A stretch of DNA of 64,000 bases, from the NCBI GenBank assembly GCA_044351265.1, contig JBILGC010000005.1, positions 8,162-72,161 of the forward strand. Direction: 5' to 3'. The notes under the pieces were generated by a model. The model was not told where the DNA came from. It saw nothing but the letters and a program-made list of their open reading frames with translations, and searched no databases. Source of the DNA: Bacteroidia bacterium (GTDB lineage Bacteria; Bacteroidota; Bacteroidia; UKL13-3). A program made the translations under genes and the position numbers. Of this stretch, positions 1-64,000 are shown one piece after another. The number at the start of each line of letters is the position of its first letter. The first letter of the stretch is position 1.

Positions 1-118
1 AACCATGTAAACCACAAGCAACTCGCTGCCCGGATATGTAGTATTTGATATACGATAAACCAAACCAACATTGTGCACTTGTGCATGCCAATATAATTCT
101 CTGCACTAATTTTACTGC

Positions 119-649
119 GTGAAAAAACTATTCATCGTTGCAATTGCCTTTGTTATGGTGCTGGCATCATGCCGCAGCAAAAAACATGCAATGCATGGTT
201 TAAGTAATAGAGATAAGGCGGAGAAAAAGACTTATTTTGAAAATAAATATGGTGTTGTATTCGACAGAGAAACCAACTACAAACTTTACATGGCCATTGA
301 TGCATGGTATGGTACCCCGCACAAATTAGGTGCATGCGAAAAAAGTGGCATTGATTGCTCTTGCTTTGTGAATAGGGTTTATAAAGAAGCCTACGGTTGC
401 GAAACTCCCCGTGACACGAAGGGTTTGATGGAAGTGATTAAACAAATTGACAGAGAAAGATTAAAAGAAGGTGATTTGGTTTTCTTTACGATGAACAAGG
501 GCAATAAGGTTGACCACGTTGGCATTTATTTAACGAATGGAAAATTTGCCCATACCTCCAGCAAGAAAGGGGTAATGGTAAGCAGTTTAGACGAACCACA
601 TTTTGAGAAAGCTTTCAAAACAGGTGGCCGAATAAAGTGTGTGGGTTAG
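119..649 (+). CDS. NlpC/P60 family cell-wall peptidase lipoprotein
   Basis: Lipoprotein-type signal (VLASC). Catalytic Cys context GIDCSCFV and downstream HVGIY His are typical of C40/NlpC-P60 peptidases. Confidence 0.8.
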   Translation: MKKLFIVAIAFVMVLASCRSKKHAMHGLSNRDKAEKKTYFENKYGVVFDRETNYKLYMAIDAWYGTPHKLGACEKSGIDCSCFVNRVYKEAYGCETPRDTKGLMEVIKQIDRERLKEGDLVFFTMNKGNKVDHVGIYLTNGKFAHTSSKKGVMVSSLDEPHFEKAFKTGGRIKCVG

Positions 650-671
650 CTTATTGGTTATTTTATTAATG

Positions 672-719
672 CGGGTTTACTATTACGAGTTTTTTATTTG
701 CAATTACGGGTTTACTATT
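672..719. repeat. Direct repeat pair (~17 bp; core CGGGTTTACTATT) spaced ~35 bp
   Basis: Seen in sequence: ..AATGCGGGTTTACTATTAC.. at 671-690 and ..ATTACGGGTTTACTATTCC.. at 704-722. Lies in a convergent intergenic region. Confidence 0.5.
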
Positions 720-864
720 CCTTGTTTGATAGTATAGGTTCATTATTGATTGGAGGTTAAAGGCTAGAGGATTAAAAGATTTAAACTTCACGCGATTCTT
801 CATTCAACATTTTGCTGTGTTTCAGTGTCTCTATGGTTTTATTGATTGGAAGGCAACAAAGTTG

Positions 865-910
865 GAAAGTTACAAGGTTAGAAAGTTACAGGGTTAGTCA
901 GAAGGTTGGG
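865..910. repeat. Tandem 16-bp repeat (GAAAGTTACARGGTTA x2 plus a degenerate third copy)
   Basis: Seen in sequence: GAAAGTTACAAGGTTA, then GAAAGTTACAGGGTTA, then GTCAGAAGGTTGGG. Confidence 0.5.
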
Positions 911-1034
911 CAGATTAATATTTTCAGTAACTCAAAATTGATCTTCGCTCGACTCTCTTCACGTTTCTATATTTCTTATTAAATGCAATTCAATAGGCAG
1001 GAATCACTAAATACCAAAAAATAAGTCTTAAGTA

Positions 1035-2198
1035 TTAGTCTTCCTGATACGCTTCTTCTGCAAAAACGGGTGCGTTGTATTGTTCTAATGCTGTGTTTTT
1101 ATTTTCTTCAAGATTCACTGCATATCTGAGTCCGGCACCTTTACCAATAACCTTCACCAAATTTTGGTCAACAAGGGCGGTAAAATCTCTTTGTATGGTT
1201 TTTCTGTTGCAATCAAACTCACTCACCAAATCTTTTGTAGAAATAAAGCCTTTATGCTGTATAATATACATGATGAGTTTTTGGCGCTTGTTTAAAATGC
1301 TTTCATCTATTTCCCTTAACCTGTAACCACGCTCAAAAACATAGTTCATAATATTTTTTTGACGCGCATTTAATTGTTCAAAATCTATTTGCTTTCTGAA
1401 ATAGGAGCGAAGCAATAATTTAAGACGGTTTAGTTGTGCTGCATACAAATCAGTGCCAAAGTCAAGTTCAGCCTGCATACTGTTTACATTTTCCTGCGGA
1501 GCATCTATGCGGTTTTCAATAAAGTAGTTTTGGTAATCATTCTTATTCAGATATAACTCATGCTCAATGCTAATCAATCCCAGCAAATCCATTCCTTTTT
1601 TTCTAAGCCAAAAGTTCTGAAGCAGTGATGCTATTTTGCTTTTTGCCTCAGAGAAAATACGAGTATTGAGTAATTTAAAATGTAAAATCCATGATTGAAT
1701 AATGGGGTGTTGCTCTTCATCCTGATTCAGATATTCAAATAGGCTCTCCAGTTCAAGCTCAGCTGTTGGACTTAGCTTTTCCGGACTGCGCAGGCTATTT
1801 ACGGAGAATAGGTTTACATCTTCACGGTTATTATATAAATCAAGTATTAGCAGTTTTTGAAGCTGATAAAGCATAGATACATGTAAAGGCTGGTCTAATT
1901 GCGAATCAAGCCAAGCCTCCGCTTTCATATATTGTTCCACTCCTCTTTCTGCTAAACCTTTCGGCCTCATTTTACCCTGAACGATATATTTTACTGTTTT
2001 GATATCAATGATGTTGTGATCAAGTGCATTGGCGTAATAGGTGCGAAGGATACGAGAGTTTTGCTGCTCTATCTGCCTGATATGATCAGGCAAATCAATG
2101 AAGTCATGTATTTTGATGAGCTCTTCATGCTGATGAAAACAATCATAGTGTTTTGCATCAATAGCTATGGCCGGCTCAAACTTATTGATTAATATCAC
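1035..2198 (-). CDS. Fic/Doc-like protein with degenerate active-site motif and C-terminal winged-HTH (DeoR-like)
   Basis: Region HPIIQSWILHFKLLNTRIFSEAKSKIASLL aligns to the Fic core (HPFxDGNGRxxR) but lacks the His and the GNGR. The C-terminus (..ISTKDLVSEFDCNRKTIQRDFTALVDQNLVKVIGKGAGLRY) looks like a wHTH. Confidence 0.5.
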   Translation of the reverse strand: MILINKFEPAIAIDAKHYDCFHQHEELIKIHDFIDLPDHIRQIEQQNSRILRTYYANALDHNIIDIKTVKYIVQGKMRPKGLAERGVEQYMKAEAWLDSQLDQPLHVSMLYQLQKLLILDLYNNREDVNLFSVNSLRSPEKLSPTAELELESLFEYLNQDEEQHPIIQSWILHFKLLNTRIFSEAKSKIASLLQNFWLRKKGMDLLGLISIEHELYLNKNDYQNYFIENRIDAPQENVNSMQAELDFGTDLYAAQLNRLKLLLRSYFRKQIDFEQLNARQKNIMNYVFERGYRLREIDESILNKRQKLIMYIIQHKGFISTKDLVSEFDCNRKTIQRDFTALVDQNLVKVIGKGAGLRYAVNLEENKNTALEQYNAPVFAEEAYQED

Positions 2199-2378
2199 TC
2201 ATCCAAAAGTACACGCATTATGCATGTTGTGCAGACTAAGTACCTCTCAAACAGTTGTGGATATTGGCATTTTAAAGATAGGTAAGGTTTAACAACTTCT
2301 TAAGATGCCCGAAAACATTAAGAAAAACGCGATTCAAAAAAATAGACAGGCCTCTAAAATAGCTGTGAATAATTGCTG

Positions 2379-3914
2379 TTATAAGGTTTCTAGCGTTTGC
2401 AGATAATGCTCTGCTTGCTTAAAGATCTCCTGCCTTTCTGCACTGGCCATTTTATTCAAGACCTGATACATCATAGAAATACGTTGATTGTTGCTTAACA
2501 GGTTTCTGTTGCGCTCATAAAAATGCCAGTATAAACTGTTAAACGGACAGGCTTTATCGCCATATTTTTTCTTCTTGTCATAATAGCAACTCTTGCAGTA
2601 ATCGCCCATCTTATCAATGTAGTTGGCAGAGGAAATATAGGGCTTACTACCTACTATTCCCCCATCGGCAAACTGACTCATGCCTCGTGTATTGGTTATT
2701 TCAACCCATTGCAGCGCGTCTATATAAATACCCAAATACCATTGGTCTACCTCATCCGGATGTATACCGGCAAGCAGAGCAAAATTACCTGTTACCATCA
2801 ATCGTTGTATATGATGTGCGTACGCGTTTTGCAAACTATTATTTACCGCCTGCTTCACACAGTTCATATTGGTTTCTCCGGTCCAGAAATAGGCAGGTAG
2901 TCGGGTTGAATGATTGAAGAAGTTAAGTGTTTCATAAGCCGGCATTTTCCACCAATAAATTCCCCTCATGTATTCGCGCCATCCGATGATTTGCCTCACA
3001 AATCCTTCTATCTGTGGTAGGCTAATGTGTTCCGTATTTTTTCTCCAAGCTTCAACTGCTGCATGAACAACTTCTGCAGGAGAGATCATTTTTGTATTAA
3101 GTGCAAACGATAAGCGTGAATGAAATAGAAAAGGTTCCTGAACAGACATGGCATCCTGATAAGTGCCAAAGTAGGGCAAAATGTGCTTAACAAAATAGTC
3201 AAGCAAGGCTAGAGACTGTTGTCGCGAAACCGGCCAAAGAAATGCTTGAGGTTGAATATCGCCTAGATACTTTGCGCCACATTTTTTTATTTCCTCTATT
3301 ATCTGAGAAACATCATTTTTTACCAAATTATAAGCAGGTGCAGTGGGTTGGCCAGACCATTTTTTTCGGTTTTCAGCATCATAGTTCCATTTACCGCCAA
3401 TGGGCTCTGTGCCATCCATCAGTATACCATATTGTTTTCTGATTTGCCTGTAAAATGTTTCCATTAGAATTTGCTTCTTGCCTTCAAACAATTCTTTTAC
3501 CTGCATGCGGGTACTCATAAAATGTTCGGTATCAAAAGAGCTGTAAGGGATGGTAAGGCTTTCGCAAATTAGCCGAAGTTGTTCATCAACACGCCATTCA
3601 TCAGGCAGCTGATATTGAAATTCCTGTACACGATATTGCTTAATTAGCTGAGATAAATTTTCCGATAGTATATGTTTATTGGAAGGATCATTGATGGTAT
3701 AATAAATTACCTGATGACCTGCTTGTTCAAGATTTTGGGCAAAGTTGCGCATGGCCGCAAAAAATCCTGTAAGCTTTTGTATGTGATGCGTTACATAATC
3801 TGTTTCCTGCCGCATCTCAAACAGGCAGTAAATATGTTCATCGTTTACTTCACCAAACCAACTGTGGTTTTGATTTAACTGGTCTCCCAGCAACAATCTG
3901 AGCTTTTTTGCCAT
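2379..3914 (-). CDS. FeS-BCP family cryptochrome/(6-4) photolyase-like protein (COG3046, PhrB/CryB-like)
   Basis: N-terminal MAKKLRLLLGDQLN..HSWF is typical of COG3046. The C-terminal Cys triad C-x2-C-x12-C (CKSCYYDKKKKYGDKAC) matches the [4Fe-4S] ligand spacing of PhrB, and an upstream Cys is also present. Confidence 0.8.
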   Translation of the reverse strand: MAKKLRLLLGDQLNQNHSWFGEVNDEHIYCLFEMRQETDYVTHHIQKLTGFFAAMRNFAQNLEQAGHQVIYYTINDPSNKHILSENLSQLIKQYRVQEFQYQLPDEWRVDEQLRLICESLTIPYSSFDTEHFMSTRMQVKELFEGKKQILMETFYRQIRKQYGILMDGTEPIGGKWNYDAENRKKWSGQPTAPAYNLVKNDVSQIIEEIKKCGAKYLGDIQPQAFLWPVSRQQSLALLDYFVKHILPYFGTYQDAMSVQEPFLFHSRLSFALNTKMISPAEVVHAAVEAWRKNTEHISLPQIEGFVRQIIGWREYMRGIYWWKMPAYETLNFFNHSTRLPAYFWTGETNMNCVKQAVNNSLQNAYAHHIQRLMVTGNFALLAGIHPDEVDQWYLGIYIDALQWVEITNTRGMSQFADGGIVGSKPYISSANYIDKMGDYCKSCYYDKKKKYGDKACPFNSLYWHFYERNRNLLSNNQRISMMYQVLNKMASAERQEIFKQAEHYLQTLETL

Positions 3915-3932
3915 TTGCTCTCTCTTTATTGT

Positions 3933-4544
3933 TTAGGGCTTGGCATAAGGCAGTTCTGCAATTTTAGATAGGCGGTAATATGTTTCCAATCCGCCTGCTC
4001 CAATGCTGCCGCTATTTTCCAGTTGCAAAATATTGGATTCGTTTACAACAGCATGCTCCAGTATAATTTCTTGCACTTTACCTATAATCAGAATGGTTCC
4101 GTTTGATTTAACAGGAATTTCTTCTTCAAATGTTAGCCCTATTTTTACAACAGATTCTTTTACATAAGGAGCTTTTATGGCTGATGTAAATTCCGGTGTG
4201 AGCCCTGTTGCTTCAAACTCACTGATGGCATAACGAGCAGAAGTTTGATGAGCCTGTCTGTAAATTCCTTCATGCACATGATTAATGGTGAAGCAACCTG
4301 TTTGTTTGAGGTATTCGTAGGTATGTCGTTCAACACTAACCGGACGCATAATAAATCCCATAAGCGGAGGATTGGCACCGATATGCACGACAGAATTGAA
4401 AATAGCCAGATTGGTAATGCCGTCCTTATTGATGGTACCTATAAGATTGGCTGCGCGGATTCCGGGCAATGAATTAATTAAATTGGTTCTGGGTTGTTTA
4501 TCCATTCCCAATACATCTGATAAGGTAAGTATGGTTCTGCTCAT
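3933..4544 (-). CDS. Flavin reductase-like FMN-binding domain protein
   Basis: Flavin_Reduct-like sequence (SRTILTLSDVLGMDKQPRTNLINSLPG..GANPPLMGFIMRPVSVERHTYEYLKQTGCFTINHV). Start moved to internal Met (MSRTIL) so it does not overlap the upstream SDR stop. Confidence 0.7.
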   Translation of the reverse strand: MSRTILTLSDVLGMDKQPRTNLINSLPGIRAANLIGTINKDGITNLAIFNSVVHIGANPPLMGFIMRPVSVERHTYEYLKQTGCFTINHVHEGIYRQAHQTSARYAISEFEATGLTPEFTSAIKAPYVKESVVKIGLTFEEEIPVKSNGTILIIGKVQEIILEHAVVNESNILQLENSGSIGAGGLETYYRLSKIAELPYAKP

Positions 4545-4551
4545 GAATATT

Positions 4552-5238
4552 TTATCTAATGGCCTGCATGCCACCATCAACTGAAATAATTTGACCTGTA
4601 ATCCAATTGGCATTTATGAGAAACAAGGCTGCATCTGCTATATCATCAGGGCTGCCAATCTTTTTCAGCGGATGTCTTTCTTCTGCAGCTTTAATTTTTG
4701 CTTCGGCATTTAAGAGTTTTTCTGCCAGAGGTGTTTGTGTAAGCGATGGGGCAATAGCATTCACCCTTATTTTAGGTGCGAACTCGGCAGCAAGGCTTCT
4801 GGTTAGGCCTTCAATGGCGCCTTTTGCTGCACTGATGCTTGCATGAAATGGCATACCTGTTTGCACGGCAACCGTACTAAACAAAGTAATGCTTGGTGAT
4901 TCTGCCTGTTGCAACAGCGATAAATAATGGCGCATAGTTTTAATGGCTCCCAGCAAATTGATATTCCAATCGTTTAAAAAATCCTCATTTTTTAATGAGC
5001 GAAATGGTTTGAGTGAAATGGTGCCGGGACAGTAAATCATGGCATCAATGGGTTTATCTATTGAAGGAAAATCCGGATTGTCTTGTGCTATATCAACTTT
5101 AAAGTGATTTATACTGCTTCCTGTGTTTAGGTTTCCGGTGTTTCTGGAAAGTGCTGAAATTTCATGTGTTATGCTCAGCTTTTGGGCAAGTGCACCACCA
5201 ATGCCACTGCTTGCTCCTACAATTAATGCATGTTTCAT
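4552..5238 (-). CDS. Short-chain dehydrogenase/reductase (SDR) family oxidoreductase
   Basis: TGxxxGxG-type NAD(P) motif ALIVGASSGIGGALAQKL and the LTRSLAAE signature. The usual YxxxK appears as ISAAK, so the catalytic Tyr may be substituted. Start taken at MKHALIV. Confidence 0.75.
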   Translation of the reverse strand: MKHALIVGASSGIGGALAQKLSITHEISALSRNTGNLNTGSSINHFKVDIAQDNPDFPSIDKPIDAMIYCPGTISLKPFRSLKNEDFLNDWNINLLGAIKTMRHYLSLLQQAESPSITLFSTVAVQTGMPFHASISAAKGAIEGLTRSLAAEFAPKIRVNAIAPSLTQTPLAEKLLNAEAKIKAAEERHPLKKIGSPDDIADAALFLINANWITGQIISVDGGMQAIR

Positions 5239-5258
5239 GTGTAAGTAACATCCTTTAT

Positions 5259-6398
5259 TTAAAAAGGTTTGCCATGTGTTTTGCCGATGAGCCACTGCGT
5301 TACGAAGGGCATAGGCTTAAGCGCTGAAATGGTTAGGTTGGTTAGCAGAGGGTTACCAAATAATCCTTGAATAAAACGACCTGCTTTAAGCCTACCAGCA
5401 AATTCTCTGTTCCATGCTTCATGGTATGCTGCTGTCAGTTCTTTTTTATTGCCATTGGGTTGTTTGTATTGTTTTACTAAGTCGGCAAGTATATGGGAAG
5501 CATGCATGGCCATGCTCATGCCGTTTCCGCATAAGGGAGTAATTAGCCCGGCTGAATCGCCTGCAAACAAAAGATTACCTGCATGGCTGCTTTTCTTTTC
5601 AAAGCTAATCTGTGAAATAACCAGTGGCTTATCATATAAAAAGCGTGCACGCTTAAAAATCAATTTCAAAAAAGGATTTTTGTATAGTACCTCTTCTTCC
5701 ATTTGATGAATATCTCCATTTCTATTTTTAAGTTGGGTTGCAGTGGTGAGGTAACACAAGCAAAACTGATTATTTTCTATTTTTGAAATACCGCAATAGC
5801 CATTTTGGAAATTATGCAATGAAATGCGGAATTCCGGCTCATCTATTTCAATATGATATTTTACGCCAATAAAGTCATTTAGCTTGCGCTGGGTAGGATG
5901 TATAAAGGAGCGATTTAGTTTTACATCCAAATTGGCGCGTTTACCCCAGGAGCCAAAAACAAGTTTTGCATCGTAAACTTCTTGTGTGGTTCTCAACTCA
6001 TGTATATGTTCTTTTTCACACACATCTGTTACCCTTGTATTGCATTTAACACTCACCCCGATTGAGAGTGCTTTTTTATATAACAGATTATCTAAAGTAA
6101 ATCTGCTGATGCCAAAACCGCCCTGATAAAGCGGCTGTGTTAAATAATTGCCTGATGGTGCCGATACCAGTAATTCATTTATGCGCGGAAGTTGCATTGC
6201 TTGAAGCGGAATGCCAAGGCGCTCTAAAAATGGCCAGCTTTCCATGCTGATGTACTCACCGCAAACTTTATGAAACGGATAGTTTTCTTTTTCAAACAAT
6301 ATGGTTTGTAGTCCTTGATGCTGCAGTTGCATGGCAAGCGTTAAACCGGCAAGTCCTCCGCCAATAATGGCAGCATCATATGTTATATGCGCACTCAT
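5259..6398 (-). CDS. FAD-dependent oxidoreductase (geranylgeranyl-reductase/FixC-like flavoprotein; possible hydroxylase)
   Basis: Dinucleotide fold YDAAIIGGGLAGLTLAMQL and a FHKVCGEYIS motif typical of the COG0644 family. The start at MSAHITY overlaps the upstream stop as ATGA. Confidence 0.75.
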   Translation of the reverse strand: MSAHITYDAAIIGGGLAGLTLAMQLQHQGLQTILFEKENYPFHKVCGEYISMESWPFLERLGIPLQAMQLPRINELLVSAPSGNYLTQPLYQGGFGISRFTLDNLLYKKALSIGVSVKCNTRVTDVCEKEHIHELRTTQEVYDAKLVFGSWGKRANLDVKLNRSFIHPTQRKLNDFIGVKYHIEIDEPEFRISLHNFQNGYCGISKIENNQFCLCYLTTATQLKNRNGDIHQMEEEVLYKNPFLKLIFKRARFLYDKPLVISQISFEKKSSHAGNLLFAGDSAGLITPLCGNGMSMAMHASHILADLVKQYKQPNGNKKELTAAYHEAWNREFAGRLKAGRFIQGLFGNPLLTNLTISALKPMPFVTQWLIGKTHGKPF

Positions 6399-7108
6399 TG
6401 ATTTGCACCTGGAATTAGCACAATCCATCTAAAAGCCCATTTCCATTTAAGAGTATAGTGAGGGATGTGAGTTGCTTTAAGAATATATTGCCAATCCTGC
6501 TTTTTAAAACCACGCAGTACCGATAATGGCGCATCGTTTTTAACAAGGTATGAATGTGAGAATAGGCGTGTGAGCCAAGCAATGCTAAAGTAAGCAAGTG
6601 GGTGGCGGTGCAGATCATTAATGATAACGGCCTGCTTTGCCATTTTAACAGACCAACTGATTAGCGCTGAGGTTTCCTCATTAGATAAGTGATGACAAAA
6701 CAATGCATTCACCACAATATCAACTTCCATGTTTTCACTTAGTAGATTTTTATAATCTTCCCTAATAAAGCTTATTTCCGGGTATCCGGTACAGGCTTGT
6801 TTTGCATAGGCAATACAATCTTGTTTTAGATCAACACCTGTTAGTTTCACATTTAGATTTTTTCTGCGTGCCCAGCTTGCAATGGCCTTTAAGGTGTCGC
6901 CACCTCCGCATCCAATATCTAGGATATGAATGGTTTTATTGGTCGGTAGAGACAATTCATTAAGTGCAGCAATGGTAGCAGCATGGCCACCCAAACGGGT
7001 GTTGATGATGTCCAGTTCAAGCAAATTTCTGTGCAGCGCATCTACCGGGATATCGAAAGCATCTAGCAATTCTTTTTGTTTGGAGCGGCTATTAAACATG
7101 TTTTTCAA
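6395..7108 (-). CDS. Class I SAM-dependent methyltransferase
   Basis: Motif I ILDIGCGGGDTL and an acidic post-I residue region. The start overlaps the PKS stop by 17 nt. Confidence 0.8.
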   Translation of the reverse strand: MKNMFNSRSKQKELLDAFDIPVDALHRNLLELDIINTRLGGHAATIAALNELSLPTNKTIHILDIGCGGGDTLKAIASWARRKNLNVKLTGVDLKQDCIAYAKQACTGYPEISFIREDYKNLLSENMEVDIVVNALFCHHLSNEETSALISWSVKMAKQAVIINDLHRHPLAYFSIAWLTRLFSHSYLVKNDAPLSVLRGFKKQDWQYILKATHIPHYTLKWKWAFRWIVLIPGANQ

Positions 7109-8180
7109 ATAAAAAACTTTCCATGGTTAAACCGGGACCGAAGGCTACGCCAAAGGCTTTTCCTGATTGATTGGATTGAAGCAATTTTTTGAGCACAAAT
7201 AAAATGGTAGCACTGCTCATATTGCCATAATTGCGCAATACTTCATAAGAGGCTTGTAACGCTTGCTTAGGCAAGTTTAGTTGTGATTGAATGACATCTA
7301 GGATTTTTCTTCCACCCGGATGTATTGCCCACAAGGTGATATCTGACAAAGATAAGCTGCCCTTAAGGCAATGATTAAATAGCGTTTCAATATGCTGCTC
7401 AATTAATGAAGGTATATATGCACTGAGCGTCATTAAAAATCCTTCTGATGAAATGTGCCAGGCCATATCTTTTTCTCCATTTGTAATGAGCTCACTGTAA
7501 AAGTCATTCAATCCAAAATATGGTGTGTTGCATGCATTCAGGTATGCATCTCCGGCAATTATGCAAGCTGCTGCACCATCAGCAAATATGGCATTGGCTG
7601 TTAGATTATCTGCTGTGGGTTGCTTTTGGAAATGTAAGGTGCACAACTCAACAGATACTATGAGAACCAGCGCATCTTTACTGGCAGTGCAAATAGCATG
7701 AGCCTGCTTAAAGGCGTGTATCATGGCATAGCACCCCATAAAGTTTACAGATGTGCGGTTAATGGTAGTAGGTAGTTTCAGTTTTTTTACCAATTCAATG
7801 TCTAAACCCGGTGCCGACATACCTGTGCATGAAACGGTAATGAGATGGGTAAATCTTTTGCTGGTATCATCAGGTAAATCATGCAAACAGTTATGAACTG
7901 CTTGCTCTGCCAATGATACCGCATTGCTTTGATAGCAAGCTAAACGGGTATCTATATCTGGTTGAAGATTGCATTTAAATAATATTTTAGACTCATAATC
8001 ACTATTAAAGTCGGGCAATACGCTATAGCGATATTCAATTCCGCTTCGCTGATACATGAGATTTAAACGCTGTAAATCTGTTTCCTCGGGGGTGTACTGC
8101 GCCTGCATAAAGGATAGTATATCAGCCTGACTATGCTTATAGGGTGGCAATGCTGTATCTATTGACCAAATGAAACTCAT
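7092..8180 (-). CDS. Type III polyketide synthase (chalcone/stilbene synthase superfamily; alkylresorcinol/alkylpyrone synthase-like)
   Basis: Catalytic triad contexts are visible: Cys in FMGCYAMIHAF, His in WAIHPGGRKILD, Asn in NYGNMSSATILFVL. C-terminal GPGLTMESFLFE. Start set at MSFIWSID, overlapping the UbiA stop. Confidence 0.85.
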   Translation of the reverse strand: MSFIWSIDTALPPYKHSQADILSFMQAQYTPEETDLQRLNLMYQRSGIEYRYSVLPDFNSDYESKILFKCNLQPDIDTRLACYQSNAVSLAEQAVHNCLHDLPDDTSKRFTHLITVSCTGMSAPGLDIELVKKLKLPTTINRTSVNFMGCYAMIHAFKQAHAICTASKDALVLIVSVELCTLHFQKQPTADNLTANAIFADGAAACIIAGDAYLNACNTPYFGLNDFYSELITNGEKDMAWHISSEGFLMTLSAYIPSLIEQHIETLFNHCLKGSLSLSDITLWAIHPGGRKILDVIQSQLNLPKQALQASYEVLRNYGNMSSATILFVLKKLLQSNQSGKAFGVAFGPGLTMESFLFEKHV

Positions 8181-9073
8181 AGAATAATATTTGATATGAT
8201 GAGAGAAAGGAAATATAAATTTAATAAACTTGACGCAAGTACATTCATTCGCATAGTATGGGTAAAATCTGCATACTTTGTTTCTTTCCACACCTTGCTA
8301 AGCCAGTAAAAAAAATATATCAGCACAGGAGCAAGCACAAACTGAAGCAGCCAGAATTTCCATAAATTGTCCTGAAACCTAGTAAAGAACATAAGCATAG
8401 CAAGCACAAAGCAAATAGCAGTGAGTAAAAAAGTGCCGCGGTAGCCAAGCAGCATGCTTATGGTATTCACCCCATCTTTCCTGTCAGCCTCATGCTGATA
8501 GATTTGTGTAAGCGGATAAACACCGGCAATAAGCAGGGAGGAAATGCAACATCCGCTTAAATCAGGTTGCATGCCACCAACAGCGTAAAAAGTTAACATA
8601 TAAATCCATGCGCCCTGAAAAACCACTACCGTTAAAAACCCGGGAATTGCATATTGTTTGAGCCTGATTCCTCTGTAACTATAAGTACGTGAAGCAAGGA
8701 TATATATTGAAACGTAAAGTGCTGCTTTTAAATCAATCAGCAAGCTCATTAAAATAGCCATTGTATCCATGAGTGCAGTGAGATGAAAAACTTTTTTATC
8801 TGCTTTAGGTGGCTTTTTTAAGCCACCAATGGGTCCTTCATCTTGATCCATATAACTGTTGTAAGCATTGCTTGCTGGATAAATAAGCAGGTGAAGAATA
8901 AAAAACAGTAGTAGTGCACGATGTAATGAAATATGTTGGATACTGCTTAATGCAAATAAGAATACGGGCAGCAAAAAAAATGAAAAAGGCAAACGAAGCA
9001 GTTGTAAATTCTTGGCTGATATCATAAAGGGGAAAATACGATTTATTCTTAATGTTTGCTTAATAAATAACAT
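8177..9073 (-). CDS. UbiA-family aromatic prenyltransferase (integral membrane)
   Basis: Polytopic hydrophobic protein. First Asp-rich motif NAYNSYMDQDEG and second motif YQHEADRKDG are present. The true start may be the internal MISAKNLQLLRLP near 9025. Confidence 0.75.
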   Translation of the reverse strand: MLFIKQTLRINRIFPFMISAKNLQLLRLPFSFFLLPVFLFALSSIQHISLHRALLLFFILHLLIYPASNAYNSYMDQDEGPIGGLKKPPKADKKVFHLTALMDTMAILMSLLIDLKAALYVSIYILASRTYSYRGIRLKQYAIPGFLTVVVFQGAWIYMLTFYAVGGMQPDLSGCCISSLLIAGVYPLTQIYQHEADRKDGVNTISMLLGYRGTFLLTAICFVLAMLMFFTRFQDNLWKFWLLQFVLAPVLIYFFYWLSKVWKETKYADFTHTMRMNVLASSLLNLYFLSLIISNIIL

Positions 9074-9088
9074 TAAGAAAAAATTAAA
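9055..9088. promoter_or_regulatory. Perfect 11-bp inverted repeat TTCTTAATGTT-N12-AACATTAAGAA in the divergent intergenic leader (candidate operator)
   Basis: Seen in sequence. Lies between the UbiA-PKS operon start and the divergent response-regulator gene. Confidence 0.4.
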
Positions 9089-9186
9089 GAAGTCTGTTTA
9101 CATTGATTATAAAGGCTTTTAGGGCATTTTGTTTGCTGTTCATTCATAATAGGTGTGCTCTTACGAATAAAGCAAATAGGATTTTA

Positions 9187-9194
9187 TAACTTTG
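9187..9194 (+). promoter_or_regulatory. Candidate Bacteroidota -7 promoter element (TAACTTTG, TAnnTTTG-type) for the response regulator gene
   Basis: Fits the TAnnTTTG consensus 22 nt upstream of the ATG. No clean -33 TTTG was seen. Confidence 0.3.
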
Positions 9195-9216
9195 AATTGA
9201 TTAATAACACGCAACT

Positions 9217-9927
9217 ATGCAAAAGGAACAACAGCCACATATACTTTTAGTTGAAGATGAATCTACATTAGGATATTTTTTAAAGGAGCATCTTAAATTG
9301 GGAGGGTTCAAAGCCAATCTTTGTGTTGATGGTGAGGAAGGTTGGGAGACTTTTAAAACCGAGAAATTTGATTTATGTATTCTAGATGTAAACATGCCCA
9401 AGAAAAACGGTTATGAGCTTGCAAAAGATATACGAAGCATTAATCCTTATGTGCCTATTGTTTTTTTAACTGCCAATTCTGCGGAAGGAGATCGCATCAA
9501 AGGGTTTGAAATTGGAGCAGATGAGTATATAGTTAAGCCTTTTAGTCCGGAAGAGCTGTTGGCCCGTATTAGAGCTATTCTCAGGCGCACGCGATTTGCT
9601 CCGCCTGTTATTAATCCAAAGGAGGAAATTAGAAAAGTAGGAAGCCTCGAGGTTGATTTTATTAATCATACCATTACCATTAAAGGAAATCAAAAACGAA
9701 TGAGCACAACAGAAGCAGATTTGTTTAAACTTTTTATTGATAATAAAAATAATTTGCTCACCCGTAACTCTATACTTATCAATATTTGGGGGCGAGATGA
9801 CTATTATACGGCACGTAATCTGGATGTATATATTAATAAACTCAGAAAAATATTAAAGGAAGATCCTTTATTGGAAATTGTGAATATTCACGGTGCAGGC
9901 TTTAAACTTGTAGAAAATACTGCTTAG
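9217..9927 (+). CDS. OmpR/PhoB-type two-component response regulator (REC + winged-helix)
   Basis: REC features ILLVEDE..DLCILDVNMPKKNGYEL..K. C-terminal trans_reg_C-like ..YINKLRKIL... Confidence 0.85.
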   Translation: MQKEQQPHILLVEDESTLGYFLKEHLKLGGFKANLCVDGEEGWETFKTEKFDLCILDVNMPKKNGYELAKDIRSINPYVPIVFLTANSAEGDRIKGFEIGADEYIVKPFSPEELLARIRAILRRTRFAPPVINPKEEIRKVGSLEVDFINHTITIKGNQKRMSTTEADLFKLFIDNKNNLLTRNSILINIWGRDDYYTARNLDVYINKLRKILKEDPLLEIVNIHGAGFKLVENTA

Positions 9928-9932
9928 TAACT

Positions 9933-11981
9933 GTGAAACGCATTCTGCTTATATTTACCCTTATTGTATTTTGTTTCCGCCTGGGAATTACCCAGGGAAT
10001 TAATACCGATAGTTTAATTCAAATCACTCAGCAGGCCCCCGATAGGCAGAAGCAGCAGGCATTACAGGTACTTGTGCAATTTTATAAGAACAATGATCCC
10101 CAAACCGCTTTGCAGTATATAATGAAACTGGTGGAGCTAAATGAACGCTTGAATGATGATATTGCATTGGCAAAGGCTTACCAAAATGCAGGAATACTCA
10201 ACTTCAGGCTTGGTAATTTTGCACGGGCAAAGGAGTTTTATCTGTTAGCCCTCGATAAGTTTGTACAACAGAAAAATACAGATGCACAAAATGAAATCAA
10301 TGGTTATCTGGCTGCCGTTTATTATGCAACTGGGAATTTACCTCTTGCTGCTGATACGTATTTAAAAGTATTGCGCTATTACGAAGAAAAGAATGATAAA
10401 GCAGCACTACTCAATATTTTAACTTCTCTAGGAAGTATTTACTCCCGACTGAACAACTTCTCAAAAGCATTGGAATACAACTTACGTGCCTTGCGTATTT
10501 ATGAGGAATCATCTGACAAATTCAGAACACTCGTAGGATACGACAATATTGGCAATATTTATTTAAGGCAAGGAAACCTGCAAAAAGCGGGTGAGTTTTT
10601 TAACAAATCGCTTTTGGTATACAGAGAGCTGAATAATAAGGCAGGTGAAGCATCTACTTTATTTCAGCTTGGAAATATAGCCGATAAACAAAACGATGTG
10701 GAGGAAGCAATTGTATACTACCAAAAAGCAATTGATGTTGCAAAGGCTATTAAATCTCAGCCTATGCAAACCACCGCAGAACTTGCACTAGCCAATAATT
10801 TATTTAAAATAAAGCTTTACCAGCAGGCCATTACCTCATATCAAAATGTAATACGTTTGGCTAAACAACTTGAAATGAAAATTGAGTTGGAGGAGGCTTA
10901 TAGAGGAATTTCATTGGCCTATGCAGCGATTAAGCAGCAACAAAAGGCAACAACATTTGGTGAATTGAGCAGGGAGTTAAAGGATTCTTTATACAACGAC
11001 AGCAATATTAAAAAGCTTGCCGATTTACAGCTGGTGTATGAAACGGAAAAAAAACAACAGCAAATAGAATTGCTTTCAAAAGAGCAGCAACTGCAGGAGC
11101 TTGAATTAAAGCGTGAGCGAGAGTCGAAGAATTTCTGGGCTTATGCTTCAGTTGTGCTTGCCATTGTTTTTATGGTACTCATTTATTTCTCTATTCAAAA
11201 TAAACGTATTGCCAATAACCTTCGTAGGCAAAAGGAAGTACTTGAGCAGAAGAATAGAGAGGTGCTGGCGCAAAAAGAACAGCTCAATCAGTTAAATAAT
11301 GTTAAGGATCGTTTCTTTTCTATTATCTCACATGATTTAAGAAATAACCTTGCCACCATGAAGTTGTATTTTGATTTAATCAGCCATCCCAATTATAAGC
11401 CTACTGATCATTCAGAAGCAACCAAGCAAATATCAGCTTCAGTTGAAAACACCATCGATTTGCTGGAGAACTTGCTTGTATGGGCTTCTGCGCAAATAAA
11501 GGGAGTGCCTATTCATATACAGAAGCTACATTTACACTCACTTATACAGGGAAATATCAATTTACTTCAAGGTAATGCCCACCAGAAAAAAATCAGTATA
11601 CAAAACAATGCAGATGAGCAGGCCAGCGCAATGGGTGATATGGATATGATTCATTTGGTTTTACGTAATTTAATTTCCAACGCAATTAAGTTTACAAACG
11701 ATGGTGGCACAATTCAAATTAGCAGTGAAGAAAGAAATGGCAAACAAATCATCTGTATTCAAGATAATGGAGTAGGTATAAGCAAAGAAAATTTATCAAA
11801 ACTATTTGATCAGCATTTGCATCCCAGCACCAAAGGAACTGGTAATGAAAAAGGAACCGGATTAGGGCTAATGCTTTGTAAAGATTTTATGATGCGTAAC
11901 CAAGGCTCTATCAGAGTGGAGAGTGAAAAAGGCAAGGGTGCGTCATTTTATATTGAGCTACCTATAGTGGGTAAATTGTAA
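9933..11981 (+). CDS. TPR-repeat sensor histidine kinase
   Basis: N-terminal signal, multiple TPR-like repeats, a single TM (FWAYASVVLAIVFMVLIYFSI), a coiled coil, H-box FSIISHDLRNNL, and an HATPase_c G-box (GTGLGLMLCKDF). Confidence 0.85.
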   Translation: MKRILLIFTLIVFCFRLGITQGINTDSLIQITQQAPDRQKQQALQVLVQFYKNNDPQTALQYIMKLVELNERLNDDIALAKAYQNAGILNFRLGNFARAKEFYLLALDKFVQQKNTDAQNEINGYLAAVYYATGNLPLAADTYLKVLRYYEEKNDKAALLNILTSLGSIYSRLNNFSKALEYNLRALRIYEESSDKFRTLVGYDNIGNIYLRQGNLQKAGEFFNKSLLVYRELNNKAGEASTLFQLGNIADKQNDVEEAIVYYQKAIDVAKAIKSQPMQTTAELALANNLFKIKLYQQAITSYQNVIRLAKQLEMKIELEEAYRGISLAYAAIKQQQKATTFGELSRELKDSLYNDSNIKKLADLQLVYETEKKQQQIELLSKEQQLQELELKRERESKNFWAYASVVLAIVFMVLIYFSIQNKRIANNLRRQKEVLEQKNREVLAQKEQLNQLNNVKDRFFSIISHDLRNNLATMKLYFDLISHPNYKPTDHSEATKQISASVENTIDLLENLLVWASAQIKGVPIHIQKLHLHSLIQGNINLLQGNAHQKKISIQNNADEQASAMGDMDMIHLVLRNLISNAIKFTNDGGTIQISSEERNGKQIICIQDNGVGISKENLSKLFDQHLHPSTKGTGNEKGTGLGLMLCKDFMMRNQGSIRVESEKGKGASFYIELPIVGKL

Positions 11982-11986
11982 AACGT

Positions 11987-12526
11987 TTATTTTTTCTTCA
12001 TAAGTGGAACATTGCTGCATGCCTCACCATACATTATGCTTTTTGCATAAGGAGCAAGTTTGTGTGTAATTTCAACATATGCACTTACAGGCACAGGTAT
12101 TTCTCCGCAACCTTTAACAATAACCCTGGCATCTTGCAATGCTTCTAAATTAATTTTATTTAGTGCATCGGTAAACAAAGCCCATTCTAATGTTTGTAAA
12201 TTTCCGAATACATAACGGTTTGCAAACGGCTCGGCAGCTACCGCAAGTAACATATAGGCCCATGTTGGTATAATGGCATCTGCACTGCAAGTGAAAGCAA
12301 TATTTTTTCCTGTATATTGGCTCCAGTTGTGTTGCTTTACGCGCTCTCTGAAATCTTTTTCTTTTAATATTGCTTCTCTGAAAAGCCAGGGCTTAATATC
12401 AAACAACAAACGCTCGCCCGGATGATAATAGGTTTCCAGATCAATGGTAATTAATCCGCTATTCGCCACACGGTTTTCTATGGGTTTTATTTCCGATTCC
12501 ATAGGTGCAAAGATACCAAAAAGCAA
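11987..12526 (-). CDS. Conserved hypothetical protein (possibly DUF2480-like)
   Basis: 179-aa ORF with no overlap. The family assignment is from memory only. Confidence 0.45.
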   Translation of the reverse strand: MLFGIFAPMESEIKPIENRVANSGLITIDLETYYHPGERLLFDIKPWLFREAILKEKDFRERVKQHNWSQYTGKNIAFTCSADAIIPTWAYMLLAVAAEPFANRYVFGNLQTLEWALFTDALNKINLEALQDARVIVKGCGEIPVPVSAYVEITHKLAPYAKSIMYGEACSNVPLMKKK

Positions 12527-12540
12527 TAAGCTAAGGCAGC

Positions 12541-14673
12541 TTACTTAACTTCCGCTTGCAAGTTCCAAAGCACAAAGCCCCAGAAATCAGCCGCATCTTC
12601 AACCAATTTGGCAGTGGGTTTGCCTGCACCATGACCGGCCTTGCTGTCAATTCTGATAAGCACCGGATTTCCATTTTTAGCTTGCTTGGTTTGTAACTCG
12701 GCAGCAAATTTAAAACTGTGGGCAGGTACCACACGGTCATCATGGTCTGCTGTCATAATCATTGTTGCCGGGTAGTTTATACCGGCTTTTACATTGTGCA
12801 GAGGGGAGTATTTAATCAGGTAATCAAATTGCTCTTTCCGCTCACAGCTTCCATACTCAACCGCCCAGCCCCAGCCAATGGTAAATTTGTGGTAGCGCAG
12901 CATATCCAACACACCTACTGCAGGAATGGCTACTTTAAATAAATCCGGTCGTTGGGTCATACAAGCACCTACGAGCAAGCCACCGTTGCTGCCCCCATTG
13001 ATTGCAAGTTTAGCTGATGAGGTATATTTTTCATGAATCAAATATTCTGCTGCAGCAATAAAATCATCAAATACATTTTGTTTTTTATCCAGCATGCCTG
13101 CTTTGTGCCAATCTTCGCCATACTCGCCTCCACCTCTTAAATTGGCAATAGCATATACACCACCTTGTTCTAAAAACATCATGCGTGAAATGCTGAAGGA
13201 AGGGGTTAGGCTTATGTTAAAACCTCCGTAACCATATAACAAAGTTGGGTTGTTACCATTAAGGGTAATACCTTTTTTATGCATAATAAACATAGGAATT
13301 TTTGTTCCATCTTTTGACGGATAAAAAATCTGTTTGGTTTCATACATCGATTCATCAAAAGCCAATTCTGTTTTTCTGAATAGTTCTGACTTCCCTGTGC
13401 TTATATCATAATGATAAATCTCACCGGGATTGGTAAACGAGGTAAACGTATAAAAGGCTTCTGTATCTTCCGCTTTGCCTGAAATGCCGCTTGCTGTGCC
13501 AATTCCGGATAATGTAATTTCGGTTTTATTTTCTCCGTTCAAATCAAATCGATACAAGCGTATGCTTGCATCTTTCAGATAGTTGGCAAATAATTGACCT
13601 CCACAGGTGGAGGCACCTTCCAGCAAATCGGCAGTTTGCGGAATAACATCTTTCCAGTTTTGAGGTTCCGGTTTTAATGGGTCTACTTCAACTAACCGGT
13701 AACGCGGTGCATCCTTATCTGTAATGGCCAGTATTTTGTCGCCTACATTATTAATTACTGAGTAATTGTTTTCAAAACCTTTAAACAATGTTCTAAACGA
13801 TTTTTCATTTTTGGTTAAATCCTGAATCAGTATTTCAGATCCGGAGGTTCCCTCGCTAACGCTAATAATCATAAAGCGCTCATCTTCTGTTATGCCGGCA
13901 TTGAAATAGCGCAACGGGTGAGCCTTATCTTCATAAACTAGCTTGTCTTCCGATTGTGGTTTCCCTATTTCATGGTAATAAATTTTCATGTACTCATTGG
14001 CATTGCTAAATTCTTTGCCTTTACCGGGCTCATCATACCTGCTATAATAAAATCCGTTTTTATACCAGGTTGCACCGCTGAATTTAACCCACTGAATCAG
14101 GTCGGTTGTTTTTTCTTTGCTTGCTACATTCATCACAAATATCTCATTCCAGTCGCTGCCACTTTTGGCAATGCCCACTGCACAATATTGGTGGTCTTTA
14201 CTAAAAGTAAAACTTGCCAAAGAAACGGTTCCGTCTTCACTTAGTTTGTTGGGATCTAAGAATATTTCAGGTTCTCCTTTTAGCCCCTGCTGACGATAAA
14301 GCACGCTTTGGTTTTGCAAACCATTATTTTTAAAGAAATAGTAATAGTTACCTTCTTTAAACGGAGCTGAATATTTTGGATAGTCCCATATTTGGGTAAG
14401 CCTTTTTTTAAGCTGATCGCGGTAAGGTATTTGTGAAAGATAGTTTTTTGTAACATCATTTTGCGCTTTAACCCAGGCTTCCACATCGGCAGCTGTATCA
14501 TTCTCTAGCCAGCGGTAGGGGTCGGCAATCGTTGTTCCGAAATAATGATCACTTACATTCTCTTTTTTGCTTTCAGGGTAAGGCTTCATGGCGATTTTTA
14601 GTTGTTCTTTTTTCCCGCATGCAATGACTAACGTCATCAGGGTAATAAAGGTTATATTCTTCATTGTATTCAT
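12541..14673 (-). CDS. Prolyl oligopeptidase (S9A family) lipoprotein
   Basis: Serine nucleophile motif GGSNGGLLVG, the beta-propeller plus peptidase architecture, and a lipoprotein signal (LVIACG). Start taken at MNTMKNIT. Confidence 0.85.
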   Translation of the reverse strand: MNTMKNITFITLMTLVIACGKKEQLKIAMKPYPESKKENVSDHYFGTTIADPYRWLENDTAADVEAWVKAQNDVTKNYLSQIPYRDQLKKRLTQIWDYPKYSAPFKEGNYYYFFKNNGLQNQSVLYRQQGLKGEPEIFLDPNKLSEDGTVSLASFTFSKDHQYCAVGIAKSGSDWNEIFVMNVASKEKTTDLIQWVKFSGATWYKNGFYYSRYDEPGKGKEFSNANEYMKIYYHEIGKPQSEDKLVYEDKAHPLRYFNAGITEDERFMIISVSEGTSGSEILIQDLTKNEKSFRTLFKGFENNYSVINNVGDKILAITDKDAPRYRLVEVDPLKPEPQNWKDVIPQTADLLEGASTCGGQLFANYLKDASIRLYRFDLNGENKTEITLSGIGTASGISGKAEDTEAFYTFTSFTNPGEIYHYDISTGKSELFRKTELAFDESMYETKQIFYPSKDGTKIPMFIMHKKGITLNGNNPTLLYGYGGFNISLTPSFSISRMMFLEQGGVYAIANLRGGGEYGEDWHKAGMLDKKQNVFDDFIAAAEYLIHEKYTSSAKLAINGGSNGGLLVGACMTQRPDLFKVAIPAVGVLDMLRYHKFTIGWGWAVEYGSCERKEQFDYLIKYSPLHNVKAGINYPATMIMTADHDDRVVPAHSFKFAAELQTKQAKNGNPVLIRIDSKAGHGAGKPTAKLVEDAADFWGFVLWNLQAEVK

Positions 14674-14730
14674 AATTTCTAAATTCAAAAATACCTGATG
14701 CGAAAAAAATAGCATCACCGCTTATCAAAA

Positions 14731-15345
14731 TTACATTAAATGCAATAGATGGGTAACATCATTAGCACGAATCAGATGGTTTTCTTCAGCATTTATATGC
14801 ACCTCATATAAACAAAGGTTACGGTGTTGAAATTGCTCCATCTTTGTTAATGACTGATTGAGCAGCAAGCATAAGAAGCTCTTCATAGCTCGTCCGTGCA
14901 TGCAAATCAGAATTTCAGATTCAGGTAGATTTAATATCAGATTCAAGGCACGCTCTTGCCTCTGCTGCATTTCAAAAGGACTCTCACCATTAGGAATTTT
15001 GGCGTGCAAATCTCCATTATTCCAATTGTTAATCATTTCCCAATATATGGCTTTTTGTTCAGGAGTTTGCTGCTTGCCTTCAAAGTCTCCCCAGCTAATT
15101 TCGTTTAACTCCGGCAACATGGTATGTGGTATTCCTTTCTCTATGAATGAGGCAACGCTCTGCCGACTTCTTTTTAGTGCCGAAGTAAAAACATGCTCAA
15201 AAGGGTAATGCTGATATGATTGATAAAACGCCTGTGCCTGCTTTATACCTAACTCATTCAGGTTAGTATCTACTCCGCTACCCTGAACAATATTCTGGCG
15301 GTTAAACTCTGTTTCACCATGTCTTACTATAAACAGTTTTTTCAT
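14731..15345 (-). CDS. Histidine phosphatase family protein (phosphoglycerate mutase-like)
   Basis: RHGETEFN catalytic motif at the N-terminus. Start taken at MKKLFIVRHGE. Confidence 0.8.
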   Translation of the reverse strand: MKKLFIVRHGETEFNRQNIVQGSGVDTNLNELGIKQAQAFYQSYQHYPFEHVFTSALKRSRQSVASFIEKGIPHTMLPELNEISWGDFEGKQQTPEQKAIYWEMINNWNNGDLHAKIPNGESPFEMQQRQERALNLILNLPESEILICMHGRAMKSFLCLLLNQSLTKMEQFQHRNLCLYEVHINAEENHLIRANDVTHLLHLM

Positions 15346-15532
15346 GCTTTGTGAGTATACCATCTGTGTTAACTTACACTGTTATGGTGGTGCAGCAAAT
15401 ATAGCAAAGGTTTAGCATGCTCCATCATTGGTTTGTGAAAGGTATACTTGGGATTACTCCCCCGCAATAATTTAAATGTGGCAGTCCGGTTTGGTAGTGT
15501 TATTTTATTATTTTGCACACAAATTTATTTAT

Positions 15533-15994
15533 ATGTCGGTTTTTAAAGCAGATGGTGTTACGCTGGAAGCCATAAATAAGAGAAATGAGAATACAATGGC
15601 CCAATGGATAGGTATTGAGTTTACCGAATTGGGTGTGGACTATCTGAAGGCACGGATGCCTGTCGACCATCGAACAGTTCAGCCGTTGCGTTTGGTGAAT
15701 GGAGGTGCATATTGTGCGCTTGCTGAAACTGTGGGAAGCATGGCAGGTAATTTGTGTATAGACCGCGATAGATATGTTGCACTTGGTCTGGACATTAATG
15801 CTAATCATGTGCGCTCAGCATCTAAGGGCTTTGTTCATGGTACGGCAAAACCAATTCACTTAGGACGCACCACTCAAGTGTGGGAAATTCGTATAACTGA
15901 TGATGAGGATAAGTTATGTTGCATAAGCCGCCTAACCATGTCGGTAATAGAAATTAAACATGATAACCGAGGATTTAATCCGCCAAAGGTTTAA
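15533..15994 (+). CDS. PaaI-type hotdog thioesterase (likely 1,4-dihydroxy-2-naphthoyl-CoA hydrolase)
   Basis: Hotdog-fold motifs NTMAQWIGIEFTELG and VNGGAYCALAETVGS. Sits directly upstream of menF, as in Bacteroides menaquinone loci. Confidence 0.7.
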   Translation: MSVFKADGVTLEAINKRNENTMAQWIGIEFTELGVDYLKARMPVDHRTVQPLRLVNGGAYCALAETVGSMAGNLCIDRDRYVALGLDINANHVRSASKGFVHGTAKPIHLGRTTQVWEIRITDDEDKLCCISRLTMSVIEIKHDNRGFNPPKV

Positions 15995-17042
15995 ACAGGG
16001 CGAGCAATTTAATTTTGCTGTATGCAGGTTGCCCTTCTCAGATACGGTATACTTTTTTTATTCTGATAGGCCTTGCAAACTCGCGCGTTTGCAATATGAA
16101 ACCAACTCAATAACAGATTTTGTTTTTTCACCTTATGCTGCCGGTAACCAGGCTTATCATATGCAGGCCAATCTCATATATAAAAATGATGCGCCTGTTT
16201 ATGGATTGGATGCAAAACTCACACCGATAGATAAACCAATATCTAACACGTATAATTTTGAGGCTGACGAGAATTTTTACAAAGAATACGTTTCTGATAT
16301 CATCACAGACATCGAAAAAGAGCATACAGATAAAATTGTAGCAGCCCGCGTATTGCGAAGTGCATTGCCTGATTCATTCAGCCATTCAAATTTTTTCTTT
16401 AAATTATTGCAGCACTATCCTCATGCAATGGTTTATTATGTAAATCATGCTGAGTGGGGATGTTGGTGCGGAGCTACACCTGAAATGTTGCTAACAGCAA
16501 CTGAAAACAAGTTGCAAACTATGTCGCTTGCAGGAACTATGCCAGCGCACTCTAATGAAGCTTGGGGAGAAAAGGAGCTGCAGGAGCAAGCTATGGTAAC
16601 CGATTTTATTGAACAGATTTTTGAAAAATATCAGCTTACTTTTCAGATAAATCAAACAAGTGAGTTGGTTTTAGGAAAAATTAAACATCTGTGTACACAA
16701 CTTGAATCGAAAACTGATGAGGAATGGCTCACCAAAAAATTTCATAAGTTGCTGGCTGAGTTAAATCCAACGCCTGCCGTTTGCGGCATACCTCAATTCA
16801 ATGCATCTGTTTTTATAGGCAAGCACGAAAAGCTTGAACGCAGGTTTTATAGTGGTTTTTTAGGAATTAGTGCGCCTAAGCATATTCAGTTATATGTTAA
16901 TTTGCGTTGCATGGAAATAGGCCTGCAAGATGCTTTATTATATGCCGGGGCAGGAATAACAGCTTATTCCTCCCCGACAAAAGAGTGGCAGGAAACCATC
17001 AATAAATTAATGGTTTTGGGCAGTATGATTAATGACGAATAA
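15960..17042 (+). CDS. menF: Isochorismate synthase
   Basis: Chorismate-binding enzyme C-terminal signature ..FYSGFLGISAPK..LRCMEIG..AGAGIT... The annotated start overlaps the thioesterase by 35 nt. Confidence 0.8.
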   Translation: MITEDLIRQRFKQGEQFNFAVCRLPFSDTVYFFYSDRPCKLARLQYETNSITDFVFSPYAAGNQAYHMQANLIYKNDAPVYGLDAKLTPIDKPISNTYNFEADENFYKEYVSDIITDIEKEHTDKIVAARVLRSALPDSFSHSNFFFKLLQHYPHAMVYYVNHAEWGCWCGATPEMLLTATENKLQTMSLAGTMPAHSNEAWGEKELQEQAMVTDFIEQIFEKYQLTFQINQTSELVLGKIKHLCTQLESKTDEEWLTKKFHKLLAELNPTPAVCGIPQFNASVFIGKHEKLERRFYSGFLGISAPKHIQLYVNLRCMEIGLQDALLYAGAGITAYSSPTKEWQETINKLMVLGSMINDE

Positions 17043-18246
17043 GGATTCGCTTATTATATACATTTTCATCTGCGTAAAGATTAAGCAGATAAAGTCCATC
17101 AGCTATACGTGATATATCCAATGTGTTGTTTGTGGCCGGGTAATTACCACTTTCAATTACTTTTCCATTGAGGTCAGTTAAAGAATAGCGCTGCGGTGCT
17201 AATGATTTTGGAAGGCTCACTTGTATAAAGGTACTTGCAGGATTTGGATAAACAGAAACACCTAAGTCATTACCGGAAAACAGCCTCACAGATGAAACGA
17301 TGGCTCCTGTATAAACGCCATAAAAGAAATCAGCCACATACTTCACAGTAGAATCCATGTATGATGCGTTGAAAGAAAATGGCACGTGGTCTTGTCCTTT
17401 AAATGTTAGCAGGCGAGAGTTAATGCCATTTAATTTTGCAGCCGAGTCAATGCTGAAACTTCCCTGAAGAAAACTTACCCTATTGCCCATATAATAAAAG
17501 TCGGCACTACCATAAGGTACAGTTTGGTCCTGATCGCCATGTATGTGGCACAACGGAACTGTTTTTTTATCAAGCATCCAGCTAACATTTTTAAGGGCTC
17601 CTGAAAGGTTGGCTATAGCAGAAACGCCAGACGAATAACCTGCATTCCCGGTATTGCCTTCAAAACCTCCTAGTAAGGTGGTATCTACGCCTAAACCTTC
17701 AAGTTCTGATGGCTTGTCTAAAAATGTCATTTGTAATCCTAGCACACCTCCTGCTGATACACCAGCGAAATAGATAATACCTGGATTGATTTTATAACTA
17801 TTTCCTGTAGCAGCATGCTTGCGCAAGAAACGTACAGCTGCCCTGCCGTCTTGTTGTCCTCTCCACACAGCTTGAGTAAACTCTATTTCGTATCCCAAGC
17901 CTGAAAATGGATTTATCCCTTGGCGATATTGAATGGATGCAGTTACATAACCTCTTTTGGCAAATTGTTTGCACAGATGCACCACATCCGGTAATCTGCG
18001 ATCACCATTAATAAATGAGCCGCCATGTGCAATAACAATTACAGGGCGAGAAGTGGCAGTATCACCTTCGGGCTGATAAATATCCATTACCAGATTTTGA
18101 GGTACACCCAAAAAAGTATTATTGGTTCCGTAAGCTACATTGCTGTCAACCTTTACGCTAGCAAAAACACTGTCGCGAAATCTGGTTTGCGCAGATGTAA
18201 GGGTGTAAATCAATAATGTTGTACAGATGAGTAGTAGTCTTTTCAT
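17029..18246 (-). CDS. Secreted alpha/beta-hydrolase (esterase/lipase-like) with T9SS type-A C-terminal sorting domain
   Basis: Signal peptide, HGGSF and GVSAGG serine-hydrolase motifs, and a C-terminal Por-secretion tail (..VYPNPASTFIQVSLP..LNLYADENVYNKRILIRH). Confidence 0.75.
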   Translation of the reverse strand: MKRLLLICTTLLIYTLTSAQTRFRDSVFASVKVDSNVAYGTNNTFLGVPQNLVMDIYQPEGDTATSRPVIVIAHGGSFINGDRRLPDVVHLCKQFAKRGYVTASIQYRQGINPFSGLGYEIEFTQAVWRGQQDGRAAVRFLRKHAATGNSYKINPGIIYFAGVSAGGVLGLQMTFLDKPSELEGLGVDTTLLGGFEGNTGNAGYSSGVSAIANLSGALKNVSWMLDKKTVPLCHIHGDQDQTVPYGSADFYYMGNRVSFLQGSFSIDSAAKLNGINSRLLTFKGQDHVPFSFNASYMDSTVKYVADFFYGVYTGAIVSSVRLFSGNDLGVSVYPNPASTFIQVSLPKSLAPQRYSLTDLNGKVIESGNYPATNNTLDISRIADGLYLLNLYADENVYNKRILIRH

Positions 18247-18353
18247 AATTTTATTAAATAAGTTTAAACGAATATATAAATATGTTAGAATATCAAACAG
18301 TTCGTTTCAAGCTCAGCTAGTAAAATCAAGATAAATTTTGGAAGAAGAATAAA

Positions 18354-21300
18354 TTACTGAATGGTATATCGCAAGGATACCCCTCCACTTTGAATGATGG
18401 TTGGGAAGGAGTTTGATGTTGCAGGGTCAGTTCTTCTGTAACTGTAAAAAATACGCATCATCAGCTTTTCGTTAAAATTGTAATCAATTTGTGGTTTCAA
18501 ATCATAAATTACCTGACCTTGCACCGGGTCGTTGGATTCCCTATCGAGATAGCGAATTTTTGTAAGGTTATTCCTAATAGAAAAATCAATTCTGAAATTC
18601 ACCTCATTTTCAAGAACCAGTCTTCTGCCTCCTCCACCTAGCATAGGTATTGCAAGTTTGCTTGCCCTGTAGCCGGCACCTATTACCCACTCGCTTCCTG
18701 TTTGTTCATTTAGCTGACCATTGGTAAGGGTAAAGTTCATTGTGCGGTCTTTTTTATACTCAAGCTTAGCCTGAATATTATTTACAAATGTGATATCAAT
18801 ACCTATAAAAGGGCCCCACCTTTCAGTTATAGATATTTGCCTGATTTGATACTTGGATGCATAATCTCCGGTGAAACTGGGTGAGGCGTTGGTATCGCCA
18901 GGTAGGATGGTTTGGAATGCACCAACATTATAATTTGATGTATATTGATTTGAGATGGTAATATTGCTTGCATACTCCTTAATCAATTCAATTTTGGTTA
19001 ATCCATTATAGGTGATACGCCAGTTTAGATCAGGTATTTTAGGAAACGGAGAAAGACCAGTTTGAGAAGCATCTTCACCTCCGTATGCAGAGAGAAAAGC
19101 AGGAATCAATACTTCCTGAGAAAGTCGGCTATATCCGCGTGGGAAACCTGTACTGTCTGCTGCGCCACCCGGAAGTTCAGGATTCTGACCTAAACGATTG
19201 GCAATGGCTAAACGATTTTCCTGAAAGCGTTTAAAAACTTCGCCAGGGTCAGTAAATGCTGTCGCAAGCGCGTTGTATGTGATAGAAAAATTACCTGTTT
19301 GTGTAGGGATATTTACATCAACAAATTCTTTTCTTATACTATCATATCGGAACAAAACACTGGTTTGAAGAGAGCGCTGACTCTGCATATTTAGTTCTAT
19401 CCTAAAGTCTGTAATGGGTTCAAGGGTTGCTCTTCCTGTTATATTTTCTCTGAAATCTTCAGTATAAAAATTAGTTATCCTTGGGTCGTTGCTTAGCCAG
19501 CCATTTCCAGCTGCCCTGAATCTGTAATTGTCATCTTGCATAGCCAAGATAAAATCAAATCCGGGGCCATCATTATCAAAATTTTGCCCAAGGTATTGTG
19601 GCCTGGTTTTAAAACCCGGAAGCACAACTCCTTTATTGGTGGTATGAGCAAAGGTTATATTCTTTAAGCTGGTAATAAGCTTAACAGGTATTCGTACAAA
19701 TGGGCCATAATTTTTAGGACTATTGTCTTCTTTTTTCTTTTTTATTTTTGTGTCTTTTTTATTTGGCTCTTTTTTGTCTTCTTCCTCATCTGCAGGCTTG
19801 CGTGGAGTTTTCTTTGCAGAATTATTAATATCACGCAGAAACTTCCATTTGTTGTAAAGCAAGCTCATATTCAGGTTAAAGTTCCATGCTTCAGTTTTGG
19901 CATTGGATATGGTATTGCCTAAACTGTCTGCAGCAGGAGGTGCTTGTTTCCACTGGTAGTTTACCGTGTAGCTATACGCAGATTGCGAAATGAAACTGAG
20001 TTGCTGTATTTTATTTAATGGAATATTGTAGTTGAATCTAATTGCTTGATCATACTGCATCAGGCGGCCACCATTCCAAAAATTATTCCACATAGAGTCG
20101 CGTTTGGCAGGTGTATTTTCATCTATTTGGCCTAATGGTTCATCAACACGGGCCAATACAGTTGCATTGTAATCTAGCCTCAAACTTTTTGATAAATTAT
20201 AGCTGAATTCATAGTAGCGGGTCATGGTAAACATCTTATCATACAAAGGTTGTATCAATGTTAATGGATTATCATTATTCCTGTTAATCGTAACACCATA
20301 TCGCCTGTCAGTTTCAAGCCTTGCACCCCATGTTTGTGGCGTAAACATTAAGTTAAAGTCCTTGATCAAGGTAAGTTGTTTTGATTTGATTATTTTACTG
20401 AAGGGCTCCCACGCCTTCGGATTAAAGCTATATTGGTAGGCAGTTATGGTTTTATAGTTTTGAAGGATATAATATTCCATCGTTTGATTTCTTCTGAAGG
20501 TTTCGCTGTAGGAGTATGTAAATGTCCAGTTTTCAATATCCCAAACATGCGCTTTGGCTGCACCTACTCTATTTTTTCTTATATTGGTAAAGTTCAAACT
20601 TCGTCTTGCTGTAAAATCATCAGCAGCACGCGAAATTCTGTCTCTGCGCTCTTCATTTGTTGTTTCATCAATTTCTTTTTGCAGTCGTGTATCCGGATTC
20701 AGTGGATTATAAAATGGTCTCACCAATGTATTACCATAAGATAAAAATATCGGAATAGAGATTCCTAGTTTTGTTGGCAAAAATTTCCCTAATTCGAAAC
20801 TACCCTGCACATCATATTGATATGTGTCATCAAATGTGCGTTCGTTTATTTTTTTATCAATTCCACCAAAACCAACCGTTGTCAAATTGCCTGCCACCTG
20901 CATGTTGCCAAAGTCTGCCAGCTTTATCTGAGCCCTTGCGGTTGCTGCCCAACCACCATTGTTGTTAAATTCAGTTGCACGCATTTCATTAAACCAAACT
21001 TCTGCGCACTTGGGTAAACCATCATCGTTGCTGCCCGGAAATGCTCTTGGGTTGCGCACTCCAAGCATCATAACTCTTACATTGCTCAAATCCGGTAAGC
21101 CAACTACTCTTATTTTTTTATTGCCGCCAAGATCTCTTGCATAAACTGCAGTAAAGGGATGACTGGCATTGGTTCTTTGAATCTTTGTATTGATAAACTC
21201 CTCCAGATCAAGTATCATTTCATTTTCTGCCGGCCAAATATTGTTTGCACCGGCATCTCCCAACATAGATGCTTTAAGCGGTATTTCATATTCATAATAA

Positions 21301-24300
21301 TTGTTGGTAAGGTCTGTACCTAGGCGTACAAATGCAGTAAGGTCTCCATCATTTAATGTAGCACCTTCGGCATGCACAAACATGCGCAGCTTACCGTATC
21401 TTCTTAAATCCACATTGGTTACATTTTTAAATACCCCTCTTGCATCCGCATCTTTCAGGTTACAAACCTGAAGCGATAATGATTGCTCATTTTGCTGAAT
21501 AGCTTGAGGGGCACTAAAATCAAGTTCGCGTTGTATGCCAGGAGGCGTAACATAAGGCAAAGGCACACGGAATCGATTTTCTTCTATGTTTACTGTAGAC
21601 ACCACAAACTTTGTATCATCATCCGGATCGCTGGGTTTATTTTCTTTACCCTGCTCTAAGCTTCCTAAATATTTTCTCCAATCGGCACGTACCAATTGAA
21701 ATGCACCTAAACGCAATACCATCTGATCTTCAAAGCCGCGCATAAACACGCGCATAAAACGAATAGATTTGAAATCTAAAATCTGCCCAACTCGTTTCTC
21801 ATATTCTCTGATGGGCACTTTTAACTGATACCAGGTTACTTGCTCACTGGTTCCATTTTCAAGCCTTACAGTTGTAGCCACACTATCGGTTACATAGTTT
21901 TGTCCAACAACCAATCTTTCTTTGCTGATATCAATTCTATACTGATAATATTCTTCAATATCGTTTAATGTATAATCTCTGTTGATGTCTTCCATGTCTG
22001 GCAGGTTGGTTGCTACAGGCGGTGGAGATGCTGTAGATACAGGTGAGTTGCCCTGCGTGTTTGAGAAATAACGGAAGCGGTCTAATATAGATGGAGAGTT
22101 TACATTTAGGTAGAATTGAAAATTATCTTTTGATGGATCTTCGTTTGCTAGTTGATAGGCAACAGATGTAGTTCCATAGAGATTGGCTACTTGTTGCAGA
22201 TAATTATTGCTATAGTGTAAGCGCTCACCTTCGTCAGTTAGCCCATCTAATCCCACATCTTGCAGTTCTCTGGAGGCAGGATCGGCATCAAAGGCGTAGT
22301 TAATTACCGGTTGTCTGGTAACCCGTCCCCAAACTGTTGTATCAATTGCCAAGTTAAGGTCATTGGCTCTTGGCAAACCATTTTCAGCAGCTTTACGATT
22401 ATCACGCAGCACATCTTCAGAAATATTACCCAGGTTTATGTAAAGTTGTCCGCGGTCATTTTGATTGGGGTTAGACAAGTAAGGATCGAGCATCCATATT
22501 TCAATATAATCAATATTGGCGGCTTCAAAATCATTCTGATCTATTTTGCGCATAAGTCCGCCCCAGTTATTCTTAGGATCCTTCAGTGTTCCGTCTGCAT
22601 TAAGGCCTGAAAGGGTGTAGTTAAAAGGGCCTCTCTCCTTTGGATAAAACGCAAGATCAAGTGTGGCAATATTTTGAGGCATGCCCTGCTGTATTTGTCT
22701 GCTTGGGTAAATCTCGTTTACAAATATTTGTCGTACACGGTGATTGGATAATTCCTCGTCAGTTATGTTGGTTGGCCTAAATGGATTTCCTTCCTGATAA
22801 AAATTTGTGGGTATGGAGTACCAAGCTAATTGTGCGCGTCTGAAACCATAAGTTAAGTCGTTCAATAAATTTCCTTCAGGAAATAAATCGGTTTGACCTT
22901 GAGGTGTGCTGGCTAAAACCCAATTGTTGGTTCCGCGCAAATCAATCTGGGTTTCGCTTCCTTCAAAATCATCGAGGTAAGCTGTTCCTCCTTGCGCAAG
23001 GGCACCTTGTACTCCTGGGAATAAGCGGGCATACTCTGCAGATAAGGTTAAATCAGATTTTTCTTTGGTTTCAATAAAAGGTAAGGCATCAACAATTTTG
23101 GTGATTAAACGCGATTCAGTTTTATAGGAGCCATCAAACCCAATCATTACATTGGAAATGGGTTCTTCATTCAGGTTTACTTTTGGTGTTAGTGGCCGCT
23201 CATTTAGCCATAATACCGTTCCGCCAACAAGGAAATCACGGTTTACCTTGTAATCAAACCTTGAGCCCATCAGTGTTTTTTGCTGTATGCTAAAAAGTGA
23301 ATTACTTTCTGATGATACTTTGATAATGGCACCGGAGTTTAGTAATCCTGTATTGATGATGCGCACGCGCCCGATATTGTAATCAACGGTAAAATCTACA
23401 TTTTCGGTAAGAGGCGCACCGTTGGCAGTAACCCTTACTGAGCCTCGCGGCACATTTGTTGAATTGAGTGATATTTCATTGGTTGACTGCCCCTGATAGC
23501 TTCCGCGCAGAAAAAATTTATTGTACTGCGGCAGTTGTATGGCAGCAAAGCGGGTAGAATCATACAGTTCATAAAAGCAATAGTAGCGTGCGCGTGAAGG
23601 ATCGTTTACAAACTTTGTTTGCAAATAAGTTCCAAAAGGCTCAACCATTGGAAAAATAATACGGCCCTGTTGTGTATTTATGGTAACTCCTTCAATAAAA
23701 TCAAACAAACCGTCAGGTGCTCTTTCCTGCTGGGTATTTAGATTATCCAGATTAAATACACTCACCAAAGGCACACCAATTAAAGCGGGTTCATTTTGTG
23801 CAGGTATATAATTTAAATCTGCACCTGACGGGTCATCTGCATAAATAATATTGAGGCGAAAATCTTTTTGCTGTACACCAAATGTTCCTAATGAATAAAT
23901 ATTTTTCATCATTAGATCCCAGATAGGTAAATCAGGTCTGAGCGATGGACCCTTTAGCATTTTGGTAAAAAGCACATTAGGTTGTTGTGCATTTACCGGC
24001 ACATCTGTAGTAAACTCCCCCACCTTATATACCTTGCCGTTTAATGTATATTCATATGCCACACAAAGTACATCATCATTGTTCAGGGTTTGATTTAATG
24101 AGATATAGCCCAGTCTTGGATTTATAGTGTATTCATTGGCGCTTAATAATCTTGAATAATTAATCATCTGATATTGAGAGATGGGCTGAAGTTTTGTTTG
24201 ATTTTGATCACGCAGCAACTGATTTTGCACGTCAAAGGAAGAGCGCAGTGCATCCTTATTTGTAGCTAATGAGCGGCCCAGCAGGTAATCGTATAAACCA

Positions 24301-25514
24301 TTTGTAAGGTTATTTGGAAACGTATCAAACGGAATTGGATTTACATTCCAGTTTTTATTGTCTCTTTTCGAAGCTTCACCCAGATCTGCAAATCCAACCA
24401 CATCTCTAGAGTTATCAAAAGCACCGGTACGGTTTGTTACCCAAACCTCTACACGGTTAATGATAACAGGTGAGCCTATAATTGGAAGGTTTGACAACCA
24501 CTGATCATAATTATCCCTAAAATAATGAGATAGGAAGAAGTGGCGATTCATGTCATAATTATCACCTTGTATATCAAATCGAGTGGATTGTGCACCTCCT
24601 TGTATTTCTGTTTCGGTTGTTCTGCCCCTTTGTTGTGTAAATATGGAAGTCATCGTTAATCTTCCAAACTGCATAACGGATTTTACACCAAATAAGCTTT
24701 GGCTGCCTTGAATAAGCGAGGAGTTTAGCGGAAGGCTAACATTACCCAATTCAATCTTTTTTATGATGTCATCATCTTTTCCTGCATAATCAAGCTTTAC
24801 TTGGTTTTCAAAATCAAAAGTGGCTTCGGTATCATAGTTTAGATTTACTTTTAATCTATCGCCAATACTGCCTTGAACGCTTAGCTGTATTTTTTGTCTG
24901 AAATCGAATTGCCCGATGGTTTGCTGTTGAGGAGCAAATGCAGGATTCTTTACTGTATTGAAGTTGCCAGAAAAAATAAGTTCTGCTGTACCTCTTGGTC
25001 TTATATCAATAACCCCACTTCCAAAAATGCGTTCAAAAATTTTAGGACCAATTTTGAGTGGTGGTATGATACCGCTGCCACTTGCCATATTATTGGCCTG
25101 AGCCCTTTGTCTGAAATAAGCAATGTTTTGTCGGTTATTTTCTGCTTTCAGTTGCTCAGCAATAGTTACCGAGGCAGGCATTCGATATTCTGAATTGCCA
25201 ATTTGAGAAGAGTAATTGTATCGGTTTTCAGAAGAATCGAGCGCATACTTTTCGGTGATATTAGATGGTTCTGATAAGTCAAGCGGATGACGTTTTGATC
25301 CCCGTTCATAAGGATTACGGTCTTTAATTGGAAACTTTAGTGGCTTGCGGCTGGTGTCTTGAGCTGAAGAATCAGGCGGGAGCACAATTTTAAAATCACG
25401 ATTTTTGGAGTCATTTTCAGGCAAAACAGAGGGCGTTGCCCCCCACACCAGCGTGATGAAGAAGGCAAAGGTAGATGAAAATGATATGTACTTAAATCCC
25501 GATTTACTTGACAA
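18354..25514 (-). CDS. sprA: SprA (T9SS translocon / cell-surface gliding motility protein)
   Basis: 2386-aa beta-rich protein with a signal peptide. Size, composition and a position immediately downstream of ruvA match Bacteroidota sprA. Confidence 0.9.
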   Translation of the reverse strand: MSSKSGFKYISFSSTFAFFITLVWGATPSVLPENDSKNRDFKIVLPPDSSAQDTSRKPLKFPIKDRNPYERGSKRHPLDLSEPSNITEKYALDSSENRYNYSSQIGNSEYRMPASVTIAEQLKAENNRQNIAYFRQRAQANNMASGSGIIPPLKIGPKIFERIFGSGVIDIRPRGTAELIFSGNFNTVKNPAFAPQQQTIGQFDFRQKIQLSVQGSIGDRLKVNLNYDTEATFDFENQVKLDYAGKDDDIIKKIELGNVSLPLNSSLIQGSQSLFGVKSVMQFGRLTMTSIFTQQRGRTTETEIQGGAQSTRFDIQGDNYDMNRHFFLSHYFRDNYDQWLSNLPIIGSPVIINRVEVWVTNRTGAFDNSRDVVGFADLGEASKRDNKNWNVNPIPFDTFPNNLTNGLYDYLLGRSLATNKDALRSSFDVQNQLLRDQNQTKLQPISQYQMINYSRLLSANEYTINPRLGYISLNQTLNNDDVLCVAYEYTLNGKVYKVGEFTTDVPVNAQQPNVLFTKMLKGPSLRPDLPIWDLMMKNIYSLGTFGVQQKDFRLNIIYADDPSGADLNYIPAQNEPALIGVPLVSVFNLDNLNTQQERAPDGLFDFIEGVTINTQQGRIIFPMVEPFGTYLQTKFVNDPSRARYYCFYELYDSTRFAAIQLPQYNKFFLRGSYQGQSTNEISLNSTNVPRGSVRVTANGAPLTENVDFTVDYNIGRVRIINTGLLNSGAIIKVSSESNSLFSIQQKTLMGSRFDYKVNRDFLVGGTVLWLNERPLTPKVNLNEEPISNVMIGFDGSYKTESRLITKIVDALPFIETKEKSDLTLSAEYARLFPGVQGALAQGGTAYLDDFEGSETQIDLRGTNNWVLASTPQGQTDLFPEGNLLNDLTYGFRRAQLAWYSIPTNFYQEGNPFRPTNITDEELSNHRVRQIFVNEIYPSRQIQQGMPQNIATLDLAFYPKERGPFNYTLSGLNADGTLKDPKNNWGGLMRKIDQNDFEAANIDYIEIWMLDPYLSNPNQNDRGQLYINLGNISEDVLRDNRKAAENGLPRANDLNLAIDTTVWGRVTRQPVINYAFDADPASRELQDVGLDGLTDEGERLHYSNNYLQQVANLYGTTSVAYQLANEDPSKDNFQFYLNVNSPSILDRFRYFSNTQGNSPVSTASPPPVATNLPDMEDINRDYTLNDIEEYYQYRIDISKERLVVGQNYVTDSVATTVRLENGTSEQVTWYQLKVPIREYEKRVGQILDFKSIRFMRVFMRGFEDQMVLRLGAFQLVRADWRKYLGSLEQGKENKPSDPDDDTKFVVSTVNIEENRFRVPLPYVTPPGIQRELDFSAPQAIQQNEQSLSLQVCNLKDADARGVFKNVTNVDLRRYGKLRMFVHAEGATLNDGDLTAFVRLGTDLTNNYYEYEIPLKASMLGDAGANNIWPAENEMILDLEEFINTKIQRTNASHPFTAVYARDLGGNKKIRVVGLPDLSNVRVMMLGVRNPRAFPGSNDDGLPKCAEVWFNEMRATEFNNNGGWAATARAQIKLADFGNMQVAGNLTTVGFGGIDKKINERTFDDTYQYDVQGSFELGKFLPTKLGISIPIFLSYGNTLVRPFYNPLNPDTRLQKEIDETTNEERRDRISRAADDFTARRSLNFTNIRKNRVGAAKAHVWDIENWTFTYSYSETFRRNQTMEYYILQNYKTITAYQYSFNPKAWEPFSKIIKSKQLTLIKDFNLMFTPQTWGARLETDRRYGVTINRNNDNPLTLIQPLYDKMFTMTRYYEFSYNLSKSLRLDYNATVLARVDEPLGQIDENTPAKRDSMWNNFWNGGRLMQYDQAIRFNYNIPLNKIQQLSFISQSAYSYTVNYQWKQAPPAADSLGNTISNAKTEAWNFNLNMSLLYNKWKFLRDINNSAKKTPRKPADEEEDKKEPNKKDTKIKKKKEDNSPKNYGPFVRIPVKLITSLKNITFAHTTNKGVVLPGFKTRPQYLGQNFDNDGPGFDFILAMQDDNYRFRAAGNGWLSNDPRITNFYTEDFRENITGRATLEPITDFRIELNMQSQRSLQTSVLFRYDSIRKEFVDVNIPTQTGNFSITYNALATAFTDPGEVFKRFQENRLAIANRLGQNPELPGGAADSTGFPRGYSRLSQEVLIPAFLSAYGGEDASQTGLSPFPKIPDLNWRITYNGLTKIELIKEYASNITISNQYTSNYNVGAFQTILPGDTNASPSFTGDYASKYQIRQISITERWGPFIGIDITFVNNIQAKLEYKKDRTMNFTLTNGQLNEQTGSEWVIGAGYRASKLAIPMLGGGGRRLVLENEVNFRIDFSIRNNLTKIRYLDRESNDPVQGQVIYDLKPQIDYNFNEKLMMRIFYSYRRTDPATSNSFPTIIQSGGVSLRYTIQ

Positions 25515-25529
25515 AGTAAAGATGCGCCA

Positions 25530-26114
25530 TCAAAGAATTTTTAGGGTGTTTTTAACCAATTGTTCAACTGTATATTCGGGGTTCTGCTGTTTAATTTTGA
25601 TAAGCCCTTTTTCAGCTTCAGCCTTGCTAAAGCCGAGCATAACAAGCGCTGAAAGGGCTTCTTCCATTTTGGTGTTTTTTTCAGTAGCAAAACTGAAACC
25701 TTCCGCAGCTTCAACCTTCTTCATTTTATTTTTTAAATCAATCACCACTTTCTGGGCCGTTTTTTCACCTATGCCCTTTACCGTTTTAATTAACGCCCAA
25801 TTTCCTGCGCTTATTGCCTGCTTAATATCTCCTGGCTTAAGCGAGGAGAGCATTAGGCGGGCAGTATTGGTACCAACCCCGCTAACGGAAATAAGCTGTT
25901 TAAATAAGGTTCGCTCTTCTTCATCGGCAAATCCATAGAGGATATGCGCATCTTCTTTGATAATCAGGCAGGTAAGTACTTTAATCCGTTCGCTCTCTAC
26001 TATTTTTTCAAAGGTGTTTAATGATATATTTACCTCATAACCAACACCTGAACACTCCACCACTAAATAAGTGGGGGTTTTTTCTACCAGTTTTCCTTCC
26101 AGATGCGATATCAA
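25530..26114 (-). CDS. ruvA: Holliday junction DNA helicase RuvA
   Basis: A conserved RuvA N-terminus (xISHLEGKLVEK..YLVVECSGVGYEV) appears if translation starts at a TTG at 26112-26114. The longer ATG-initiated ORF adds 30 non-conserved residues. The HhH motifs (GVGTNTA, KGIGEKTAQ) are present. Confidence 0.85.
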   Translation of the reverse strand: MISHLEGKLVEKTPTYLVVECSGVGYEVNISLNTFEKIVESERIKVLTCLIIKEDAHILYGFADEEERTLFKQLISVSGVGTNTARLMLSSLKPGDIKQAISAGNWALIKTVKGIGEKTAQKVVIDLKNKMKKVEAAEGFSFATEKNTKMEEALSALVMLGFSKAEAEKGLIKIKQQNPEYTVEQLVKNTLKIL

Positions 26115-26187
26115 AGCGTTTAATTGATTAAAGATAAGTCTGCTAAAATAAGAAATGTTTGTAATTTTGAATGCATTTAAGGCATTT

Positions 26188-26523
26188 ATGCTCAAATATT
26201 TCAAAATTATTTTAACTACATTTTTACTGCTTCAGTGCTGTTATACATATGAATTACAGGCATTTAATACTGAAGCGCCTCCACAAAACGGCACACATCG
26301 TGTGATACATGCCAATGGCAAAATTGCTGAAACAGGCCACTATAAAAATGGTCTGAAACACCGAATATGGCACTATTACAATGAATATGGAGTGAGAATA
26401 AAAAGAGAAAAATGGCTTGATGGGGCATTGATTTGGCAGGTATTTTATAATGAAAAGGGACGCACCATACGAACCATTGACAAGCATGGCAATGTTAAAG
26501 AATTCTCGGGTTGTGGATGCTGA
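26188..26523 (+). CDS. Small exported MORN/YwqK-like repeat protein
   Basis: Signal-like N-terminus and repeats of the G-x-Y-K/NG..W type (ETGHYKNGLKHRIWHYYNEYG). C-terminal CGC. Confidence 0.45.
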   Translation: MLKYFKIILTTFLLLQCCYTYELQAFNTEAPPQNGTHRVIHANGKIAETGHYKNGLKHRIWHYYNEYGVRIKREKWLDGALIWQVFYNEKGRTIRTIDKHGNVKEFSGCGC

Positions 26524-26623
26524 GGCCAATAAATGATTAAAATATGTAAGAGAGAATAACTTGGTTCATTCGTGCAACTATAAATTTATAGCACACACAT
26601 AAAATTACCTATTGGAAAAATAA

Positions 26624-27268
26624 ATGAATACCTCCGCTGAATTGTATTTTATTGATGGCTGCGGTCGCTGCTCTTTGGGTGGCACACTGCAATGCAAGGT
26701 AAACACATGGCGTAATGCATTATTATATATGCGAGAGATTCTGCATTTATGCGGTTTGCATGAAACATGCAAATGGGGCGTGCCCTGTTATATGCATCAT
26801 GATAAAAATATATTATTGCTAACGGCATTTAAAGAGTATGCTGCTTTAAATTTTTTTAACGGGGCTTCGTTGAGCGATACCAAACGCCTTTTGCGCAAAG
26901 CAGGCGAACATTCGCAATCGGGTAGAATGTATAAGTTTAATGATATAAGTGACATTAAAAAGCATGAAAAAGCAATAGTTAATTTAATTCAAGAGGCAAT
27001 GAGGTTGGAAGAGGCCGGAAAGATAACAACAGCAAAACCGGCAACAATAAAACTACCTGAAGAATTGGTAAAAGTGTTTAAAGAATTACCCGCTCTAGAA
27101 ACAGCTTTTTATGCATTAACCCCAGGCAGGCAGCGCGCATACCTCATCTATTTTACAGGTGCTAAACAATCGGAAACCAGAATGGCACGGATAGAGAAGT
27201 ACATACCGCAAATATTAAAAGGCATTGGGCTTCATGACGCATATAAAAGAGCTAGTAATAAAAAGTAA
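26624..27268 (+). CDS. YdeI/OmpD-associated family protein (DUF1801-like N-terminus plus C-terminal YdeI domain)
   Basis: C-terminal ..FYALTPGRQRAYLIYFTGAKQSETRMARIEKYI.. is typical of the YdeI domain. Confidence 0.55.
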   Translation: MNTSAELYFIDGCGRCSLGGTLQCKVNTWRNALLYMREILHLCGLHETCKWGVPCYMHHDKNILLLTAFKEYAALNFFNGASLSDTKRLLRKAGEHSQSGRMYKFNDISDIKKHEKAIVNLIQEAMRLEEAGKITTAKPATIKLPEELVKVFKELPALETAFYALTPGRQRAYLIYFTGAKQSETRMARIEKYIPQILKGIGLHDAYKRASNKK

Positions 27269-27291
27269 ATTCAAAATACAAGCCCCTTGGA

Positions 27292-27855
27292 CTACACGTT
27301 TCTTTCAATATAGTCTATCAGGGAATGTATGCATTTGATATGAATTTCCTGTGCACGGTCGGCATAGGGGCTTTGCGGGGCGCGAATTTCGGCATCACAT
27401 AATACTGCCATTTTTCCTCCGTCTTTTCCTGTAAGGCCTACTATTTTCATTCCTTTTTTTCTTGCAGCCTCAATAGCATAGAGTACATTTTTAGAATTGC
27501 CACTGGTTGATATTGCCAATAGCACATCACCTTCATTTCCCACTGCTTCAAGGTAGCGGCTGAAAACAAAATCATAACCATAATCATTGCCTACGCAGGC
27601 AATGTGAGAAGGATCTGAAATAGAAATTGCCGCCAACGCAGGTCTGTTATCTCTGTATCTACCTGTTAATTCTTCTGCAAAATGCATGGCATCGCACATG
27701 CTGCCTCCGTTACCACAACTAATAATTTTTTTACCTGCTTTTAATGCCTCTGTCATTAAACTACCTGCCTTTTCTAGAGATACGAAATTATTATCGTCAG
27801 CAAGAAACCTGTTTAATACATCCTGTGCTTCGGTAAAGTGTTGTTTTATGCTCAT
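27292..27855 (-). CDS. gmhA: D-sedoheptulose-7-phosphate isomerase (SIS domain)
   Basis: SIS motifs ..[22 protein letters not shown].. and ..[13 protein letters not shown]... Confidence 0.8.
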
Positions 27856-27868
27856 TTGTTTTGAAGGA

Positions 27869-29968
27869 TTATTTTAACTGGAATGCACTTTTCCCCTTGT
27901 CCAGAAACTCAATAAATTTTTGCTCATCGGTATCAAAAAATGCTGGACCTGATAGTTGATTTTCATGCGCATCTATCACCACATATTGTGGTTGTGCAGA
28001 AAAGTTGTATTTGCTAATTTGTAAGTCCTGATTTTGTTCGCCAATGGTTTTTTTGATTTTGCCATCACGTGCTGAAGTATACCATTCACTTTCGGGCAAC
28101 TCTTTTCTTTCATCTGCATAAAGCGATACAATGATAAAATCATTATGCAGGCGTTTTAATACTTCCGGCTTGGCCCATACATACTCTTCCATTTTACGGC
28201 AATTCACACAGGCATGCCCGGTGAAGTCAATAAAGATAGGCTTGTTTTGTTTACGAGATTCTTCCAATGCTTGTTTATAATCAAAGTAGCCGGTTAAGCC
28301 ATGCGGCAAGTGTAAGAAATCTGAATGTTTTATTTGTGAGCCAGCTGTTATGTTTGGAAGATTTCCAGGCGTAGCATGAGTTGATGTACCTAAAATAAAA
28401 TCCTGTGTTTGCATAGGTGGCAATAAGCCTGAAAGGCCTTTGAGTGGTGCACCAAATAACCCCGGAATCATATATACGCCAAAGCAAAAAGAAATTAGGG
28501 CGAGTCCAAAACGTGGTACACTTACATAAGGCAAATCACTATCATGGCTAAATTTAATTTTACCCAGTAGGTACATACCCAATAAAAACGCCAGTACAAT
28601 CCATATGCTCAGATAAATTTCACGGTCAAGAATGCCCCAGTGATACACTACATCTGCGGTTGATAAAAACTTAAATGCAAATGCAATTTCAATAAATCCT
28701 AAAACCACTTTAACTGAATTTAGCCAGCCACCGGATTTTGGAAGGTTGCTAAGAAAACTTGGAAATACAGCAAACAAAGTAAATGGCATTGCCAGGCCAA
28801 AGCCAAATGCAGCCATTCCCAGTAAAGGTTTCAAAAACTTTCCGCCAACTGCCTCAATCAGCAAACTACCAACAATAGGTCCGGTACAACTAAATGAAAC
28901 CAACACCAAAGTAAAAGCCATAAAAAACAATCCGGCAAAATTACCCATACTTGATTTTGCATCAACTTTATTAACCAATTGATGAGGTAGGGTAATTTCA
29001 AACAAACCCAGAAAAGAAGCTGCAAAAACCATGAAGATGATAAAGAACAAAATATTGGGTAACCAGTGTGTGCTAAGCCAGTTTCCAAAATCAGGACCTA
29101 ATCCAAAAAAGGCAAATACCAAACCCAGCGAAGCATATATACCAATAATGGAAAGGCCAAATGTTGTTGCTCTAATGGCAGCCTGACTCTTGGTCTCACT
29201 TTTCTTAGAAAAGAATCCCGCTGTCATGGGCAGCATCGGAAAAACGCAAGGTGTTGCAACAGCCACCAAGCCTGCTATAAATGCAAGAAACAAAAAGGTT
29301 AAGACACTTTCTTTTGGGTGTGTTGTATCTGATGCACTCATTTTTTCGGCAGCATCAGTTGCAACATTTTTAGAGGTTGATGAATCTATACCGGCAGCTA
29401 TTGCATCAGTAAATACAGAATCACTTTGAGCGTTTTTAGATTCAGTTGCTTGATCAGGGTTAATTACCATAAATAGGTCTTTTACTTCATATTCCTGATC
29501 GAAAGGGGGCATACAAACACCGGTAACTTCAGAGCACTCCTGAAAATAAAGAGATACCTTAATCTTGGGTTTAACAGATAAAATTTTAACCGTCTGTTTA
29601 AAAATGGCCTTACCCGTAAAAACAGAAACGGTTCCATTCCATACCTCTTCAAAATGTTTTTTGGAGCCCACGGGTGTTGTTTTGCCTACTAACTTATAGG
29701 AGGCATCATTCTTAAAATTAATTTCAGCAGTAATAGGGCCAAGGTTTGGATCAAAATCATTGGAGTACATATACCAGTCTTTTTCAATAACACTGGTTAG
29801 TGTAAGAGTTAACTCTTCACCAACTTTTACCTCTTTCTTATCAGCGGTAATGGTCCATTTAGGTGTTTCTTTTAAAACAGAAGGCTGGTTGGAATGCAAT
29901 TGCGCCTGATTTGAATGAAAAACAAACAAGGTTGCAACAAGCAATAAAAAATAACGAGTCATGTTCAA
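27869..29968 (-). CDS. dsbD: Thiol:disulfide interchange protein DsbD (N-terminal domain, DsbD TM core, C-terminal thioredoxin)
   Basis: TM core with [10 protein letters not shown], a C-terminal thioredoxin CxxC ([11 protein letters not shown]), and a signal peptide. Confidence 0.85.
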
Positions 29969-30045
29969 ATAATTTGCAGGTACTTAACGAGCAAATTTAG
30001 AATTTAATATCAGAAACCAAAGGTGAATGGAATGAGGACTCGTGC

Positions 30046-30267
30046 TTAAAGCGGCTGCTCATTTTGTTGTTGTTCATGCTCAATAGCTTCTCTTTCCCGC
30101 ATTTTGCGAAAGATATATTTGAGGAATTGATCGGTAACAATAATTATGGCTACCAGCGTTATTAATGAGATATAAAGGTATAGCAGTTCATTGTGCAACC
30201 CTGTGCCAAAACCGCCTGCCTGCGCAACAAAAGGAATAAAGCAACATAAAATGATACGTGTTTTCAT
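30046..30267 (-). CDS. Small membrane protein (hypothetical)
   Basis: 73-aa ORF with two hydrophobic segments, in an otherwise empty gap. Confidence 0.35.
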   Translation of the reverse strand: MKTRIILCCFIPFVAQAGGFGTGLHNELLYLYISLITLVAIIIVTDQFLKYIFRKMREREAIEHEQQQNEQPL

Positions 30268-30379
30268 AGGCCGACATTCTTATGAAGGTAGTAATAATTT
30301 GATTAATAAACTATACAGTTGTGGGAAAACGCACGCTGAAACGCATAGGCTTATCTTGTAAGTGCCCTATTTTCGTGGC

Positions 30380-31987
30380 ATGAAGAAGTGTTTTGGCCTG
30401 ATTATTTTTATTGTTTTTTCTTTAATCATTCATGCGCAACCGGTTCCAACACCGGAATTTCCGTTTAAAATGACGGTGCAGCAATACCTGGAGAAATATG
30501 CACCCATTGCAGTTGAAGAAATGCACCGAAGCCGCATTCCTGCAAGCATAACACTTGCACAGGGATTGCTTGAATCAGGCAATGGTAATAGTCGCCTTGC
30601 TATTGTAGGCAATAATCACTTCGGTATTAAATGTAAAAAAGACTGGCAAGGTGAAACACTTAATGAAGATGATGATGCCCCTCAGGAATGTTTCAGAAAA
30701 TATAAGGCACCAATAGATTCTTACCGCGATCATTCTGAGTTTTTAAAAAACGGTCAGCGTTATTCATTTTTGTTTGATTTGGAAATGACTGATTATAAGA
30801 GTTGGGCACATGGTCTTAAAAAGGCAGGATATGCTACCAATCCAAGATACGGTGAAATACTGATTGCTACTATTGAAAAAAATAACCTTCACCGATTTGA
30901 CTTGATGAAGCCCAATGCGCAGGAAGAACAAAAAATTGTGGAGGAGAAAAAGGAATTTATTGCCGAGCATAAAAATCTCGTTATTAATAATATCCCTGCA
31001 TTGGTTGCCAAGCCAACTGATAGTTACACAAGCATAGCCCTTGAAAATGATATGCGTGTTTGGCAAGTCTATAAATATAATGATTTGAATAAAACGGCTC
31101 AAATTAACAGGGGTGATACGATTTATTTGAAACCTAAAAACTATAAATCACTTACTCAAGAATTCCATACTCTTCAGCCATGGGAAACCATGTATACAGT
31201 GGCCCAACGATATGGAATAAAATTAAGCAAGTTGCGTTCAAAAAATTTATTGAAAGAAGGGCAGGAAGCAGCAATGGGTGAAATCATTTACCTGCGCGAT
31301 AAACGCAAACAGCCACCTTTGATTAAACCACTATTGGCAGTTGCTGTACCCGTTGATACCATATATAATAATGAAGTGTATGATGATCCGAAGAAAAATA
31401 TTGAAACCAGCGGACCTGTTGTTCCGCACGACCCATATAATTTAGAAGAGCATGGCATAAAAGAAGATATGGCTTTTTTTCATACCGTTCAAATAGGCGA
31501 AACCCTGTTTTCTATTGCCAAAAAATACAATGTGCAGGTAGAGGGTATTCGCAGTTTAAACAATATTCGCGGTGAGCAAATTAATTTGGGAGATAAGCTC
31601 ATCATCAATCCCAATCAGCCTGCCATTGTTCCTAAGGAAGAAGCAGTGGTTCCCGGATATCATGAAGTACAAACCGGTGAAACCTTATACAGCATTGCCC
31701 GCAGGTATAATATTACTGTTGCTGAGCTTAAAGCTTTAAATGATTTAACCAGCGATACGATAAAAGTGGGCGAAGAGCTAACCGTAGTGCCTTTAAATGG
31801 CGAAAAGCCGGCCGAGGATAAAGTGAATGACAATAAATCTGATGAGCCGGTTTATCATACCGTAAAGGAAAAAGAAACCTTGTATTCTATTGGAAGAAAA
31901 TATGGAGTAAGCCCCGAACAACTGCGCTCTCTAAACAACTTGCTGGATAACAGTATTGCCGTAGGACAGGCTATTCGTGTGCGATGA
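30380..31987 (+). CDS. Glucosaminidase-domain (FlgJ/mannosyl-glycoprotein endo-beta-N-acetylglucosaminidase-like) protein with three C-terminal LysM repeats
   Basis: SITLAQGLLESGNGNSRLA..NNHFGIK glucosaminidase signature. Three LysM units (YHTVQIGETLFSIAKKY.., YHEVQTGETLYSIARRY.., YHTVKEKETLYSIGRKY..). Confidence 0.8.
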   Translation: MKKCFGLIIFIVFSLIIHAQPVPTPEFPFKMTVQQYLEKYAPIAVEEMHRSRIPASITLAQGLLESGNGNSRLAIVGNNHFGIKCKKDWQGETLNEDDDAPQECFRKYKAPIDSYRDHSEFLKNGQRYSFLFDLEMTDYKSWAHGLKKAGYATNPRYGEILIATIEKNNLHRFDLMKPNAQEEQKIVEEKKEFIAEHKNLVINNIPALVAKPTDSYTSIALENDMRVWQVYKYNDLNKTAQINRGDTIYLKPKNYKSLTQEFHTLQPWETMYTVAQRYGIKLSKLRSKNLLKEGQEAAMGEIIYLRDKRKQPPLIKPLLAVAVPVDTIYNNEVYDDPKKNIETSGPVVPHDPYNLEEHGIKEDMAFFHTVQIGETLFSIAKKYNVQVEGIRSLNNIRGEQINLGDKLIINPNQPAIVPKEEAVVPGYHEVQTGETLYSIARRYNITVAELKALNDLTSDTIKVGEELTVVPLNGEKPAEDKVNDNKSDEPVYHTVKEKETLYSIGRKYGVSPEQLRSLNNLLDNSIAVGQAIRVR

Positions 31988-33303
31988 ATTGGATTAAAGA
32001 AATACCAACCCGCCTTTGGCTTTTTCTGTTTGGTATTCACACAGTTTATTTTCTGATTGCATACTTTTTCGGAAATATTTATACGGTTGATTCTTATGGA
32101 TACTTGCATCAGGCCTCAAACTTATGGAACCACCACAGCTGGTATGCCGAGTATTGGCATGCTCCTGTGCTCATAGATTATTTTTCCTTTCGGCCGCCTT
32201 TGTATGCGTGCTTTATTATTTGTTGCAAAGTTTTAAGTCAAAGCAATTACTTTATCCTTATTCTTCAAAACGTCATTAGTATTGGTAATCTTATTTTAAT
32301 ATATAAAATTTATCAGCGTTGTGGTTTAAACCAAAAGCACAGTTCCATTGCGCTGATTGTTGTATTTAGTTGTTATCCGGCCCAATTTATTCACGCCAAT
32401 TTGGTGATGACTGAAATAATTTTTCAAAGTTTATTGTTATGGTTATTTTATTTTACACTCCTATTTGTTCAGTCGGTAAAAACTAAAAATGTTTGGCCTC
32501 TTGCTTTACTATTAAGTATAGCTTTACTTACCAAACCGGTTATTGTTTTGTTTAGTGTAGCATTGTTCCTCATTGTATGCTATTATGCATGTCAGGAAAA
32601 AAAATGGCATATCATTTACCCATTTATTTTGGTTCCGCTAACTTTTCATTTCATTTGTTTGCAAAACCAACACAGCACAGGATATTATCATTTCAGCAGT
32701 GTTAAGCCCGTGTTTCATTTAAAGTATAATGCCAAATATACCTTGCTTGCTAAGTTTGGAGAGAACCATGCAGATAGCACAATTAGTGCAGTAATGAAAG
32801 AAGCAGATCGCAGCATTAACTATGCATCCAGGTATGAAACAATGCAGCACAGGGGTAATGAAATTATTATGCAGTACCCCGTTTATTATGCAAAGATTTT
32901 TGCTAAAGGATGTATCGCTTTTTTTATTGATCCCGGACGCTATGATTTGTTTCACCTATTTGGTGTAAACGATTATGGATTCAACGGATTGTATCATGAG
33001 TTTAACGTCTATGGCCTCTCTGCTTTGCGTAAATTTATTCAACAAGCACCTTTGGGTTTACTGTTGCTGTTGTTAATGAATTTGTGTTGGAATATTTTGG
33101 CGACTATTTGCTTTGTGTGGTTTATGTTTTATCGAAAAGCGCCCTTACTGCTGCGTATGTTGGTTGTTATATTTGTAGCGTATATAGTTTTAGCCACAGG
33201 TGTTTTGGGGCTCTCCAGATACCGCGTGCCTGTTTATCCTCAATTAAGCATAGCAGTGATGTATGCCTATCAGCGTTTTTATTTAAGTCGCAAATATGTT
33301 TAG
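31984..33303 (+). CDS. Polytopic integral membrane protein (possibly GT-C fold ArnT/PMT-like glycosyltransferase)
   Basis: At least 10 predicted TM segments. Both the start and the end overlap neighbours (ATGA). The family assignment is tentative. Confidence 0.55.
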   Translation: MNWIKEIPTRLWLFLFGIHTVYFLIAYFFGNIYTVDSYGYLHQASNLWNHHSWYAEYWHAPVLIDYFSFRPPLYACFIICCKVLSQSNYFILILQNVISIGNLILIYKIYQRCGLNQKHSSIALIVVFSCYPAQFIHANLVMTEIIFQSLLLWLFYFTLLFVQSVKTKNVWPLALLLSIALLTKPVIVLFSVALFLIVCYYACQEKKWHIIYPFILVPLTFHFICLQNQHSTGYYHFSSVKPVFHLKYNAKYTLLAKFGENHADSTISAVMKEADRSINYASRYETMQHRGNEIIMQYPVYYAKIFAKGCIAFFIDPGRYDLFHLFGVNDYGFNGLYHEFNVYGLSALRKFIQQAPLGLLLLLLMNLCWNILATICFVWFMFYRKAPLLLRMLVVIFVAYIVLATGVLGLSRYRVPVYPQLSIAVMYAYQRFYLSRKYV

Positions 33304-34162
33304 TGAACACATAGAAACTCCTATACAGCTCTTGGATTTTTCGGCATGGAGAAATAGCGGTGTTCAGGTTTGTATCAAACGAGAGGATACCATACATCCC
33401 TTTATATCGGGTAATAAATGGCGTAAGTTGAAATACGTTTTACAAAATGCAAAAAAAAACAACAAAACACATTTGGTAAGTTTTGGTGGGGCTTACTCCA
33501 ATCACCTGGTAGCCCTTGCAAGTGCAGGTGTGCAATTTGGTTTTAAAACCACTGCTTTTGTTAGAGGCGAGGAGGTGCACAACCATATGCTGGGATTGTG
33601 CAAATGTTGGGGGATGGAACTGATTTTTGTGTCGCGCGAGGCTTACCGAAACAAACATGAATTGTTTGATGCATATGCAGGAACTAATGAACATATACTA
33701 ATGATAGATGAAGGTGGAAGAGGCAAATTGGCGGCAAAAGGTTGCGAAGAGATACTAGATGATGTGGTAGGTTACACACATGTTTGTTGTGCGGTTGGAA
33801 CAGGAACCACGCTGGCCGGACTGGCAATTGCCGCACATCAAAAAAGTATGATAGCTGAAGGATTTTGTGTTTTAAAAGGAGCTGAAGAAATTGAAAGTGA
33901 TATAAAAATGCTTACTGGACACAATGTGCCAGTTGTATTACATCATCAGTTTCATTTAGGCGGTTATGCAAAAACAGATGAGGCAATGATGCCTTTTATA
34001 CAATCATTTGCCAGAGAAACAGGCATATTACTTGATCAGGTTTATACAGCAAAAATGGTAAGAGGTGTGGATAATCTGATAAAGCAAGGTCATTACCCCA
34101 GAGGCAGCAATGTATTGCTTATACATACCGGAGGCTTGCTGGGTTTATTAACTATAATTTAA
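33296..34162 (+). CDS. 1-aminocyclopropane-1-carboxylate deaminase / D-cysteine desulfhydrase family PLP enzyme
   Basis: KREDTIHPFISGNKWRKLKYVLQ and GGAYSNHLVALASAG match the ACCD/DcyD family signature (GNKxRKL). Confidence 0.75.
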   Translation: MFSEHIETPIQLLDFSAWRNSGVQVCIKREDTIHPFISGNKWRKLKYVLQNAKKNNKTHLVSFGGAYSNHLVALASAGVQFGFKTTAFVRGEEVHNHMLGLCKCWGMELIFVSREAYRNKHELFDAYAGTNEHILMIDEGGRGKLAAKGCEEILDDVVGYTHVCCAVGTGTTLAGLAIAAHQKSMIAEGFCVLKGAEEIESDIKMLTGHNVPVVLHHQFHLGGYAKTDEAMMPFIQSFARETGILLDQVYTAKMVRGVDNLIKQGHYPRGSNVLLIHTGGLLGLLTII

Positions 34163-35274
34163 TGTTGGAGTAGTTTCAAAAGTTTCTCGGTTGATTTTAA
34201 TCCATGCCCACTAAACAGAGAAACCACCACTTCATTCTCTGATTGCAGCAGATATTTTTTAAGGCCTGCTATGGTTGCAGCAGAGGTTGGTTCAATATAA
34301 AAACCTTTTGATATTATTTCCTGTAAGGTGTTGATGATTTCGGTTTCATTTACGCTAATAAAAGAACCTTTACTTTCTTTAACTGCATGAATCATTTGTT
34401 CTCCTCTTACCGGTTTTGCAATGGCTATTCCTTCGGCAAGAGAAGGAAGCGCATCAACCTCTGTCGGTTTGTTTTCTCCTATTGCAAAGGCTGCAGCAAG
34501 GGGCGCACAGTTTATACTTTGCACGCCAATTAGTTTAGGCATTTGCCCAATGATGCCGGCTTTTAATAAATCAGAAAAACCAATATAGCAACCCAGCAGC
34601 AAGGTTCCATTTCCTGCAGGAAGCACAACAGCATGCGGGGCTTTCCAACCCAATTGTTCGCAAACTTCATAGGCAAATGTTTTGGTGCCATGTAGAAAAA
34701 ACGGATTATAGCAATGGCTTGCATAATAATGCTTTGATGCAGCATCGAATGCAGCAGCAGCAGTTTCTTCACGTGTGCCTGCTATTTTAAATAGTTGTGC
34801 ACCATACCACTCCATTTGTGCAAGCTTGGCCGCAGAAGTATCTGCCGGAACATAAATATCACATGCAATACCAGCTTTGGCAGCATAGGCGGCAACAGCA
34901 CAGCCTGCATTACCGGATGAATCTTGCACCACTTTATCAATTTTTAAATGTTTGATATGGCTAAGCAATACCGATGCTCCCCTGTCTTTATAAGAACCCG
35001 TTGGGAAGATATGATCCTGCTTTATAAACGCCTGCTTGTTATTAAACGAAAGAGGCAACAGGGGCGTAAAACCTTCCTCAAAACTTATAATATCTGTATC
35101 GTGCACAATAGGCAAGGCCTCTCTGTATCTCCATAAATTGGGTTTGCGTTTTTCAATGGATGAAATAGGAAATGCAGCCTCAAATTCAAGATCAAGTAAA
35201 TAGCCGCTTTTACCTAAAAAGTAGGTATAATCTGTATCTAGCTGATCTTGTGTGAATTGTTCTTTAAACTTCAT
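34159..35274 (-). CDS. Threonine synthase-family PLP-dependent enzyme
   Basis: Fold-type II PLP lysine motif FPTGSYKDRGASV, and DSSGNAGCAVAAYAAKAGI. Confidence 0.65.
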   Translation of the reverse strand: MKFKEQFTQDQLDTDYTYFLGKSGYLLDLEFEAAFPISSIEKRKPNLWRYREALPIVHDTDIISFEEGFTPLLPLSFNNKQAFIKQDHIFPTGSYKDRGASVLLSHIKHLKIDKVVQDSSGNAGCAVAAYAAKAGIACDIYVPADTSAAKLAQMEWYGAQLFKIAGTREETAAAAFDAASKHYYASHCYNPFFLHGTKTFAYEVCEQLGWKAPHAVVLPAGNGTLLLGCYIGFSDLLKAGIIGQMPKLIGVQSINCAPLAAAFAIGENKPTEVDALPSLAEGIAIAKPVRGEQMIHAVKESKGSFISVNETEIINTLQEIISKGFYIEPTSAATIAGLKKYLLQSENEVVVSLFSGHGLKSTEKLLKLLQH

Positions 35275-35593
35275 ATTTAGCGCGTAAAAACTGTTTTTTT
35301 GGTCAGATTGATTAAGTAAAGTAGTAAAAAAGTTTGAAGTCTGATATAATAGCTGCGTTTTAAACCTTAAAATTAAAGCATCTGAAAAATAAGGTTGATT
35401 TATTTAGAAAATCAATAACCCCTAAATGGACAAATATAACTTTCTTAAATATTTGATTTGCAGTAGTATATTATGACATATATCTTGTCTTTGCATCATC
35501 TCTTTTATTTACTTGCCATTGTTCCAAAAGTTTAATCTTTCTTAAAAGATTATCTTGTGCCTTTCTTAAGAAAATATTAAGAAGTGTAGTTTT

Positions 35594-35601
35594 TATATTT
35601 G
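35594..35601 (+). promoter_or_regulatory. Candidate -7 promoter element TATATTTG (TAnnTTTG) upstream of the giant T9SS substrate gene
   Basis: Perfect TAnnTTTG match about 20 nt upstream of the first ATG. No clear -33 element. Confidence 0.25.
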
Positions 35602-35621
35602 TTATCGAATTTCAACATAAA

Positions 35622-38600
35622 ATGAATATATATATCATGAATAACTTGTTTACTTTTTTAACAAACCATCTAAAAAAAACAATAGCAGCAGTTCTGCTAC
35701 TATTGCTAGGATCTATTTTCCAGCAGGCTGAGGCTTCTCACGTTGTGGGTAGTGATATTAGCTATGAGTGCGTAGAAGGAGCGCCTCCGGGCACATTTCG
35801 TATTCGCCTTGTATTGTATCGCGATTGCGCAGGTATACCAATGTGCCCCGGTAATTGCGGTGCACCGTGCAGTCGTACAGTTGCTATTCAGGGGGCAGAT
35901 CCATCGTGCAATGGCCAAACATTTGGTAACGTTACGGTAAATCTAGTTAATGTAAGGGATGTAAACCCCAATCCTGATTGTCCTACATCCAAGAGTACCT
36001 GCACCAATATGGGTTGTGTTTCCCCAGGCCCTTTTACCCCTGCTGTTGAGCGGTATGAATTTACAGGTATAGTAAATCTTAATCAAATAGGCATACCTGC
36101 CAGTTGTTGTAATGTACGAATGGTTTGGCAGGAGTGTTGCAGAAATGGAGCGATTACAACTGGAGCATCTAATCAGAATTTCTACATGGAAGCAGTCGTT
36201 AATCGTTGCCTTTCATCCAATCCATGTAATGGTTCTCCTCAATTGAGTAATGACCCATATGCCTTTGCATGCGGTGGTCAGCCATTTACATTTAATAATG
36301 GAGCCATCGACCCGGATCTTGATTCATTGACATACTCATTTACTCCTGCTCTGCAAGGTCCAGGAGCATCAGTTACTTATATTCCTCCTTACAGTGCCCA
36401 AACCCCAATGCCATGGACCGGTCCGGCTAGTGGTGTGTTTCCTGCAGGTATCTCATGCGATCCTACTACAGGCGATATTATGTTTACTGCTCCAATGGGA
36501 GGAGGTGGAATGATTATAGGCGTAATGGCAATTGTGGTGCGACAATGGCGAACCATTAATGGTGTGCCAACTGTTATAGGTATCACAAGGCGCGATATTC
36601 AGATGGTGGTGATGCAATGCCCGCCAAATAATCCGCCAAGAATCACAACCCGACCGAGTAACCCTGGAAATCAACCCAAAACCAGCTGGAGTATTTGCGC
36701 TGGTGACCAGTTGTGCTTTGATATCGTGGCCAAAGACACAGATTTTTTACCACCAACCATATCAGATACGACTAAACTAGCATGGAATAACGCTTTGGCA
36801 AGGTTTGGGGCTACCTTTACTCCCAATTATAACCCAACACAACGCAGGCTGCTCGGGCCAAGGGAAGATGATTTTAAATTCTGCTGGCAGCCGGCAGAGA
36901 ATTTAGCCAGTACAACTCCTTATTATTTTACTGTAACTGCTAAAGATAATCGTTGCCCATTGCCGGGCACCATTACAAGGGCGTTTAATATCAGAGTGCT
37001 TGCCAAACCTGATGTAACCATGCAAAAGATATCACATACTTGTGGCAAGTGGTCAGTAAAATATAATCTACCCGTAAATAAACCTGTACAATCGTTTGTG
37101 CTTCGATCATGGCAAATTGCCAGACAACCTTATGACTATTCTTTTCTGAATGGCACTTATGCATATAATAATGTTCAGGAAACACCTATTATTAGCTTTA
37201 CCAAGGGTGGAAAATATCTCGTGCTACTTAATATGGCTTCTCCTGGCCCTCCGGGCTCACCACCTTGTATAAAGAATTTTTATGATACAATTACTGTTGA
37301 TACACCTGTTGCACCAATTGTTCGCGATACTTTTGTATGTATTGGTAATTCTGTTACCTTCAGGGCACAGGCTCGATATGGCCGCCCCGCCTATCAATTC
37401 AGATGGTTTAATAATATTAAAGATACAATAGTGCCTCTAAATACGCCTCCACTAACTGTTGGCAATTTAACTGTTGCGCCTACTCAAACCAGAAGATACA
37501 CTATTCAGGTTAGAGATATAGAAGGTTGTAGGGTTTATGATTCTATTACCGTTCAGGTCAGACGTTCTCCCATTGGTGCACTTCCTGATTCAACCCGCTT
37601 ATGTTTTGGAGATAGTGTTACTATGAACCCGGGTGATGATGGAGGCAGGGTGCGGCAGTTCTTATGGAGCACCGGAGATACGCTCCAGCAAATCACACGT
37701 GGCGACTCCAATACTTATACGGTTAGGCTAATAGATACCTCCGGTTGTATTCAGTTTGATACCATGAAAGTATTTGTTAACCGACCCATAGTGCCTAATG
37801 CAGGCATAGATACCGCAATCTGTGCCGGTGATACAGCAACATTAATTGCTAGTGGAGGCCAACTTTATGCATGGCGAAATATTACCAGCAATACAGTACT
37901 TTCTCCAAAGTCTCATAACAGGACCATACGCGTTAATCCAATCAATGTAACCATACCTACGCAATATGAGTTAACTGTTTATCAAAGCTATCCTGATACC
38001 ACCAGCCGATATAAAGAATGCCAGAATATTGATACTGTAACCATAACGGTCAGACCACTACCGGTTCTTACCCGGCCTCAGCCCGTTCAGGCATGCCGGT
38101 CTACCAGCTTAATCAATGCCCCCATTTTTGGCGTTAATCAGCCTGGAGGTGTTGGTATATGGAGTTATCCCAAAGCTCCGGGAGCCGTGGTTAACGGGCC
38201 TGTAGTGCAGTTCAGAGTGGATAGCCTAAAGAATATACCTAATAAAGACACCACAGGTTCTTTTGATAATTGGCTTATCTATAGCTATACCTCACCTGCA
38301 AACTTTGGCGGCTGTAGCAGAACAGACTCGAGCATTATGCGTATCTATGGAAATCCTAGAGTAAACGCGGGTCCTTTACTAACATGGTGTGAGAATGGAG
38401 GCATCTATAATATTACAAGTGCTAATCAAAAATATTCTCCAACCGGTAATGCCACTCAAGAAGAATGGACAGGAAATGGTATATATTCTCAAACAGTTGG
38501 TATTAATAAACTTCACTACTTTAATCCAAACTTGCCTGGTGTAATAAAATATCCGGGTATTAATATACAAAAGTATAAGTATACTCAAATTTATAATGCC

Positions 38601-40424
38601 AGCAATCCCTCCATACGTATCGACTGCTGGAATGAGGATACTGTAATTTTCCGGGTAATTGAAATACCTCAAATTGATGCAGGTAATAACTTAACTATTT
38701 GTAAGTATGAGCCTGAGTTTATCATTAGCCAAAAAGCTACCGCATCTACCACGCCATTTACCGGGGCAAGTTATTGGCGTCCTGCCAACACGGCAATAAA
38801 CTCAGCAATGAGAGATACAGTGCCTGGTGCAGGAGGAAATGGATGGTCAAAGTTTTTCGCGGGCGCATCGGTTATACCTAACCCTATGCCTCCTGCAAAT
38901 CCAACCAACACTGTTACTTATAAAATGTATTTCGAAGATCGCTCTACAGGTTGTTTGGTGCGAGACAGTATGAATATTACGGTAGCGCGTGTACCGCAAA
39001 TTGATGTTGTATATGCCAACCCGGCAAATGATTCTCCCTTGGTTTGTTTAAGCAGAGGAGATATATTCTTCAATTGTTTTGTAAATGGTAGCTTAAATAG
39101 CAATGGTGTTTATGGAGGCAGTGCAGCGTTTACTAAAAACAATTTAGGTGCTGTTCCGGGTAATGCCATCTTTAATACCTTAAACAGTTCTGTTCAGCCA
39201 AATAATATGATGATTTATTCTTGGACTGATAACTCTACTACAGCTGCTTGTTTCAGTGCAGATACAACCTTTATTAATACTCAGATACCGCCTACTATAA
39301 GTGTTACTCCTGGCTCTGTAATCTGTGCCTACCAAGATAGTTTGCCTGTTTCCGTTTCATCAATTGGTGCAGGATATACGCATACCTGGAGTATACTTCC
39401 TCCGGCTGATGGTTCATTCAGCAATGATCAGGCGCTTGCTACTAGTTATAAACCTTCGGTTGCAGATAAAGTTGCAGGAACTGTTTGGGTTAAGGCAACC
39501 ACCAATCTAAAGGATAAATGCCCAGTTGTTGCAGATAGCACTATGCTTACCATTCATCCGGTTCCAACGGCAACTGCTTTAAACGATACCGCAGCTTGTT
39601 TACCATTTACTGCTAATTTGGTTGCAGGCCCAAGCAATATTGCAACACCTGTAAATTACAGCTGGCGTTGGATTACACCCGGTGGAGGAATATCTACATC
39701 CAGCAGTATCAGCAGATCTTTTTCTACGTTTCAGAATAATGGCTTGCATTTAGGAGAGTTAACGTTAACCAGTCAGGTAGGTAATTGTGTAGACATCGAT
39801 ACCTTTTCCGTAAGAACACATGCAGTGCCTAAGGCTGATTTTTCAACGGATCCTCTAAATCGCAGAACCACCATTGCGAAGCCATTCTTTAATTTTTATG
39901 ACCAATCTACTGTGGAAGATAACAGCAATATGAGCTTCTTATGGCAACTTGGTCCCGAATTGCTTGATTCAACCAAAATGCGCATTTCCACTGAGCGCAA
40001 TCCTATGAATATTGAATACAATCCCGATGTAGGTGGCAAGGACATCTGGCTGAAAGTTACCACCGAACATGGTTGCGTTGATTCCATCTCAAAACAGATA
40101 TATATAGAGCCTGATATTACAGTATTTATTCCAAATGCATTCTTCCCCGGTTCAGGTGTGAATTGTCGTGATGGCGAGTTGTGTAACCGCGTATTTAAAG
40201 TTGCTGCCGATGGACACTTATCTATTGAGATATTTATCTTTAACCGCTGGGGCCAGCAAGTGTATTATAGCAAAGATGCAAATGAAGGATGGAACGGCAT
40301 GATGAACAACGGCAGAGATGGTGGTCAAGACTGCCCACAAGAGGTCTATATCTATCAGGTAAATGCAACTAGCTATAATGGTAAGCAATACCGCTACTCA
40401 GGCTCTGTTACTTTACTCAGATAA
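35622..40424 (+). CDS. Giant (1600 aa) cysteine-rich secreted protein with T9SS type-B (gliding motility-associated) C-terminal sorting domain
   Basis: Signal peptide. Cys-dense N-terminal ~150 aa (CVEGAPPG..CAGIPMCPGNCGAPCS..). Long Thr/Asn/Pro-rich beta-type middle. The C-terminal ..PNAFFPGSG....IFNRWGQQVYYS..GWNG....G...CPQEVYIYQV.....GKQYRYSGSVTLLR matches the TIGR04131-type CTD. Confidence 0.8.
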   Translation: MNIYIMNNLFTFLTNHLKKTIAAVLLLLLGSIFQQAEASHVVGSDISYECVEGAPPGTFRIRLVLYRDCAGIPMCPGNCGAPCSRTVAIQGADPSCNGQTFGNVTVNLVNVRDVNPNPDCPTSKSTCTNMGCVSPGPFTPAVERYEFTGIVNLNQIGIPASCCNVRMVWQECCRNGAITTGASNQNFYMEAVVNRCLSSNPCNGSPQLSNDPYAFACGGQPFTFNNGAIDPDLDSLTYSFTPALQGPGASVTYIPPYSAQTPMPWTGPASGVFPAGISCDPTTGDIMFTAPMGGGGMIIGVMAIVVRQWRTINGVPTVIGITRRDIQMVVMQCPPNNPPRITTRPSNPGNQPKTSWSICAGDQLCFDIVAKDTDFLPPTISDTTKLAWNNALARFGATFTPNYNPTQRRLLGPREDDFKFCWQPAENLASTTPYYFTVTAKDNRCPLPGTITRAFNIRVLAKPDVTMQKISHTCGKWSVKYNLPVNKPVQSFVLRSWQIARQPYDYSFLNGTYAYNNVQETPIISFTKGGKYLVLLNMASPGPPGSPPCIKNFYDTITVDTPVAPIVRDTFVCIGNSVTFRAQARYGRPAYQFRWFNNIKDTIVPLNTPPLTVGNLTVAPTQTRRYTIQVRDIEGCRVYDSITVQVRRSPIGALPDSTRLCFGDSVTMNPGDDGGRVRQFLWSTGDTLQQITRGDSNTYTVRLIDTSGCIQFDTMKVFVNRPIVPNAGIDTAICAGDTATLIASGGQLYAWRNITSNTVLSPKSHNRTIRVNPINVTIPTQYELTVYQSYPDTTSRYKECQNIDTVTITVRPLPVLTRPQPVQACRSTSLINAPIFGVNQPGGVGIWSYPKAPGAVVNGPVVQFRVDSLKNIPNKDTTGSFDNWLIYSYTSPANFGGCSRTDSSIMRIYGNPRVNAGPLLTWCENGGIYNITSANQKYSPTGNATQEEWTGNGIYSQTVGINKLHYFNPNLPGVIKYPGINIQKYKYTQIYNASNPSIRIDCWNEDTVIFRVIEIPQIDAGNNLTICKYEPEFIISQKATASTTPFTGASYWRPANTAINSAMRDTVPGAGGNGWSKFFAGASVIPNPMPPANPTNTVTYKMYFEDRSTGCLVRDSMNITVARVPQIDVVYANPANDSPLVCLSRGDIFFNCFVNGSLNSNGVYGGSAAFTKNNLGAVPGNAIFNTLNSSVQPNNMMIYSWTDNSTTAACFSADTTFINTQIPPTISVTPGSVICAYQDSLPVSVSSIGAGYTHTWSILPPADGSFSNDQALATSYKPSVADKVAGTVWVKATTNLKDKCPVVADSTMLTIHPVPTATALNDTAACLPFTANLVAGPSNIATPVNYSWRWITPGGGISTSSSISRSFSTFQNNGLHLGELTLTSQVGNCVDIDTFSVRTHAVPKADFSTDPLNRRTTIAKPFFNFYDQSTVEDNSNMSFLWQLGPELLDSTKMRISTERNPMNIEYNPDVGGKDIWLKVTTEHGCVDSISKQIYIEPDITVFIPNAFFPGSGVNCRDGELCNRVFKVAADGHLSIEIFIFNRWGQQVYYSKDANEGWNGMMNNGRDGGQDCPQEVYIYQVNATSYNGKQYRYSGSVTLLR

Positions 40425-40446
40425 TATTTATCATTAGCCTTGATAG

Positions 40447-40488
40447 AAACGGGATGCTGATTTATTTCAGTGTCCCGTTTTCATTTAT
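40447..40488 (+). terminator. Stem-loop (AAACGGGA...TCCCGTTT with an internal CTGA/TCAG stem) followed by a T-rich tract
   Basis: Seen in sequence 22 nt after the stop of the 1600-aa gene. Confidence 0.5.
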
Positions 40489-40542
40489 ACTTGCTCAGAA
40501 AGCAAATGAGGAAATTTTATATCTTGCTGCAAATTGTATGCA

Positions 40543-43515
40543 ATGAAAAAAGTTATCATTCTTCTGCTTTTCTTAGACACCCTTCACGCAAGTGCACAGG
40601 AAACTTTTCCGGTAAATGGACCACATAACTCCCAAATACAATTTGATGCATTTGTAAATGCAACCATACAGGTTGATGAACAAACAAAACTTACTAATGC
40701 CACACTCATTATTAAAAATGGTAAAATAGAACAGGTAGGCATTAATCTGCCTCGTCCTGCAGGCGCAATAGTGCATGATATGAAGGGGCGTTATATTTAT
40801 CCTGCATTTGTTGAGTTGTGTGCCGGCACGATTACTGTACCCAAAAACCAAAATACAAATAAGGCTGACTTGCCCTTTCTATCATCTAAATCAGGAGCCT
40901 ATCATTGGAATGAGGCCATAAAACCAGAAGCCCATGCAGTTAATTATTTTACCACCGATGAAAAACAGAGCATGCATTACAGAGCTTGCGGTTTTGGCTC
41001 AGTGCTTGCGCATATAGATGATGGTATTTACCGAGGTACTGCTGTGCTTGCCACTACAGGTTATGCTGCAAATGAGCATGAACTCATTATCAAAGAAAAG
41101 GCAGCCTCTGTTCTCTCATTTAAAAAAGGCAATTCGCCACAGGATTATCCTTCATCATTGATGGGGTGTGTAGCATTATTGCGCCAAACATATTATGATG
41201 CCCGCTGGTATGCTAATCAGAACATAGAGAAAAATCTGAGCCTTCAGGCTTTTAATGAACAACAAACATTACCCCAGATTTTCATAGCCAATCATAAATT
41301 GAATTTATTGCGCGCAGACAAAATAGCTGATGAATTTAATTTAACCTATATCATTAAAGGAGCAGGAGATGAGTACCAGCGTATTAGTGAAATTAAGGCC
41401 ACTAAAGCCCCACTTATTGTTCCGGTAAATTTTCCAAAGCCATTTGAAGTAAGTGATCCTTATGATGCAGATTTAATTTCGCTTGGCGATTTAAAGCATT
41501 GGGAGCTGGCTCCATATAATTTAGCTGCCTTGTATGCAGGCCAAATTGAGTGTGCCATTACCGCTGATGGATGTAAAGATGCTTCAACATTTTTAAAGAA
41601 TTTAAGAAAAGCCCATCAAAATGGCGCTTCTTCTCAGCAGCTGCTTCGTTCATTAACCACTATACCTGCCAAGCTGATTAAAATGGAACAACAACTTGGT
41701 GCTGTAAGGCCGGGGATGATGGCCAACTTGATTGTAACAAATGGCGACTTATTTGATGAGGAAACCAATATTCTTGCCATTTGGACAAAGGGTGTGAAGC
41801 ATACAGTTGATCAGCTGCCTGAAAATAAACTTTCCGGAACCTATCAAATTCAATTGAGTAATAATGAAGCTCTACAGTTGATTGCAAAATCAAAAAAAGG
41901 AAAACAGTTTTACCAAATACTAAATGGAACAGATACACTGCAAGCGCAGGTAAATATTTCTCAGCTCATTACCATTGGTTTTCCGGTTTCAAAAAGTAAT
42001 TCGTTTAACCAACAACTTACAGCATATGTTACAAAAACCGATAGCAGCAGTTTCCCTTATGTTATAAAAGAATTGCAAGGGGAGGTGGTTCTGCAATCAG
42101 GCAGCCGCATGGCATGTAATATTAAATGGGTTGCACCAACTGCGGTTGAGAAGGCAGCTGATGCAGAGAAGAAAATATCGGAGCCCGGAAAAGTTCTTTA
42201 TCCTTTTACTGAGTATGGGTATGAAGCTTTACGAACTCAGGAAACAGTAATATTTAAAAATGCAGTTGTTTGGACAAATGAGCAGGAAGGTATACTGAAG
42301 GAAACCGATGTGGCAATTAAAGACGGTAAAATATTTGCAGTAGGGAAAAATATATCTATACCTGCAGCAAAAATTATTGATGCTACTGGTAAGCACCTCA
42401 CTGCAGGAATCATTGATGAGCACTCTCATATTGCCATCACTCAAGGTGTAAATGAAGGCACACAAGCTATAACAAGTGAAGTCAGAATTGGTGATGCGGT
42501 AAATAGCGAAGACGTTAATATCTACAGACAGTTGGCAGGGGGCGTTGTAGCTGCTCAACTATTACATGGTTCAGCCAATCCAATTGGTGGGCAAAGTGCA
42601 ATTATTAAGTTACGATGGGGTTTGCCACCGGAGCAAATGAAAATTGAAGGGGCTGACGGTTTTATTAAATTTGCATTGGGAGAGAATGTAAAGCAAAGCA
42701 ACTGGGGCGATAGGGCTACCATTCGTTATCCGCAAACACGCATGGGTGTTGAGCAAATGATGATGGATGGATTTACGCGTGCAAGCCAATATGAGCGAGA
42801 TTTAAAACGCAATCCCAATATCAGAAAAGATCTGGAGCTGGAGGCTTTGCTTGAGATACTTCGGAAGAAAAGATTTATCAGCTGCCACTCTTATGTGCAA
42901 TCAGAAATTAATATGCTCATGCATTTGGCCGATTCATTTGGATTTAGGGTAAACACATTTACACACATCTTGGAAGGATATAAAGTTGCTGATAAAATGA
43001 AAAAGCATGGCGTTTATGCCAGCACATTTGCCGACTGGTGGGCATACAAATATGAGGTGATTGATGCCATACCTTATAATGCAGCCATTCTCAATAAAGT
43101 GGGCGTATTAACTGCTGTTAATTCCGATGATGCCGAGATGGGCAGAAGACTTAACCAAGAAGCGGCAAAGATTGTGAAGTATGGAGGCATAAGTGAAGAA
43201 GAAGCATGGAAGATGGTTACACTCAATCCTGCAAAGATGCTCCATTTGGATCACAGAATGGGCTCAGTGAAAGTTGGTAAAGATGCAGATATTGTTCTAT
43301 GGAACAATCATCCTTTAAGCATTTATGCCCAGCCTGAGTATACATATGTTGATGGTAAATGTTTATATAGCAAAGAGCAAGATGTTTTGCTAAGAACCTA
43401 CATACAAAAAGAGCGTATGCGAATTATTGCTACAATGCAAGCTGCCAAAGCTGCAGGTGAAAAGACAGAGAACCATGTTTCAGAAACAGACCCAAATTAT
43501 CATTGTGAAGATTAA
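40543..43515 (+). CDS. Large secreted amidohydrolase-superfamily protein (993-aa ORF; COG1228-like metal-dependent hydrolase domains)
   Basis: Signal peptide MKKVIILLLFLDTLHASAQ. Metal-binding HxH (IDEHSHIAITQG). Amidohydrolase-like C-terminal Asp region (..AVNSDDAEM..). Confidence 0.75.
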   Translation: MKKVIILLLFLDTLHASAQETFPVNGPHNSQIQFDAFVNATIQVDEQTKLTNATLIIKNGKIEQVGINLPRPAGAIVHDMKGRYIYPAFVELCAGTITVPKNQNTNKADLPFLSSKSGAYHWNEAIKPEAHAVNYFTTDEKQSMHYRACGFGSVLAHIDDGIYRGTAVLATTGYAANEHELIIKEKAASVLSFKKGNSPQDYPSSLMGCVALLRQTYYDARWYANQNIEKNLSLQAFNEQQTLPQIFIANHKLNLLRADKIADEFNLTYIIKGAGDEYQRISEIKATKAPLIVPVNFPKPFEVSDPYDADLISLGDLKHWELAPYNLAALYAGQIECAITADGCKDASTFLKNLRKAHQNGASSQQLLRSLTTIPAKLIKMEQQLGAVRPGMMANLIVTNGDLFDEETNILAIWTKGVKHTVDQLPENKLSGTYQIQLSNNEALQLIAKSKKGKQFYQILNGTDTLQAQVNISQLITIGFPVSKSNSFNQQLTAYVTKTDSSSFPYVIKELQGEVVLQSGSRMACNIKWVAPTAVEKAADAEKKISEPGKVLYPFTEYGYEALRTQETVIFKNAVVWTNEQEGILKETDVAIKDGKIFAVGKNISIPAAKIIDATGKHLTAGIIDEHSHIAITQGVNEGTQAITSEVRIGDAVNSEDVNIYRQLAGGVVAAQLLHGSANPIGGQSAIIKLRWGLPPEQMKIEGADGFIKFALGENVKQSNWGDRATIRYPQTRMGVEQMMMDGFTRASQYERDLKRNPNIRKDLELEALLEILRKKRFISCHSYVQSEINMLMHLADSFGFRVNTFTHILEGYKVADKMKKHGVYASTFADWWAYKYEVIDAIPYNAAILNKVGVLTAVNSDDAEMGRRLNQEAAKIVKYGGISEEEAWKMVTLNPAKMLHLDHRMGSVKVGKDADIVLWNNHPLSIYAQPEYTYVDGKCLYSKEQDVLLRTYIQKERMRIIATMQAAKAAGEKTENHVSETDPNYHCED

Positions 43516-43525
43516 AACAGATTGT

Positions 43526-44788
43526 ATGAAAAATAACATATTTACATTCCTATTGTTGTTTGCCATTAGTCCTTTGCTTGCCCAGCAAATACCGGTTATT
43601 ATTCAAGATGGAACATTCCATCTGGGCAACGGACAGGTTATGGAGAACGGCTATCTTGTGATGCTTGAAGGAAGGATTGCGTTTGTTGGCAAAGAGTTAC
43701 CTGCCTTTTATAAAAATGCCAAGGTTATTCAAGCTACCGGTAAACACATATATCCCGGATTTATTTGCATGAATACCTACGTTGGTTTAAACGAAATTGA
43801 TGCCGTGCGTGCCACCAGAGATTATCAAGAAGTAGGCTTATTCAATCCAAATGCCCGTGCACTAATTGCATATAATACCGATTCTAAAATCATACCTACC
43901 GTAAGGTTTAATGGAATTACACACGTACAGGCTGTTCCGCAAGGTGGAGTAATAAGTGGTTCGTCCAGTGTGATGAAAACTACCGGCTGGAATTGGGAAG
44001 ATGCCGCTGTGCTTGCAGATGATGGCATACACCTAAACTGGCCTGAACATTACATACAAACAGGTTGGTGGGCAGAGCCGGGTGATATACAGAAAACCAA
44101 AACCCGAGAGCAGGTAGATGCAATTGCCGATTTTTTCAGAGAAAGCAAGCGTTATTCAATGCTCAAAAATTCTGATAAGGTAAACCTTCGCTATGAATCA
44201 ATGAGAGGGATATTTAATAGCAGTAAAAATGTGTATGTGCATATAAATAGTACTAAGGGTATTCTTTCAGCTATCCAATTTTTTAAAAATTACCCCGAAA
44301 TTAAATGGGTATTGATGGGAGCAAGCGATGCATGGAAGGTAGCTGATTTAATAAAAGAGAATAATATTCCGGTTGTGCTTAATCAGTTACACCGCCTGCC
44401 AAATAGAAATGCAGATGATGTAGATCTACCATTTAAACTTCCGTATTTACTTATGCAAAGAGGAATTCAGGTTGCTATAGCACATGGAGGTAGCTGGGAG
44501 AGCAGAAATGTAATGTTTAATGCAGGTACTGCTGCAGCAAACGGTTTAACCAAAGAGCAGGCGTTGATGTGTATCACTTCAATACCCGCAAAAATTATGG
44601 GACTTAAAGATGCAGGTACATTGGAGCAGGGTAAGCAAGCAAGCATCATCATCAGCGAAGGAGATGCATTGGATATGCGCACCAATAAAATTGAGTGGAT
44701 GTTTATTAATGGAGAAGCAATAAACAATAAAAATCAGCAGGTAGATTTATATGAGAAGTACATAAATAAGTACGGATTAAAACCATGA
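43526..44788 (+). CDS. Secreted amidohydrolase-family protein (~420 aa, COG1228-like)
   Basis: Signal peptide MKNNIFTFLLLFAISPLLAQQ. Amidohydrolase fold features. The annotated ORF has a 33-aa N-terminal extension overlapping the previous gene, which I trimmed. Confidence 0.75.
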   Translation: MKNNIFTFLLLFAISPLLAQQIPVIIQDGTFHLGNGQVMENGYLVMLEGRIAFVGKELPAFYKNAKVIQATGKHIYPGFICMNTYVGLNEIDAVRATRDYQEVGLFNPNARALIAYNTDSKIIPTVRFNGITHVQAVPQGGVISGSSSVMKTTGWNWEDAAVLADDGIHLNWPEHYIQTGWWAEPGDIQKTKTREQVDAIADFFRESKRYSMLKNSDKVNLRYESMRGIFNSSKNVYVHINSTKGILSAIQFFKNYPEIKWVLMGASDAWKVADLIKENNIPVVLNQLHRLPNRNADDVDLPFKLPYLLMQRGIQVAIAHGGSWESRNVMFNAGTAAANGLTKEQALMCITSIPAKIMGLKDAGTLEQGKQASIIISEGDALDMRTNKIEWMFINGEAINNKNQQVDLYEKYINKYGLKP

Positions 44789-45345
44789 GCAAGGAGGAAG
44801 AAAATCCTTGGCGCACGCTTCAATCCAAAACTGTTTATGAATCCCCTTGGATTGCAGTTCATCACCATGATGTGATAAATCCGGCAGGCAATCCGGGTAC
44901 TTATTCTGTTGTTCACTTTAAGAAACTGGCAATTGGTATTTTACCACTTGATGAAAATATGAATACATGGCTAGTTGGTCAGTATCGTTATCCTTTGAAT
45001 ACTTATACTTGGGAAATTCCTGAGGGTGGAGGTAACCTCGATGAAACACCGCTGGCATCTGCAAAACGAGAATTGCTGGAAGAGTGCGGTTTAGAGGCAA
45101 CAGAATGGAAGTTGATACAACAATTGCAACTGAGTAATTCTGCTACGGATGAAGTTGCTTTTTTATTTGTTGCCAAAGGTTTAACGCATAAAATGGCACA
45201 GCCTGAAGAAACAGAGCAATTGCAAATTAAAAAAGTGTCTTTTGACGAAGCCTATAGAATGGTAGTTGAAGGCATTATTACCGATAGTTTAAGTGTAGCC
45301 GCCATTTTGAAGGCTAGATTATTGTTGCTTGAAAATAAATTATAA
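44785..45345 (+). CDS. NUDIX hydrolase
   Basis: Nudix box EIPEGGGNLDETPLASAKRELLEECGL. The start overlaps the amidohydrolase stop (ATGA). Confidence 0.8.
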   Translation: MSKEEENPWRTLQSKTVYESPWIAVHHHDVINPAGNPGTYSVVHFKKLAIGILPLDENMNTWLVGQYRYPLNTYTWEIPEGGGNLDETPLASAKRELLEECGLEATEWKLIQQLQLSNSATDEVAFLFVAKGLTHKMAQPEETEQLQIKKVSFDEAYRMVVEGIITDSLSVAAILKARLLLLENKL

Positions 45346-45355
45346 AACAGCATTG

Positions 45356-45868
45356 CTATTTAATCTCCAGACACATCATATAGTCTTTGCAAAGCCTCTC
45401 GCCCAGTTGAAAACTCCTTTCACCAAAAACGGTGAATCCATTTTTCTCATAAAACTTTACTGCGCGTATATTCTCCTTCCACACACCTAAAAAAAGGCAA
45501 TCAAAATTATATTGTGTGGCATGGGCAATGGCTTTATCCATTAACAATTGCCCGGCATGCTTGCCAAAGTAATTTTGTTGTACATAAATCTTTTCAAGCT
45601 CAATGCATCTTCCCTCTAATCCATCATAAGGTATATTGGCAATGAGTTTAATATAACCAACGGGAGCAACATCTTCTTCGCAGAGATAATAGGTAATGTC
45701 AGGCGTATTCAAGTTTTGTTCAATAGTCGAATGACTATATGCTTTTTGTATATACGCCTGCATATCTTCTTCGGTATTATGAGGTCTGAAGGTATCATAA
45801 AAGGTTTGTCCACCAATTGCTGATAATGCAGCAGTGTCCTCTGCATTACATTTTCTTATGTTCAGCAT
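45356..45868 (-). CDS. GNAT family N-acetyltransferase
   Basis: Acetyl-CoA-binding region ..VQQNYFGKHAGQLLMDKAI.. and GNAT size and organisation. Confidence 0.7.
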   Translation of the reverse strand: MLNIRKCNAEDTAALSAIGGQTFYDTFRPHNTEEDMQAYIQKAYSHSTIEQNLNTPDITYYLCEEDVAPVGYIKLIANIPYDGLEGRCIELEKIYVQQNYFGKHAGQLLMDKAIAHATQYNFDCLFLGVWKENIRAVKFYEKNGFTVFGERSFQLGERLCKDYMMCLEIK

Positions 45869-46238
45869 ATTTTGCAGCGCTTAGGTAATCTCTTATTTGC
45901 ATCGCTCTTATAATATAGGTAGCCATCAGCTCAAGATCGGGAGTGTGATGTTCAAACAACTCCCAGTGCTTTACATGTGTCTGGCCCGCATCCGCCACAA
46001 GCATGTGTGTATCTTCTGTCAATAAATTTCCATTGCAGAAACCCAGTACCATCCTTTTCTTTTTAAACGTGCCCATATAAAGCATCATTCCTTTGTAGTC
46101 GAAAAAAGCAGTATTGTAGCGTATGGTTTCTTTAATTTCCGGAAAGGTAGAAATCAGTTGTCTTACTTCCATGAATCGTTCTTTCATCCATTGCGGAAGT
46201 TGAGAAACATAATCATCAACGGAATAAAACCGAGTCAT
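45846..46238 (-). CDS. DUF1801 (YdhG-like) domain protein
   Basis: 130 aa. N-terminal ..SVDDYVSQLPQWMKERFMEVRQLI.. is typical of the DUF1801 family. Confidence 0.5.
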   Translation of the reverse strand: MTRFYSVDDYVSQLPQWMKERFMEVRQLISTFPEIKETIRYNTAFFDYKGMMLYMGTFKKKRMVLGFCNGNLLTEDTHMLVADAGQTHVKHWELFEHHTPDLELMATYIIRAMQIRDYLSAAKYAEHKKM

Positions 46239-46925
46239 TTACTTTCTTGAGAAAATCAAATCCAGGTTTCTTTTAGGCATGGCAAAATCCGGATAAATCT
46301 CAAGGGCTTTAAAGTAGCATTCCTTTGCCTTGTCGATGTTTTTTTGCTGCATATAAACAAAGCCCAGCATATTCCAGGCTGCAGCTTCAACAGGAACCAT
46401 TTGTTTAGTGCGTTCATCTGCAAAAACTTCAAGCGTTTCTTTGCTGCCTTTATAGTTTGCCAAAATATTATCAATGGTTTGGCGAGCATCCTTCAGGTTG
46501 CCGGTAGCTACCTGAATTGATGCAATCTGAGCCATGTATTGAACCTTACCGGTTGATTTATATAGGTTGCTTAGCAAATTAAATTGCTCTTCTACCTCAC
46601 CTGTTTCCTGCAGGCAAATTAATTTTATATTCAGAAATTTCTCATCGGTGGGATAGCGCTTTAAACTTTCATTAACCGATGCAAGGCAAGCCTGAACATT
46701 GTTTACAGCTCCAAACAATTCAGGCAGTGAGTCGCGCAGCCCATTGGTTGAGTCAGAAAGTAAAATGAGCTGTATTGCTGATATAGCAGTTTGATAATCT
46801 TTCATTGCCATACTTTTTTCGTATAGCTTTTTATAATCGACACCATTATCTGCTCCTGAATTAGTTGAAGGTTTACAGGCAAAAAACAAGGCAATTGCAA
46901 CAAAAGGAATAATCAGTCTTTTCAT
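46239..46925 (-). CDS. TPR-repeat lipoprotein
   Basis: Lipobox FFACKPS and TPR-like repeats (..AKECYFKALEIYPDF..). Confidence 0.65.
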   Translation of the reverse strand: MKRLIIPFVAIALFFACKPSTNSGADNGVDYKKLYEKSMAMKDYQTAISAIQLILLSDSTNGLRDSLPELFGAVNNVQACLASVNESLKRYPTDEKFLNIKLICLQETGEVEEQFNLLSNLYKSTGKVQYMAQIASIQVATGNLKDARQTIDNILANYKGSKETLEVFADERTKQMVPVEAAAWNMLGFVYMQQKNIDKAKECYFKALEIYPDFAMPKRNLDLIFSRK

Positions 46926-47956
46926 TATTGATGTTCTTTAAATTGTTTTATTTCTTGGCAAATGTAAGCAAGTGTTTCATTTATTGGGGTGAATTTAAAG
47001 TCTGTTTTTGTTTCAATCTTCTTTCCGCTATAATAATATGCTTTTAAAGATGTTCGGGCAGTTTCACGGGTTATTGCAGGCTTTTTCCCAGTAGCCAGAT
47101 ATTTTAAATAATCTGCTGCTACTGCAAGTTTTGCAATAAAGGGTGTTACGCAGATTTTTGGTTTCTTTTTTTGTAGCAAGGTTGCTGTGGTATCCAAAAA
47201 ATCCTTCATGCATAAATTATCTGATACCAACACATAACGTTCGCCAAATTTTTTTTGTTCAGTTAGAACCAGCATGGCTTTAGCTACATCATTCACATCT
47301 ACATAGCCGTTTACACCGGTAGTATAAAATGGCATGCCATTCCAAACCAAATCAAACAATTTGCAGGAGCCTTTATACCAGCTTCCTGCACCTAAAATAA
47401 CACCCGGGTTTACCACTACCACTTGCAAACCTTCTTCCATGCCACGCCACACTTCCATCTCTGCTTTGTATTTGCTAACAGCATAGTTGCTATTTTCATT
47501 AGAGTTTATCCATTTAGACTGCTCATCAATTAATGTCCCTGCTTTTGCTCTTCCGAGCGCTGCTATAGAGCTTACATGACATAACTGCTTAACACTGCAG
47601 ATTAGTGCTGTATTTACAACATTGGTTGTTCCTTCAACGTTTGTAAGCATCATGGCATCGCGGTCTTTTTGTAAAAATGAAACCATGGCTGCACAATGGT
47701 AAACTGTATCAACTCCATCAAAGGCTTTAGTAAGTGCCGGAACATCCATAATATCTGCATCCAGCCATTGAAGATGAAGCATTAACTCTTTTTTCTGCTC
47801 AGGCGTACGGGTTTTAAAAAATAATGCTGCTATGTATTCAAACTCAGCTAATGAAGATTGGGCACGTTTTAATGCACGCACATTTTTACCTGCCTGCAAT
47901 AAGTGGCAAACAACGTGTGCGCCCAAAAATCCTGTGGCTCCGGTTACTGCTATCAA
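46925..47956 (-). CDS. NAD-dependent epimerase/dehydratase (extended SDR)
   Basis: N-terminal VTGATGFLGAHVV Rossmann motif and YxxxK (YAVSKYKAE). Confidence 0.8.
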   Translation of the reverse strand: MIAVTGATGFLGAHVVCHLLQAGKNVRALKRAQSSLAEFEYIAALFFKTRTPEQKKELMLHLQWLDADIMDVPALTKAFDGVDTVYHCAAMVSFLQKDRDAMMLTNVEGTTNVVNTALICSVKQLCHVSSIAALGRAKAGTLIDEQSKWINSNENSNYAVSKYKAEMEVWRGMEEGLQVVVVNPGVILGAGSWYKGSCKLFDLVWNGMPFYTTGVNGYVDVNDVAKAMLVLTEQKKFGERYVLVSDNLCMKDFLDTTATLLQKKKPKICVTPFIAKLAVAADYLKYLATGKKPAITRETARTSLKAYYYSGKKIETKTDFKFTPINETLAYICQEIKQFKEHQ

Positions 47957-48022
47957 GGTGTGGATATGTTAATTAAAGGCCGCTCAAAAATAGGCTATTT
48001 TGTGGTGTTCATTTCTATAAGT

Positions 48023-49189
48023 ATGCAATTAGCTGATTTTTTAACACCTGTGCAGGAATCCGTGTTTGGCAGCATGGCAGATAGCTCACCGAAAACCATG
48101 ATTAATGTGGCAGATGTATTTGTAAAACAATTGCCCGATTTGGAAGGTGCACATTTGGCTATTGTTGGTGTGCAAGAGGATCGCATGGCCGAGGCGCATC
48201 AAGGCGCTGCTATGTCGCCCGATGCAATCCGAACTTATTTTTATCAGCTGGTGCAGCCTAAGTTTGAAGTGAAGCTAATTGACCTTGGAAATATTAAAGG
48301 TGGCAGCACGGTAAATGATACCTTATTTGCATTGAATGAAGTGGTATCTTACCTGCTCGATAGAAAAATTATTCCCATTATTCTTGGCGGTACACAGGAT
48401 TTAGCTTATGCCCAACACACCGCTTATCAGGGCAAAAGGCCAAATTTACAATTGGCTGTATGTGATTCGCGTTTTGATTTAAAACAAAATGATATCAATC
48501 CTTTTGCATCTAATTACCTATATAAGATCATTGCGCATCAGCCCAACTATCTTTTTAATATTGTGCATATAGCCAATCAGAATTATTTTATAGAGCAGGA
48601 AAGTTTTGAAGCATTTGAGCGTATGAATTTCGACTCGCATAGGTTGGGTAGCATCAAAGGTAAAACTGCAGAAACAGAACCTTTGCTGCGCAATGCAGAT
48701 GCGTTTGTTTTTAGCATGAACAGTGTTCGTGCTTCTGATTGCCCTGCATCCATTGAGGCTAACCCCAATGGATTATTTGGTGAAGAAGCTTGTCAGATTA
48801 TGCGATACGCAGGTATGGGTAATGAACTAACCAGTGTAGGTATTTATGATATGAATGCAGCTAAAGATACGGATGGCCGAAGTGCTAAATTGGTTTCTCA
48901 AATGATTTGGTATTTTATTGAAGGATTTTATCACCGTAGAAATGAATATCCGCTTCCTGAAAGCAAGGATTATATGATTTATCGGATGGCATTAAAAAAC
49001 AACCATTACGAAATTGTATTTTACAAACACATGCTAAGTAATCGCTGGTGGATGGAGGTGCCATATCCTAAAGAGCGCTCTAACCAAAAGGGATCATTCA
49101 TGGTGCCCTGCAGCTATGATGATTATGAAGCGGCACAAAATGATGAAATACCCGATAGGTGGATGAAAGCGTATCAGAAGTTGTTATAA
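48023..49189 (+). CDS. Arginase/formiminoglutamase-fold protein with apparently degenerate metal-binding motifs
   Basis: Overall ureohydrolase-like layout (..LAIVGVQED.., ..IILGGTQDLAYA..). The positions of the canonical GGDHS, DAHxD and SxDxDxxDP motifs read GGTQD, DSRFD and SMNSVRASDCP. Start trimmed to MQLADFL. Confidence 0.55.
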   Translation: MQLADFLTPVQESVFGSMADSSPKTMINVADVFVKQLPDLEGAHLAIVGVQEDRMAEAHQGAAMSPDAIRTYFYQLVQPKFEVKLIDLGNIKGGSTVNDTLFALNEVVSYLLDRKIIPIILGGTQDLAYAQHTAYQGKRPNLQLAVCDSRFDLKQNDINPFASNYLYKIIAHQPNYLFNIVHIANQNYFIEQESFEAFERMNFDSHRLGSIKGKTAETEPLLRNADAFVFSMNSVRASDCPASIEANPNGLFGEEACQIMRYAGMGNELTSVGIYDMNAAKDTDGRSAKLVSQMIWYFIEGFYHRRNEYPLPESKDYMIYRMALKNNHYEIVFYKHMLSNRWWMEVPYPKERSNQKGSFMVPCSYDDYEAAQNDEIPDRWMKAYQKLL

Positions 49190-49196
49190 GGAAAGA

Positions 49197-49214
49197 CCGC
49201 TTCGCTGGGAGCGG
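49197..49214. terminator. Weak hairpin (CCGCTTC-GCTG-GGAGCGG) between convergent genes
   Basis: 7-bp stem including one G-U pair. No strong U-tract. Possibly a bidirectional terminator. Confidence 0.3.
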
Positions 49215-49360
49215 AAAGAAGTGAGAGACGAGAAGCGAGATGGAATGTTGTGTAATGATTTTAAAATGTTAAGTCAGTCAACTTATAAACTGCTCAACTT
49301 TATAAAACCACAAAACCAATTTTCTAATCTTCCAAGAAACCTAACTCAGTCCCGTTCAGC

Positions 49361-51202
49361 CTACTCCACTGTAACGGATTTAGCCAAGTTACGAGGTTGA
49401 TCCACATTACAACCACGCATCACTGCGATATGGTAAGATAACAATTGAAGCGGTATGGTAGCCAACAGAGGTAACATGGCTTCTTCACATTGCGGAATAT
49501 GGATGATGTAATCGGCATGATCTTTAATATGTTCATCGCCTTTGGTCGAAATAGCAATTACCTTGCCCTTGCGCGCACGCACTTCCTGTATATTGCTGAT
49601 TACTTTTTCGTAATTGCTGTGTTGGGTGGCAATAACCACTACAGGCATTTCTTCATCAATCAGTGCAATTGGTCCATGCTTCATTTCAGCTGCAGGATAT
49701 CCTTCAGCATGTATATAAGAAATTTCTTTCAGTTTAAGTGCGCCTTCCAGTGCAATGGGGAAGCCATATCCACGGCCAAGATACAAGGCGTTACTTGCGT
49801 CCTTAAATTGTTCTGCAATACCTTTGATATAATCGTTCGATTTCAGTGTTTCTTCAACCTTTGCCGGAATGGTTTCCAGTTCGGTTAATAATTCGCGCAA
49901 GCGTTGTGTAGAGATGGTGCCTTTCTTTTGAGCAATGGAAAGTGCAATTAGAATGAGTGCGGTAACCTGTGCTGTAAAAGCTTTGGTAGATGCCACTCCA
50001 ATTTCAGGTCCTGCATGTGTATAAGCCCCTGCATCAGTCATGCGTGGTATAGAAGAACCTACAACATTGCAAATGCCAAAAATGGTTGCACCTTTTTGTT
50101 TGGCCAGCTCTAGTGCAGCAAGCGTATCAGCTGTTTCTCCGGATTGCGAAATTGCAATAACAAAATCATGCTCATCAATAACCGGGTTTCTGTAACGAAA
50201 CTCAGATGCATACTCAACTTCTACTGGAATACGTGCAAAGTCTTCAAATAAATATTCACCAACGAGGCCTGCGTGCCATGATGTACCACAACCAACTATA
50301 ATGATTCGCTTAATATTTTTCAGTTTGTCTTCAAACTTATCAATACCGGCCATGGTTATCATGCCTTCATTGATGTGTATGCGGCCGCGGAAAGAATCTT
50401 GAATAGAACGGGGCTGCTCATAAATTTCTTTCATCATAAAATGATCAAAGCCGCCTTTTTCAATACTTTCTAAGTTTATTTCTAGTTCGTGTATGTAAGG
50501 TGTTTTAATGGTATTGTCAATGGTTTTAACGGTGAAGTTTTTACCTTCCACAATCACAATTTCACCATCATTTAAGTACACCACGTTGCGTGTGTATTCA
50601 ACAATGGGTGTTGCATCAGAGGCAATAAAATATTCTCCCTCACCAACACCTACTACCATAGGGCTTCCTTTGCGTGCACCAATTAGATAGTTTGGGTCTT
50701 TTTTAGATAAGATAACAATTGCATAAGCACCAATTACTTGTGTGAGTGCCATACGCACAGCTTCTTCAAATCCCACATTGTTTTTATTGTGCACCTCTTC
50801 AATAAGGTGAATTAAAACTTCAGTATCAGTTTCAGATTTAAACTCATGACCGCGCTCTTTAAGCGCTTGTTTTAATGACGCATAGTTTTCTATAATTCCA
50901 TTATGAATAATGGCAAACTCTCCATTTTGCGATAAATGGGGATGCGCATTTACGTCATTTGGAGCACCGTGAGTAGCCCATCTGGTATGTCCCATGCCGG
51001 TTGAAGCAAACTTGGCACTGCTATCAATTGTTTGTTCAAGGTCGGCTACTTTGCCGCTCTTTTTAAAAATTTGTAAATTTTTTTCAGGGGTAAGCAATGC
51101 AACACCGGCACTGTCATAACCTCTGTATTCTAGCCTTTTCAGACCTTTAATAATAATGGGTAAGGCCTCTCTGTGGCCAAGGTAAGCTACTATTCCGCAC
51201 AT
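49361..51202 (-). CDS. glmS: Glutamine--fructose-6-phosphate aminotransferase
   Basis: N-terminal MCGIVAYLG (Ntn Cys), two SIS domains, and a C-terminal ..SVTVE. Confidence 0.9.
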   Translation of the reverse strand: MCGIVAYLGHREALPIIIKGLKRLEYRGYDSAGVALLTPEKNLQIFKKSGKVADLEQTIDSSAKFASTGMGHTRWATHGAPNDVNAHPHLSQNGEFAIIHNGIIENYASLKQALKERGHEFKSETDTEVLIHLIEEVHNKNNVGFEEAVRMALTQVIGAYAIVILSKKDPNYLIGARKGSPMVVGVGEGEYFIASDATPIVEYTRNVVYLNDGEIVIVEGKNFTVKTIDNTIKTPYIHELEINLESIEKGGFDHFMMKEIYEQPRSIQDSFRGRIHINEGMITMAGIDKFEDKLKNIKRIIIVGCGTSWHAGLVGEYLFEDFARIPVEVEYASEFRYRNPVIDEHDFVIAISQSGETADTLAALELAKQKGATIFGICNVVGSSIPRMTDAGAYTHAGPEIGVASTKAFTAQVTALILIALSIAQKKGTISTQRLRELLTELETIPAKVEETLKSNDYIKGIAEQFKDASNALYLGRGYGFPIALEGALKLKEISYIHAEGYPAAEMKHGPIALIDEEMPVVVIATQHSNYEKVISNIQEVRARKGKVIAISTKGDEHIKDHADYIIHIPQCEEAMLPLLATIPLQLLSYHIAVMRGCNVDQPRNLAKSVTVE

Positions 51203-51217
51203 ATTAATTCAAAAATA

Positions 51218-52249
51218 CTAGAAAGATTGTAGTTTAAAAACTGATTCCTGATCTGAAGAAAAGGACTTGATGCATTCTCTGATGGCTTCAACTTTAGAGG
51301 CAATGCTTTTAAAGTTGTCAAATGAAATAGCTTGATACTCATCCGACAAGGCCTTTGAAGGATTTGGGTGCACTTCAATAAGCAGCCCGTTGGCACCTGC
51401 TGCAACAGCAGCAAGTGATAAGGCTTCTACACGAGATGCTTGCCCTGTACCATGACTTGGATCTGCAATAATAGGCAGGTGACTTAGTTCCTTAATCAAA
51501 GGAATTACGCCCACATCCATTACGTTGCGGGTGGCATTATCAAAACTCCTGATGCCTCTTTCACATAATATAACTTTATCGTTTCCTCCGCTTAGAATAT
51601 ATTCTGCAGCCAGCAGCCATTCATTTACACGCGCATGCATGCCTCGTTTTAGTAAAATGGGCTTATCAATTTTACCTAATTCATCAAGTAAAGAAAAGTT
51701 ATGCATGTTGCGGCTACCCACTTGTAAAATATCGGTATACTCATAAACCTCTTCCAATAAGGAGAGATCCATGATTTCTGTTACCACACGCAAATCATAT
51801 TTATCTGCAGATTTTCTGATTAGCTTCAATCCATCAAGTCCTAATCCCCTAAATGAATATGGAGAAGTGCGCGGCTTGTAGGCGCCACCTCTTATAAATT
51901 TAACACCAAGTGATGCAAGGAAAGCTGCAGTTTCTTCAATTTGTGATTCGGTTTCAATGGAGCAGGGCCCTGCCATCATTTGAAAAGACTGATTGCTAAT
52001 GTTTGCTCCCTTTACATCAAACGAAGTATGTTTTTTAAATTGAATGGATGCAAGCTGATAAGGAGTATCGGTTTCTGTTATGTGTTCAATGCAGGATTCG
52101 TTCTTAAGAAAAGCAGAGTCGTTAAGTTTTGGAAGAACAATCAGGTTTTTTGCTTCAACCCATTTATAAGAGGTGTGCAGAGATTCCAATTTTTTCAGGA
52201 GTTCTTGCTTTTGCGTTTCCGTGCTCTTATGTTTTAATTGAATAATCAC
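51218..52249 (-). CDS. 3-deoxy-7-phosphoheptulonate (DAHP) synthase, type I-beta, with N-terminal regulatory extension
   Basis: ..GAYKPRTSPYSFRGLG.. and ..ERGIRSF.. are DAHPS/KDO8PS family signatures. There is a ~70-aa N-terminal extra domain. Confidence 0.8.
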   Translation of the reverse strand: MIIQLKHKSTETQKQELLKKLESLHTSYKWVEAKNLIVLPKLNDSAFLKNESCIEHITETDTPYQLASIQFKKHTSFDVKGANISNQSFQMMAGPCSIETESQIEETAAFLASLGVKFIRGGAYKPRTSPYSFRGLGLDGLKLIRKSADKYDLRVVTEIMDLSLLEEVYEYTDILQVGSRNMHNFSLLDELGKIDKPILLKRGMHARVNEWLLAAEYILSGGNDKVILCERGIRSFDNATRNVMDVGVIPLIKELSHLPIIADPSHGTGQASRVEALSLAAVAAGANGLLIEVHPNPSKALSDEYQAISFDNFKSIASKVEAIRECIKSFSSDQESVFKLQSF

Positions 52250-52250
52250 C

Positions 52251-53606
52251 TTATTTAATAACAGTATAAGTTAGTTTAAGTTTCACTTTGTGATTCGTTT
52301 GGTCTGTATCCAAAATAGCACGTGCTGCTGTAAGCGGGTTATCGGCTGGCACAATCAGATTCAAACCATAGTTTACATTGCGATTTCTTTGCTTGTATTC
52401 GGATAACACGTATTGTAAATGTCGTATAATATTAAATTTATATTCACCTGTTGTTTCGTTGTATTGGCCTCCATAGTAAGATGCCCCAAGTGTTTGGTCA
52501 AGCAAAAAGTCGTTTCGGCCCAAGGAGTCGCAAGAAAGCAGTCTGAGTTCTGAAGGCTTGGTAAAAGGGGCTACAGATGAGCCTGACTTTAGCGTAAAAA
52601 TAATCTCTGCACTGCTAATGGCAATGTTCTGATTCTTTACATAATCAAACAAATGAGGTATTAATATTCTGGTTTTAATACCGCCTGCAGGTTGGCAATA
52701 CGTGGTATTTTGATGGGTGCCATGCATCACAGGTAGTAGGTTTATTCCCGGCTTATGAACATGCTCATATCTATTGGCTTTCACATCAGCCCTAAATGCA
52801 AAATCAACTTTTGTGTTGTTATGGTAAATTACCAAAGCAGAAAGGCCGCTTCTGGGGTCAACTGTTATTAAGGCTCCTTCGCCACCTGCCAAAAACGGAT
52901 TGTCAGGCACGAGAATAAATCCTTTAAAAGCTTTCTGAAAAGATGCATTATTTATAAAATGTGAGGCGGCTTCAGCATTATTTAGCTTGTTTATAAAACT
53001 ACTGTCTGTTATGGTAATGCGAATATGGCCCGGCAGTTTGCTGTTAGTTGTTTTTATGCTATCAGTTAACGCTTGGGCGCTTCCCTCCCAAAACCCAAGT
53101 GGTTTATTTTTATCAAACGTATAGTTTCTGTTAGAAAAATAAGTTGAATCGATATACAAGTCCTCATTAAGTTCATAGAGCACCATTTTCTGAACCGTTT
53201 CTTTATTGCCATGAAAATAAATGGGAGAGTTAATAATAGCCAACTGCAGCACTGCAGAGTCTACTTTTATTCCGGTGCCAAATGAGAATTGATTTTTAGG
53301 TAACGTAAACTGACCAATATAGGAAGCACGGGTTAGTCCCATTTCAGGATCGTGCATTTCGCCTGCAAAAAAATAGCTTAGCGCATTTCTTGACCTGTAT
53401 GTTGCTACTGAATCATGACGTGTACTAAAGGTAATCAGTGTTGTGGTATCAATACCATCAGCTAAATCAAGCGGATTTCTTTTAGCCAGAAAATCTGCAC
53501 CAACAGTATCTTCATGTTTGCGGCAGGAAAAGAGTAGAGCAAAAACGATGAGAAGCGGTAGAAGATGGCTTAAGGTTTTAGTTTTGGCTTTTGAGCAGAT
53601 TGTCAT
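52251..53606 (-). CDS. DUF4270-family lipoprotein
   Basis: Lipoprotein signal ..LLPLLIVFALLFSC. The position between glgA and the DAHPS/glmS genes matches the conserved Bacteroidota arrangement. Start trimmed to MTICSKAK, which still overlaps glgA by ~29 nt. Confidence 0.55.
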   Translation of the reverse strand: MTICSKAKTKTLSHLLPLLIVFALLFSCRKHEDTVGADFLAKRNPLDLADGIDTTTLITFSTRHDSVATYRSRNALSYFFAGEMHDPEMGLTRASYIGQFTLPKNQFSFGTGIKVDSAVLQLAIINSPIYFHGNKETVQKMVLYELNEDLYIDSTYFSNRNYTFDKNKPLGFWEGSAQALTDSIKTTNSKLPGHIRITITDSSFINKLNNAEAASHFINNASFQKAFKGFILVPDNPFLAGGEGALITVDPRSGLSALVIYHNNTKVDFAFRADVKANRYEHVHKPGINLLPVMHGTHQNTTYCQPAGGIKTRILIPHLFDYVKNQNIAISSAEIIFTLKSGSSVAPFTKPSELRLLSCDSLGRNDFLLDQTLGASYYGGQYNETTGEYKFNIIRHLQYVLSEYKQRNRNVNYGLNLIVPADNPLTAARAILDTDQTNHKVKLKLTYTVIK

Positions 53607-54396
53607 ATAGTTTGATATATGCATCAACGTAACCTTCTTCATTTTTGTGCTCAATAACAATTTTCCCTTTTTGCTTTTTCATAAAACTAGCCACTTCCGG
53701 GTCAATATCAGGGCTGCATCTTACAACTGCATCAGCATGTGTTATACCTGATTTGTATAAATCTGAACACGAGGCTTCACTCAAGTTACTCATTTGTTTA
53801 TTATCAATGCTATTAAGACTGGCTTTGCGTGCAAAATCTTTTCCGAAAGAAATATCAAACTGATTTTCAAATACAGAGAAAACCACTTTAGCATTTCTGA
53901 AAACGGGCTCATCTTTGTAGATAGTCTTAAGATAAAGCGGTATTAGGCTGGTCATCCAACCTTGGCAATGAATGATATCCGGTTGCCATCCTAATTTTTT
54001 TACGGTTTCCAAAGCACCTTTGCAGAAGAAAATAGTTCTCTCGTCATTGTCTCCAAAAAACTCATTATTCTCGTCAGTGTATACATGTTTACGATGGAAA
54101 TAATCTTCATTATCAAGGAAATAAACCTGCATTTTAGCCTCAGGCAAAGAGGCCACCTTAATGGTTAACGGATTGTCATTGTCATCAATGGTAATGTTTA
54201 TTCCGGACAGCCTAACCACTTCATGCAGCCTGTTTCTTCTTTCGTTGATACATCCAAATCGGGGCATTAATACCCTAATTTCGTTGTCCTTCTCCTGAAT
54301 GGCTTGTGGTAATCTTCTTGCTAGTTCTCCAACTGTGCTTACCTGAAGGTAAGGTGTCATTTCTGATGATATGAACAATATGCGTTTCTTTGTCAT
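53578..54396 (-). CDS. glgA: Short-form glycogen synthase (Glyco_transf_5 domain only, Bacteroidota type)
   Basis: N-terminal KRILFISSEMTPY, typical of starch/glycogen synthases. The ~270-aa length matches the truncated Bacteroidota GlgA. Confidence 0.7.
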   Translation of the reverse strand: MTKKRILFISSEMTPYLQVSTVGELARRLPQAIQEKDNEIRVLMPRFGCINERRNRLHEVVRLSGINITIDDNDNPLTIKVASLPEAKMQVYFLDNEDYFHRKHVYTDENNEFFGDNDERTIFFCKGALETVKKLGWQPDIIHCQGWMTSLIPLYLKTIYKDEPVFRNAKVVFSVFENQFDISFGKDFARKASLNSIDNKQMSNLSEASCSDLYKSGITHADAVVRCSPDIDPEVASFMKKQKGKIVIEHKNEEGYVDAYIKLYDNLLKSQN

Positions 54397-54526
54397 AGCC
54401 AATGTGCTTAAAAAAGTATGCAAAGTTATGCTTAATGATAAAAAAATCCTTAATATTCGCCCGTTTTCTTCCTATTTACAGGATAAGTTACAGAAAATTA
54501 ACACGCTATAATTAAATTCAAGGGTC

Positions 54527-55363
54527 TTGCATCTCTCGAAAACTATAAGTGGTCTGCAGCAGCATTTACTAAAGGCTGCGCAAAAAGGATTGGGAATTGG
54601 GTTTGTCCCCACCATGGGCGCCCTTCATAATGGGCATATTTCCCTTATTAAAAGAGCTTTATCTGAGAATGACTTGGTGGTTTGCAGCATCTTTGTTAAT
54701 CCTACCCAGTTTAATCAGGCAGCCGATTTAGAAACTTATCCGAGAACTCCTGCAGAAGATATTGTTCTGCTTACCCAAGCCGGAACCCATGTTCTCTTTC
54801 ATCCGGAGGTAAAGGATATGTATCCTTCCGGAATGCAGGTAAAGTCAAGGAATCTGGGGCCCGTTTCCTCAATTTTCGAAGGTGCTTCAAGACCCGGCCA
54901 TTTTGATGGCGTGGCAGAGGTGGTGAGCCGTTTGTTACATGCGGTAAAGCCAACGCGGGCTTATTTTGGTCTAAAAGATTATCAGCAATGTATGATTATT
55001 AAATCTTTGGTCGAGCTGGAGCATATTCCTGTTTCGCTGGTATTTTGCCCAACCCAGCGTGAGACGGATGGATTGGCCATGAGTTCTAGAAACAGAAGGC
55101 TCTCGCCTGAAGACAGAAAGCAAGCAATTATTATTTCGCGCACACTTTTTGAAATGAAAGACAATTATAGGTTTGAGCAAAAACAGGCATTACTTGAATT
55201 CTGCAAAGCTCGCCTAAATAAATCCCTTCAGCTGGAATATCTTGATATCGTAAATGCCCACACCTTGCTGCCTTTGCAATCAGCAGATGAATCGGCAGTG
55301 GCCTTATTTGCAGGCAGGTGTGGAGAAGTAAGACTCATTGACAATATGCTGTTAACGGAATAA
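54527..55363 (+). CDS. panC: Pantoate--beta-alanine ligase
   Basis: GFVPTMGALHNGHISLI (HIGH-like) and the ..SSRN.. region. Confidence 0.85.
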   Translation: MHLSKTISGLQQHLLKAAQKGLGIGFVPTMGALHNGHISLIKRALSENDLVVCSIFVNPTQFNQAADLETYPRTPAEDIVLLTQAGTHVLFHPEVKDMYPSGMQVKSRNLGPVSSIFEGASRPGHFDGVAEVVSRLLHAVKPTRAYFGLKDYQQCMIIKSLVELEHIPVSLVFCPTQRETDGLAMSSRNRRLSPEDRKQAIIISRTLFEMKDNYRFEQKQALLEFCKARLNKSLQLEYLDIVNAHTLLPLQSADESAVALFAGRCGEVRLIDNMLLTE

Positions 55364-55381
55364 CAGATTTATTTATTTAAT

Positions 55382-56761
55382 TTGAAAAGGATGCGCCCGT
55401 TCGAAGAGTTTTTAAGTAAAGCAACCCATGCAACTGCCAATAAAGAGCAGCGCAATGCAGTTTATGTACATGGGCAACGGTATCAGGATGCTTTAAGTAC
55501 TGCAAGAAAACAATACAAGAACGAGGAACTGGCCAAGGACCGTGCGGCTTATCTGAAGTGGAAGGTAACGGAGAATCTGGATAAATACCTGATTGATTTT
55601 GAGGCTACCCTTATGCGCAGAGGCGGCCGTGTGGTTTGGGCGCATGATGCAGAAACAGCAAGGAAAGAAATCCTGCAACTCATCAGTAAAAATGGCGCGC
55701 AGCGTGTGTTTAAAAGCAAATCCATGCTGAGCGAAGAAATTAAACTCAACTCCTTTTTAAGGGAATCAAGTATAGAAGTTATTGAAACCGATATTGGCGA
55801 ATATATAGTTGATGTAGCCGCTGAAGTACCATTTCATATGGTAAATCCTGCCATGCATAAAACAGAAAAAGAAATTGCAGGGTTACTTAATGCCAAAATT
55901 GGCACTTCTATGGAGGCCGATGCTGAGGGTATTACCTCAGATGTGAGAGAAATAATGCGCAGTTATTTTAGCAAAGCAGCTATAGATGTTTGTATTACCG
56001 GAGCTAATTTTTTAATTGCAGACAGCGGCATGGTAGCCATTACGGAAAACGAAGGCAATATCCGCATGATTACCGCTTTAGCCAATACGCATATTGTTAT
56101 TGCAGGGATAGATAAAATTATTCCTACGTTAAATGATATTGATACCTTCTTCCCCTTACTTGCTACCTATGGTACAGGCCAGAAAATTACCTCTTATAAC
56201 AGTGTTATTGGTCCTAAAACACCGGATGATTATGATGCACCTGCCGAGTTTATTGTGGTGTTGATTGACAATGGCAGAACCAATCTGCTCGCTCAGCCCG
56301 ATCAGCGACAAGCATTGTCGTGCATCAAGTGTGGAGCATGCGCCAATGTTTGTCCGGTTTATCAGGTAATTGGTGGCCATGCATATGGCGTTAATAATAG
56401 TGGGCCAATTGGCGCGGTTACCCAGCCCCATGAGCAAGGACTTGATGAGTTTAAACACCTTAGCTACGCCTCATCGCTGTGTGGCAACTGCACGCAGATT
56501 TGTCCTATGAAAATAGATTTGCACAATCATTTGCTTAGAAACAGGCGCGATAGTGTGCAGCAGGGCCATGCAAAAAGTGCTGAGAAGTTGATGTGGTACA
56601 GTTGGAAAAAGATGATGTTAAGCAGAAAGAACATGAACAAAGGTGCCACTATTAAGAACTTTATGCTCAAGTCTTTTTTTAAAACAGCATGGGGTGAGGA
56701 TAGGGAGTTTCCTAAAGTTACAGAAAAATCCTTCAATCAAATCTGGAAGGAAAGTCATTAG
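55382..56761 (+). CDS. LutB/LldF-like iron-sulfur protein (DUF162 + 4Fe-4S ferredoxin motifs)
   Basis: CIKCGACANVCPVYQ and CGNCTQICPMKIDL cluster motifs, plus an N-terminal LUD/DUF162 domain. Confidence 0.7.
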   Translation: MKRMRPFEEFLSKATHATANKEQRNAVYVHGQRYQDALSTARKQYKNEELAKDRAAYLKWKVTENLDKYLIDFEATLMRRGGRVVWAHDAETARKEILQLISKNGAQRVFKSKSMLSEEIKLNSFLRESSIEVIETDIGEYIVDVAAEVPFHMVNPAMHKTEKEIAGLLNAKIGTSMEADAEGITSDVREIMRSYFSKAAIDVCITGANFLIADSGMVAITENEGNIRMITALANTHIVIAGIDKIIPTLNDIDTFFPLLATYGTGQKITSYNSVIGPKTPDDYDAPAEFIVVLIDNGRTNLLAQPDQRQALSCIKCGACANVCPVYQVIGGHAYGVNNSGPIGAVTQPHEQGLDEFKHLSYASSLCGNCTQICPMKIDLHNHLLRNRRDSVQQGHAKSAEKLMWYSWKKMMLSRKNMNKGATIKNFMLKSFFKTAWGEDREFPKVTEKSFNQIWKESH

Positions 56762-56792
56762 GAATTGTTTAAAGGTTTACTTTCACAATTCC
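56761..56792. terminator. Perfect 8-bp inverted repeat GGAATTGT-N16-ACAATTCC between convergent genes
   Basis: Seen in sequence. No U-tract, so its function is uncertain. Confidence 0.3.
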
Positions 56793-56813
56793 AAGCAAAA
56801 TAGCTATCGTTGC

Positions 56814-57317
56814 TTATTGCAAAAACACATTTACTTTTTTCTTTTCAATGGTAACTGCAATATGCTCCTGCAGAGTAGTAGATAGGCTAATGCCAATAAA
56901 ATCTGCAGCTACAGGAAAAGTTTTGTGGTTGCGGTCCACCAGAATAGCTGTTTGAATTGTGGCTACTCCTAATTTTAAAAAAGGAAGAAGCGCATAAATA
57001 AGTGTTCTCCCTGTATTCAGCACATCATCGACTATTACAGCATGCATGCCAGATTTTTTTAGTTCGACAGAAAGTTGGGTGCTGCTTTCTGATGGGTTAT
57101 CCTTATTAACCATTATAGTTATTGTCATTATTTTAATGCCTGAAATAGATGTAAGTTCCTCTGCCAGCAAAGAAGCAATGGTTTCACCCCGCCCGCTTAT
57201 ACCTGCAATGCACAACTCCTTTGCATTAAAATTTCTTTCATAAATTTGGTAAGCCATGCGTTTCACAATCTGCTTTACCTGCTCATGCGTAAGTATTTGG
57301 GTACGTGCAACTGACAT
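56814..57317 (-). CDS. Phosphoribosyltransferase (PyrR-like bifunctional regulator/uracil PRTase family)
   Basis: PRPP-binding motif VIVDDVLNTGRTL, and the N-terminal region resembles PyrR. Start trimmed to MSVARTQIL. Confidence 0.65.
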   Translation of the reverse strand: MSVARTQILTHEQVKQIVKRMAYQIYERNFNAKELCIAGISGRGETIASLLAEELTSISGIKIMTITIMVNKDNPSESSTQLSVELKKSGMHAVIVDDVLNTGRTLIYALLPFLKLGVATIQTAILVDRNHKTFPVAADFIGISLSTTLQEHIAVTIEKKKVNVFLQ

Positions 57318-57455
57318 AAGGATTTTTTCTTCAAAAGTAGGTTTTCCGTGCAGTATGCCCAATATTTATTGGCTTGCGTGTAAACTTTTATTTTTAGTGA
57401 ATTATTTTGTGCAAAATCAAAAATCCCTATATTTGCCCTCCCAAATTTTTTACAA

Positions 57456-57707
57456 ATGAAACCAGAAATACATCCTAAAAACTATAGATTGGTCGTGTTT
57501 AAAGACATGTCTAATAACTATTCTTTCCTATGCCGCTCTACTGTAGATACTAGAGAGACTGTGAAATGGGAAGACGGAAACGAATATCCTTTGTTTAAAC
57601 TAGAGATTTCTCATAAATCTCATCCGTTCTTTACCGGTCAAAATATGCTTATTGATACTGCAGGACGTATTGACAAATTCAACAAACGTTACGCTAAAAA
57701 GAAGTAA
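57456..57707 (+). CDS. rpmE2: 50S ribosomal protein L31 type B
   Basis: [17 protein letters not shown]...HPFFTG, with no Zn-binding CxxC pairs. Confidence 0.85.
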
Positions 57708-57723
57708 TACAAAATTTATATAG

Positions 57724-57752
57724 AAAAGCTCTCCGTTTGGGGGGCTTTTTTT
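57724..57752 (+). terminator. Rho-independent terminator (AAAAGCTCTCC-GTTT-GGGGGGCTTTTTTT)
   Basis: 11-bp stem (with two G-U pairs) and a 4-nt loop followed by T7, 17 nt after the rpmE2 stop. Confidence 0.7.
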
Positions 57753-57765
57753 ATAATATCGCATC

Positions 57766-58959
57766 ATGAACCTAATTCTGTTTGATGGCTACAGCAGAAC
57801 CGATCTACTGCCTTTTACTTTTACAAGGCCGGTAGCAGCTATTCGTTTTGGCATACTCACCATTGCCGAAAAATGGCAAAAGCATTTAAATACAACTGTT
57901 TCTTACCTTACGCAAGATTATCTGCAACCTAAGTTTCCGCCGCTAACCCAAGCCGATAATTTGCTTATAAACGGATCGGTTTGCCCGGATGATATTATTA
58001 TAAGTGAAATTAAACAGCTTAACCTAGGTGAAGCATTATATGCAGGAAACTTGCTGGTAGCAGCTTATGTAAAGGCTGCAGATGTGGTGGGTTTTGATGA
58101 AACAACTTTTCAGGGAATTAAAGTTTATAGCAAGCAGGAAAATCCTTTGCGTACAGAATTTGTGCACGATATTTTTTCTAAAAATGATAAGGCCATAGCG
58201 GCAGACTTTGCATTGCTAACCAAAGGCCGTATATCCCAGCCAATATCTGCAACCAATCAGGTTGTTAATCCGGAACATATTTTTATTGAACCTGGAGCAA
58301 AGGTTGAGTTTAGCATACTCAATGCATCTGCCGGACCTATTTATATTGGTAAAGATGCAGAGGTAATGGAAGGCTGTAAAATTAGAGGTCCATTTGCTTT
58401 ATGTGAGCATGGTGGTTTAAAAATGGATGCCAAAATTTATGGTGCAACCACTGTTGGTCCGCATTGCAAAGTGGGAGGCGAGGTAAATAACGTGGTGTTT
58501 TTTGCCTATTCCAATAAGGGGCATGATGGCTTTTTGGGTAATGCGGTAATAGGTGAATGGTGCAATCTGGGTGCCGATACCAACTGTTCCAACCTTAAAA
58601 ACACTTATGATGAGGTGAAATTATGGAGCTACCGCACCCAACGTTTTGATAAAACCGGATTAACCTTTTGCGGATTAATAATGGCAGACCATGCCAAATG
58701 CGGAATTAACACCATGTTCAATACGGGAACCGTGGTTGGTGTAGGTGCAAATATTTTTGGTGCCGGTTTTCCCAGAAACTTTATTCCATCATTTGCTTGG
58801 GGCGGTGCGCAAGGCTTTGATACATTTCAGCTAAATAAATTTTATAAAATGGCTGAAGCCATGTGTGCCCGCAGGAATGTGGTGTTTGATGAAAACGATA
58901 AGGCTATTATTGCTCATATTTACAAGGCTACTGCTGAATTCAGGTTATGGGAAAATTAG
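57766..58959 (+). CDS. GlmU-like putative sugar-nucleotidyltransferase/acyltransferase with left-handed beta-helix (Bacteroidota alternative GlmU-like family)
   Basis: N-terminal nucleotidyltransferase-like region and C-terminal hexapeptide repeats (..GPHCKVGGEVNNVVFF..GNAVIGEWCNLGADT..). Confidence 0.55.
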   Translation: MNLILFDGYSRTDLLPFTFTRPVAAIRFGILTIAEKWQKHLNTTVSYLTQDYLQPKFPPLTQADNLLINGSVCPDDIIISEIKQLNLGEALYAGNLLVAAYVKAADVVGFDETTFQGIKVYSKQENPLRTEFVHDIFSKNDKAIAADFALLTKGRISQPISATNQVVNPEHIFIEPGAKVEFSILNASAGPIYIGKDAEVMEGCKIRGPFALCEHGGLKMDAKIYGATTVGPHCKVGGEVNNVVFFAYSNKGHDGFLGNAVIGEWCNLGADTNCSNLKNTYDEVKLWSYRTQRFDKTGLTFCGLIMADHAKCGINTMFNTGTVVGVGANIFGAGFPRNFIPSFAWGGAQGFDTFQLNKFYKMAEAMCARRNVVFDENDKAIIAHIYKATAEFRLWEN

Positions 58960-59009
58960 CACATTATATCCATTCAATGCATTTTAATAGTCATTTATAA
59001 ACTATACCA

Positions 59010-59777
59010 ATGATGAGAAAAAAAATAATAGCCGGCAACTGGAAGATGAACAAAACCTTTGAAGAAGGAATGGCACTTGTAACCGAAATAACCGGAATGC
59101 TAAAAGACGAATACAGCGGAAGTGCTGAGGTAGTAATTATTCCACCCTTTACACATGTTAACGCCATTAGCCGAATGATGGCAGATGCAAAAAACACTAC
59201 AGTAGGTGCGCAAAATTGCAGCAACCATGCAAGTGGTGCTTACACAGGAGAGGTAAGCGCAGCTATGCTAAAAAGTGTGGGTGCCACATATGTCATTATT
59301 GGCCACAGCGAGCGCAGGCAATACTTCTTTGAACAAAATGCCTGGCTGGCTCAGAAGGTTGATGCCGCGCTGGCAAATAACCTAATGCCTATTTATTGCT
59401 GCGGAGAAACGCTAGAAGAACGTGAATCAAATAAACATTTTGATGTGCTGAAAACACAAATAAGAGAAGGATTATTCCATTTATCTGCTGAGTATTTTGC
59501 AAAGGTTGTAATAGCCTATGAGCCTGTTTGGGCAATTGGTACAGGCAAAACTGCATCTACAGTACAAGCACAGGAGGTGCATGCATTCATCAGAAGTTTA
59601 ATCAGCGAAATATATGGCGAATCCATTGCTCAGCAAACAACTATTCAATATGGTGGAAGTGTGAAGCCTGATAATGCAGCTGAATTATTTGCAGCTCCTG
59701 ATATTGATGGAGCATTAGTTGGCGGAGCAGCGCTGCAAAGCCGCAGCTTTGTTGATATTGTTAAAGCAATGCGTTAA
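59010..59777 (+). CDS. tpiA: Triosephosphate isomerase
   Basis: IIAGNWKMNKT, GHSERR, and the ..AYEPVWAIGTG.. signature. Confidence 0.9.
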   Translation: MMRKKIIAGNWKMNKTFEEGMALVTEITGMLKDEYSGSAEVVIIPPFTHVNAISRMMADAKNTTVGAQNCSNHASGAYTGEVSAAMLKSVGATYVIIGHSERRQYFFEQNAWLAQKVDAALANNLMPIYCCGETLEERESNKHFDVLKTQIREGLFHLSAEYFAKVVIAYEPVWAIGTGKTASTVQAQEVHAFIRSLISEIYGESIAQQTTIQYGGSVKPDNAAELFAAPDIDGALVGGAALQSRSFVDIVKAMR

Positions 59778-59798
59778 GCATACATTTTATAAATTAAA

Positions 59799-59826
59799 GG
59801 CTGCCATTAGGTGGTCTTTTTTTTGG
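59799..59826 (+). terminator. Rho-independent terminator (GGCTGCC-ATTA-GGTGGTC + T8)
   Basis: 7-bp stem (three G-U pairs) followed by TTTTTTTT, 22 nt after the tpiA stop. Confidence 0.55.
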
Positions 59827-59927
59827 CTATACGCACAGTGAGGTTAGTTGTCGTTGTGCAGAAATAAGCCTTGGTTTGATATTCTAACATCATTTCTTTT
59901 ATTATTTTAGCCCTTTCATTATTCGCC

Positions 59928-62900
59928 ATGATCAAAAAAGCAGGTGTTATTTTAATGTTGGTTTTCTGGGTGGGTATTGTTAAGGCACAATTGTCAACCG
60001 ACCTTATTCAGTTTAGCAACGATCTCGAAGATTTTATTAAGAAATCAGGAGGCAGTACCGCCAGGGATGCAGGTGATGAGTTTGTAGGATATTTCAATGC
60101 CGGACGTTTTACCAATCCGCAAAAAATTCAAATCATTCGTATATGCAATGAAATGATAAACCGCCATACCCCAATGCCCGACTTTGAAAATTATTTGCGC
60201 ACGGTAAATGGCATGTTTGAAAATAACCAGCATAAGAAGTTTGATAATTGGCAAAAGGCTGCATATGCTACTTTTACTTCAGGTGAGTCTGATGAATACC
60301 ATGATTTTTTGCAGATTTCACGAAATATTTTTGCAGAAGGCATAGTAGCTCAGGTAGGCGGAATGAAGTGGATGAGCAGCAACCCCAATGTGGAAATGGA
60401 AACCAAAGGAACAGTTGGTTTCGTCTTTAAAAACATTAATCTCTTTTGCTATACCCAAGGTGATACACTTGAAATTTACAGTACCAGTGGTAAGTATTTG
60501 CCTGCATCAAATTCTTGGAAAGGAAGCGGTGGTAAACTGGACTGGACCCGCGTTTCTATTGACAGTGCCACTATGTTTGCTGAACTTAAAAGTTATGAAA
60601 TAGATTTTGCGACAGGATACTTAAAATCAGATTCAGCATGGTTAAGTTATCCGTTATTGTTTGATAAACCCCTTCTTGGTAAGTTGGTTGACAGGGCAAT
60701 GGCGCAGAGCCAAGGAGAACGCTCTAACTATCCGCAATTTGTTTCTTATCAGCGTAATTTTTCAAAATTGAATTTCGGCAAAGGAAAATTTACTGGATCC
60801 TTTGCCATGAAGGGCAAACGAATTAATGGTAAAGGCTCAGACACCTTAAAAGCAGAGCTTTTGTTTACTTATAAGGATAAACCAACCCTAAAGGTGCTCG
60901 CCAATGATTTTGTGGTGAAAAATAACACAGTCGTTACCAATGAAGCATCAGTTATTCTTTACCTTGAGAAAGATTCAATTTTTCATCCGCAGGTAAGGTT
61001 CAATTATCGTATTCAGGATAATTACATAAATATTTACCGCAGTGAAGAAGGAATAAGTATGGCCCCTTTTTACGATTCATACCACAACGTAGAATTTTAC
61101 TGTGATGAAATAAAATGGGATTTAACCAACCCAAAGATTGATATAGATATGGTGAATGACAATGCACCGGCCAAGTTTGAGTCAATCAATTATTTCAGAG
61201 ACATGAGGTATGAGAAGCAGCAGGGTATATTGGCTTATAACCCTTTGAACAGAATCAACTCCTACTGTTTAAAGTTTAACGTAAAGGAATTTTTTGTTCA
61301 GGATTATGCCGCTAATTTCAAAAGCAATCCTGAGGATATAGAGCTGCAGATGATTGATTTGAATGATAAAGGTTTTGTGGAATATGATAAAAAGCGCAAA
61401 TATGTTAAGGTGAAACGTAAATTACAGGATTATGTTAATGCACATAACGGAAGAACCGATTTTGATGCCATTGCCTTCCTCTCAATCATTAAACGTATAC
61501 CAAATGCAACCATTTCACTAATCAACAATGATTTACAGATTCAGGGTGTACCTAAGTTCTATTTCTCCGATTCGCAGAACGTATATATTATTCCGCAGGA
61601 TCAGATTATTACCCTTAAGAAAAATCGTGCAATGGATTTTTCAGGCAAGTTACGCTCAGGTAAAGTAGATTTTTATGGCAACGGCTTTTCATTTGATTAT
61701 GTAAAGTTTCAGATACGATTAAACAACGTAGATTCTATGAAGTTTCTTTACAAGGATGCTTCCATCGGGATGGATATGCCAATAAGAAGTGCCATCGAGA
61801 ATATTTACGGAACGCTGGCCATAGACCATCCGAACAATAAAAGTGGTAGAAAAAAATATCCGGGTTATCCTATTTTCAAATCAGATATTGGCTCTAAAGT
61901 TTTCTATAATAAACCCACCACACAATTGGGTGTTTATGATAAAAATAGATTTTACTTTGATGTTGATCCTTTTACCATGGACAGTCTTAATGATTTAAAT
62001 CTTGAAGCGCTTGCACTTAGTGGCACCTTTGTTTCGGGAGATATTGTTCCGGAACTAAAGCATTTTCTTTCCCTCCAACCTGATAAATCTCTCGGCTTTA
62101 TTCTTGAAAGTCCGGAAGCGGGTTATCCAATGTATAGAGGTAAAGGTCGAGGATTTATTAGATTGTCATTGAGTGATGAAGGATTGTTTGGTGATGGAGA
62201 AATAAAGTATCTCTCATCCTCATCAAAAGCTGATCAGTTTATCTTACTACTAGATTCGATGAATGCACAGGTAAAAACCTTTGTTAACGACCGCACCGGA
62301 ATTTATCCAACGGTAAAAGCAAATCAGGTTTATGAGCATTGGATGCCATATAACGATTCCATGTATGTATATAGTCAGCAGGAAAAAATTAGCTTCTCAG
62401 CCGATAGGGCAACCCTAATGGGAACATTGATGTTAACGCCCGAACTAACCGCAGCTGCAGGCAATATTGATGTGGAAAAGGCAGTACTTAACTCACGGAA
62501 TTTTTGGTTGCAGCCGGATAATATTTTATCTGACACTGCTTATTTTCGCTACCGTTCTGCTGCAGATTCTGTTGTTTTTGCATTTGTCTCAGGTGCTACA
62601 AAATGTAATGTTGACTTAGAAAATAGGATTTCCAATTTTGACTTCAATTTATTTAATCTCAATTCCAATTTTATATATAATCAGTATGCAGGTTCATTTG
62701 CACAATTTATCTGGTACATGGATCATAAGAAACTTGATTTTCGTTCTTATCTTCATGCAGGTGAAGAAGTATCGTATCTTGTTTCAACCAATGCTGAGCA
62801 AGACTCACTATTATTTAAAACAGGCATAACTACATATGATGTAACCGATTATACGCTCAGACCTCGTAAAATCCCATATATAAGTGTGGGCGATGCTAAA

Positions 62901-64000
62901 ATCTATGCTGATAGCCAGAAAGTAGTGATTAGAGAGGCTGCTGATATGGACATCTTATATCGAGCAAAAATTATTGCCGATAGTGCCAACCGATATCATA
63001 ATATAGAAAATGCCATGCTTAAAATAGGCGGTAAATTTACTTTGAATGGTGTAGGAGATTATGAGTATATTGATCGAAAGAAAAATCGGCAGTTGTTTTA
63101 CCTGCATGAAATTGGCATAAGCAAGGAGCGCCATTTAATTGCCAAAACAAATATCCCTGATTCTATTAATTTTTATATAGGCCCTAAAATATTATTCAGA
63201 GGTAATGCTAACCTAAAAAGTATTATCAAAAATCTGGAGTATGACGGCTTCTTCCTCACTCAGCATACATTACCTATTCCTAAAACAGAGTGGTTCAGAA
63301 ATGCTGCTGTTGTAAATCCTGACTCAGTTTTTATTAATGTAGCAGCACAAACCACTAACCTATCAAGGCAGGCTTTGATGGTAGGTGTAAATGTTTCAAA
63401 TGATTCAACGCACGTATATCCTTTATTCTTTACTCGCAAACGCAATGGATCAGATCATGAATTAATGCGTGTGGAAGGAACCTTGTTTTATGATGAGAAA
63501 ACAAAAGAATTTAAAATGGGTGCCTACAATAAAATATTTAAAGAAGCTACAAAAGGCAATTTAATTGTACTGAATGAAGCTAAGCAATCGGTTTCATATG
63601 AAGGTAAATTTGATATGGCGTTTAAGGGAAGCAAGTTTGAAATTGGCGCAGCAGGTTCGGCAGTTTATTCATTAGCTGATACCTCATTTAATATGAAACT
63701 GGTAGCACTGCTTAATTTTCCTTTCGCCCAAAATGCATTACGCATCATGTATGATTCTTTAACAGATCAATCGCTTATGGCCGCTCAGCCGGAGTTTAAT
63801 CCTGAGTTTTTAACCAAGGCACTTTCTGAGTTGGTTGAAGAGAAAAACATCAAGCGTATCAATGAAGAGATTAATGAAAACAACAATATTCGTTTAATAA
63901 ATGATCTGGAAAAAACCATATTCATTTCCGATATTCAGTTGAGGTGGAATCAAACCACGCGCTCTTTTGTTTCGGTAGGTGAAATTGGTATCAACTCATT
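59928..64000 (+). CDS. Giant secreted/outer-membrane-associated protein, 5' portion (>1350 aa; runs off the window; possibly AsmA/TamB-like)
   Basis: ATG at 59928 followed by a signal peptide (MIKKAGVILMLVFWVGIVKAQ). The ORF stays open to the end of the window, so it is absent from the complete-ORF track. No competing ORFs on either strand. N/K/F/Y-rich beta-type composition. Confidence 0.6.
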   Translation, partial: MIKKAGVILMLVFWVGIVKAQLSTDLIQFSNDLEDFIKKSGGSTARDAGDEFVGYFNAGRFTNPQKIQIIRICNEMINRHTPMPDFENYLRTVNGMFENNQHKKFDNWQKAAYATFTSGESDEYHDFLQISRNIFAEGIVAQVGGMKWMSSNPNVEMETKGTVGFVFKNINLFCYTQGDTLEIYSTSGKYLPASNSWKGSGGKLDWTRVSIDSATMFAELKSYEIDFATGYLKSDSAWLSYPLLFDKPLLGKLVDRAMAQSQGERSNYPQFVSYQRNFSKLNFGKGKFTGSFAMKGKRINGKGSDTLKAELLFTYKDKPTLKVLANDFVVKNNTVVTNEASVILYLEKDSIFHPQVRFNYRIQDNYINIYRSEEGISMAPFYDSYHNVEFYCDEIKWDLTNPKIDIDMVNDNAPAKFESINYFRDMRYEKQQGILAYNPLNRINSYCLKFNVKEFFVQDYAANFKSNPEDIELQMIDLNDKGFVEYDKKRKYVKVKRKLQDYVNAHNGRTDFDAIAFLSIIKRIPNATISLINNDLQIQGVPKFYFSDSQNVYIIPQDQIITLKKNRAMDFSGKLRSGKVDFYGNGFSFDYVKFQIRLNNVDSMKFLYKDASIGMDMPIRSAIENIYGTLAIDHPNNKSGRKKYPGYPIFKSDIGSKVFYNKPTTQLGVYDKNRFYFDVDPFTMDSLNDLNLEALALSGTFVSGDIVPELKHFLSLQPDKSLGFILESPEAGYPMYRGKGRGFIRLSLSDEGLFGDGEIKYLSSSSKADQFILLLDSMNAQVKTFVNDRTGIYPTVKANQVYEHWMPYNDSMYVYSQQEKISFSADRATLMGTLMLTPELTAAAGNIDVEKAVLNSRNFWLQPDNILSDTAYFRYRSAADSVVFAFVSGATKCNVDLENRISNFDFNLFNLNSNFIYNQYAGSFAQFIWYMDHKKLDFRSYLHAGEEVSYLVSTNAEQDSLLFKTGITTYDVTDYTLRPRKIPYISVGDAKIYADSQKVVIREAADMDILYRAKIIADSANRYHNIENAMLKIGGKFTLNGVGDYEYIDRKKNRQLFYLHEIGISKERHLIAKTNIPDSINFYIGPKILFRGNANLKSIIKNLEYDGFFLTQHTLPIPKTEWFRNAAVVNPDSVFINVAAQTTNLSRQALMVGVNVSNDSTHVYPLFFTRKRNGSDHELMRVEGTLFYDEKTKEFKMGAYNKIFKEATKGNLIVLNEAKQSVSYEGKFDMAFKGSKFEIGAAGSAVYSLADTSFNMKLVALLNFPFAQNALRIMYDSLTDQSLMAAQPEFNPEFLTKALSELVEEKNIKRINEEINENNNIRLINDLEKTIFISDIQLRWNQTTRSFVSVGEIGINS

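Follow-up and report, generated by a model that had tools for sequence, protein, structure and literature searches.

A seven-gene run in an uncultured Bacteroidia clade probably combines a conserved type III polyketide synthase core with separable flavin reductase and photolyase blocks

Organization of the locus

We analysed a window of 64,000 nucleotides from an uncultured Bacteroidia bacterium (contig JBILGC010000005.1). Seven genes lie back to back on the minus strand between positions 9073 and 2379, as seen both by reading the minus strand directly and in the list of open reading frames, and the domain assignments that an initial sequence-only reading had made for all seven were confirmed by Pfam scores above the curated cut-offs. 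The run starts with a UbiA-family membrane prenyltransferase (8177..9073), followed by a type III polyketide synthase (PKS; 7092..8180) with Chal_sti_synt_N and Chal_sti_synt_C domains, a class I SAM-dependent methyltransferase (6395..7099) and an FAD-dependent oxidoreductase (5259..6398) of the geranylgeranyl reductase (GGR), halogenase and group-A monooxygenase fold. These are followed by an atypical short-chain dehydrogenase/reductase (SDR; 4552..5238; Pfam adh_short_C2 and adh_short), a split-barrel flavin reductase (3933..4544; PF01613) and a (6-4) photolyase of the Fe-S bacterial cryptochrome/photolyase family (2379..3914; Pfam DPRP). A gene for a 387-aa protein with a C-terminal DeoR-type HTH (1035..2198, minus strand; Pfam HTH_DeoR and a weak Fic match) comes next. 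On the plus strand, upstream of the UbiA gene, the open reading frame list and the Pfam domains of homologues identify an OmpR-type response regulator (9217-9927) and a TPR histidine kinase (9933-11981).

The junctions are as tight as had been described. Stop and start overlap as ATGA between the UbiA and PKS genes (8180-8177), the methyltransferase and FAD enzyme have a common ATGA (6398-6395), and the gaps of 20 nt (FAD enzyme to SDR), 7 nt (SDR to flavin reductase) and 18 nt (flavin reductase to photolyase) are exact. The 17-nt overlap given for the PKS and methyltransferase genes holds if the methyltransferase starts at the alternative TTG at 7108, and shrinks to 8 nt with the ATG at 7099, which gene callers pick in the 96% and 80% identical relatives (234 aa). 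The UbiA start more likely lies at a second ATG at 9025 than at 9073, because conservation of the family begins around residue 17-24; the resulting protein is 282 aa long, and gene callers use this start in close relatives. Promoter and terminator scans of the array were at chance level, and the term operon is therefore based on spacing only.

A conserved four-gene core

Homology searches placed the ketosynthase-like gene with the type III PKSs and not with FabH. Its best PDB matches are type III PKSs (E 1e-43 to 1e-32). FabH was considered as an identity and rejected, the NCBIfam FabH models matching only at E 2e-11 or weaker. The catalytic triad is intact, with Cys150, His287 and Asn320 invariant in 17 homologues, and we infer that the enzyme is of the alkylresorcinol/alkylpyrone-synthase type. 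The UbiA protein scores 63.4 bits against PF01040 (cut-off 34.2), and its N69/N72/D76/E79 and Y192/D197/G201 motifs are conserved among 77 sequences. The methyltransferase matches Pfam Methyltransf_25, Methyltransf_31 and Methyltransf_11, and no ICMT match was found for it in Pfam.

More than 597 PKS loci were found in total, and neighbours were counted at 80 Bacteroidota genome loci found with the PKS, 67 of which were fully covered. Besides the PKS (80), the conserved families at these loci are UbiA (76), the methyltransferase (73) and the FAD enzyme (68), and the fifth-commonest family occurs at just 21 of the 80. Of the 67 fully covered loci, 59 have all four genes, and the order UbiA, PKS, methyltransferase, FAD enzyme is found in 62 of 65 complete sets. 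These four genes are thus conserved neighbours across Bacteroidota, as had been proposed.

The same comparison does not bear out the proposal that all seven genes form one unit. Downstream of the core, the SDR occurs at only 2 of the 80 loci and the flavin reductase and photolyase at only 1 each, at least 75 of the 80 have neither SDR nor flavin reductase within 10 kb, and the three genes persist as a tight operon in genomes that lack the PKS. Only within the clade to which the window belongs is the core followed by the tail.

Separable blocks downstream of the core

Related loci show where the array comes apart. Its breakpoints are the junctions between FAD enzyme and SDR and between flavin reductase and photolyase, as seen from gene insertions in L103 and L081 and losses in L004. 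At the second junction, L081 has an inserted 145-aa gene and L005 a gap of 320 nt; the photolyase is absent in L004 and L103, and L004 has also lost the flavin reductase. In L087 a dCMP deaminase gene is followed by SDR, flavin reductase, photolyase and DeoR-type genes with gaps of 10-11 nt and no core gene. Three further loci, from sister genomes (L085, L097 and L102), retain the flanks of the window and the tail at 63-72% identity, including the divergent response regulator-histidine kinase pair, and have no PKS, methyltransferase or FAD enzyme. The UbiA homologues left at PKS-less loci are 28-35% identical to core UbiAs, the L102 copy is likewise just 34-35% identical to those of L085, L096 and L097, and the first catalytic motif is lost in L085, L097 and L102. 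Since the leftover UbiA is degenerate where the PKS is missing while the tail is kept, UbiA depends on the core, whereas the tail is independent of it.

The SDR and flavin reductase form a pair that is widespread in its own right. The SDR has Ile135 in place of the catalytic Tyr, and its His132-x6-Lys139 is invariant in seven orthologues. Of 48 metagenome loci that could be evaluated, 22 have it immediately before the flavin reductase, and most of these 22 contain no core gene. The flavin reductase (PDB 3fge, E 1e-55) has 4952 matching proteins at E<=1e-10, with homologues 50-93% identical. Its neighbours at 80 sampled metagenome loci are mostly SDR, photolyase-family or purEK genes, and a core gene is present at only six of the 80.

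The last gene was confirmed to encode an Fe-S (6-4) photolyase, a DNA-repair enzyme. It scores 548 bits against the solved Vibrio (6-4) photolyase 7ykn and 427 bits against PhrB (Agrobacterium) and CryB (Rhodobacter), aligns with all three end to end, and has the same four cluster cysteines (352, 440, 443 and 456); no notable difference from these three proteins was seen. It is an ordinary member of its family, unrelated to lipid synthesis. The DeoR-type gene is a conserved neighbour of the photolyase outside the biosynthetic core: it follows the photolyase in L005, L081, L085, L087, L097 and L102, and directly follows the SDR in L004. The 180-nt gap before it and a TAnnTTTG box at 2211 suggest that it has its own promoter.

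We therefore favour, with a probability of roughly 70%, the reading that several separable blocks happen to sit close together on one strand in this uncultured Bacteroidia clade, making the run a composite. In this reading, UbiA, PKS, methyltransferase and FAD enzyme (9073-5259) are the real biosynthetic unit, the SDR and flavin reductase (5238-3933) a pair conserved on its own, and the third block (3914-2379) an Fe-S (6-4) photolyase for the repair of UV-damaged DNA. The second and third blocks have no need of the first. Their position 20 nt downstream of it in this clade makes co-expression with it probable.

It is also possible, though doubtful, that the array is a light/UV or oxidative-stress transcription unit in which lipid genes were recruited beside a photolyase in this clade, so that co-location would reflect shared regulation and a photoprotective lipid would be made alongside DNA repair. 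The two-component system upstream is conserved (L004, L005, L038, L081, L083, L100 and L103), distant lineages have the flavin reductase beside photolyase-family genes, DUF2805 and MerR/B12-binding regulators, and a methyltransferase-FAD-SDR-flavin reductase run in L145 ends in a methionine sulfoxide reductase gene. However, a Pfam scan covering the window's first 15 kb recognised no light-sensor gene, the photolyase junction varies from one close relative to the next, and the flavin reductase also adjoins plain housekeeping genes (purEK in 14-22 loci, lpxK in L089).

A single six-gene pathway, with SDR and flavin reductase accessory to the phenolic-lipid route, is unlikely. In such a pathway the FAD enzyme would act as the oxygenase component of a two-component system, supplied with reduced flavin by the flavin reductase, and the SDR would serve as the reductase for a keto, quinone or prenyl function. 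Generic flavin reductases are usually enough for two-component enzymes, and only 5 of 36 evaluable loci have the FAD enzyme immediately before the common SDR-flavin reductase pair. Nevertheless, the gap between FAD enzyme and SDR is held at 20-24 nt in the window, L081, L083, L005, L004, L095 and L100, across relatives with PKSs only 53% identical. Methyltransferase, FAD enzyme, SDR and flavin reductase genes also recur with different flanks in L101 and L145 (FAD-SDR gap about 35-45 nt), as do the same genes minus the SDR in L151, all on contigs without PKS or UbiA. This recurrence is more than a one-off juxtaposition and could reflect a functional tie; in view of these three contigs, some accessory role, for instance the supply of reduced flavin, is possible.

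Proposed product and comparison with characterised clusters

The composite reading leaves the chemistry to the four core enzymes. The PKS would extend a fatty-acyl starter with malonyl-CoA and cyclise it to an alkylresorcinol-type phenolic lipid, the FAD enzyme would hydroxylate the ring of this lipid to a hydroquinone, the methyltransferase would methylate it, and the membrane UbiA would attach a prenyl group to the polyketide-derived lipid. The expected outcome is a membrane lipid of the prenylated alkyl-methoxy-hydroquinone or quinone kind. By analogy with characterised systems, the phenolic-lipid or quinone product proposed earlier is a sensible one, and the core probably makes a prenylated phenolic membrane lipid.

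The sequence-only reading knew of no characterised cluster with this membership, and had overlooked agqABCD, which has all four core enzyme classes. The 2011 study by Awakawa and colleagues is said to give AgqB and AgqC the oxygenase and methyltransferase roles. As described in PMC4044012 and PMC7692728, agqABCD of Actinoplanes missouriensis is an operon that encodes a type III PKS together with a flavoprotein oxygenase, a methyltransferase and an O-prenyltransferase resembling UbiA, and its products are alkyl-O-dihydrogeranyl-methoxyhydroquinones (Awakawa et al., 2011, ChemBioChem 12:439, as cited there); according to PMC4044012, O-prenylation of a small polyketide by the UbiA-like membrane enzyme was shown in vitro. 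The likeness to the window core is drawn at the level of enzyme class; agqABCD belongs to Actinomycetota and the window cluster, in which UbiA comes first, to Bacteroidota.

The hierridin cluster hidABC of Cyanobium and a Planctomycetota operon likewise match by class, with PKS, SAM methyltransferase and FAD oxidoreductase, and in their standard form differ from the window core in having no UbiA; a hid-like cluster of Raphidiopsis also has a prenyltransferase, and the order hidC>hidA>hidB, the same as in the window, exists in cyanobacteria (PMC8086630). HidA methylates an alkylresorcinol and HidB is assigned the ring hydroxylation (PMC6836626). The PKSs of such operons in planctomycetes yield C15/C17 alkylresorcinols, and the oxidoreductase there has a putative role (PMC10896814). 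The regiochemistry of the methyltransferase varies even within this group, Hid being an O-methylating and Gimesia a C-methylating system.

The analogy drawn earlier with srsABC, the alkylresorcinol and alkylquinone cluster of Streptomyces griseus, stands for gene order (PKS, methyltransferase, flavoprotein) and enzyme classes and fails for methyltransferase homology. In the srs pathway an alkylresorcinol is methylated and then hydroxylated (PMC6669644, PMC13608877). SrsB is an isoprenylcysteine carboxyl methyltransferase (ICMT)-type enzyme (PMC6669644), whereas its counterpart in the window is of the class I Rossmann type; the window core is therefore not of the srs type, and the srs cluster also lacks UbiA. 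True homologues occur in PKS-methyltransferase-FAD monooxygenase clusters on plasmids of the alpha-proteobacteria Paracoccus liaowanqingii (NZ_CP040763) and Novosphingobium pentaromativorans (pLA3), themselves uncharacterised, with identities of 34-39% (PKS), 32% (methyltransferase) and 24-29% (FAD enzyme). The Paracoccus cluster has the three genes in window order and the Novosphingobium cluster has an additional ACP and ketosynthase.

The choice between ring hydroxylation and prenyl-chain reduction, which had been left open for the FAD enzyme, is a real ambiguity that our analysis resolves in part. Fold comparison did not separate the two activities. The two plasmid clusters and L040 have PKS, methyltransferase and FAD enzyme together without UbiA, an association that links the FAD enzyme with the polyketide and not with the prenyl group, and a ring hydroxylase is its most likely role, the one assigned to its counterparts in srs and hid (PMC6669644, PMC6836626). 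That it is instead a GGR or MenJ-like enzyme saturating the UbiA-added chain, the product then being a methylated alkylresorcinol ether with a reduced prenyl chain and no hydroquinone, is distinctly improbable: among NCBIfam models it matches TIGR02032, the geranylgeranyl reductase family, best (E 8e-27), but at a score of 94.6 against a cut-off of 158.8, an invariant G-Y-C-G-I-S replaces the GGR motif YxWxFP, and three loci have only UbiA and PKS without the FAD enzyme. Several homologues are labelled 'menaquinone-9 beta-reductase' by JGI. Cys46, in H-x-V-C-G-E, is invariant and occupies what we take to be the position of the catalytic Cys in archaeal GGR structures. The agq product, by the title of Awakawa (2011) as cited in PMC7692728, bears a dihydrogeranyl group.

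Organization of the seven-gene array

The minus strand between positions 2150 and 9300 was read directly and its ORFs were listed. All seven genes that the sequence-only reading had joined into one prenylated phenolic-lipid or quinone pathway were found, and the domain assignment of each is backed by a Pfam match above the curated cut-off. The first four genes, referred to here as the core (9073-5259), encode a UbiA protein (9073-8177), a type III PKS (8180-7092), a methyltransferase (7108 to 6395 from a TTG start or 7099 to 6395 from an ATG) and an FAD enzyme (6398-5259). The core is directly followed on the same strand by a tail (5238-2379) which encodes an SDR (5238-4552), a flavin reductase (4544-3933) and a photolyase-related protein (3914-2379). 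The two ATGA overlaps and the gaps of 20, 7 and 18 nt reported for the array proved exact. The 17-nt overlap reported between the PKS and methyltransferase genes is obtained with the TTG start, whereas the ATG favoured by gene callers gives 8 nt. In the UbiA gene an in-frame ATG at 9025 yields a 282-aa form, which is the one chosen by gene callers in close relatives. The G+C content is even across the seven genes (approximately 0.39-0.41). Scans of positions 900-9400 gave chance-level numbers of sigma-70 promoters (26 sites, 29.0 expected) and intrinsic terminators (6 sites, 7.1 expected), and the Bacteroidetes -7 box (TAnnTTTG) had a single plausible match, which lies ahead of the DeoR-like gene downstream of the photolyase gene; none of these searches marks out transcripts. 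No RNA family was detected in an Rfam scan of the whole 64-kb window at gathering thresholds.

A four-gene core is conserved in Bacteroidota

Relatives of the PKS were scanned in one genome per species, yielding more than 597 loci. The best 80 were kept, all of which are from Bacteroidota, mostly Chitinophagaceae, with further members in Runella, Emticicia, Lacihabitans and Mucilaginibacter. Neighbouring genes were scored by tblastn with the window proteins and by all-against-all clustering of ORFs, with the same outcome. Only four families are conserved among these best 80 PKS loci: the PKS (80), UbiA (76), the methyltransferase (73) and the FAD enzyme (68). The next commonest neighbour family occurs at 21 of the 80 loci. 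All four core genes are present at 59 of the 67 fully covered PKS loci, and they follow the order UbiA-PKS-methyltransferase-FAD enzyme in 62 of 65 complete sets; in the other three (two Runella and a Runella-like MAG) the UbiA gene has been relocated behind the FAD enzyme gene. Three loci (L038, L011 and L073) carry UbiA and the PKS only, with neither a methyltransferase nor an FAD enzyme gene nearby, and this pair could represent a minimal version with an unmodified prenylated phenolic lipid as product. One locus (L040) has the PKS, methyltransferase and FAD enzyme genes and lacks UbiA.

The genes of the tail rarely follow the core, with the SDR found at two, the flavin reductase at one and the photolyase at one of the best 80 PKS loci. 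The two loci with tail genes behind the core (L004 and L005) share flanking genes with the window and on this basis belong to its clade. Conservation as neighbours across relatives therefore holds for the four core genes and does not extend to the SDR, flavin reductase and photolyase genes.

The tail occurs without the core

Homologues of the flavin reductase number in the thousands, and many are 57-73% identical. At one locus (L087) a dCMP deaminase gene is followed by the SDR, flavin reductase, photolyase and DeoR-like genes, which are 10-11 nt apart; core genes are absent there. At another (L085) the window's response regulator and kinase genes and a weak UbiA homologue precede the SDR-flavin reductase-photolyase-DeoR-like series, and the PKS, methyltransferase and FAD enzyme genes are all absent. 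A third (L089) has a lone flavin reductase gene adjoining lpxK. Scanning metagenomes with an alignment of flavin reductases provided 80 further loci; the SDR gene lies directly upstream of the flavin reductase gene at 22 of 48 evaluable metagenome loci, and the FAD enzyme gene lies directly upstream of the SDR-flavin reductase pair at only 5 of 36 evaluable loci. In more distant lineages purE-purK are frequent neighbours of the flavin reductase gene. Other genes that recur beside it encode photolyase-family proteins devoid of the Fe-S cysteines, DUF2805, an SRPBCC protein and MerR/B12-binding regulators, and this second set of neighbours looks like a light-response neighbourhood. Such recurring neighbours were seen at L108, L125, L127, L135, L138, L146, L147, L155 and L162, for example a photolyase-related protein without the four Fe-S cysteines (L146:9381-10931) and a MerR/B12-binding regulator (L127:9643-10623).

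Relatives of the window also differ at two junctions within the array. Between the FAD enzyme and SDR genes, L103 carries an inserted gene for a predicted secreted protein of 242 aa (6499-7227). Between the flavin reductase and photolyase genes, the 96%-identical locus L081 has a 145-aa ORF without Pfam match (7889-8326) and long gaps, and L005 has a gap of 320 nt; L004 lacks both genes.

The four-gene core is thus conserved and the tail is independent of it. Since the tail is conserved independently of the core and its last gene encodes a DNA-repair enzyme, the proposed seven-enzyme pathway is not upheld; what remains is a widespread core of the same kind as known clusters. The array also serves as a warning that tight spacing does not equal pathway membership, as three of its seven genes live independently and one repairs DNA.

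UbiA drifts where the other core genes are gone

The UbiA protein scores 63.4 bits against PF01040 (cut-off 34.2) and is a multi-pass membrane protein, and by sequence it is a divergent member of the UbiA superfamily, for which the nearest solved structure is the distant DGGGP synthase (E 0.0025). Its first motif is a variant, N72-x3-D76-x2-E79, which is conserved in 77 sequences and does not keep the canonical NDxxDxxxD spacing, and its second motif, Y192-x4-D197-x3-G201, is likewise conserved and does not keep the canonical DxxxD spacing.

Four relatives (L085, L096, L097 and L102) have flanks and a tail 63-72% identical to those of the window and have lost the PKS, methyltransferase and FAD enzyme genes. 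In the UbiA position they carry intact ORFs of 270-304 aa (L085:6396-7256, L097:6395-7252, L096:2-916 and L102:1565-2374) which are only 28-35% identical to the core UbiAs, and the copy of L102 is only 34-35% identical to those of the other three. Motif 1 is missing from these proteins (YPASNAYNSYMDQDE in the window versus QPSIQMQIAYANMQL), which are either relics or proteins with a new role. After loss of the other three core genes, UbiA thus drifts while the tail stays constrained, which ties UbiA to the core and leaves the tail free of it.

Predicted functions of the encoded enzymes

The PKS scores 85.6 and 92.5 bits against Chal_sti_synt_N and Chal_sti_synt_C, respectively (cut-off 27), and its catalytic triad (Cys150, His287 and Asn320) is invariant in 17 aligned homologues. 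Its top PDB matches are an algal PKS III, Mycobacterium PKS18 and Dictyostelium Steely1 (E 2e-43 to 7e-41), and the NCBIfam FabH models reach E 2e-11 or weaker, far under their cut-offs. These matches rule out a FabH identity. The assignment as a type III PKS with an intact triad therefore stands on agreeing PDB, Pfam and triad evidence, and a placement with FabH, which the sequence-only reading had named as one outcome that would refute its pathway, was checked and not found, the protein being closer to type III PKSs. Homologues approximately 54% identical carry the automatic label 'alkylresorcinol/alkylpyrone synthase'. From these labels and by analogy to the hid and planctomycete enzymes (PMC10896814), the PKS would form alkylresorcinols by closing the ring of a long-chain tetraketide in an aldol (C2-C7) reaction.

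The best NCBIfam match of the FAD enzyme is the geranylgeranyl reductase (GGR) family TIGR02032, and a profile of 31 homologues placed FADH2-dependent phenolic/pyrrole halogenases first (E 4e-18), ahead of GGR (7e-11) and FixC (4e-9). As all three groups match, the fold leaves the reaction undecided. The halogenase WxWxIP and GGR YxWxFP motifs both align to an invariant G-Y-C-G-I-S. Membership of the GGR family fails on this replacement and on a TIGR02032 score of 94.6 bits, under the cut-off of 158.8; the sole retained element of the GGR motifs is the invariant Cys of H-x-V-C-G-E. A flavin-dependent halogenase, the best fold and profile match, is ruled out by the replaced motif and by the position after the invariant Pro71, where the halogenase catalytic Lys was sought and the family consensus is variable. 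Homologues of the FAD enzyme accompany prenyltransferase-less type III PKSs in Paracoccus, Novosphingobium and L040, and the enzyme is missing from the loci with UbiA and PKS only. Its counterparts in Srs (PMC6669644) and Hid (PMC6836626) are assigned hydroxylation. These PKS contexts and counterparts favour an FAD enzyme that would act on the ring. A plasmid search with the FAD enzyme returned alpha-proteobacterial clusters and homologues in unrelated contexts. In Hymenobacter sp. DG01 (L091; plasmid NZ_CP040937, 161799-162983) a 43%-identical homologue is preceded by isonitrile synthase and TauD-family dioxygenase genes; the family of the FAD enzyme therefore also serves other aromatic secondary metabolism.

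The methyltransferase is a class I Rossmann enzyme, as among Pfam families it matches class I families only (Methyltransf_25/31/11/12/23) and has no ICMT match. It is 32% identical to its counterparts in the alpha-proteobacterial clusters. The SDR retains Ser121 and Lys139 and has Ile135 at the position of the catalytic Tyr (YxxxK) in seven of seven orthologues, so that it fails as a classical SDR; its His132-x6-Lys139 spacing, invariant in the seven orthologues, recalls enoyl-reductase-type SDRs. The last gene encodes an ordinary Fe-S bacterial cryptochrome/photolyase-family (6-4) photolyase, with 257 bits to Pfam DPRP, 548 bits to 7ykn, 427 bits to PhrB and CryB, and the [4Fe-4S] cysteines present (Cys352, Cys440, Cys443 and Cys456).

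Comparison with known systems and a possible product

The likeness to srsABC drawn by the sequence-only reading holds for the PKS-methyltransferase-flavoprotein order on one strand and breaks down at the methyltransferase, which is of class I, whereas SrsB has been classed with the isoprenylcysteine carboxyl methyltransferases (PMC6669644). Closest by enzyme class is agqABCD of Actinoplanes (Awakawa 2011), which, as cited in PMC4044012 and PMC7692728, shares all four classes with the core, namely a type III PKS, a flavoprotein, a methyltransferase and a UbiA-like prenyltransferase. The hid and planctomycete operons share three classes (PMC6836626, PMC8086630, PMC10896814), and a hid-like cluster carrying a prenyltransferase has been noted in a cyanobacterium (PMC8086630). 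Of the biosynthetic clusters predicted in Bacteroidetes, those with a type III PKS rank in the four commonest types, and most of them lack a known product (PMC9100364). Our literature search turned up no description of the Bacteroidota cluster or of what it makes.

Four chemical steps can be proposed from the characterised analogues. The PKS would convert a fatty-acyl starter and malonyl-CoA into an alkylresorcinol, the FAD enzyme would hydroxylate the ring, the class I methyltransferase would methylate it and UbiA would prenylate it at the membrane, giving a prenylated alkyl-methoxy-hydroquinone or quinone. Hundreds of species carry this particular four-gene version, and the core offers a clear minimal set for expression. 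If its product is a prenylated alkyl-hydroquinone, this would be a widespread and overlooked membrane lipid of a major environmental phylum.

The link between core and tail and the flanking regulators

The link of the core to the SDR-flavin reductase pair goes beyond a single accident. The FAD enzyme-SDR spacing of 20-24 nt is retained in the window, L081, L083, L005, L004, L095 and L100. On two contigs without PKS or UbiA, methyltransferase and FAD enzyme genes of ortholog-level identity (48-58%) join the pair at a spacing of about 35-45 nt: in L101 (5074-9781) methyltransferase, FAD enzyme, SDR, flavin reductase and photolyase genes lie between E2 acyltransferase and aldehyde dehydrogenase genes, and in L145 (5427-9276) a DNA polymerase I gene is followed by methyltransferase, FAD enzyme, SDR, flavin reductase and MsrA (methionine sulfoxide reductase) genes. 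L151 has the methyltransferase, FAD enzyme and flavin reductase genes with the SDR absent. These arrangements, and a fold of the FAD enzyme that resembles halogenases, leave some room for a flavin reductase that would serve the FAD enzyme, an idea that we consider unlikely. In a broader reading, to which we give a probability of roughly 0.2, the lipid genes of the window's clade would have become part of a unit for photo-oxidative stress. Its FAD enzyme would be a hydroxylase of the two-component type, supplied by the flavin reductase encoded next to it, and a light- or UV-induced, tocopherol- or quinone-like membrane lipid would be made together with the (6-4) photolyase. The core, which several hundred Bacteroidota species carry, would specify prenylated polyketide (hydro)quinones of a class not described so far, acting as membrane protectants or electron carriers.

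Divergently from UbiA, on the plus strand, genes for an OmpR-type response regulator and a TPR-rich histidine kinase (9217-11981) are conserved throughout the clade; they are kept in PKS-less relatives and are therefore not dedicated to the PKS genes. On the other side, the minus-strand DeoR-like gene (1035-2198) encodes a protein of 387 aa that carries a DeoR-type HTH at its C-terminus and matches Fic weakly. It closes the array downstream in every examined tail-bearing relative, after the photolyase gene where present and straight after the SDR gene in L004. Its GTG is preceded at a distance of 13 nt by the putative Bacteroidetes-type -7 box at 2211 (TACTTTTG).

Follow-up and report, generated by a model that had tools for sequence, protein, structure and literature searches.

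Relation to described systems

PhrB from Agrobacterium (PDB entry 4dja) and CryB from Rhodobacter sphaeroides (3zxs) are the founding members of the FeS-BCP/CryPro proteins; both are alphaproteobacterial and belong to subgroup A. The key residues of PhrB are the catalytic His366, Leu370/Met410, the lesion-side Tyr424/Tyr430, and the electron path Trp342/Trp390/Tyr391 (PMC4619345). In subgroups A and G, the pocket for the DMRL antenna has a signature comprising a YVxH D-loop and a Glu37-Arg108 salt bridge, and CryB additionally has regulatory functions (PMC9178010). Subgroup G includes the FeS-BCP of Vibrio cholerae (7ykn/8a1h), a demonstrated (6-4) photolyase.

The photolyase described here is encoded on a 64,000-nucleotide stretch of a Bacteroidia genome, referred to as the window. 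Its best match is the V. cholerae protein, which aligns over the full length (query residues 5-511). The two have in common the YVxH antenna loop, the four cysteines of the cluster, the catalytic His, and the Trp/Tyr chain; at the N-terminus, the V. cholerae protein is longer by about 20 residues. PhrB and CryB match over the whole length of the window photolyase at E values of about 1e-126, and the PhrB residues tested by mutagenesis (W342, W390, Y391, H366, L370, Y424, and Y430) are all kept, whereas the window protein comes from Bacteroidota.

Gene clusters of the SrsABC type, for alkylresorcinols and alkylquinones, combine a type III polyketide synthase (PKS) with a methyltransferase and a flavoprotein. 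The same domain set is found in the four genes upstream in the window, a likeness that concerns the PKS module and not the photolyase. Actinomycete clusters of a UbiA-type protein, a methyltransferase, and a type III PKS, such as the loseolamycin locus (PMC7587189), also share their domain set with this four-gene core.

In Pseudomonas, the light-inducible PplR/PmlR regions hold phrB, a short-chain dehydrogenase/reductase (SDR), an FAD oxidoreductase, ufaM, cryB, and folE (PMC9758184). Bacteroidota islands resemble them in that photolyase-family genes accompany SDRs, flavoproteins, and GTP cyclohydrolase I, but they belong to another phylum, no LitR/CarH regulator was seen in them, and the Pseudomonas clusters, as listed, include no split-barrel flavin reductase.

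The window is likely to carry a typical FeS (6-4) photolyase that closes a module of three genes; this module adjoins an independent PKS module and is probably transcribed together with it.

Gene order in the window

The genes and sites considered are the following.

1035..2198, minus strand: DeoR-like anchor gene, 387 aa, with a C-terminal DeoR/HTH_11 domain (Pfam HTH_DeoR, 1e-6)
2379..3914, minus strand: FeS-BCP/CryPro (6-4) photolyase, 511 aa, ATG start, identified by Pfam and PDB matches
3915..3932, minus strand: spacer of 18 nt separating the stop of the flavin reductase from the photolyase start, ACAATAAAGAGAGAGCAA
3933..4544, minus strand: split-barrel flavin reductase-like protein, 203 aa (PF01613, Pfam 5.2e-16), ATG at 4544
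4552..5238, minus strand: SDR, 228 aa (Pfam adh_short_C2, 7.8e-37), ATG at 5238
5259..6398, minus strand: FAD-dependent oxidoreductase (FADox) of the geranylgeranyl-reductase superfamily (Pfam FAD_binding_3; TIGR02032, 9e-27)
6395..7108, minus strand: SAM-dependent methyltransferase (MT; Pfam Methyltransf_25/31/11), overlapping both neighbours (-8 and -4 nt)
7092..8180, minus strand: type III PKS, 362 aa (Pfam Chal_sti_synt_N/C)
8177..9025, minus strand: UbiA-family prenyltransferase (Pfam UbiA, 2.6e-17), probable start ATG at 9025
9049..9087, no strand: candidate operator in the divergent promoter region, an imperfect palindrome, TTAATTTTTTCTTAA-N9-TTAAGCAAACATTAA
9217-9927, plus strand: OmpR-type response regulator (RR), divergent (Pfam Response_reg and Trans_reg_C)
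9933-11981, plus strand: TPR histidine kinase (HK), forming a divergent two-component system with the response regulator

Seven genes, from UbiA to the photolyase, lie on one strand with successive gaps of -4, -8, -4, +20, +7, and +18 nt. The core genes overlap, beginning with the 4 nt shared by the UbiA gene and the PKS start, whereas the SDR, flavin reductase, and photolyase (the trio) are joined by positive gaps. The sources of PKS homologues call them alkylresorcinol/alkylpyrone synthase. In the PDB, the flavin reductase is best matched by 3fge (9.8e-56), a putative enzyme of the same kind that is itself uncharacterised. The stop codon of the flavin reductase gene (TAA, 3933-3935) directly precedes the spacer, which confirms the distance and shared strand given in the earlier note. 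Downstream of the photolyase, the DeoR-like gene follows after 180 nt. In GC and GC3, the trio is no different from its neighbours in the window and so bears no compositional sign of recent transfer.

The photolyase protein

At E 1.9e-163 to the solved V. cholerae FeS-BCP, the family assignment is far beyond chance, and it agrees with the earlier description of a 511-aa FeS-BCP protein with a COG3046-type N-terminus: a profile search placed Pfam PF04244 (DPRP) at residues 6-224 (E 1.7e-76). Five solved FeS-BCPs align full-length, at about residues 1-510, with E values from 1e-163 to 1e-127; the PDB matches include 7ykn (1.9e-163), 9hnk (4e-140), 4dja (9e-127), and 3zxs (1e-126). Neither the photolyase nor the flavin reductase matched an NCBIfam model. 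A pseudogene or a mis-called start was considered for the photolyase and rejected, since alignments with homologues begin at residue 1-5 and run to the end of an intact ORF.

The cysteine triad C440-x2-C443-x12-C456 can be read directly in DYCKSCYYDKKKKYGDKACPF, and the upstream cysteine noted before is C352, within NMNCVKQ. C352, C440, C443, and C456 align with the [4Fe-4S] ligands C350, C438, C441, and C454 of PhrB and are invariant in 16 relatives. Every PhrB residue that mutagenesis showed to be important is likewise kept at an offset of +2 and invariant in the 16 relatives; the repair and electron-path residues are H368, L372, M412, Y426, Y432, W344, W392, and Y393, and Y462 is found alongside Y426/Y432. 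The DMRL signature is complete, with Y40-V41-T42-H43, E37, R108, L9, G10, D11, E33, K47, and M55.

The predicted cofactors of the protein are FAD, a [4Fe-4S] cluster ligated by C352/C440/C443/C456, and 6,7-dimethyl-8-ribityllumazine as the antenna. If it works as PhrB does, the (6-4) photoproduct would receive an electron from light-excited FADH-, with H368 as the proton donor. The gene is best read as that of an ordinary FeS (6-4) DNA-repair photolyase with the corresponding predicted activity; it needs no new explanation, and a routine FeS-BCP annotation therefore suffices.

Distribution of the polyketide core and the photolyase

By operon-like spacing and shared strand, the photolyase would pass as a member of the PKS cluster in the window. 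We compared two sets of loci, one of 80 genome loci centred on the PKS and one of 80 metagenome loci centred on the photolyase. The core of UbiA, PKS, MT, and FADox is complete in 64 of the 80 PKS-centred loci, and genes downstream were counted in the 54 complete four-gene clusters with at least 4 kb of downstream sequence. Among these, the SDR occurs in 3, the flavin reductase in 2, and the photolyase in 1. Reciprocally, none of the 80 photolyase-centred loci has a PKS, UbiA, MT, or FADox gene beside the photolyase.

Relatives that share the site bounded by the RR/HK pair and the DeoR-like gene show a nested series of architectures.

Core only: L003, L005
Core and SDR: L010
Core, SDR, and flavin reductase: L006, L169
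All seven genes: the window, L170/L171, L012, L168
Degenerate UbiA-like gene, SDR, flavin reductase, and photolyase, without PKS, MT, and FADox: L164-L167

The RR/HK pair is syntenic in L003, L005, L006, L010, L012, and L164-L171, and L163 also keeps the seven-gene order. L005 has the most similar flanks (DeoR-like protein 86%, HK 74%), yet it lacks the trio, whereas the photolyases of L164-L167, which persist without PKS, MT, and FADox, are 69-70% identical to that of the window. The junction between flavin reductase and photolyase measures 14 nt in L163, L170, and L171 and 12 nt in L164-L167, but about 317-320 nt in L012 and L168, where the spacer of ~320 nt is conserved and contains conserved palindromes, which suggests an independent promoter there.

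The earlier note had taken the photolyase to function as part of the PKS operon, either in a light- or UV-responsive module with the phenolic lipid or with the cluster product as its antenna or cofactor. The shared strand and the gaps of at most 20 nt in the window are consistent with this, as are the order kept in L170/L171, L163, L012, and L168 and the common upstream control motif (see below). The photolyase is, however, absent from 53 of the 54 homologous clusters, the syntenic close relatives L003, L005, L006, L010, and L169 included, which is the distribution that the note itself had named as contrary to its proposal. The reciprocal absence of PKS genes, the trio of L164-L167, and the long junction of L012/L168 point the same way. 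For the cluster product as antenna, the full DMRL-binding signature of subgroups A and G makes such a role unlikely, since it predicts the ordinary lumazine antenna. We regard membership in the PKS pathway as very unlikely, and the comparison does not support the photolyase as a conserved part of it.

Two independent modules instead appear to be juxtaposed, the UbiA-PKS-MT-FADox core, of which FADox is the last conserved gene, and then the SDR, the flavin reductase, and, as the predicted last gene of its module, the FeS-BCP photolyase. In this arrangement, the trio lies directly downstream of a four-gene module of the SrsABC-like phenolic-lipid/alkylquinone type, and only in this bacterial lineage does it close a polyketide-lipid gene cluster. 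The boundary of the widespread Bacteroidota type III PKS cluster should accordingly be called at the FAD oxidoreductase, with the trio as a separate dispensable module, a distinction relevant to genome mining and heterologous expression. Three or more distinguishable lineages (window/L170, L012/L168, and L163) retain the seven-gene arrangement; instead of chance adjacency, selection for co-expression with the PKS genes may account for this.

The site also bears on whether the protein is mainly a cryptochrome-like light sensor that regulates adjacent genes through the DeoR/Fic-like HTH protein or the two-component system. CryB, matched by the window protein at 1e-126, is regulatory (PMC9178010), and the photolyase is followed by the DeoR-like gene in every photolyase-bearing architecture, including L083, which has no other genes of the locus; the DeoR-like homologue in L164 gives a weak Fic match. 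Yet the DeoR-like gene adjoins every architecture, those of L003, L005, L006, L010, and L169 without a photolyase included, and being equally present there it is a chromosomal anchor, not a partner. With the repair-critical H368, Y426, Y432, D179, and D254 intact and invariant, and with a demonstrated (6-4) photolyase as the best match, a primarily sensory function is highly improbable.

Recurrence of the SDR and flavin reductase beside photolyases

The earlier note had counted the SDR and the flavin reductase among the PKS-pathway genes; comparative data suggest that both belong with the photolyase instead. In 12-13 of the 80 metagenome loci, a homologue of the flavin reductase (38-52% identity) precedes the FeS-BCP gene on its strand, and SDR homologues (44-50% identity) are present in 15-16. 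Thirty-six of these loci are well flanked, with at least 2.5 kb on both sides, and hold a CPD photolyase/Cry-DASH in 20, a DUF2805 protein in 14, an SDR in 12 (33%), and a flavin reductase in 9 (25%). In all nine, the flavin reductase is upstream of the photolyase and on the same strand, often directly adjacent, with gaps of 3-226 nt. The recurrence of the two genes beside FeS-BCP is independent of the PKS, as L164-L167 and L173 also illustrate. The meaning that the note had attached to the adjacency of flavin reductase and photolyase is thus borne out, because the pairing recurs in other Bacteroidota.

SDR and flavin reductase form a conserved pair in L172 and L173, and in L173 the pair adjoins an FeS-BCP gene. 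L006, L169, and L172 have the two genes but no photolyase, and a flavin reductase homologue stands alone in L174. Most FeS-BCP loci lack both genes, so an obligatory three-gene linkage is not seen; their presence at a quarter to a third of photolyase loci, together with the solitary gene of L174, marks the trio as recurrent, not obligatory.

Other residents of such islands in Bacteroidota are CPD photolyase, DUF2805, TspO, FolE, and DUF2071 genes. In the other 50 kb of the window, no CPD photolyase, DUF2805, FolE, TspO, DUF2071, ABC1, or TetR gene was found. A literature search yielded no paper on DUF2805 together with photolyase and, for a flavobacterial photolyase island with TspO/FolE, solely a Rhodobacter review.

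Any role of the SDR and the flavin reductase is one that we infer. The three proteins might form one biochemical unit, in which the SDR and the NAD(P)H-dependent flavin reductase would together maintain the FAD or FeS cluster of the photolyase in the reduced state, or supply or recycle flavin or lumazine, and activation would be partly freed from photoreduction. The constant orientation and short gaps in the nine loci, the junctions of 12-18 nt in the window, L163, L164-L167, and L170, and the pair beside FeS-BCP in L173 argue for such a unit; we nevertheless think it unlikely, given that most FeS-BCP loci lack both genes, that the pair survives without a photolyase in three loci, that our literature search found no paper linking a flavin reductase to a 6-4 photolyase, and that photoreduction of PhrB and its relatives proceeds with no partner (PMC4619345; PMC9178010). 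Quite unlikely, too, is the more specific proposal that 3fge-family flavin reductases and SDRs are dedicated FeS-BCP accessories, and that in this lineage fusion of the trio to a two-component-controlled phenolic-lipid/quinone operon has produced a single photo-oxidative-stress operon. As accessories, the two enzymes could provide an NAD(P)H-driven 'dark' system that reduces FAD or [4Fe-4S], or could service the lumazine antenna. The recurrent pairing of flavin reductase and photolyase is the only lead worth following at this locus: a 3fge-homologous flavin reductase and an SDR directly upstream of FeS-BCP genes offer a lead on photolyase reduction in vivo, and equally on the purpose of the FeS cluster.

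Transcription signals and control region

No terminator-like hairpin was found within or near the 18-nt gap, and the single sigma-70-like match nearby (3989-3961) comes from a scan at chance level (27 found, 27 expected), consistent with the earlier observation that the gap has no visible terminator or promoter. The scan for sigma-70 promoters and intrinsic terminators spanned 900-9600; its counts equalled the expectation from shuffled sequence, and the consensus is unsuited to Bacteroidota. The Bacteroidetes-type -7 box TAnnTTTG is missing from the minus strand at 3915-5600, a stretch reaching 1.7 kb upstream from the photolyase. Its absence carries little weight because the window shows no enrichment of the box (72 found versus 90 expected). 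Positions 1-12000 gave no Rfam match at E<=0.1, and thus no riboswitch or sRNA at the junctions.

The half-site TTAATnTTTTCTTAA of the intergenic region that contains the candidate operator is kept in the same region across all architectures, including L164 and L166, which lack the PKS. Both modules stand behind one conserved control region, divergent from the two-component system, and since this region is shared, the seven-gene string is probably co-transcribed in the window. An internal promoter may lie within the FADox, SDR, or flavin reductase gene. Co-expression would be a by-product of juxtaposition, not evidence for a common biochemical pathway; a joint response to light or oxidative stress is a possible use of it. 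Near the DeoR-like gene, TAnnTTTG boxes are present at 2204-2211 and 2177-2184.

Identity of the photolyase

The photolyase ORF (2379–3914, minus strand) encodes 511 amino acids and is separated by an 18-nt spacer (3915–3932, ACAATAAAGAGAGAGCAA) from the end of the upstream flavin reductase ORF at 3933. Its N-terminus matches Pfam PF04244 (DPRP) at 1.7e-76, and its CKSCYYDKKKKYGDKAC stretch comprises C440-x2-C443-x12-C456, with a further cysteine, C352, upstream; the features described in an earlier note all lie at the coordinates it gave. A phmmer search of all PDB chains with the photolyase as query returned FeS-BCP/CryPro proteins only, each aligned over its full length; the top match is the Vibrio cholerae enzyme.

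PDB matches of the photolyase
7ykn/8a1h, annotated "6-4 photolyase (FeS-BCP, CryPro)", E 1.9e-163
9hnk, cryptochrome/photolyase family protein, E 4e-140
4dja, Agrobacterium PhrB, E 9e-127
3zxs, Rhodobacter CryB, E 1e-126

The C-terminal halves of PhrB and the window photolyase align without gaps at a numbering offset of +2, and therefore all PhrB residues whose importance was established by mutagenesis (PMC4619345) are conserved in the window protein. The electron-transfer residues W342/W390/Y391 of PhrB correspond to W344/W392/Y393, the catalytic H366 and its supports L370/M410 to H368/L372/M412, the lesion-side tyrosines Y424/Y430/Y460 to Y426/Y432/Y462, and the four cluster ligands to C352/C440/C443/C456; all are invariant across an alignment with 15 relatives (57–87% identity). 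VcFeS-BCP has been assigned to subgroup G, and the DMRL-binding subgroups A and G share an antenna-pocket signature consisting of a YVxH "D loop", a Glu37–Arg108 salt bridge and Leu8/Gly9/Asp10/Glu33/Lys47/Met55 (PMC9178010). The window photolyase carries Y40-V41-T42-H43, E37, R108, L9, G10, D11, E33, K47 and M55. By these residues and the DMRL signature the protein is a standard FeS-BCP (6-4) photolyase, with a predicted ordinary lumazine antenna; the signature argues against the earlier note's suggestion of the polyketide product as antenna. The identity proposed in that note is thus confirmed, and the gene is a further member of an already known family; its activity, FeS content and cofactors are inferred.

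Gene order in the window

The photolyase lies at the end of a run of seven genes on one strand, between a divergent two-component pair and a DeoR-like gene.

9217–11981, plus strand, response regulator and TPR histidine kinase (RR/HK), divergent from the UbiA end
8177–9025, minus strand, UbiA prenyltransferase
7092–8180, minus strand, type III polyketide synthase (PKS)
6395–7108, minus strand, methyltransferase (MT)
5259–6398, minus strand, FAD oxidoreductase (FADox)
4552–5238, minus strand, SDR
3933–4544, minus strand, split-barrel flavin reductase
2379–3914, minus strand, photolyase
1035–2198, minus strand, DeoR-type HTH protein, 180 nt after the photolyase

The four core genes, UbiA to FADox, overlap (−4, −8, −4 nt), whereas the SDR, flavin reductase and photolyase (the trio) are joined through short positive gaps (+20, +7, +18), a contrast that hints at two units. 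The ORF list extends several cluster genes N-terminally into the preceding gene (4544–4613, 5238–5295, 6398–6428, 8180–8291, 9025–9073); homologue alignment favours the shorter starts at 4544, 5238, 6398, 8180 and 9025. The DeoR-like protein and its homologues at all related loci have 384–430 residues and a C-terminal DeoR/HTH_11 domain, with only a weak Fic/DOC match in the N-terminal region (E 0.005 in the L164 homologue). TAnnTTTG boxes are found at 2204–2211 and 2177–2184, in the 180-nt gap upstream of this gene.

Comparisons starting from the PKS and from the photolyase

From the PKS aligned to 19 homologues we arrived at 80 loci, on contigs from one genome per species, against which all window proteins were compared by tblastn. 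The UbiA-PKS-MT-FADox core was present in 64 of the 80. Among the 54 cores whose contig continues for 4 kb or more past FADox, three had the SDR, two the flavin reductase and one the photolyase, and these exceptions belong to a single lineage with the window's flanks (RR/HK upstream, DeoR-like downstream). The photolyase is thus missing from otherwise conserved clusters, the very outcome that the earlier note had named as refuting its reading, and membership of the PKS pathway is not supported.

Conversely, aligning the photolyase with 15 homologues yielded 80 metagenome loci (51–67% identity), none of which contained homologues of PKS, UbiA, MT or FADox. When neighbouring ORFs were clustered and representatives annotated with Pfam, a recurrent "photolyase island" emerged, with CPD photolyase/Cry-DASH, DUF2805, SDR, flavin reductase, TspO, GTP cyclohydrolase I, DUF2071, ABC1 kinase and a TetR regulator.

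Neighbours of FeS-BCP at the 36 loci whose two flanks each reach 2.5 kb or more
CPD photolyase, 20/36
DUF2805, 14/36
Homologue of the window SDR (44–50% identity), 12/36
Homologue of the window flavin reductase (38–52% identity), 9/36

In this set, flavin reductase homologues always lie upstream of the photolyase on the same strand, often directly adjoining it. Three more distant homologues were looked up directly: at L172, a DUF6992-SDR-flavin reductase triad (5532–7630) has DUF2805 and TspO nearby; at L173, the triad (5706–7633) adjoins a convergent FeS-BCP gene and DUF2805; at L174, the flavin reductase is an isolated copy. Given the island's recurrence and these look-ups, SDR and flavin reductase are, judging from gene neighbourhoods, frequent but non-obligatory companions of photolyase genes, not of PKS clusters. 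The triad's conservation in the more distant Bacteroidota of L172 and L173 means that beyond the window's lineage the pair may work with a third partner of its own.

Variation at the syntenic site

Close-homologue look-ups and genome loci revealed a nested series of architectures between RR/HK and the DeoR-like gene.

Architectures at the site (L-numbers, comparison loci)
Core only: L005, L003
Core and SDR: L010
Core, SDR and flavin reductase: L006 (Bacteroidetes bacterium UKL13-3), L169
All seven genes: window, L170/L171, L012, L168
Flavin reductase tail, photolyase and DeoR-like visible on a 2.4-kb fragment: L163
Degenerate UbiA-like gene and trio, without PKS/MT/FADox: L164–L167
Photolyase and DeoR-like only: L083

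The trio of L164–L167 is 69–71% identical to the window's, and their UbiA-like gene scores 22.7 bits, below the Pfam UbiA threshold of 34.2. In the PKS-less operon this gene comes first (L164, 7746–8603; L166, 7759–8616). Its product, a membrane protein of 285 residues, shares just 32–33% identity with the window's UbiA and is either a remnant in decay or another paralogue. L005, which has no trio gene, has the flanks most similar to the window's (DeoR-like 86%, HK 74%, RR 78%). Across 1035–11981 its flanks are thus 74–86% identical and its four core proteins just 52–59%, reflecting either much faster evolution of the core or cassette exchange. At L003 the trio's slot is taken by an unrelated 331-residue secreted protein (12972–13967) with an apparent T9SS-type C-terminal domain; the stretch between FADox and the DeoR-like gene is therefore a variable insertion site.

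The flavin reductase–photolyase junction measures 12–18 nt in the window, L163, L164–L167 and L170, and about 317–320 nt in L012 (14223–14539) and L168 (about 9594–9912). These two long spacers are 80% identical overall and about 90% over the last 120 nt, carry short inverted repeats (TTCAGA..TCTGAA, TTGAAT..ATTCAA), and may represent a dedicated photolyase promoter or operator.

A probable juxtaposition of two modules

The best reading is that two modules are juxtaposed. The first would be a widespread phenolic-lipid/alkylquinone cluster of the SrsABC kind, assigned at domain level; the second, made up of SDR, flavin reductase and FeS-BCP, would be dispensable and come from the pool of Bacteroidota photolyase-island genes. 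A UbiA-MT-type III PKS locus has been described (PMC7587189), and Pseudomonas has comparable clusters, inducible by light, containing photolyase, SDR, flavoproteins and FolE (PMC9758184). The closest solved relative of the flavin reductase is 3fge, an uncharacterised structural-genomics protein; no paper in the library searched connects a protein of this kind with a (6-4) photolyase, and a functional link between flavin reductase and photolyase is a possibility of modest interest.

Control region

Promoter-type motif scans gave counts at chance level, and an Rfam scan of the locus gave no matches. Between the divergent RR and UbiA genes a half-site, TTAATnTTTTCTTAA, is conserved; in the window it forms an imperfect palindrome at 9049–9087, directly upstream of the probable UbiA start. 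With up to 2 mismatches allowed, the whole window has 5 matches against 3.9 expected, no more than chance, so it is the conserved position that makes the case. Since the half-site is kept in every architecture, the PKS-less one included, the genes at the site, whichever are present, probably owe their expression to the same controlled promoter, which makes co-transcription of the seven window genes plausible. A second exact copy lies at 35566–35580 on the minus strand, between the divergent ORFs 34159–35274 (minus) and 35622–40424 (plus).
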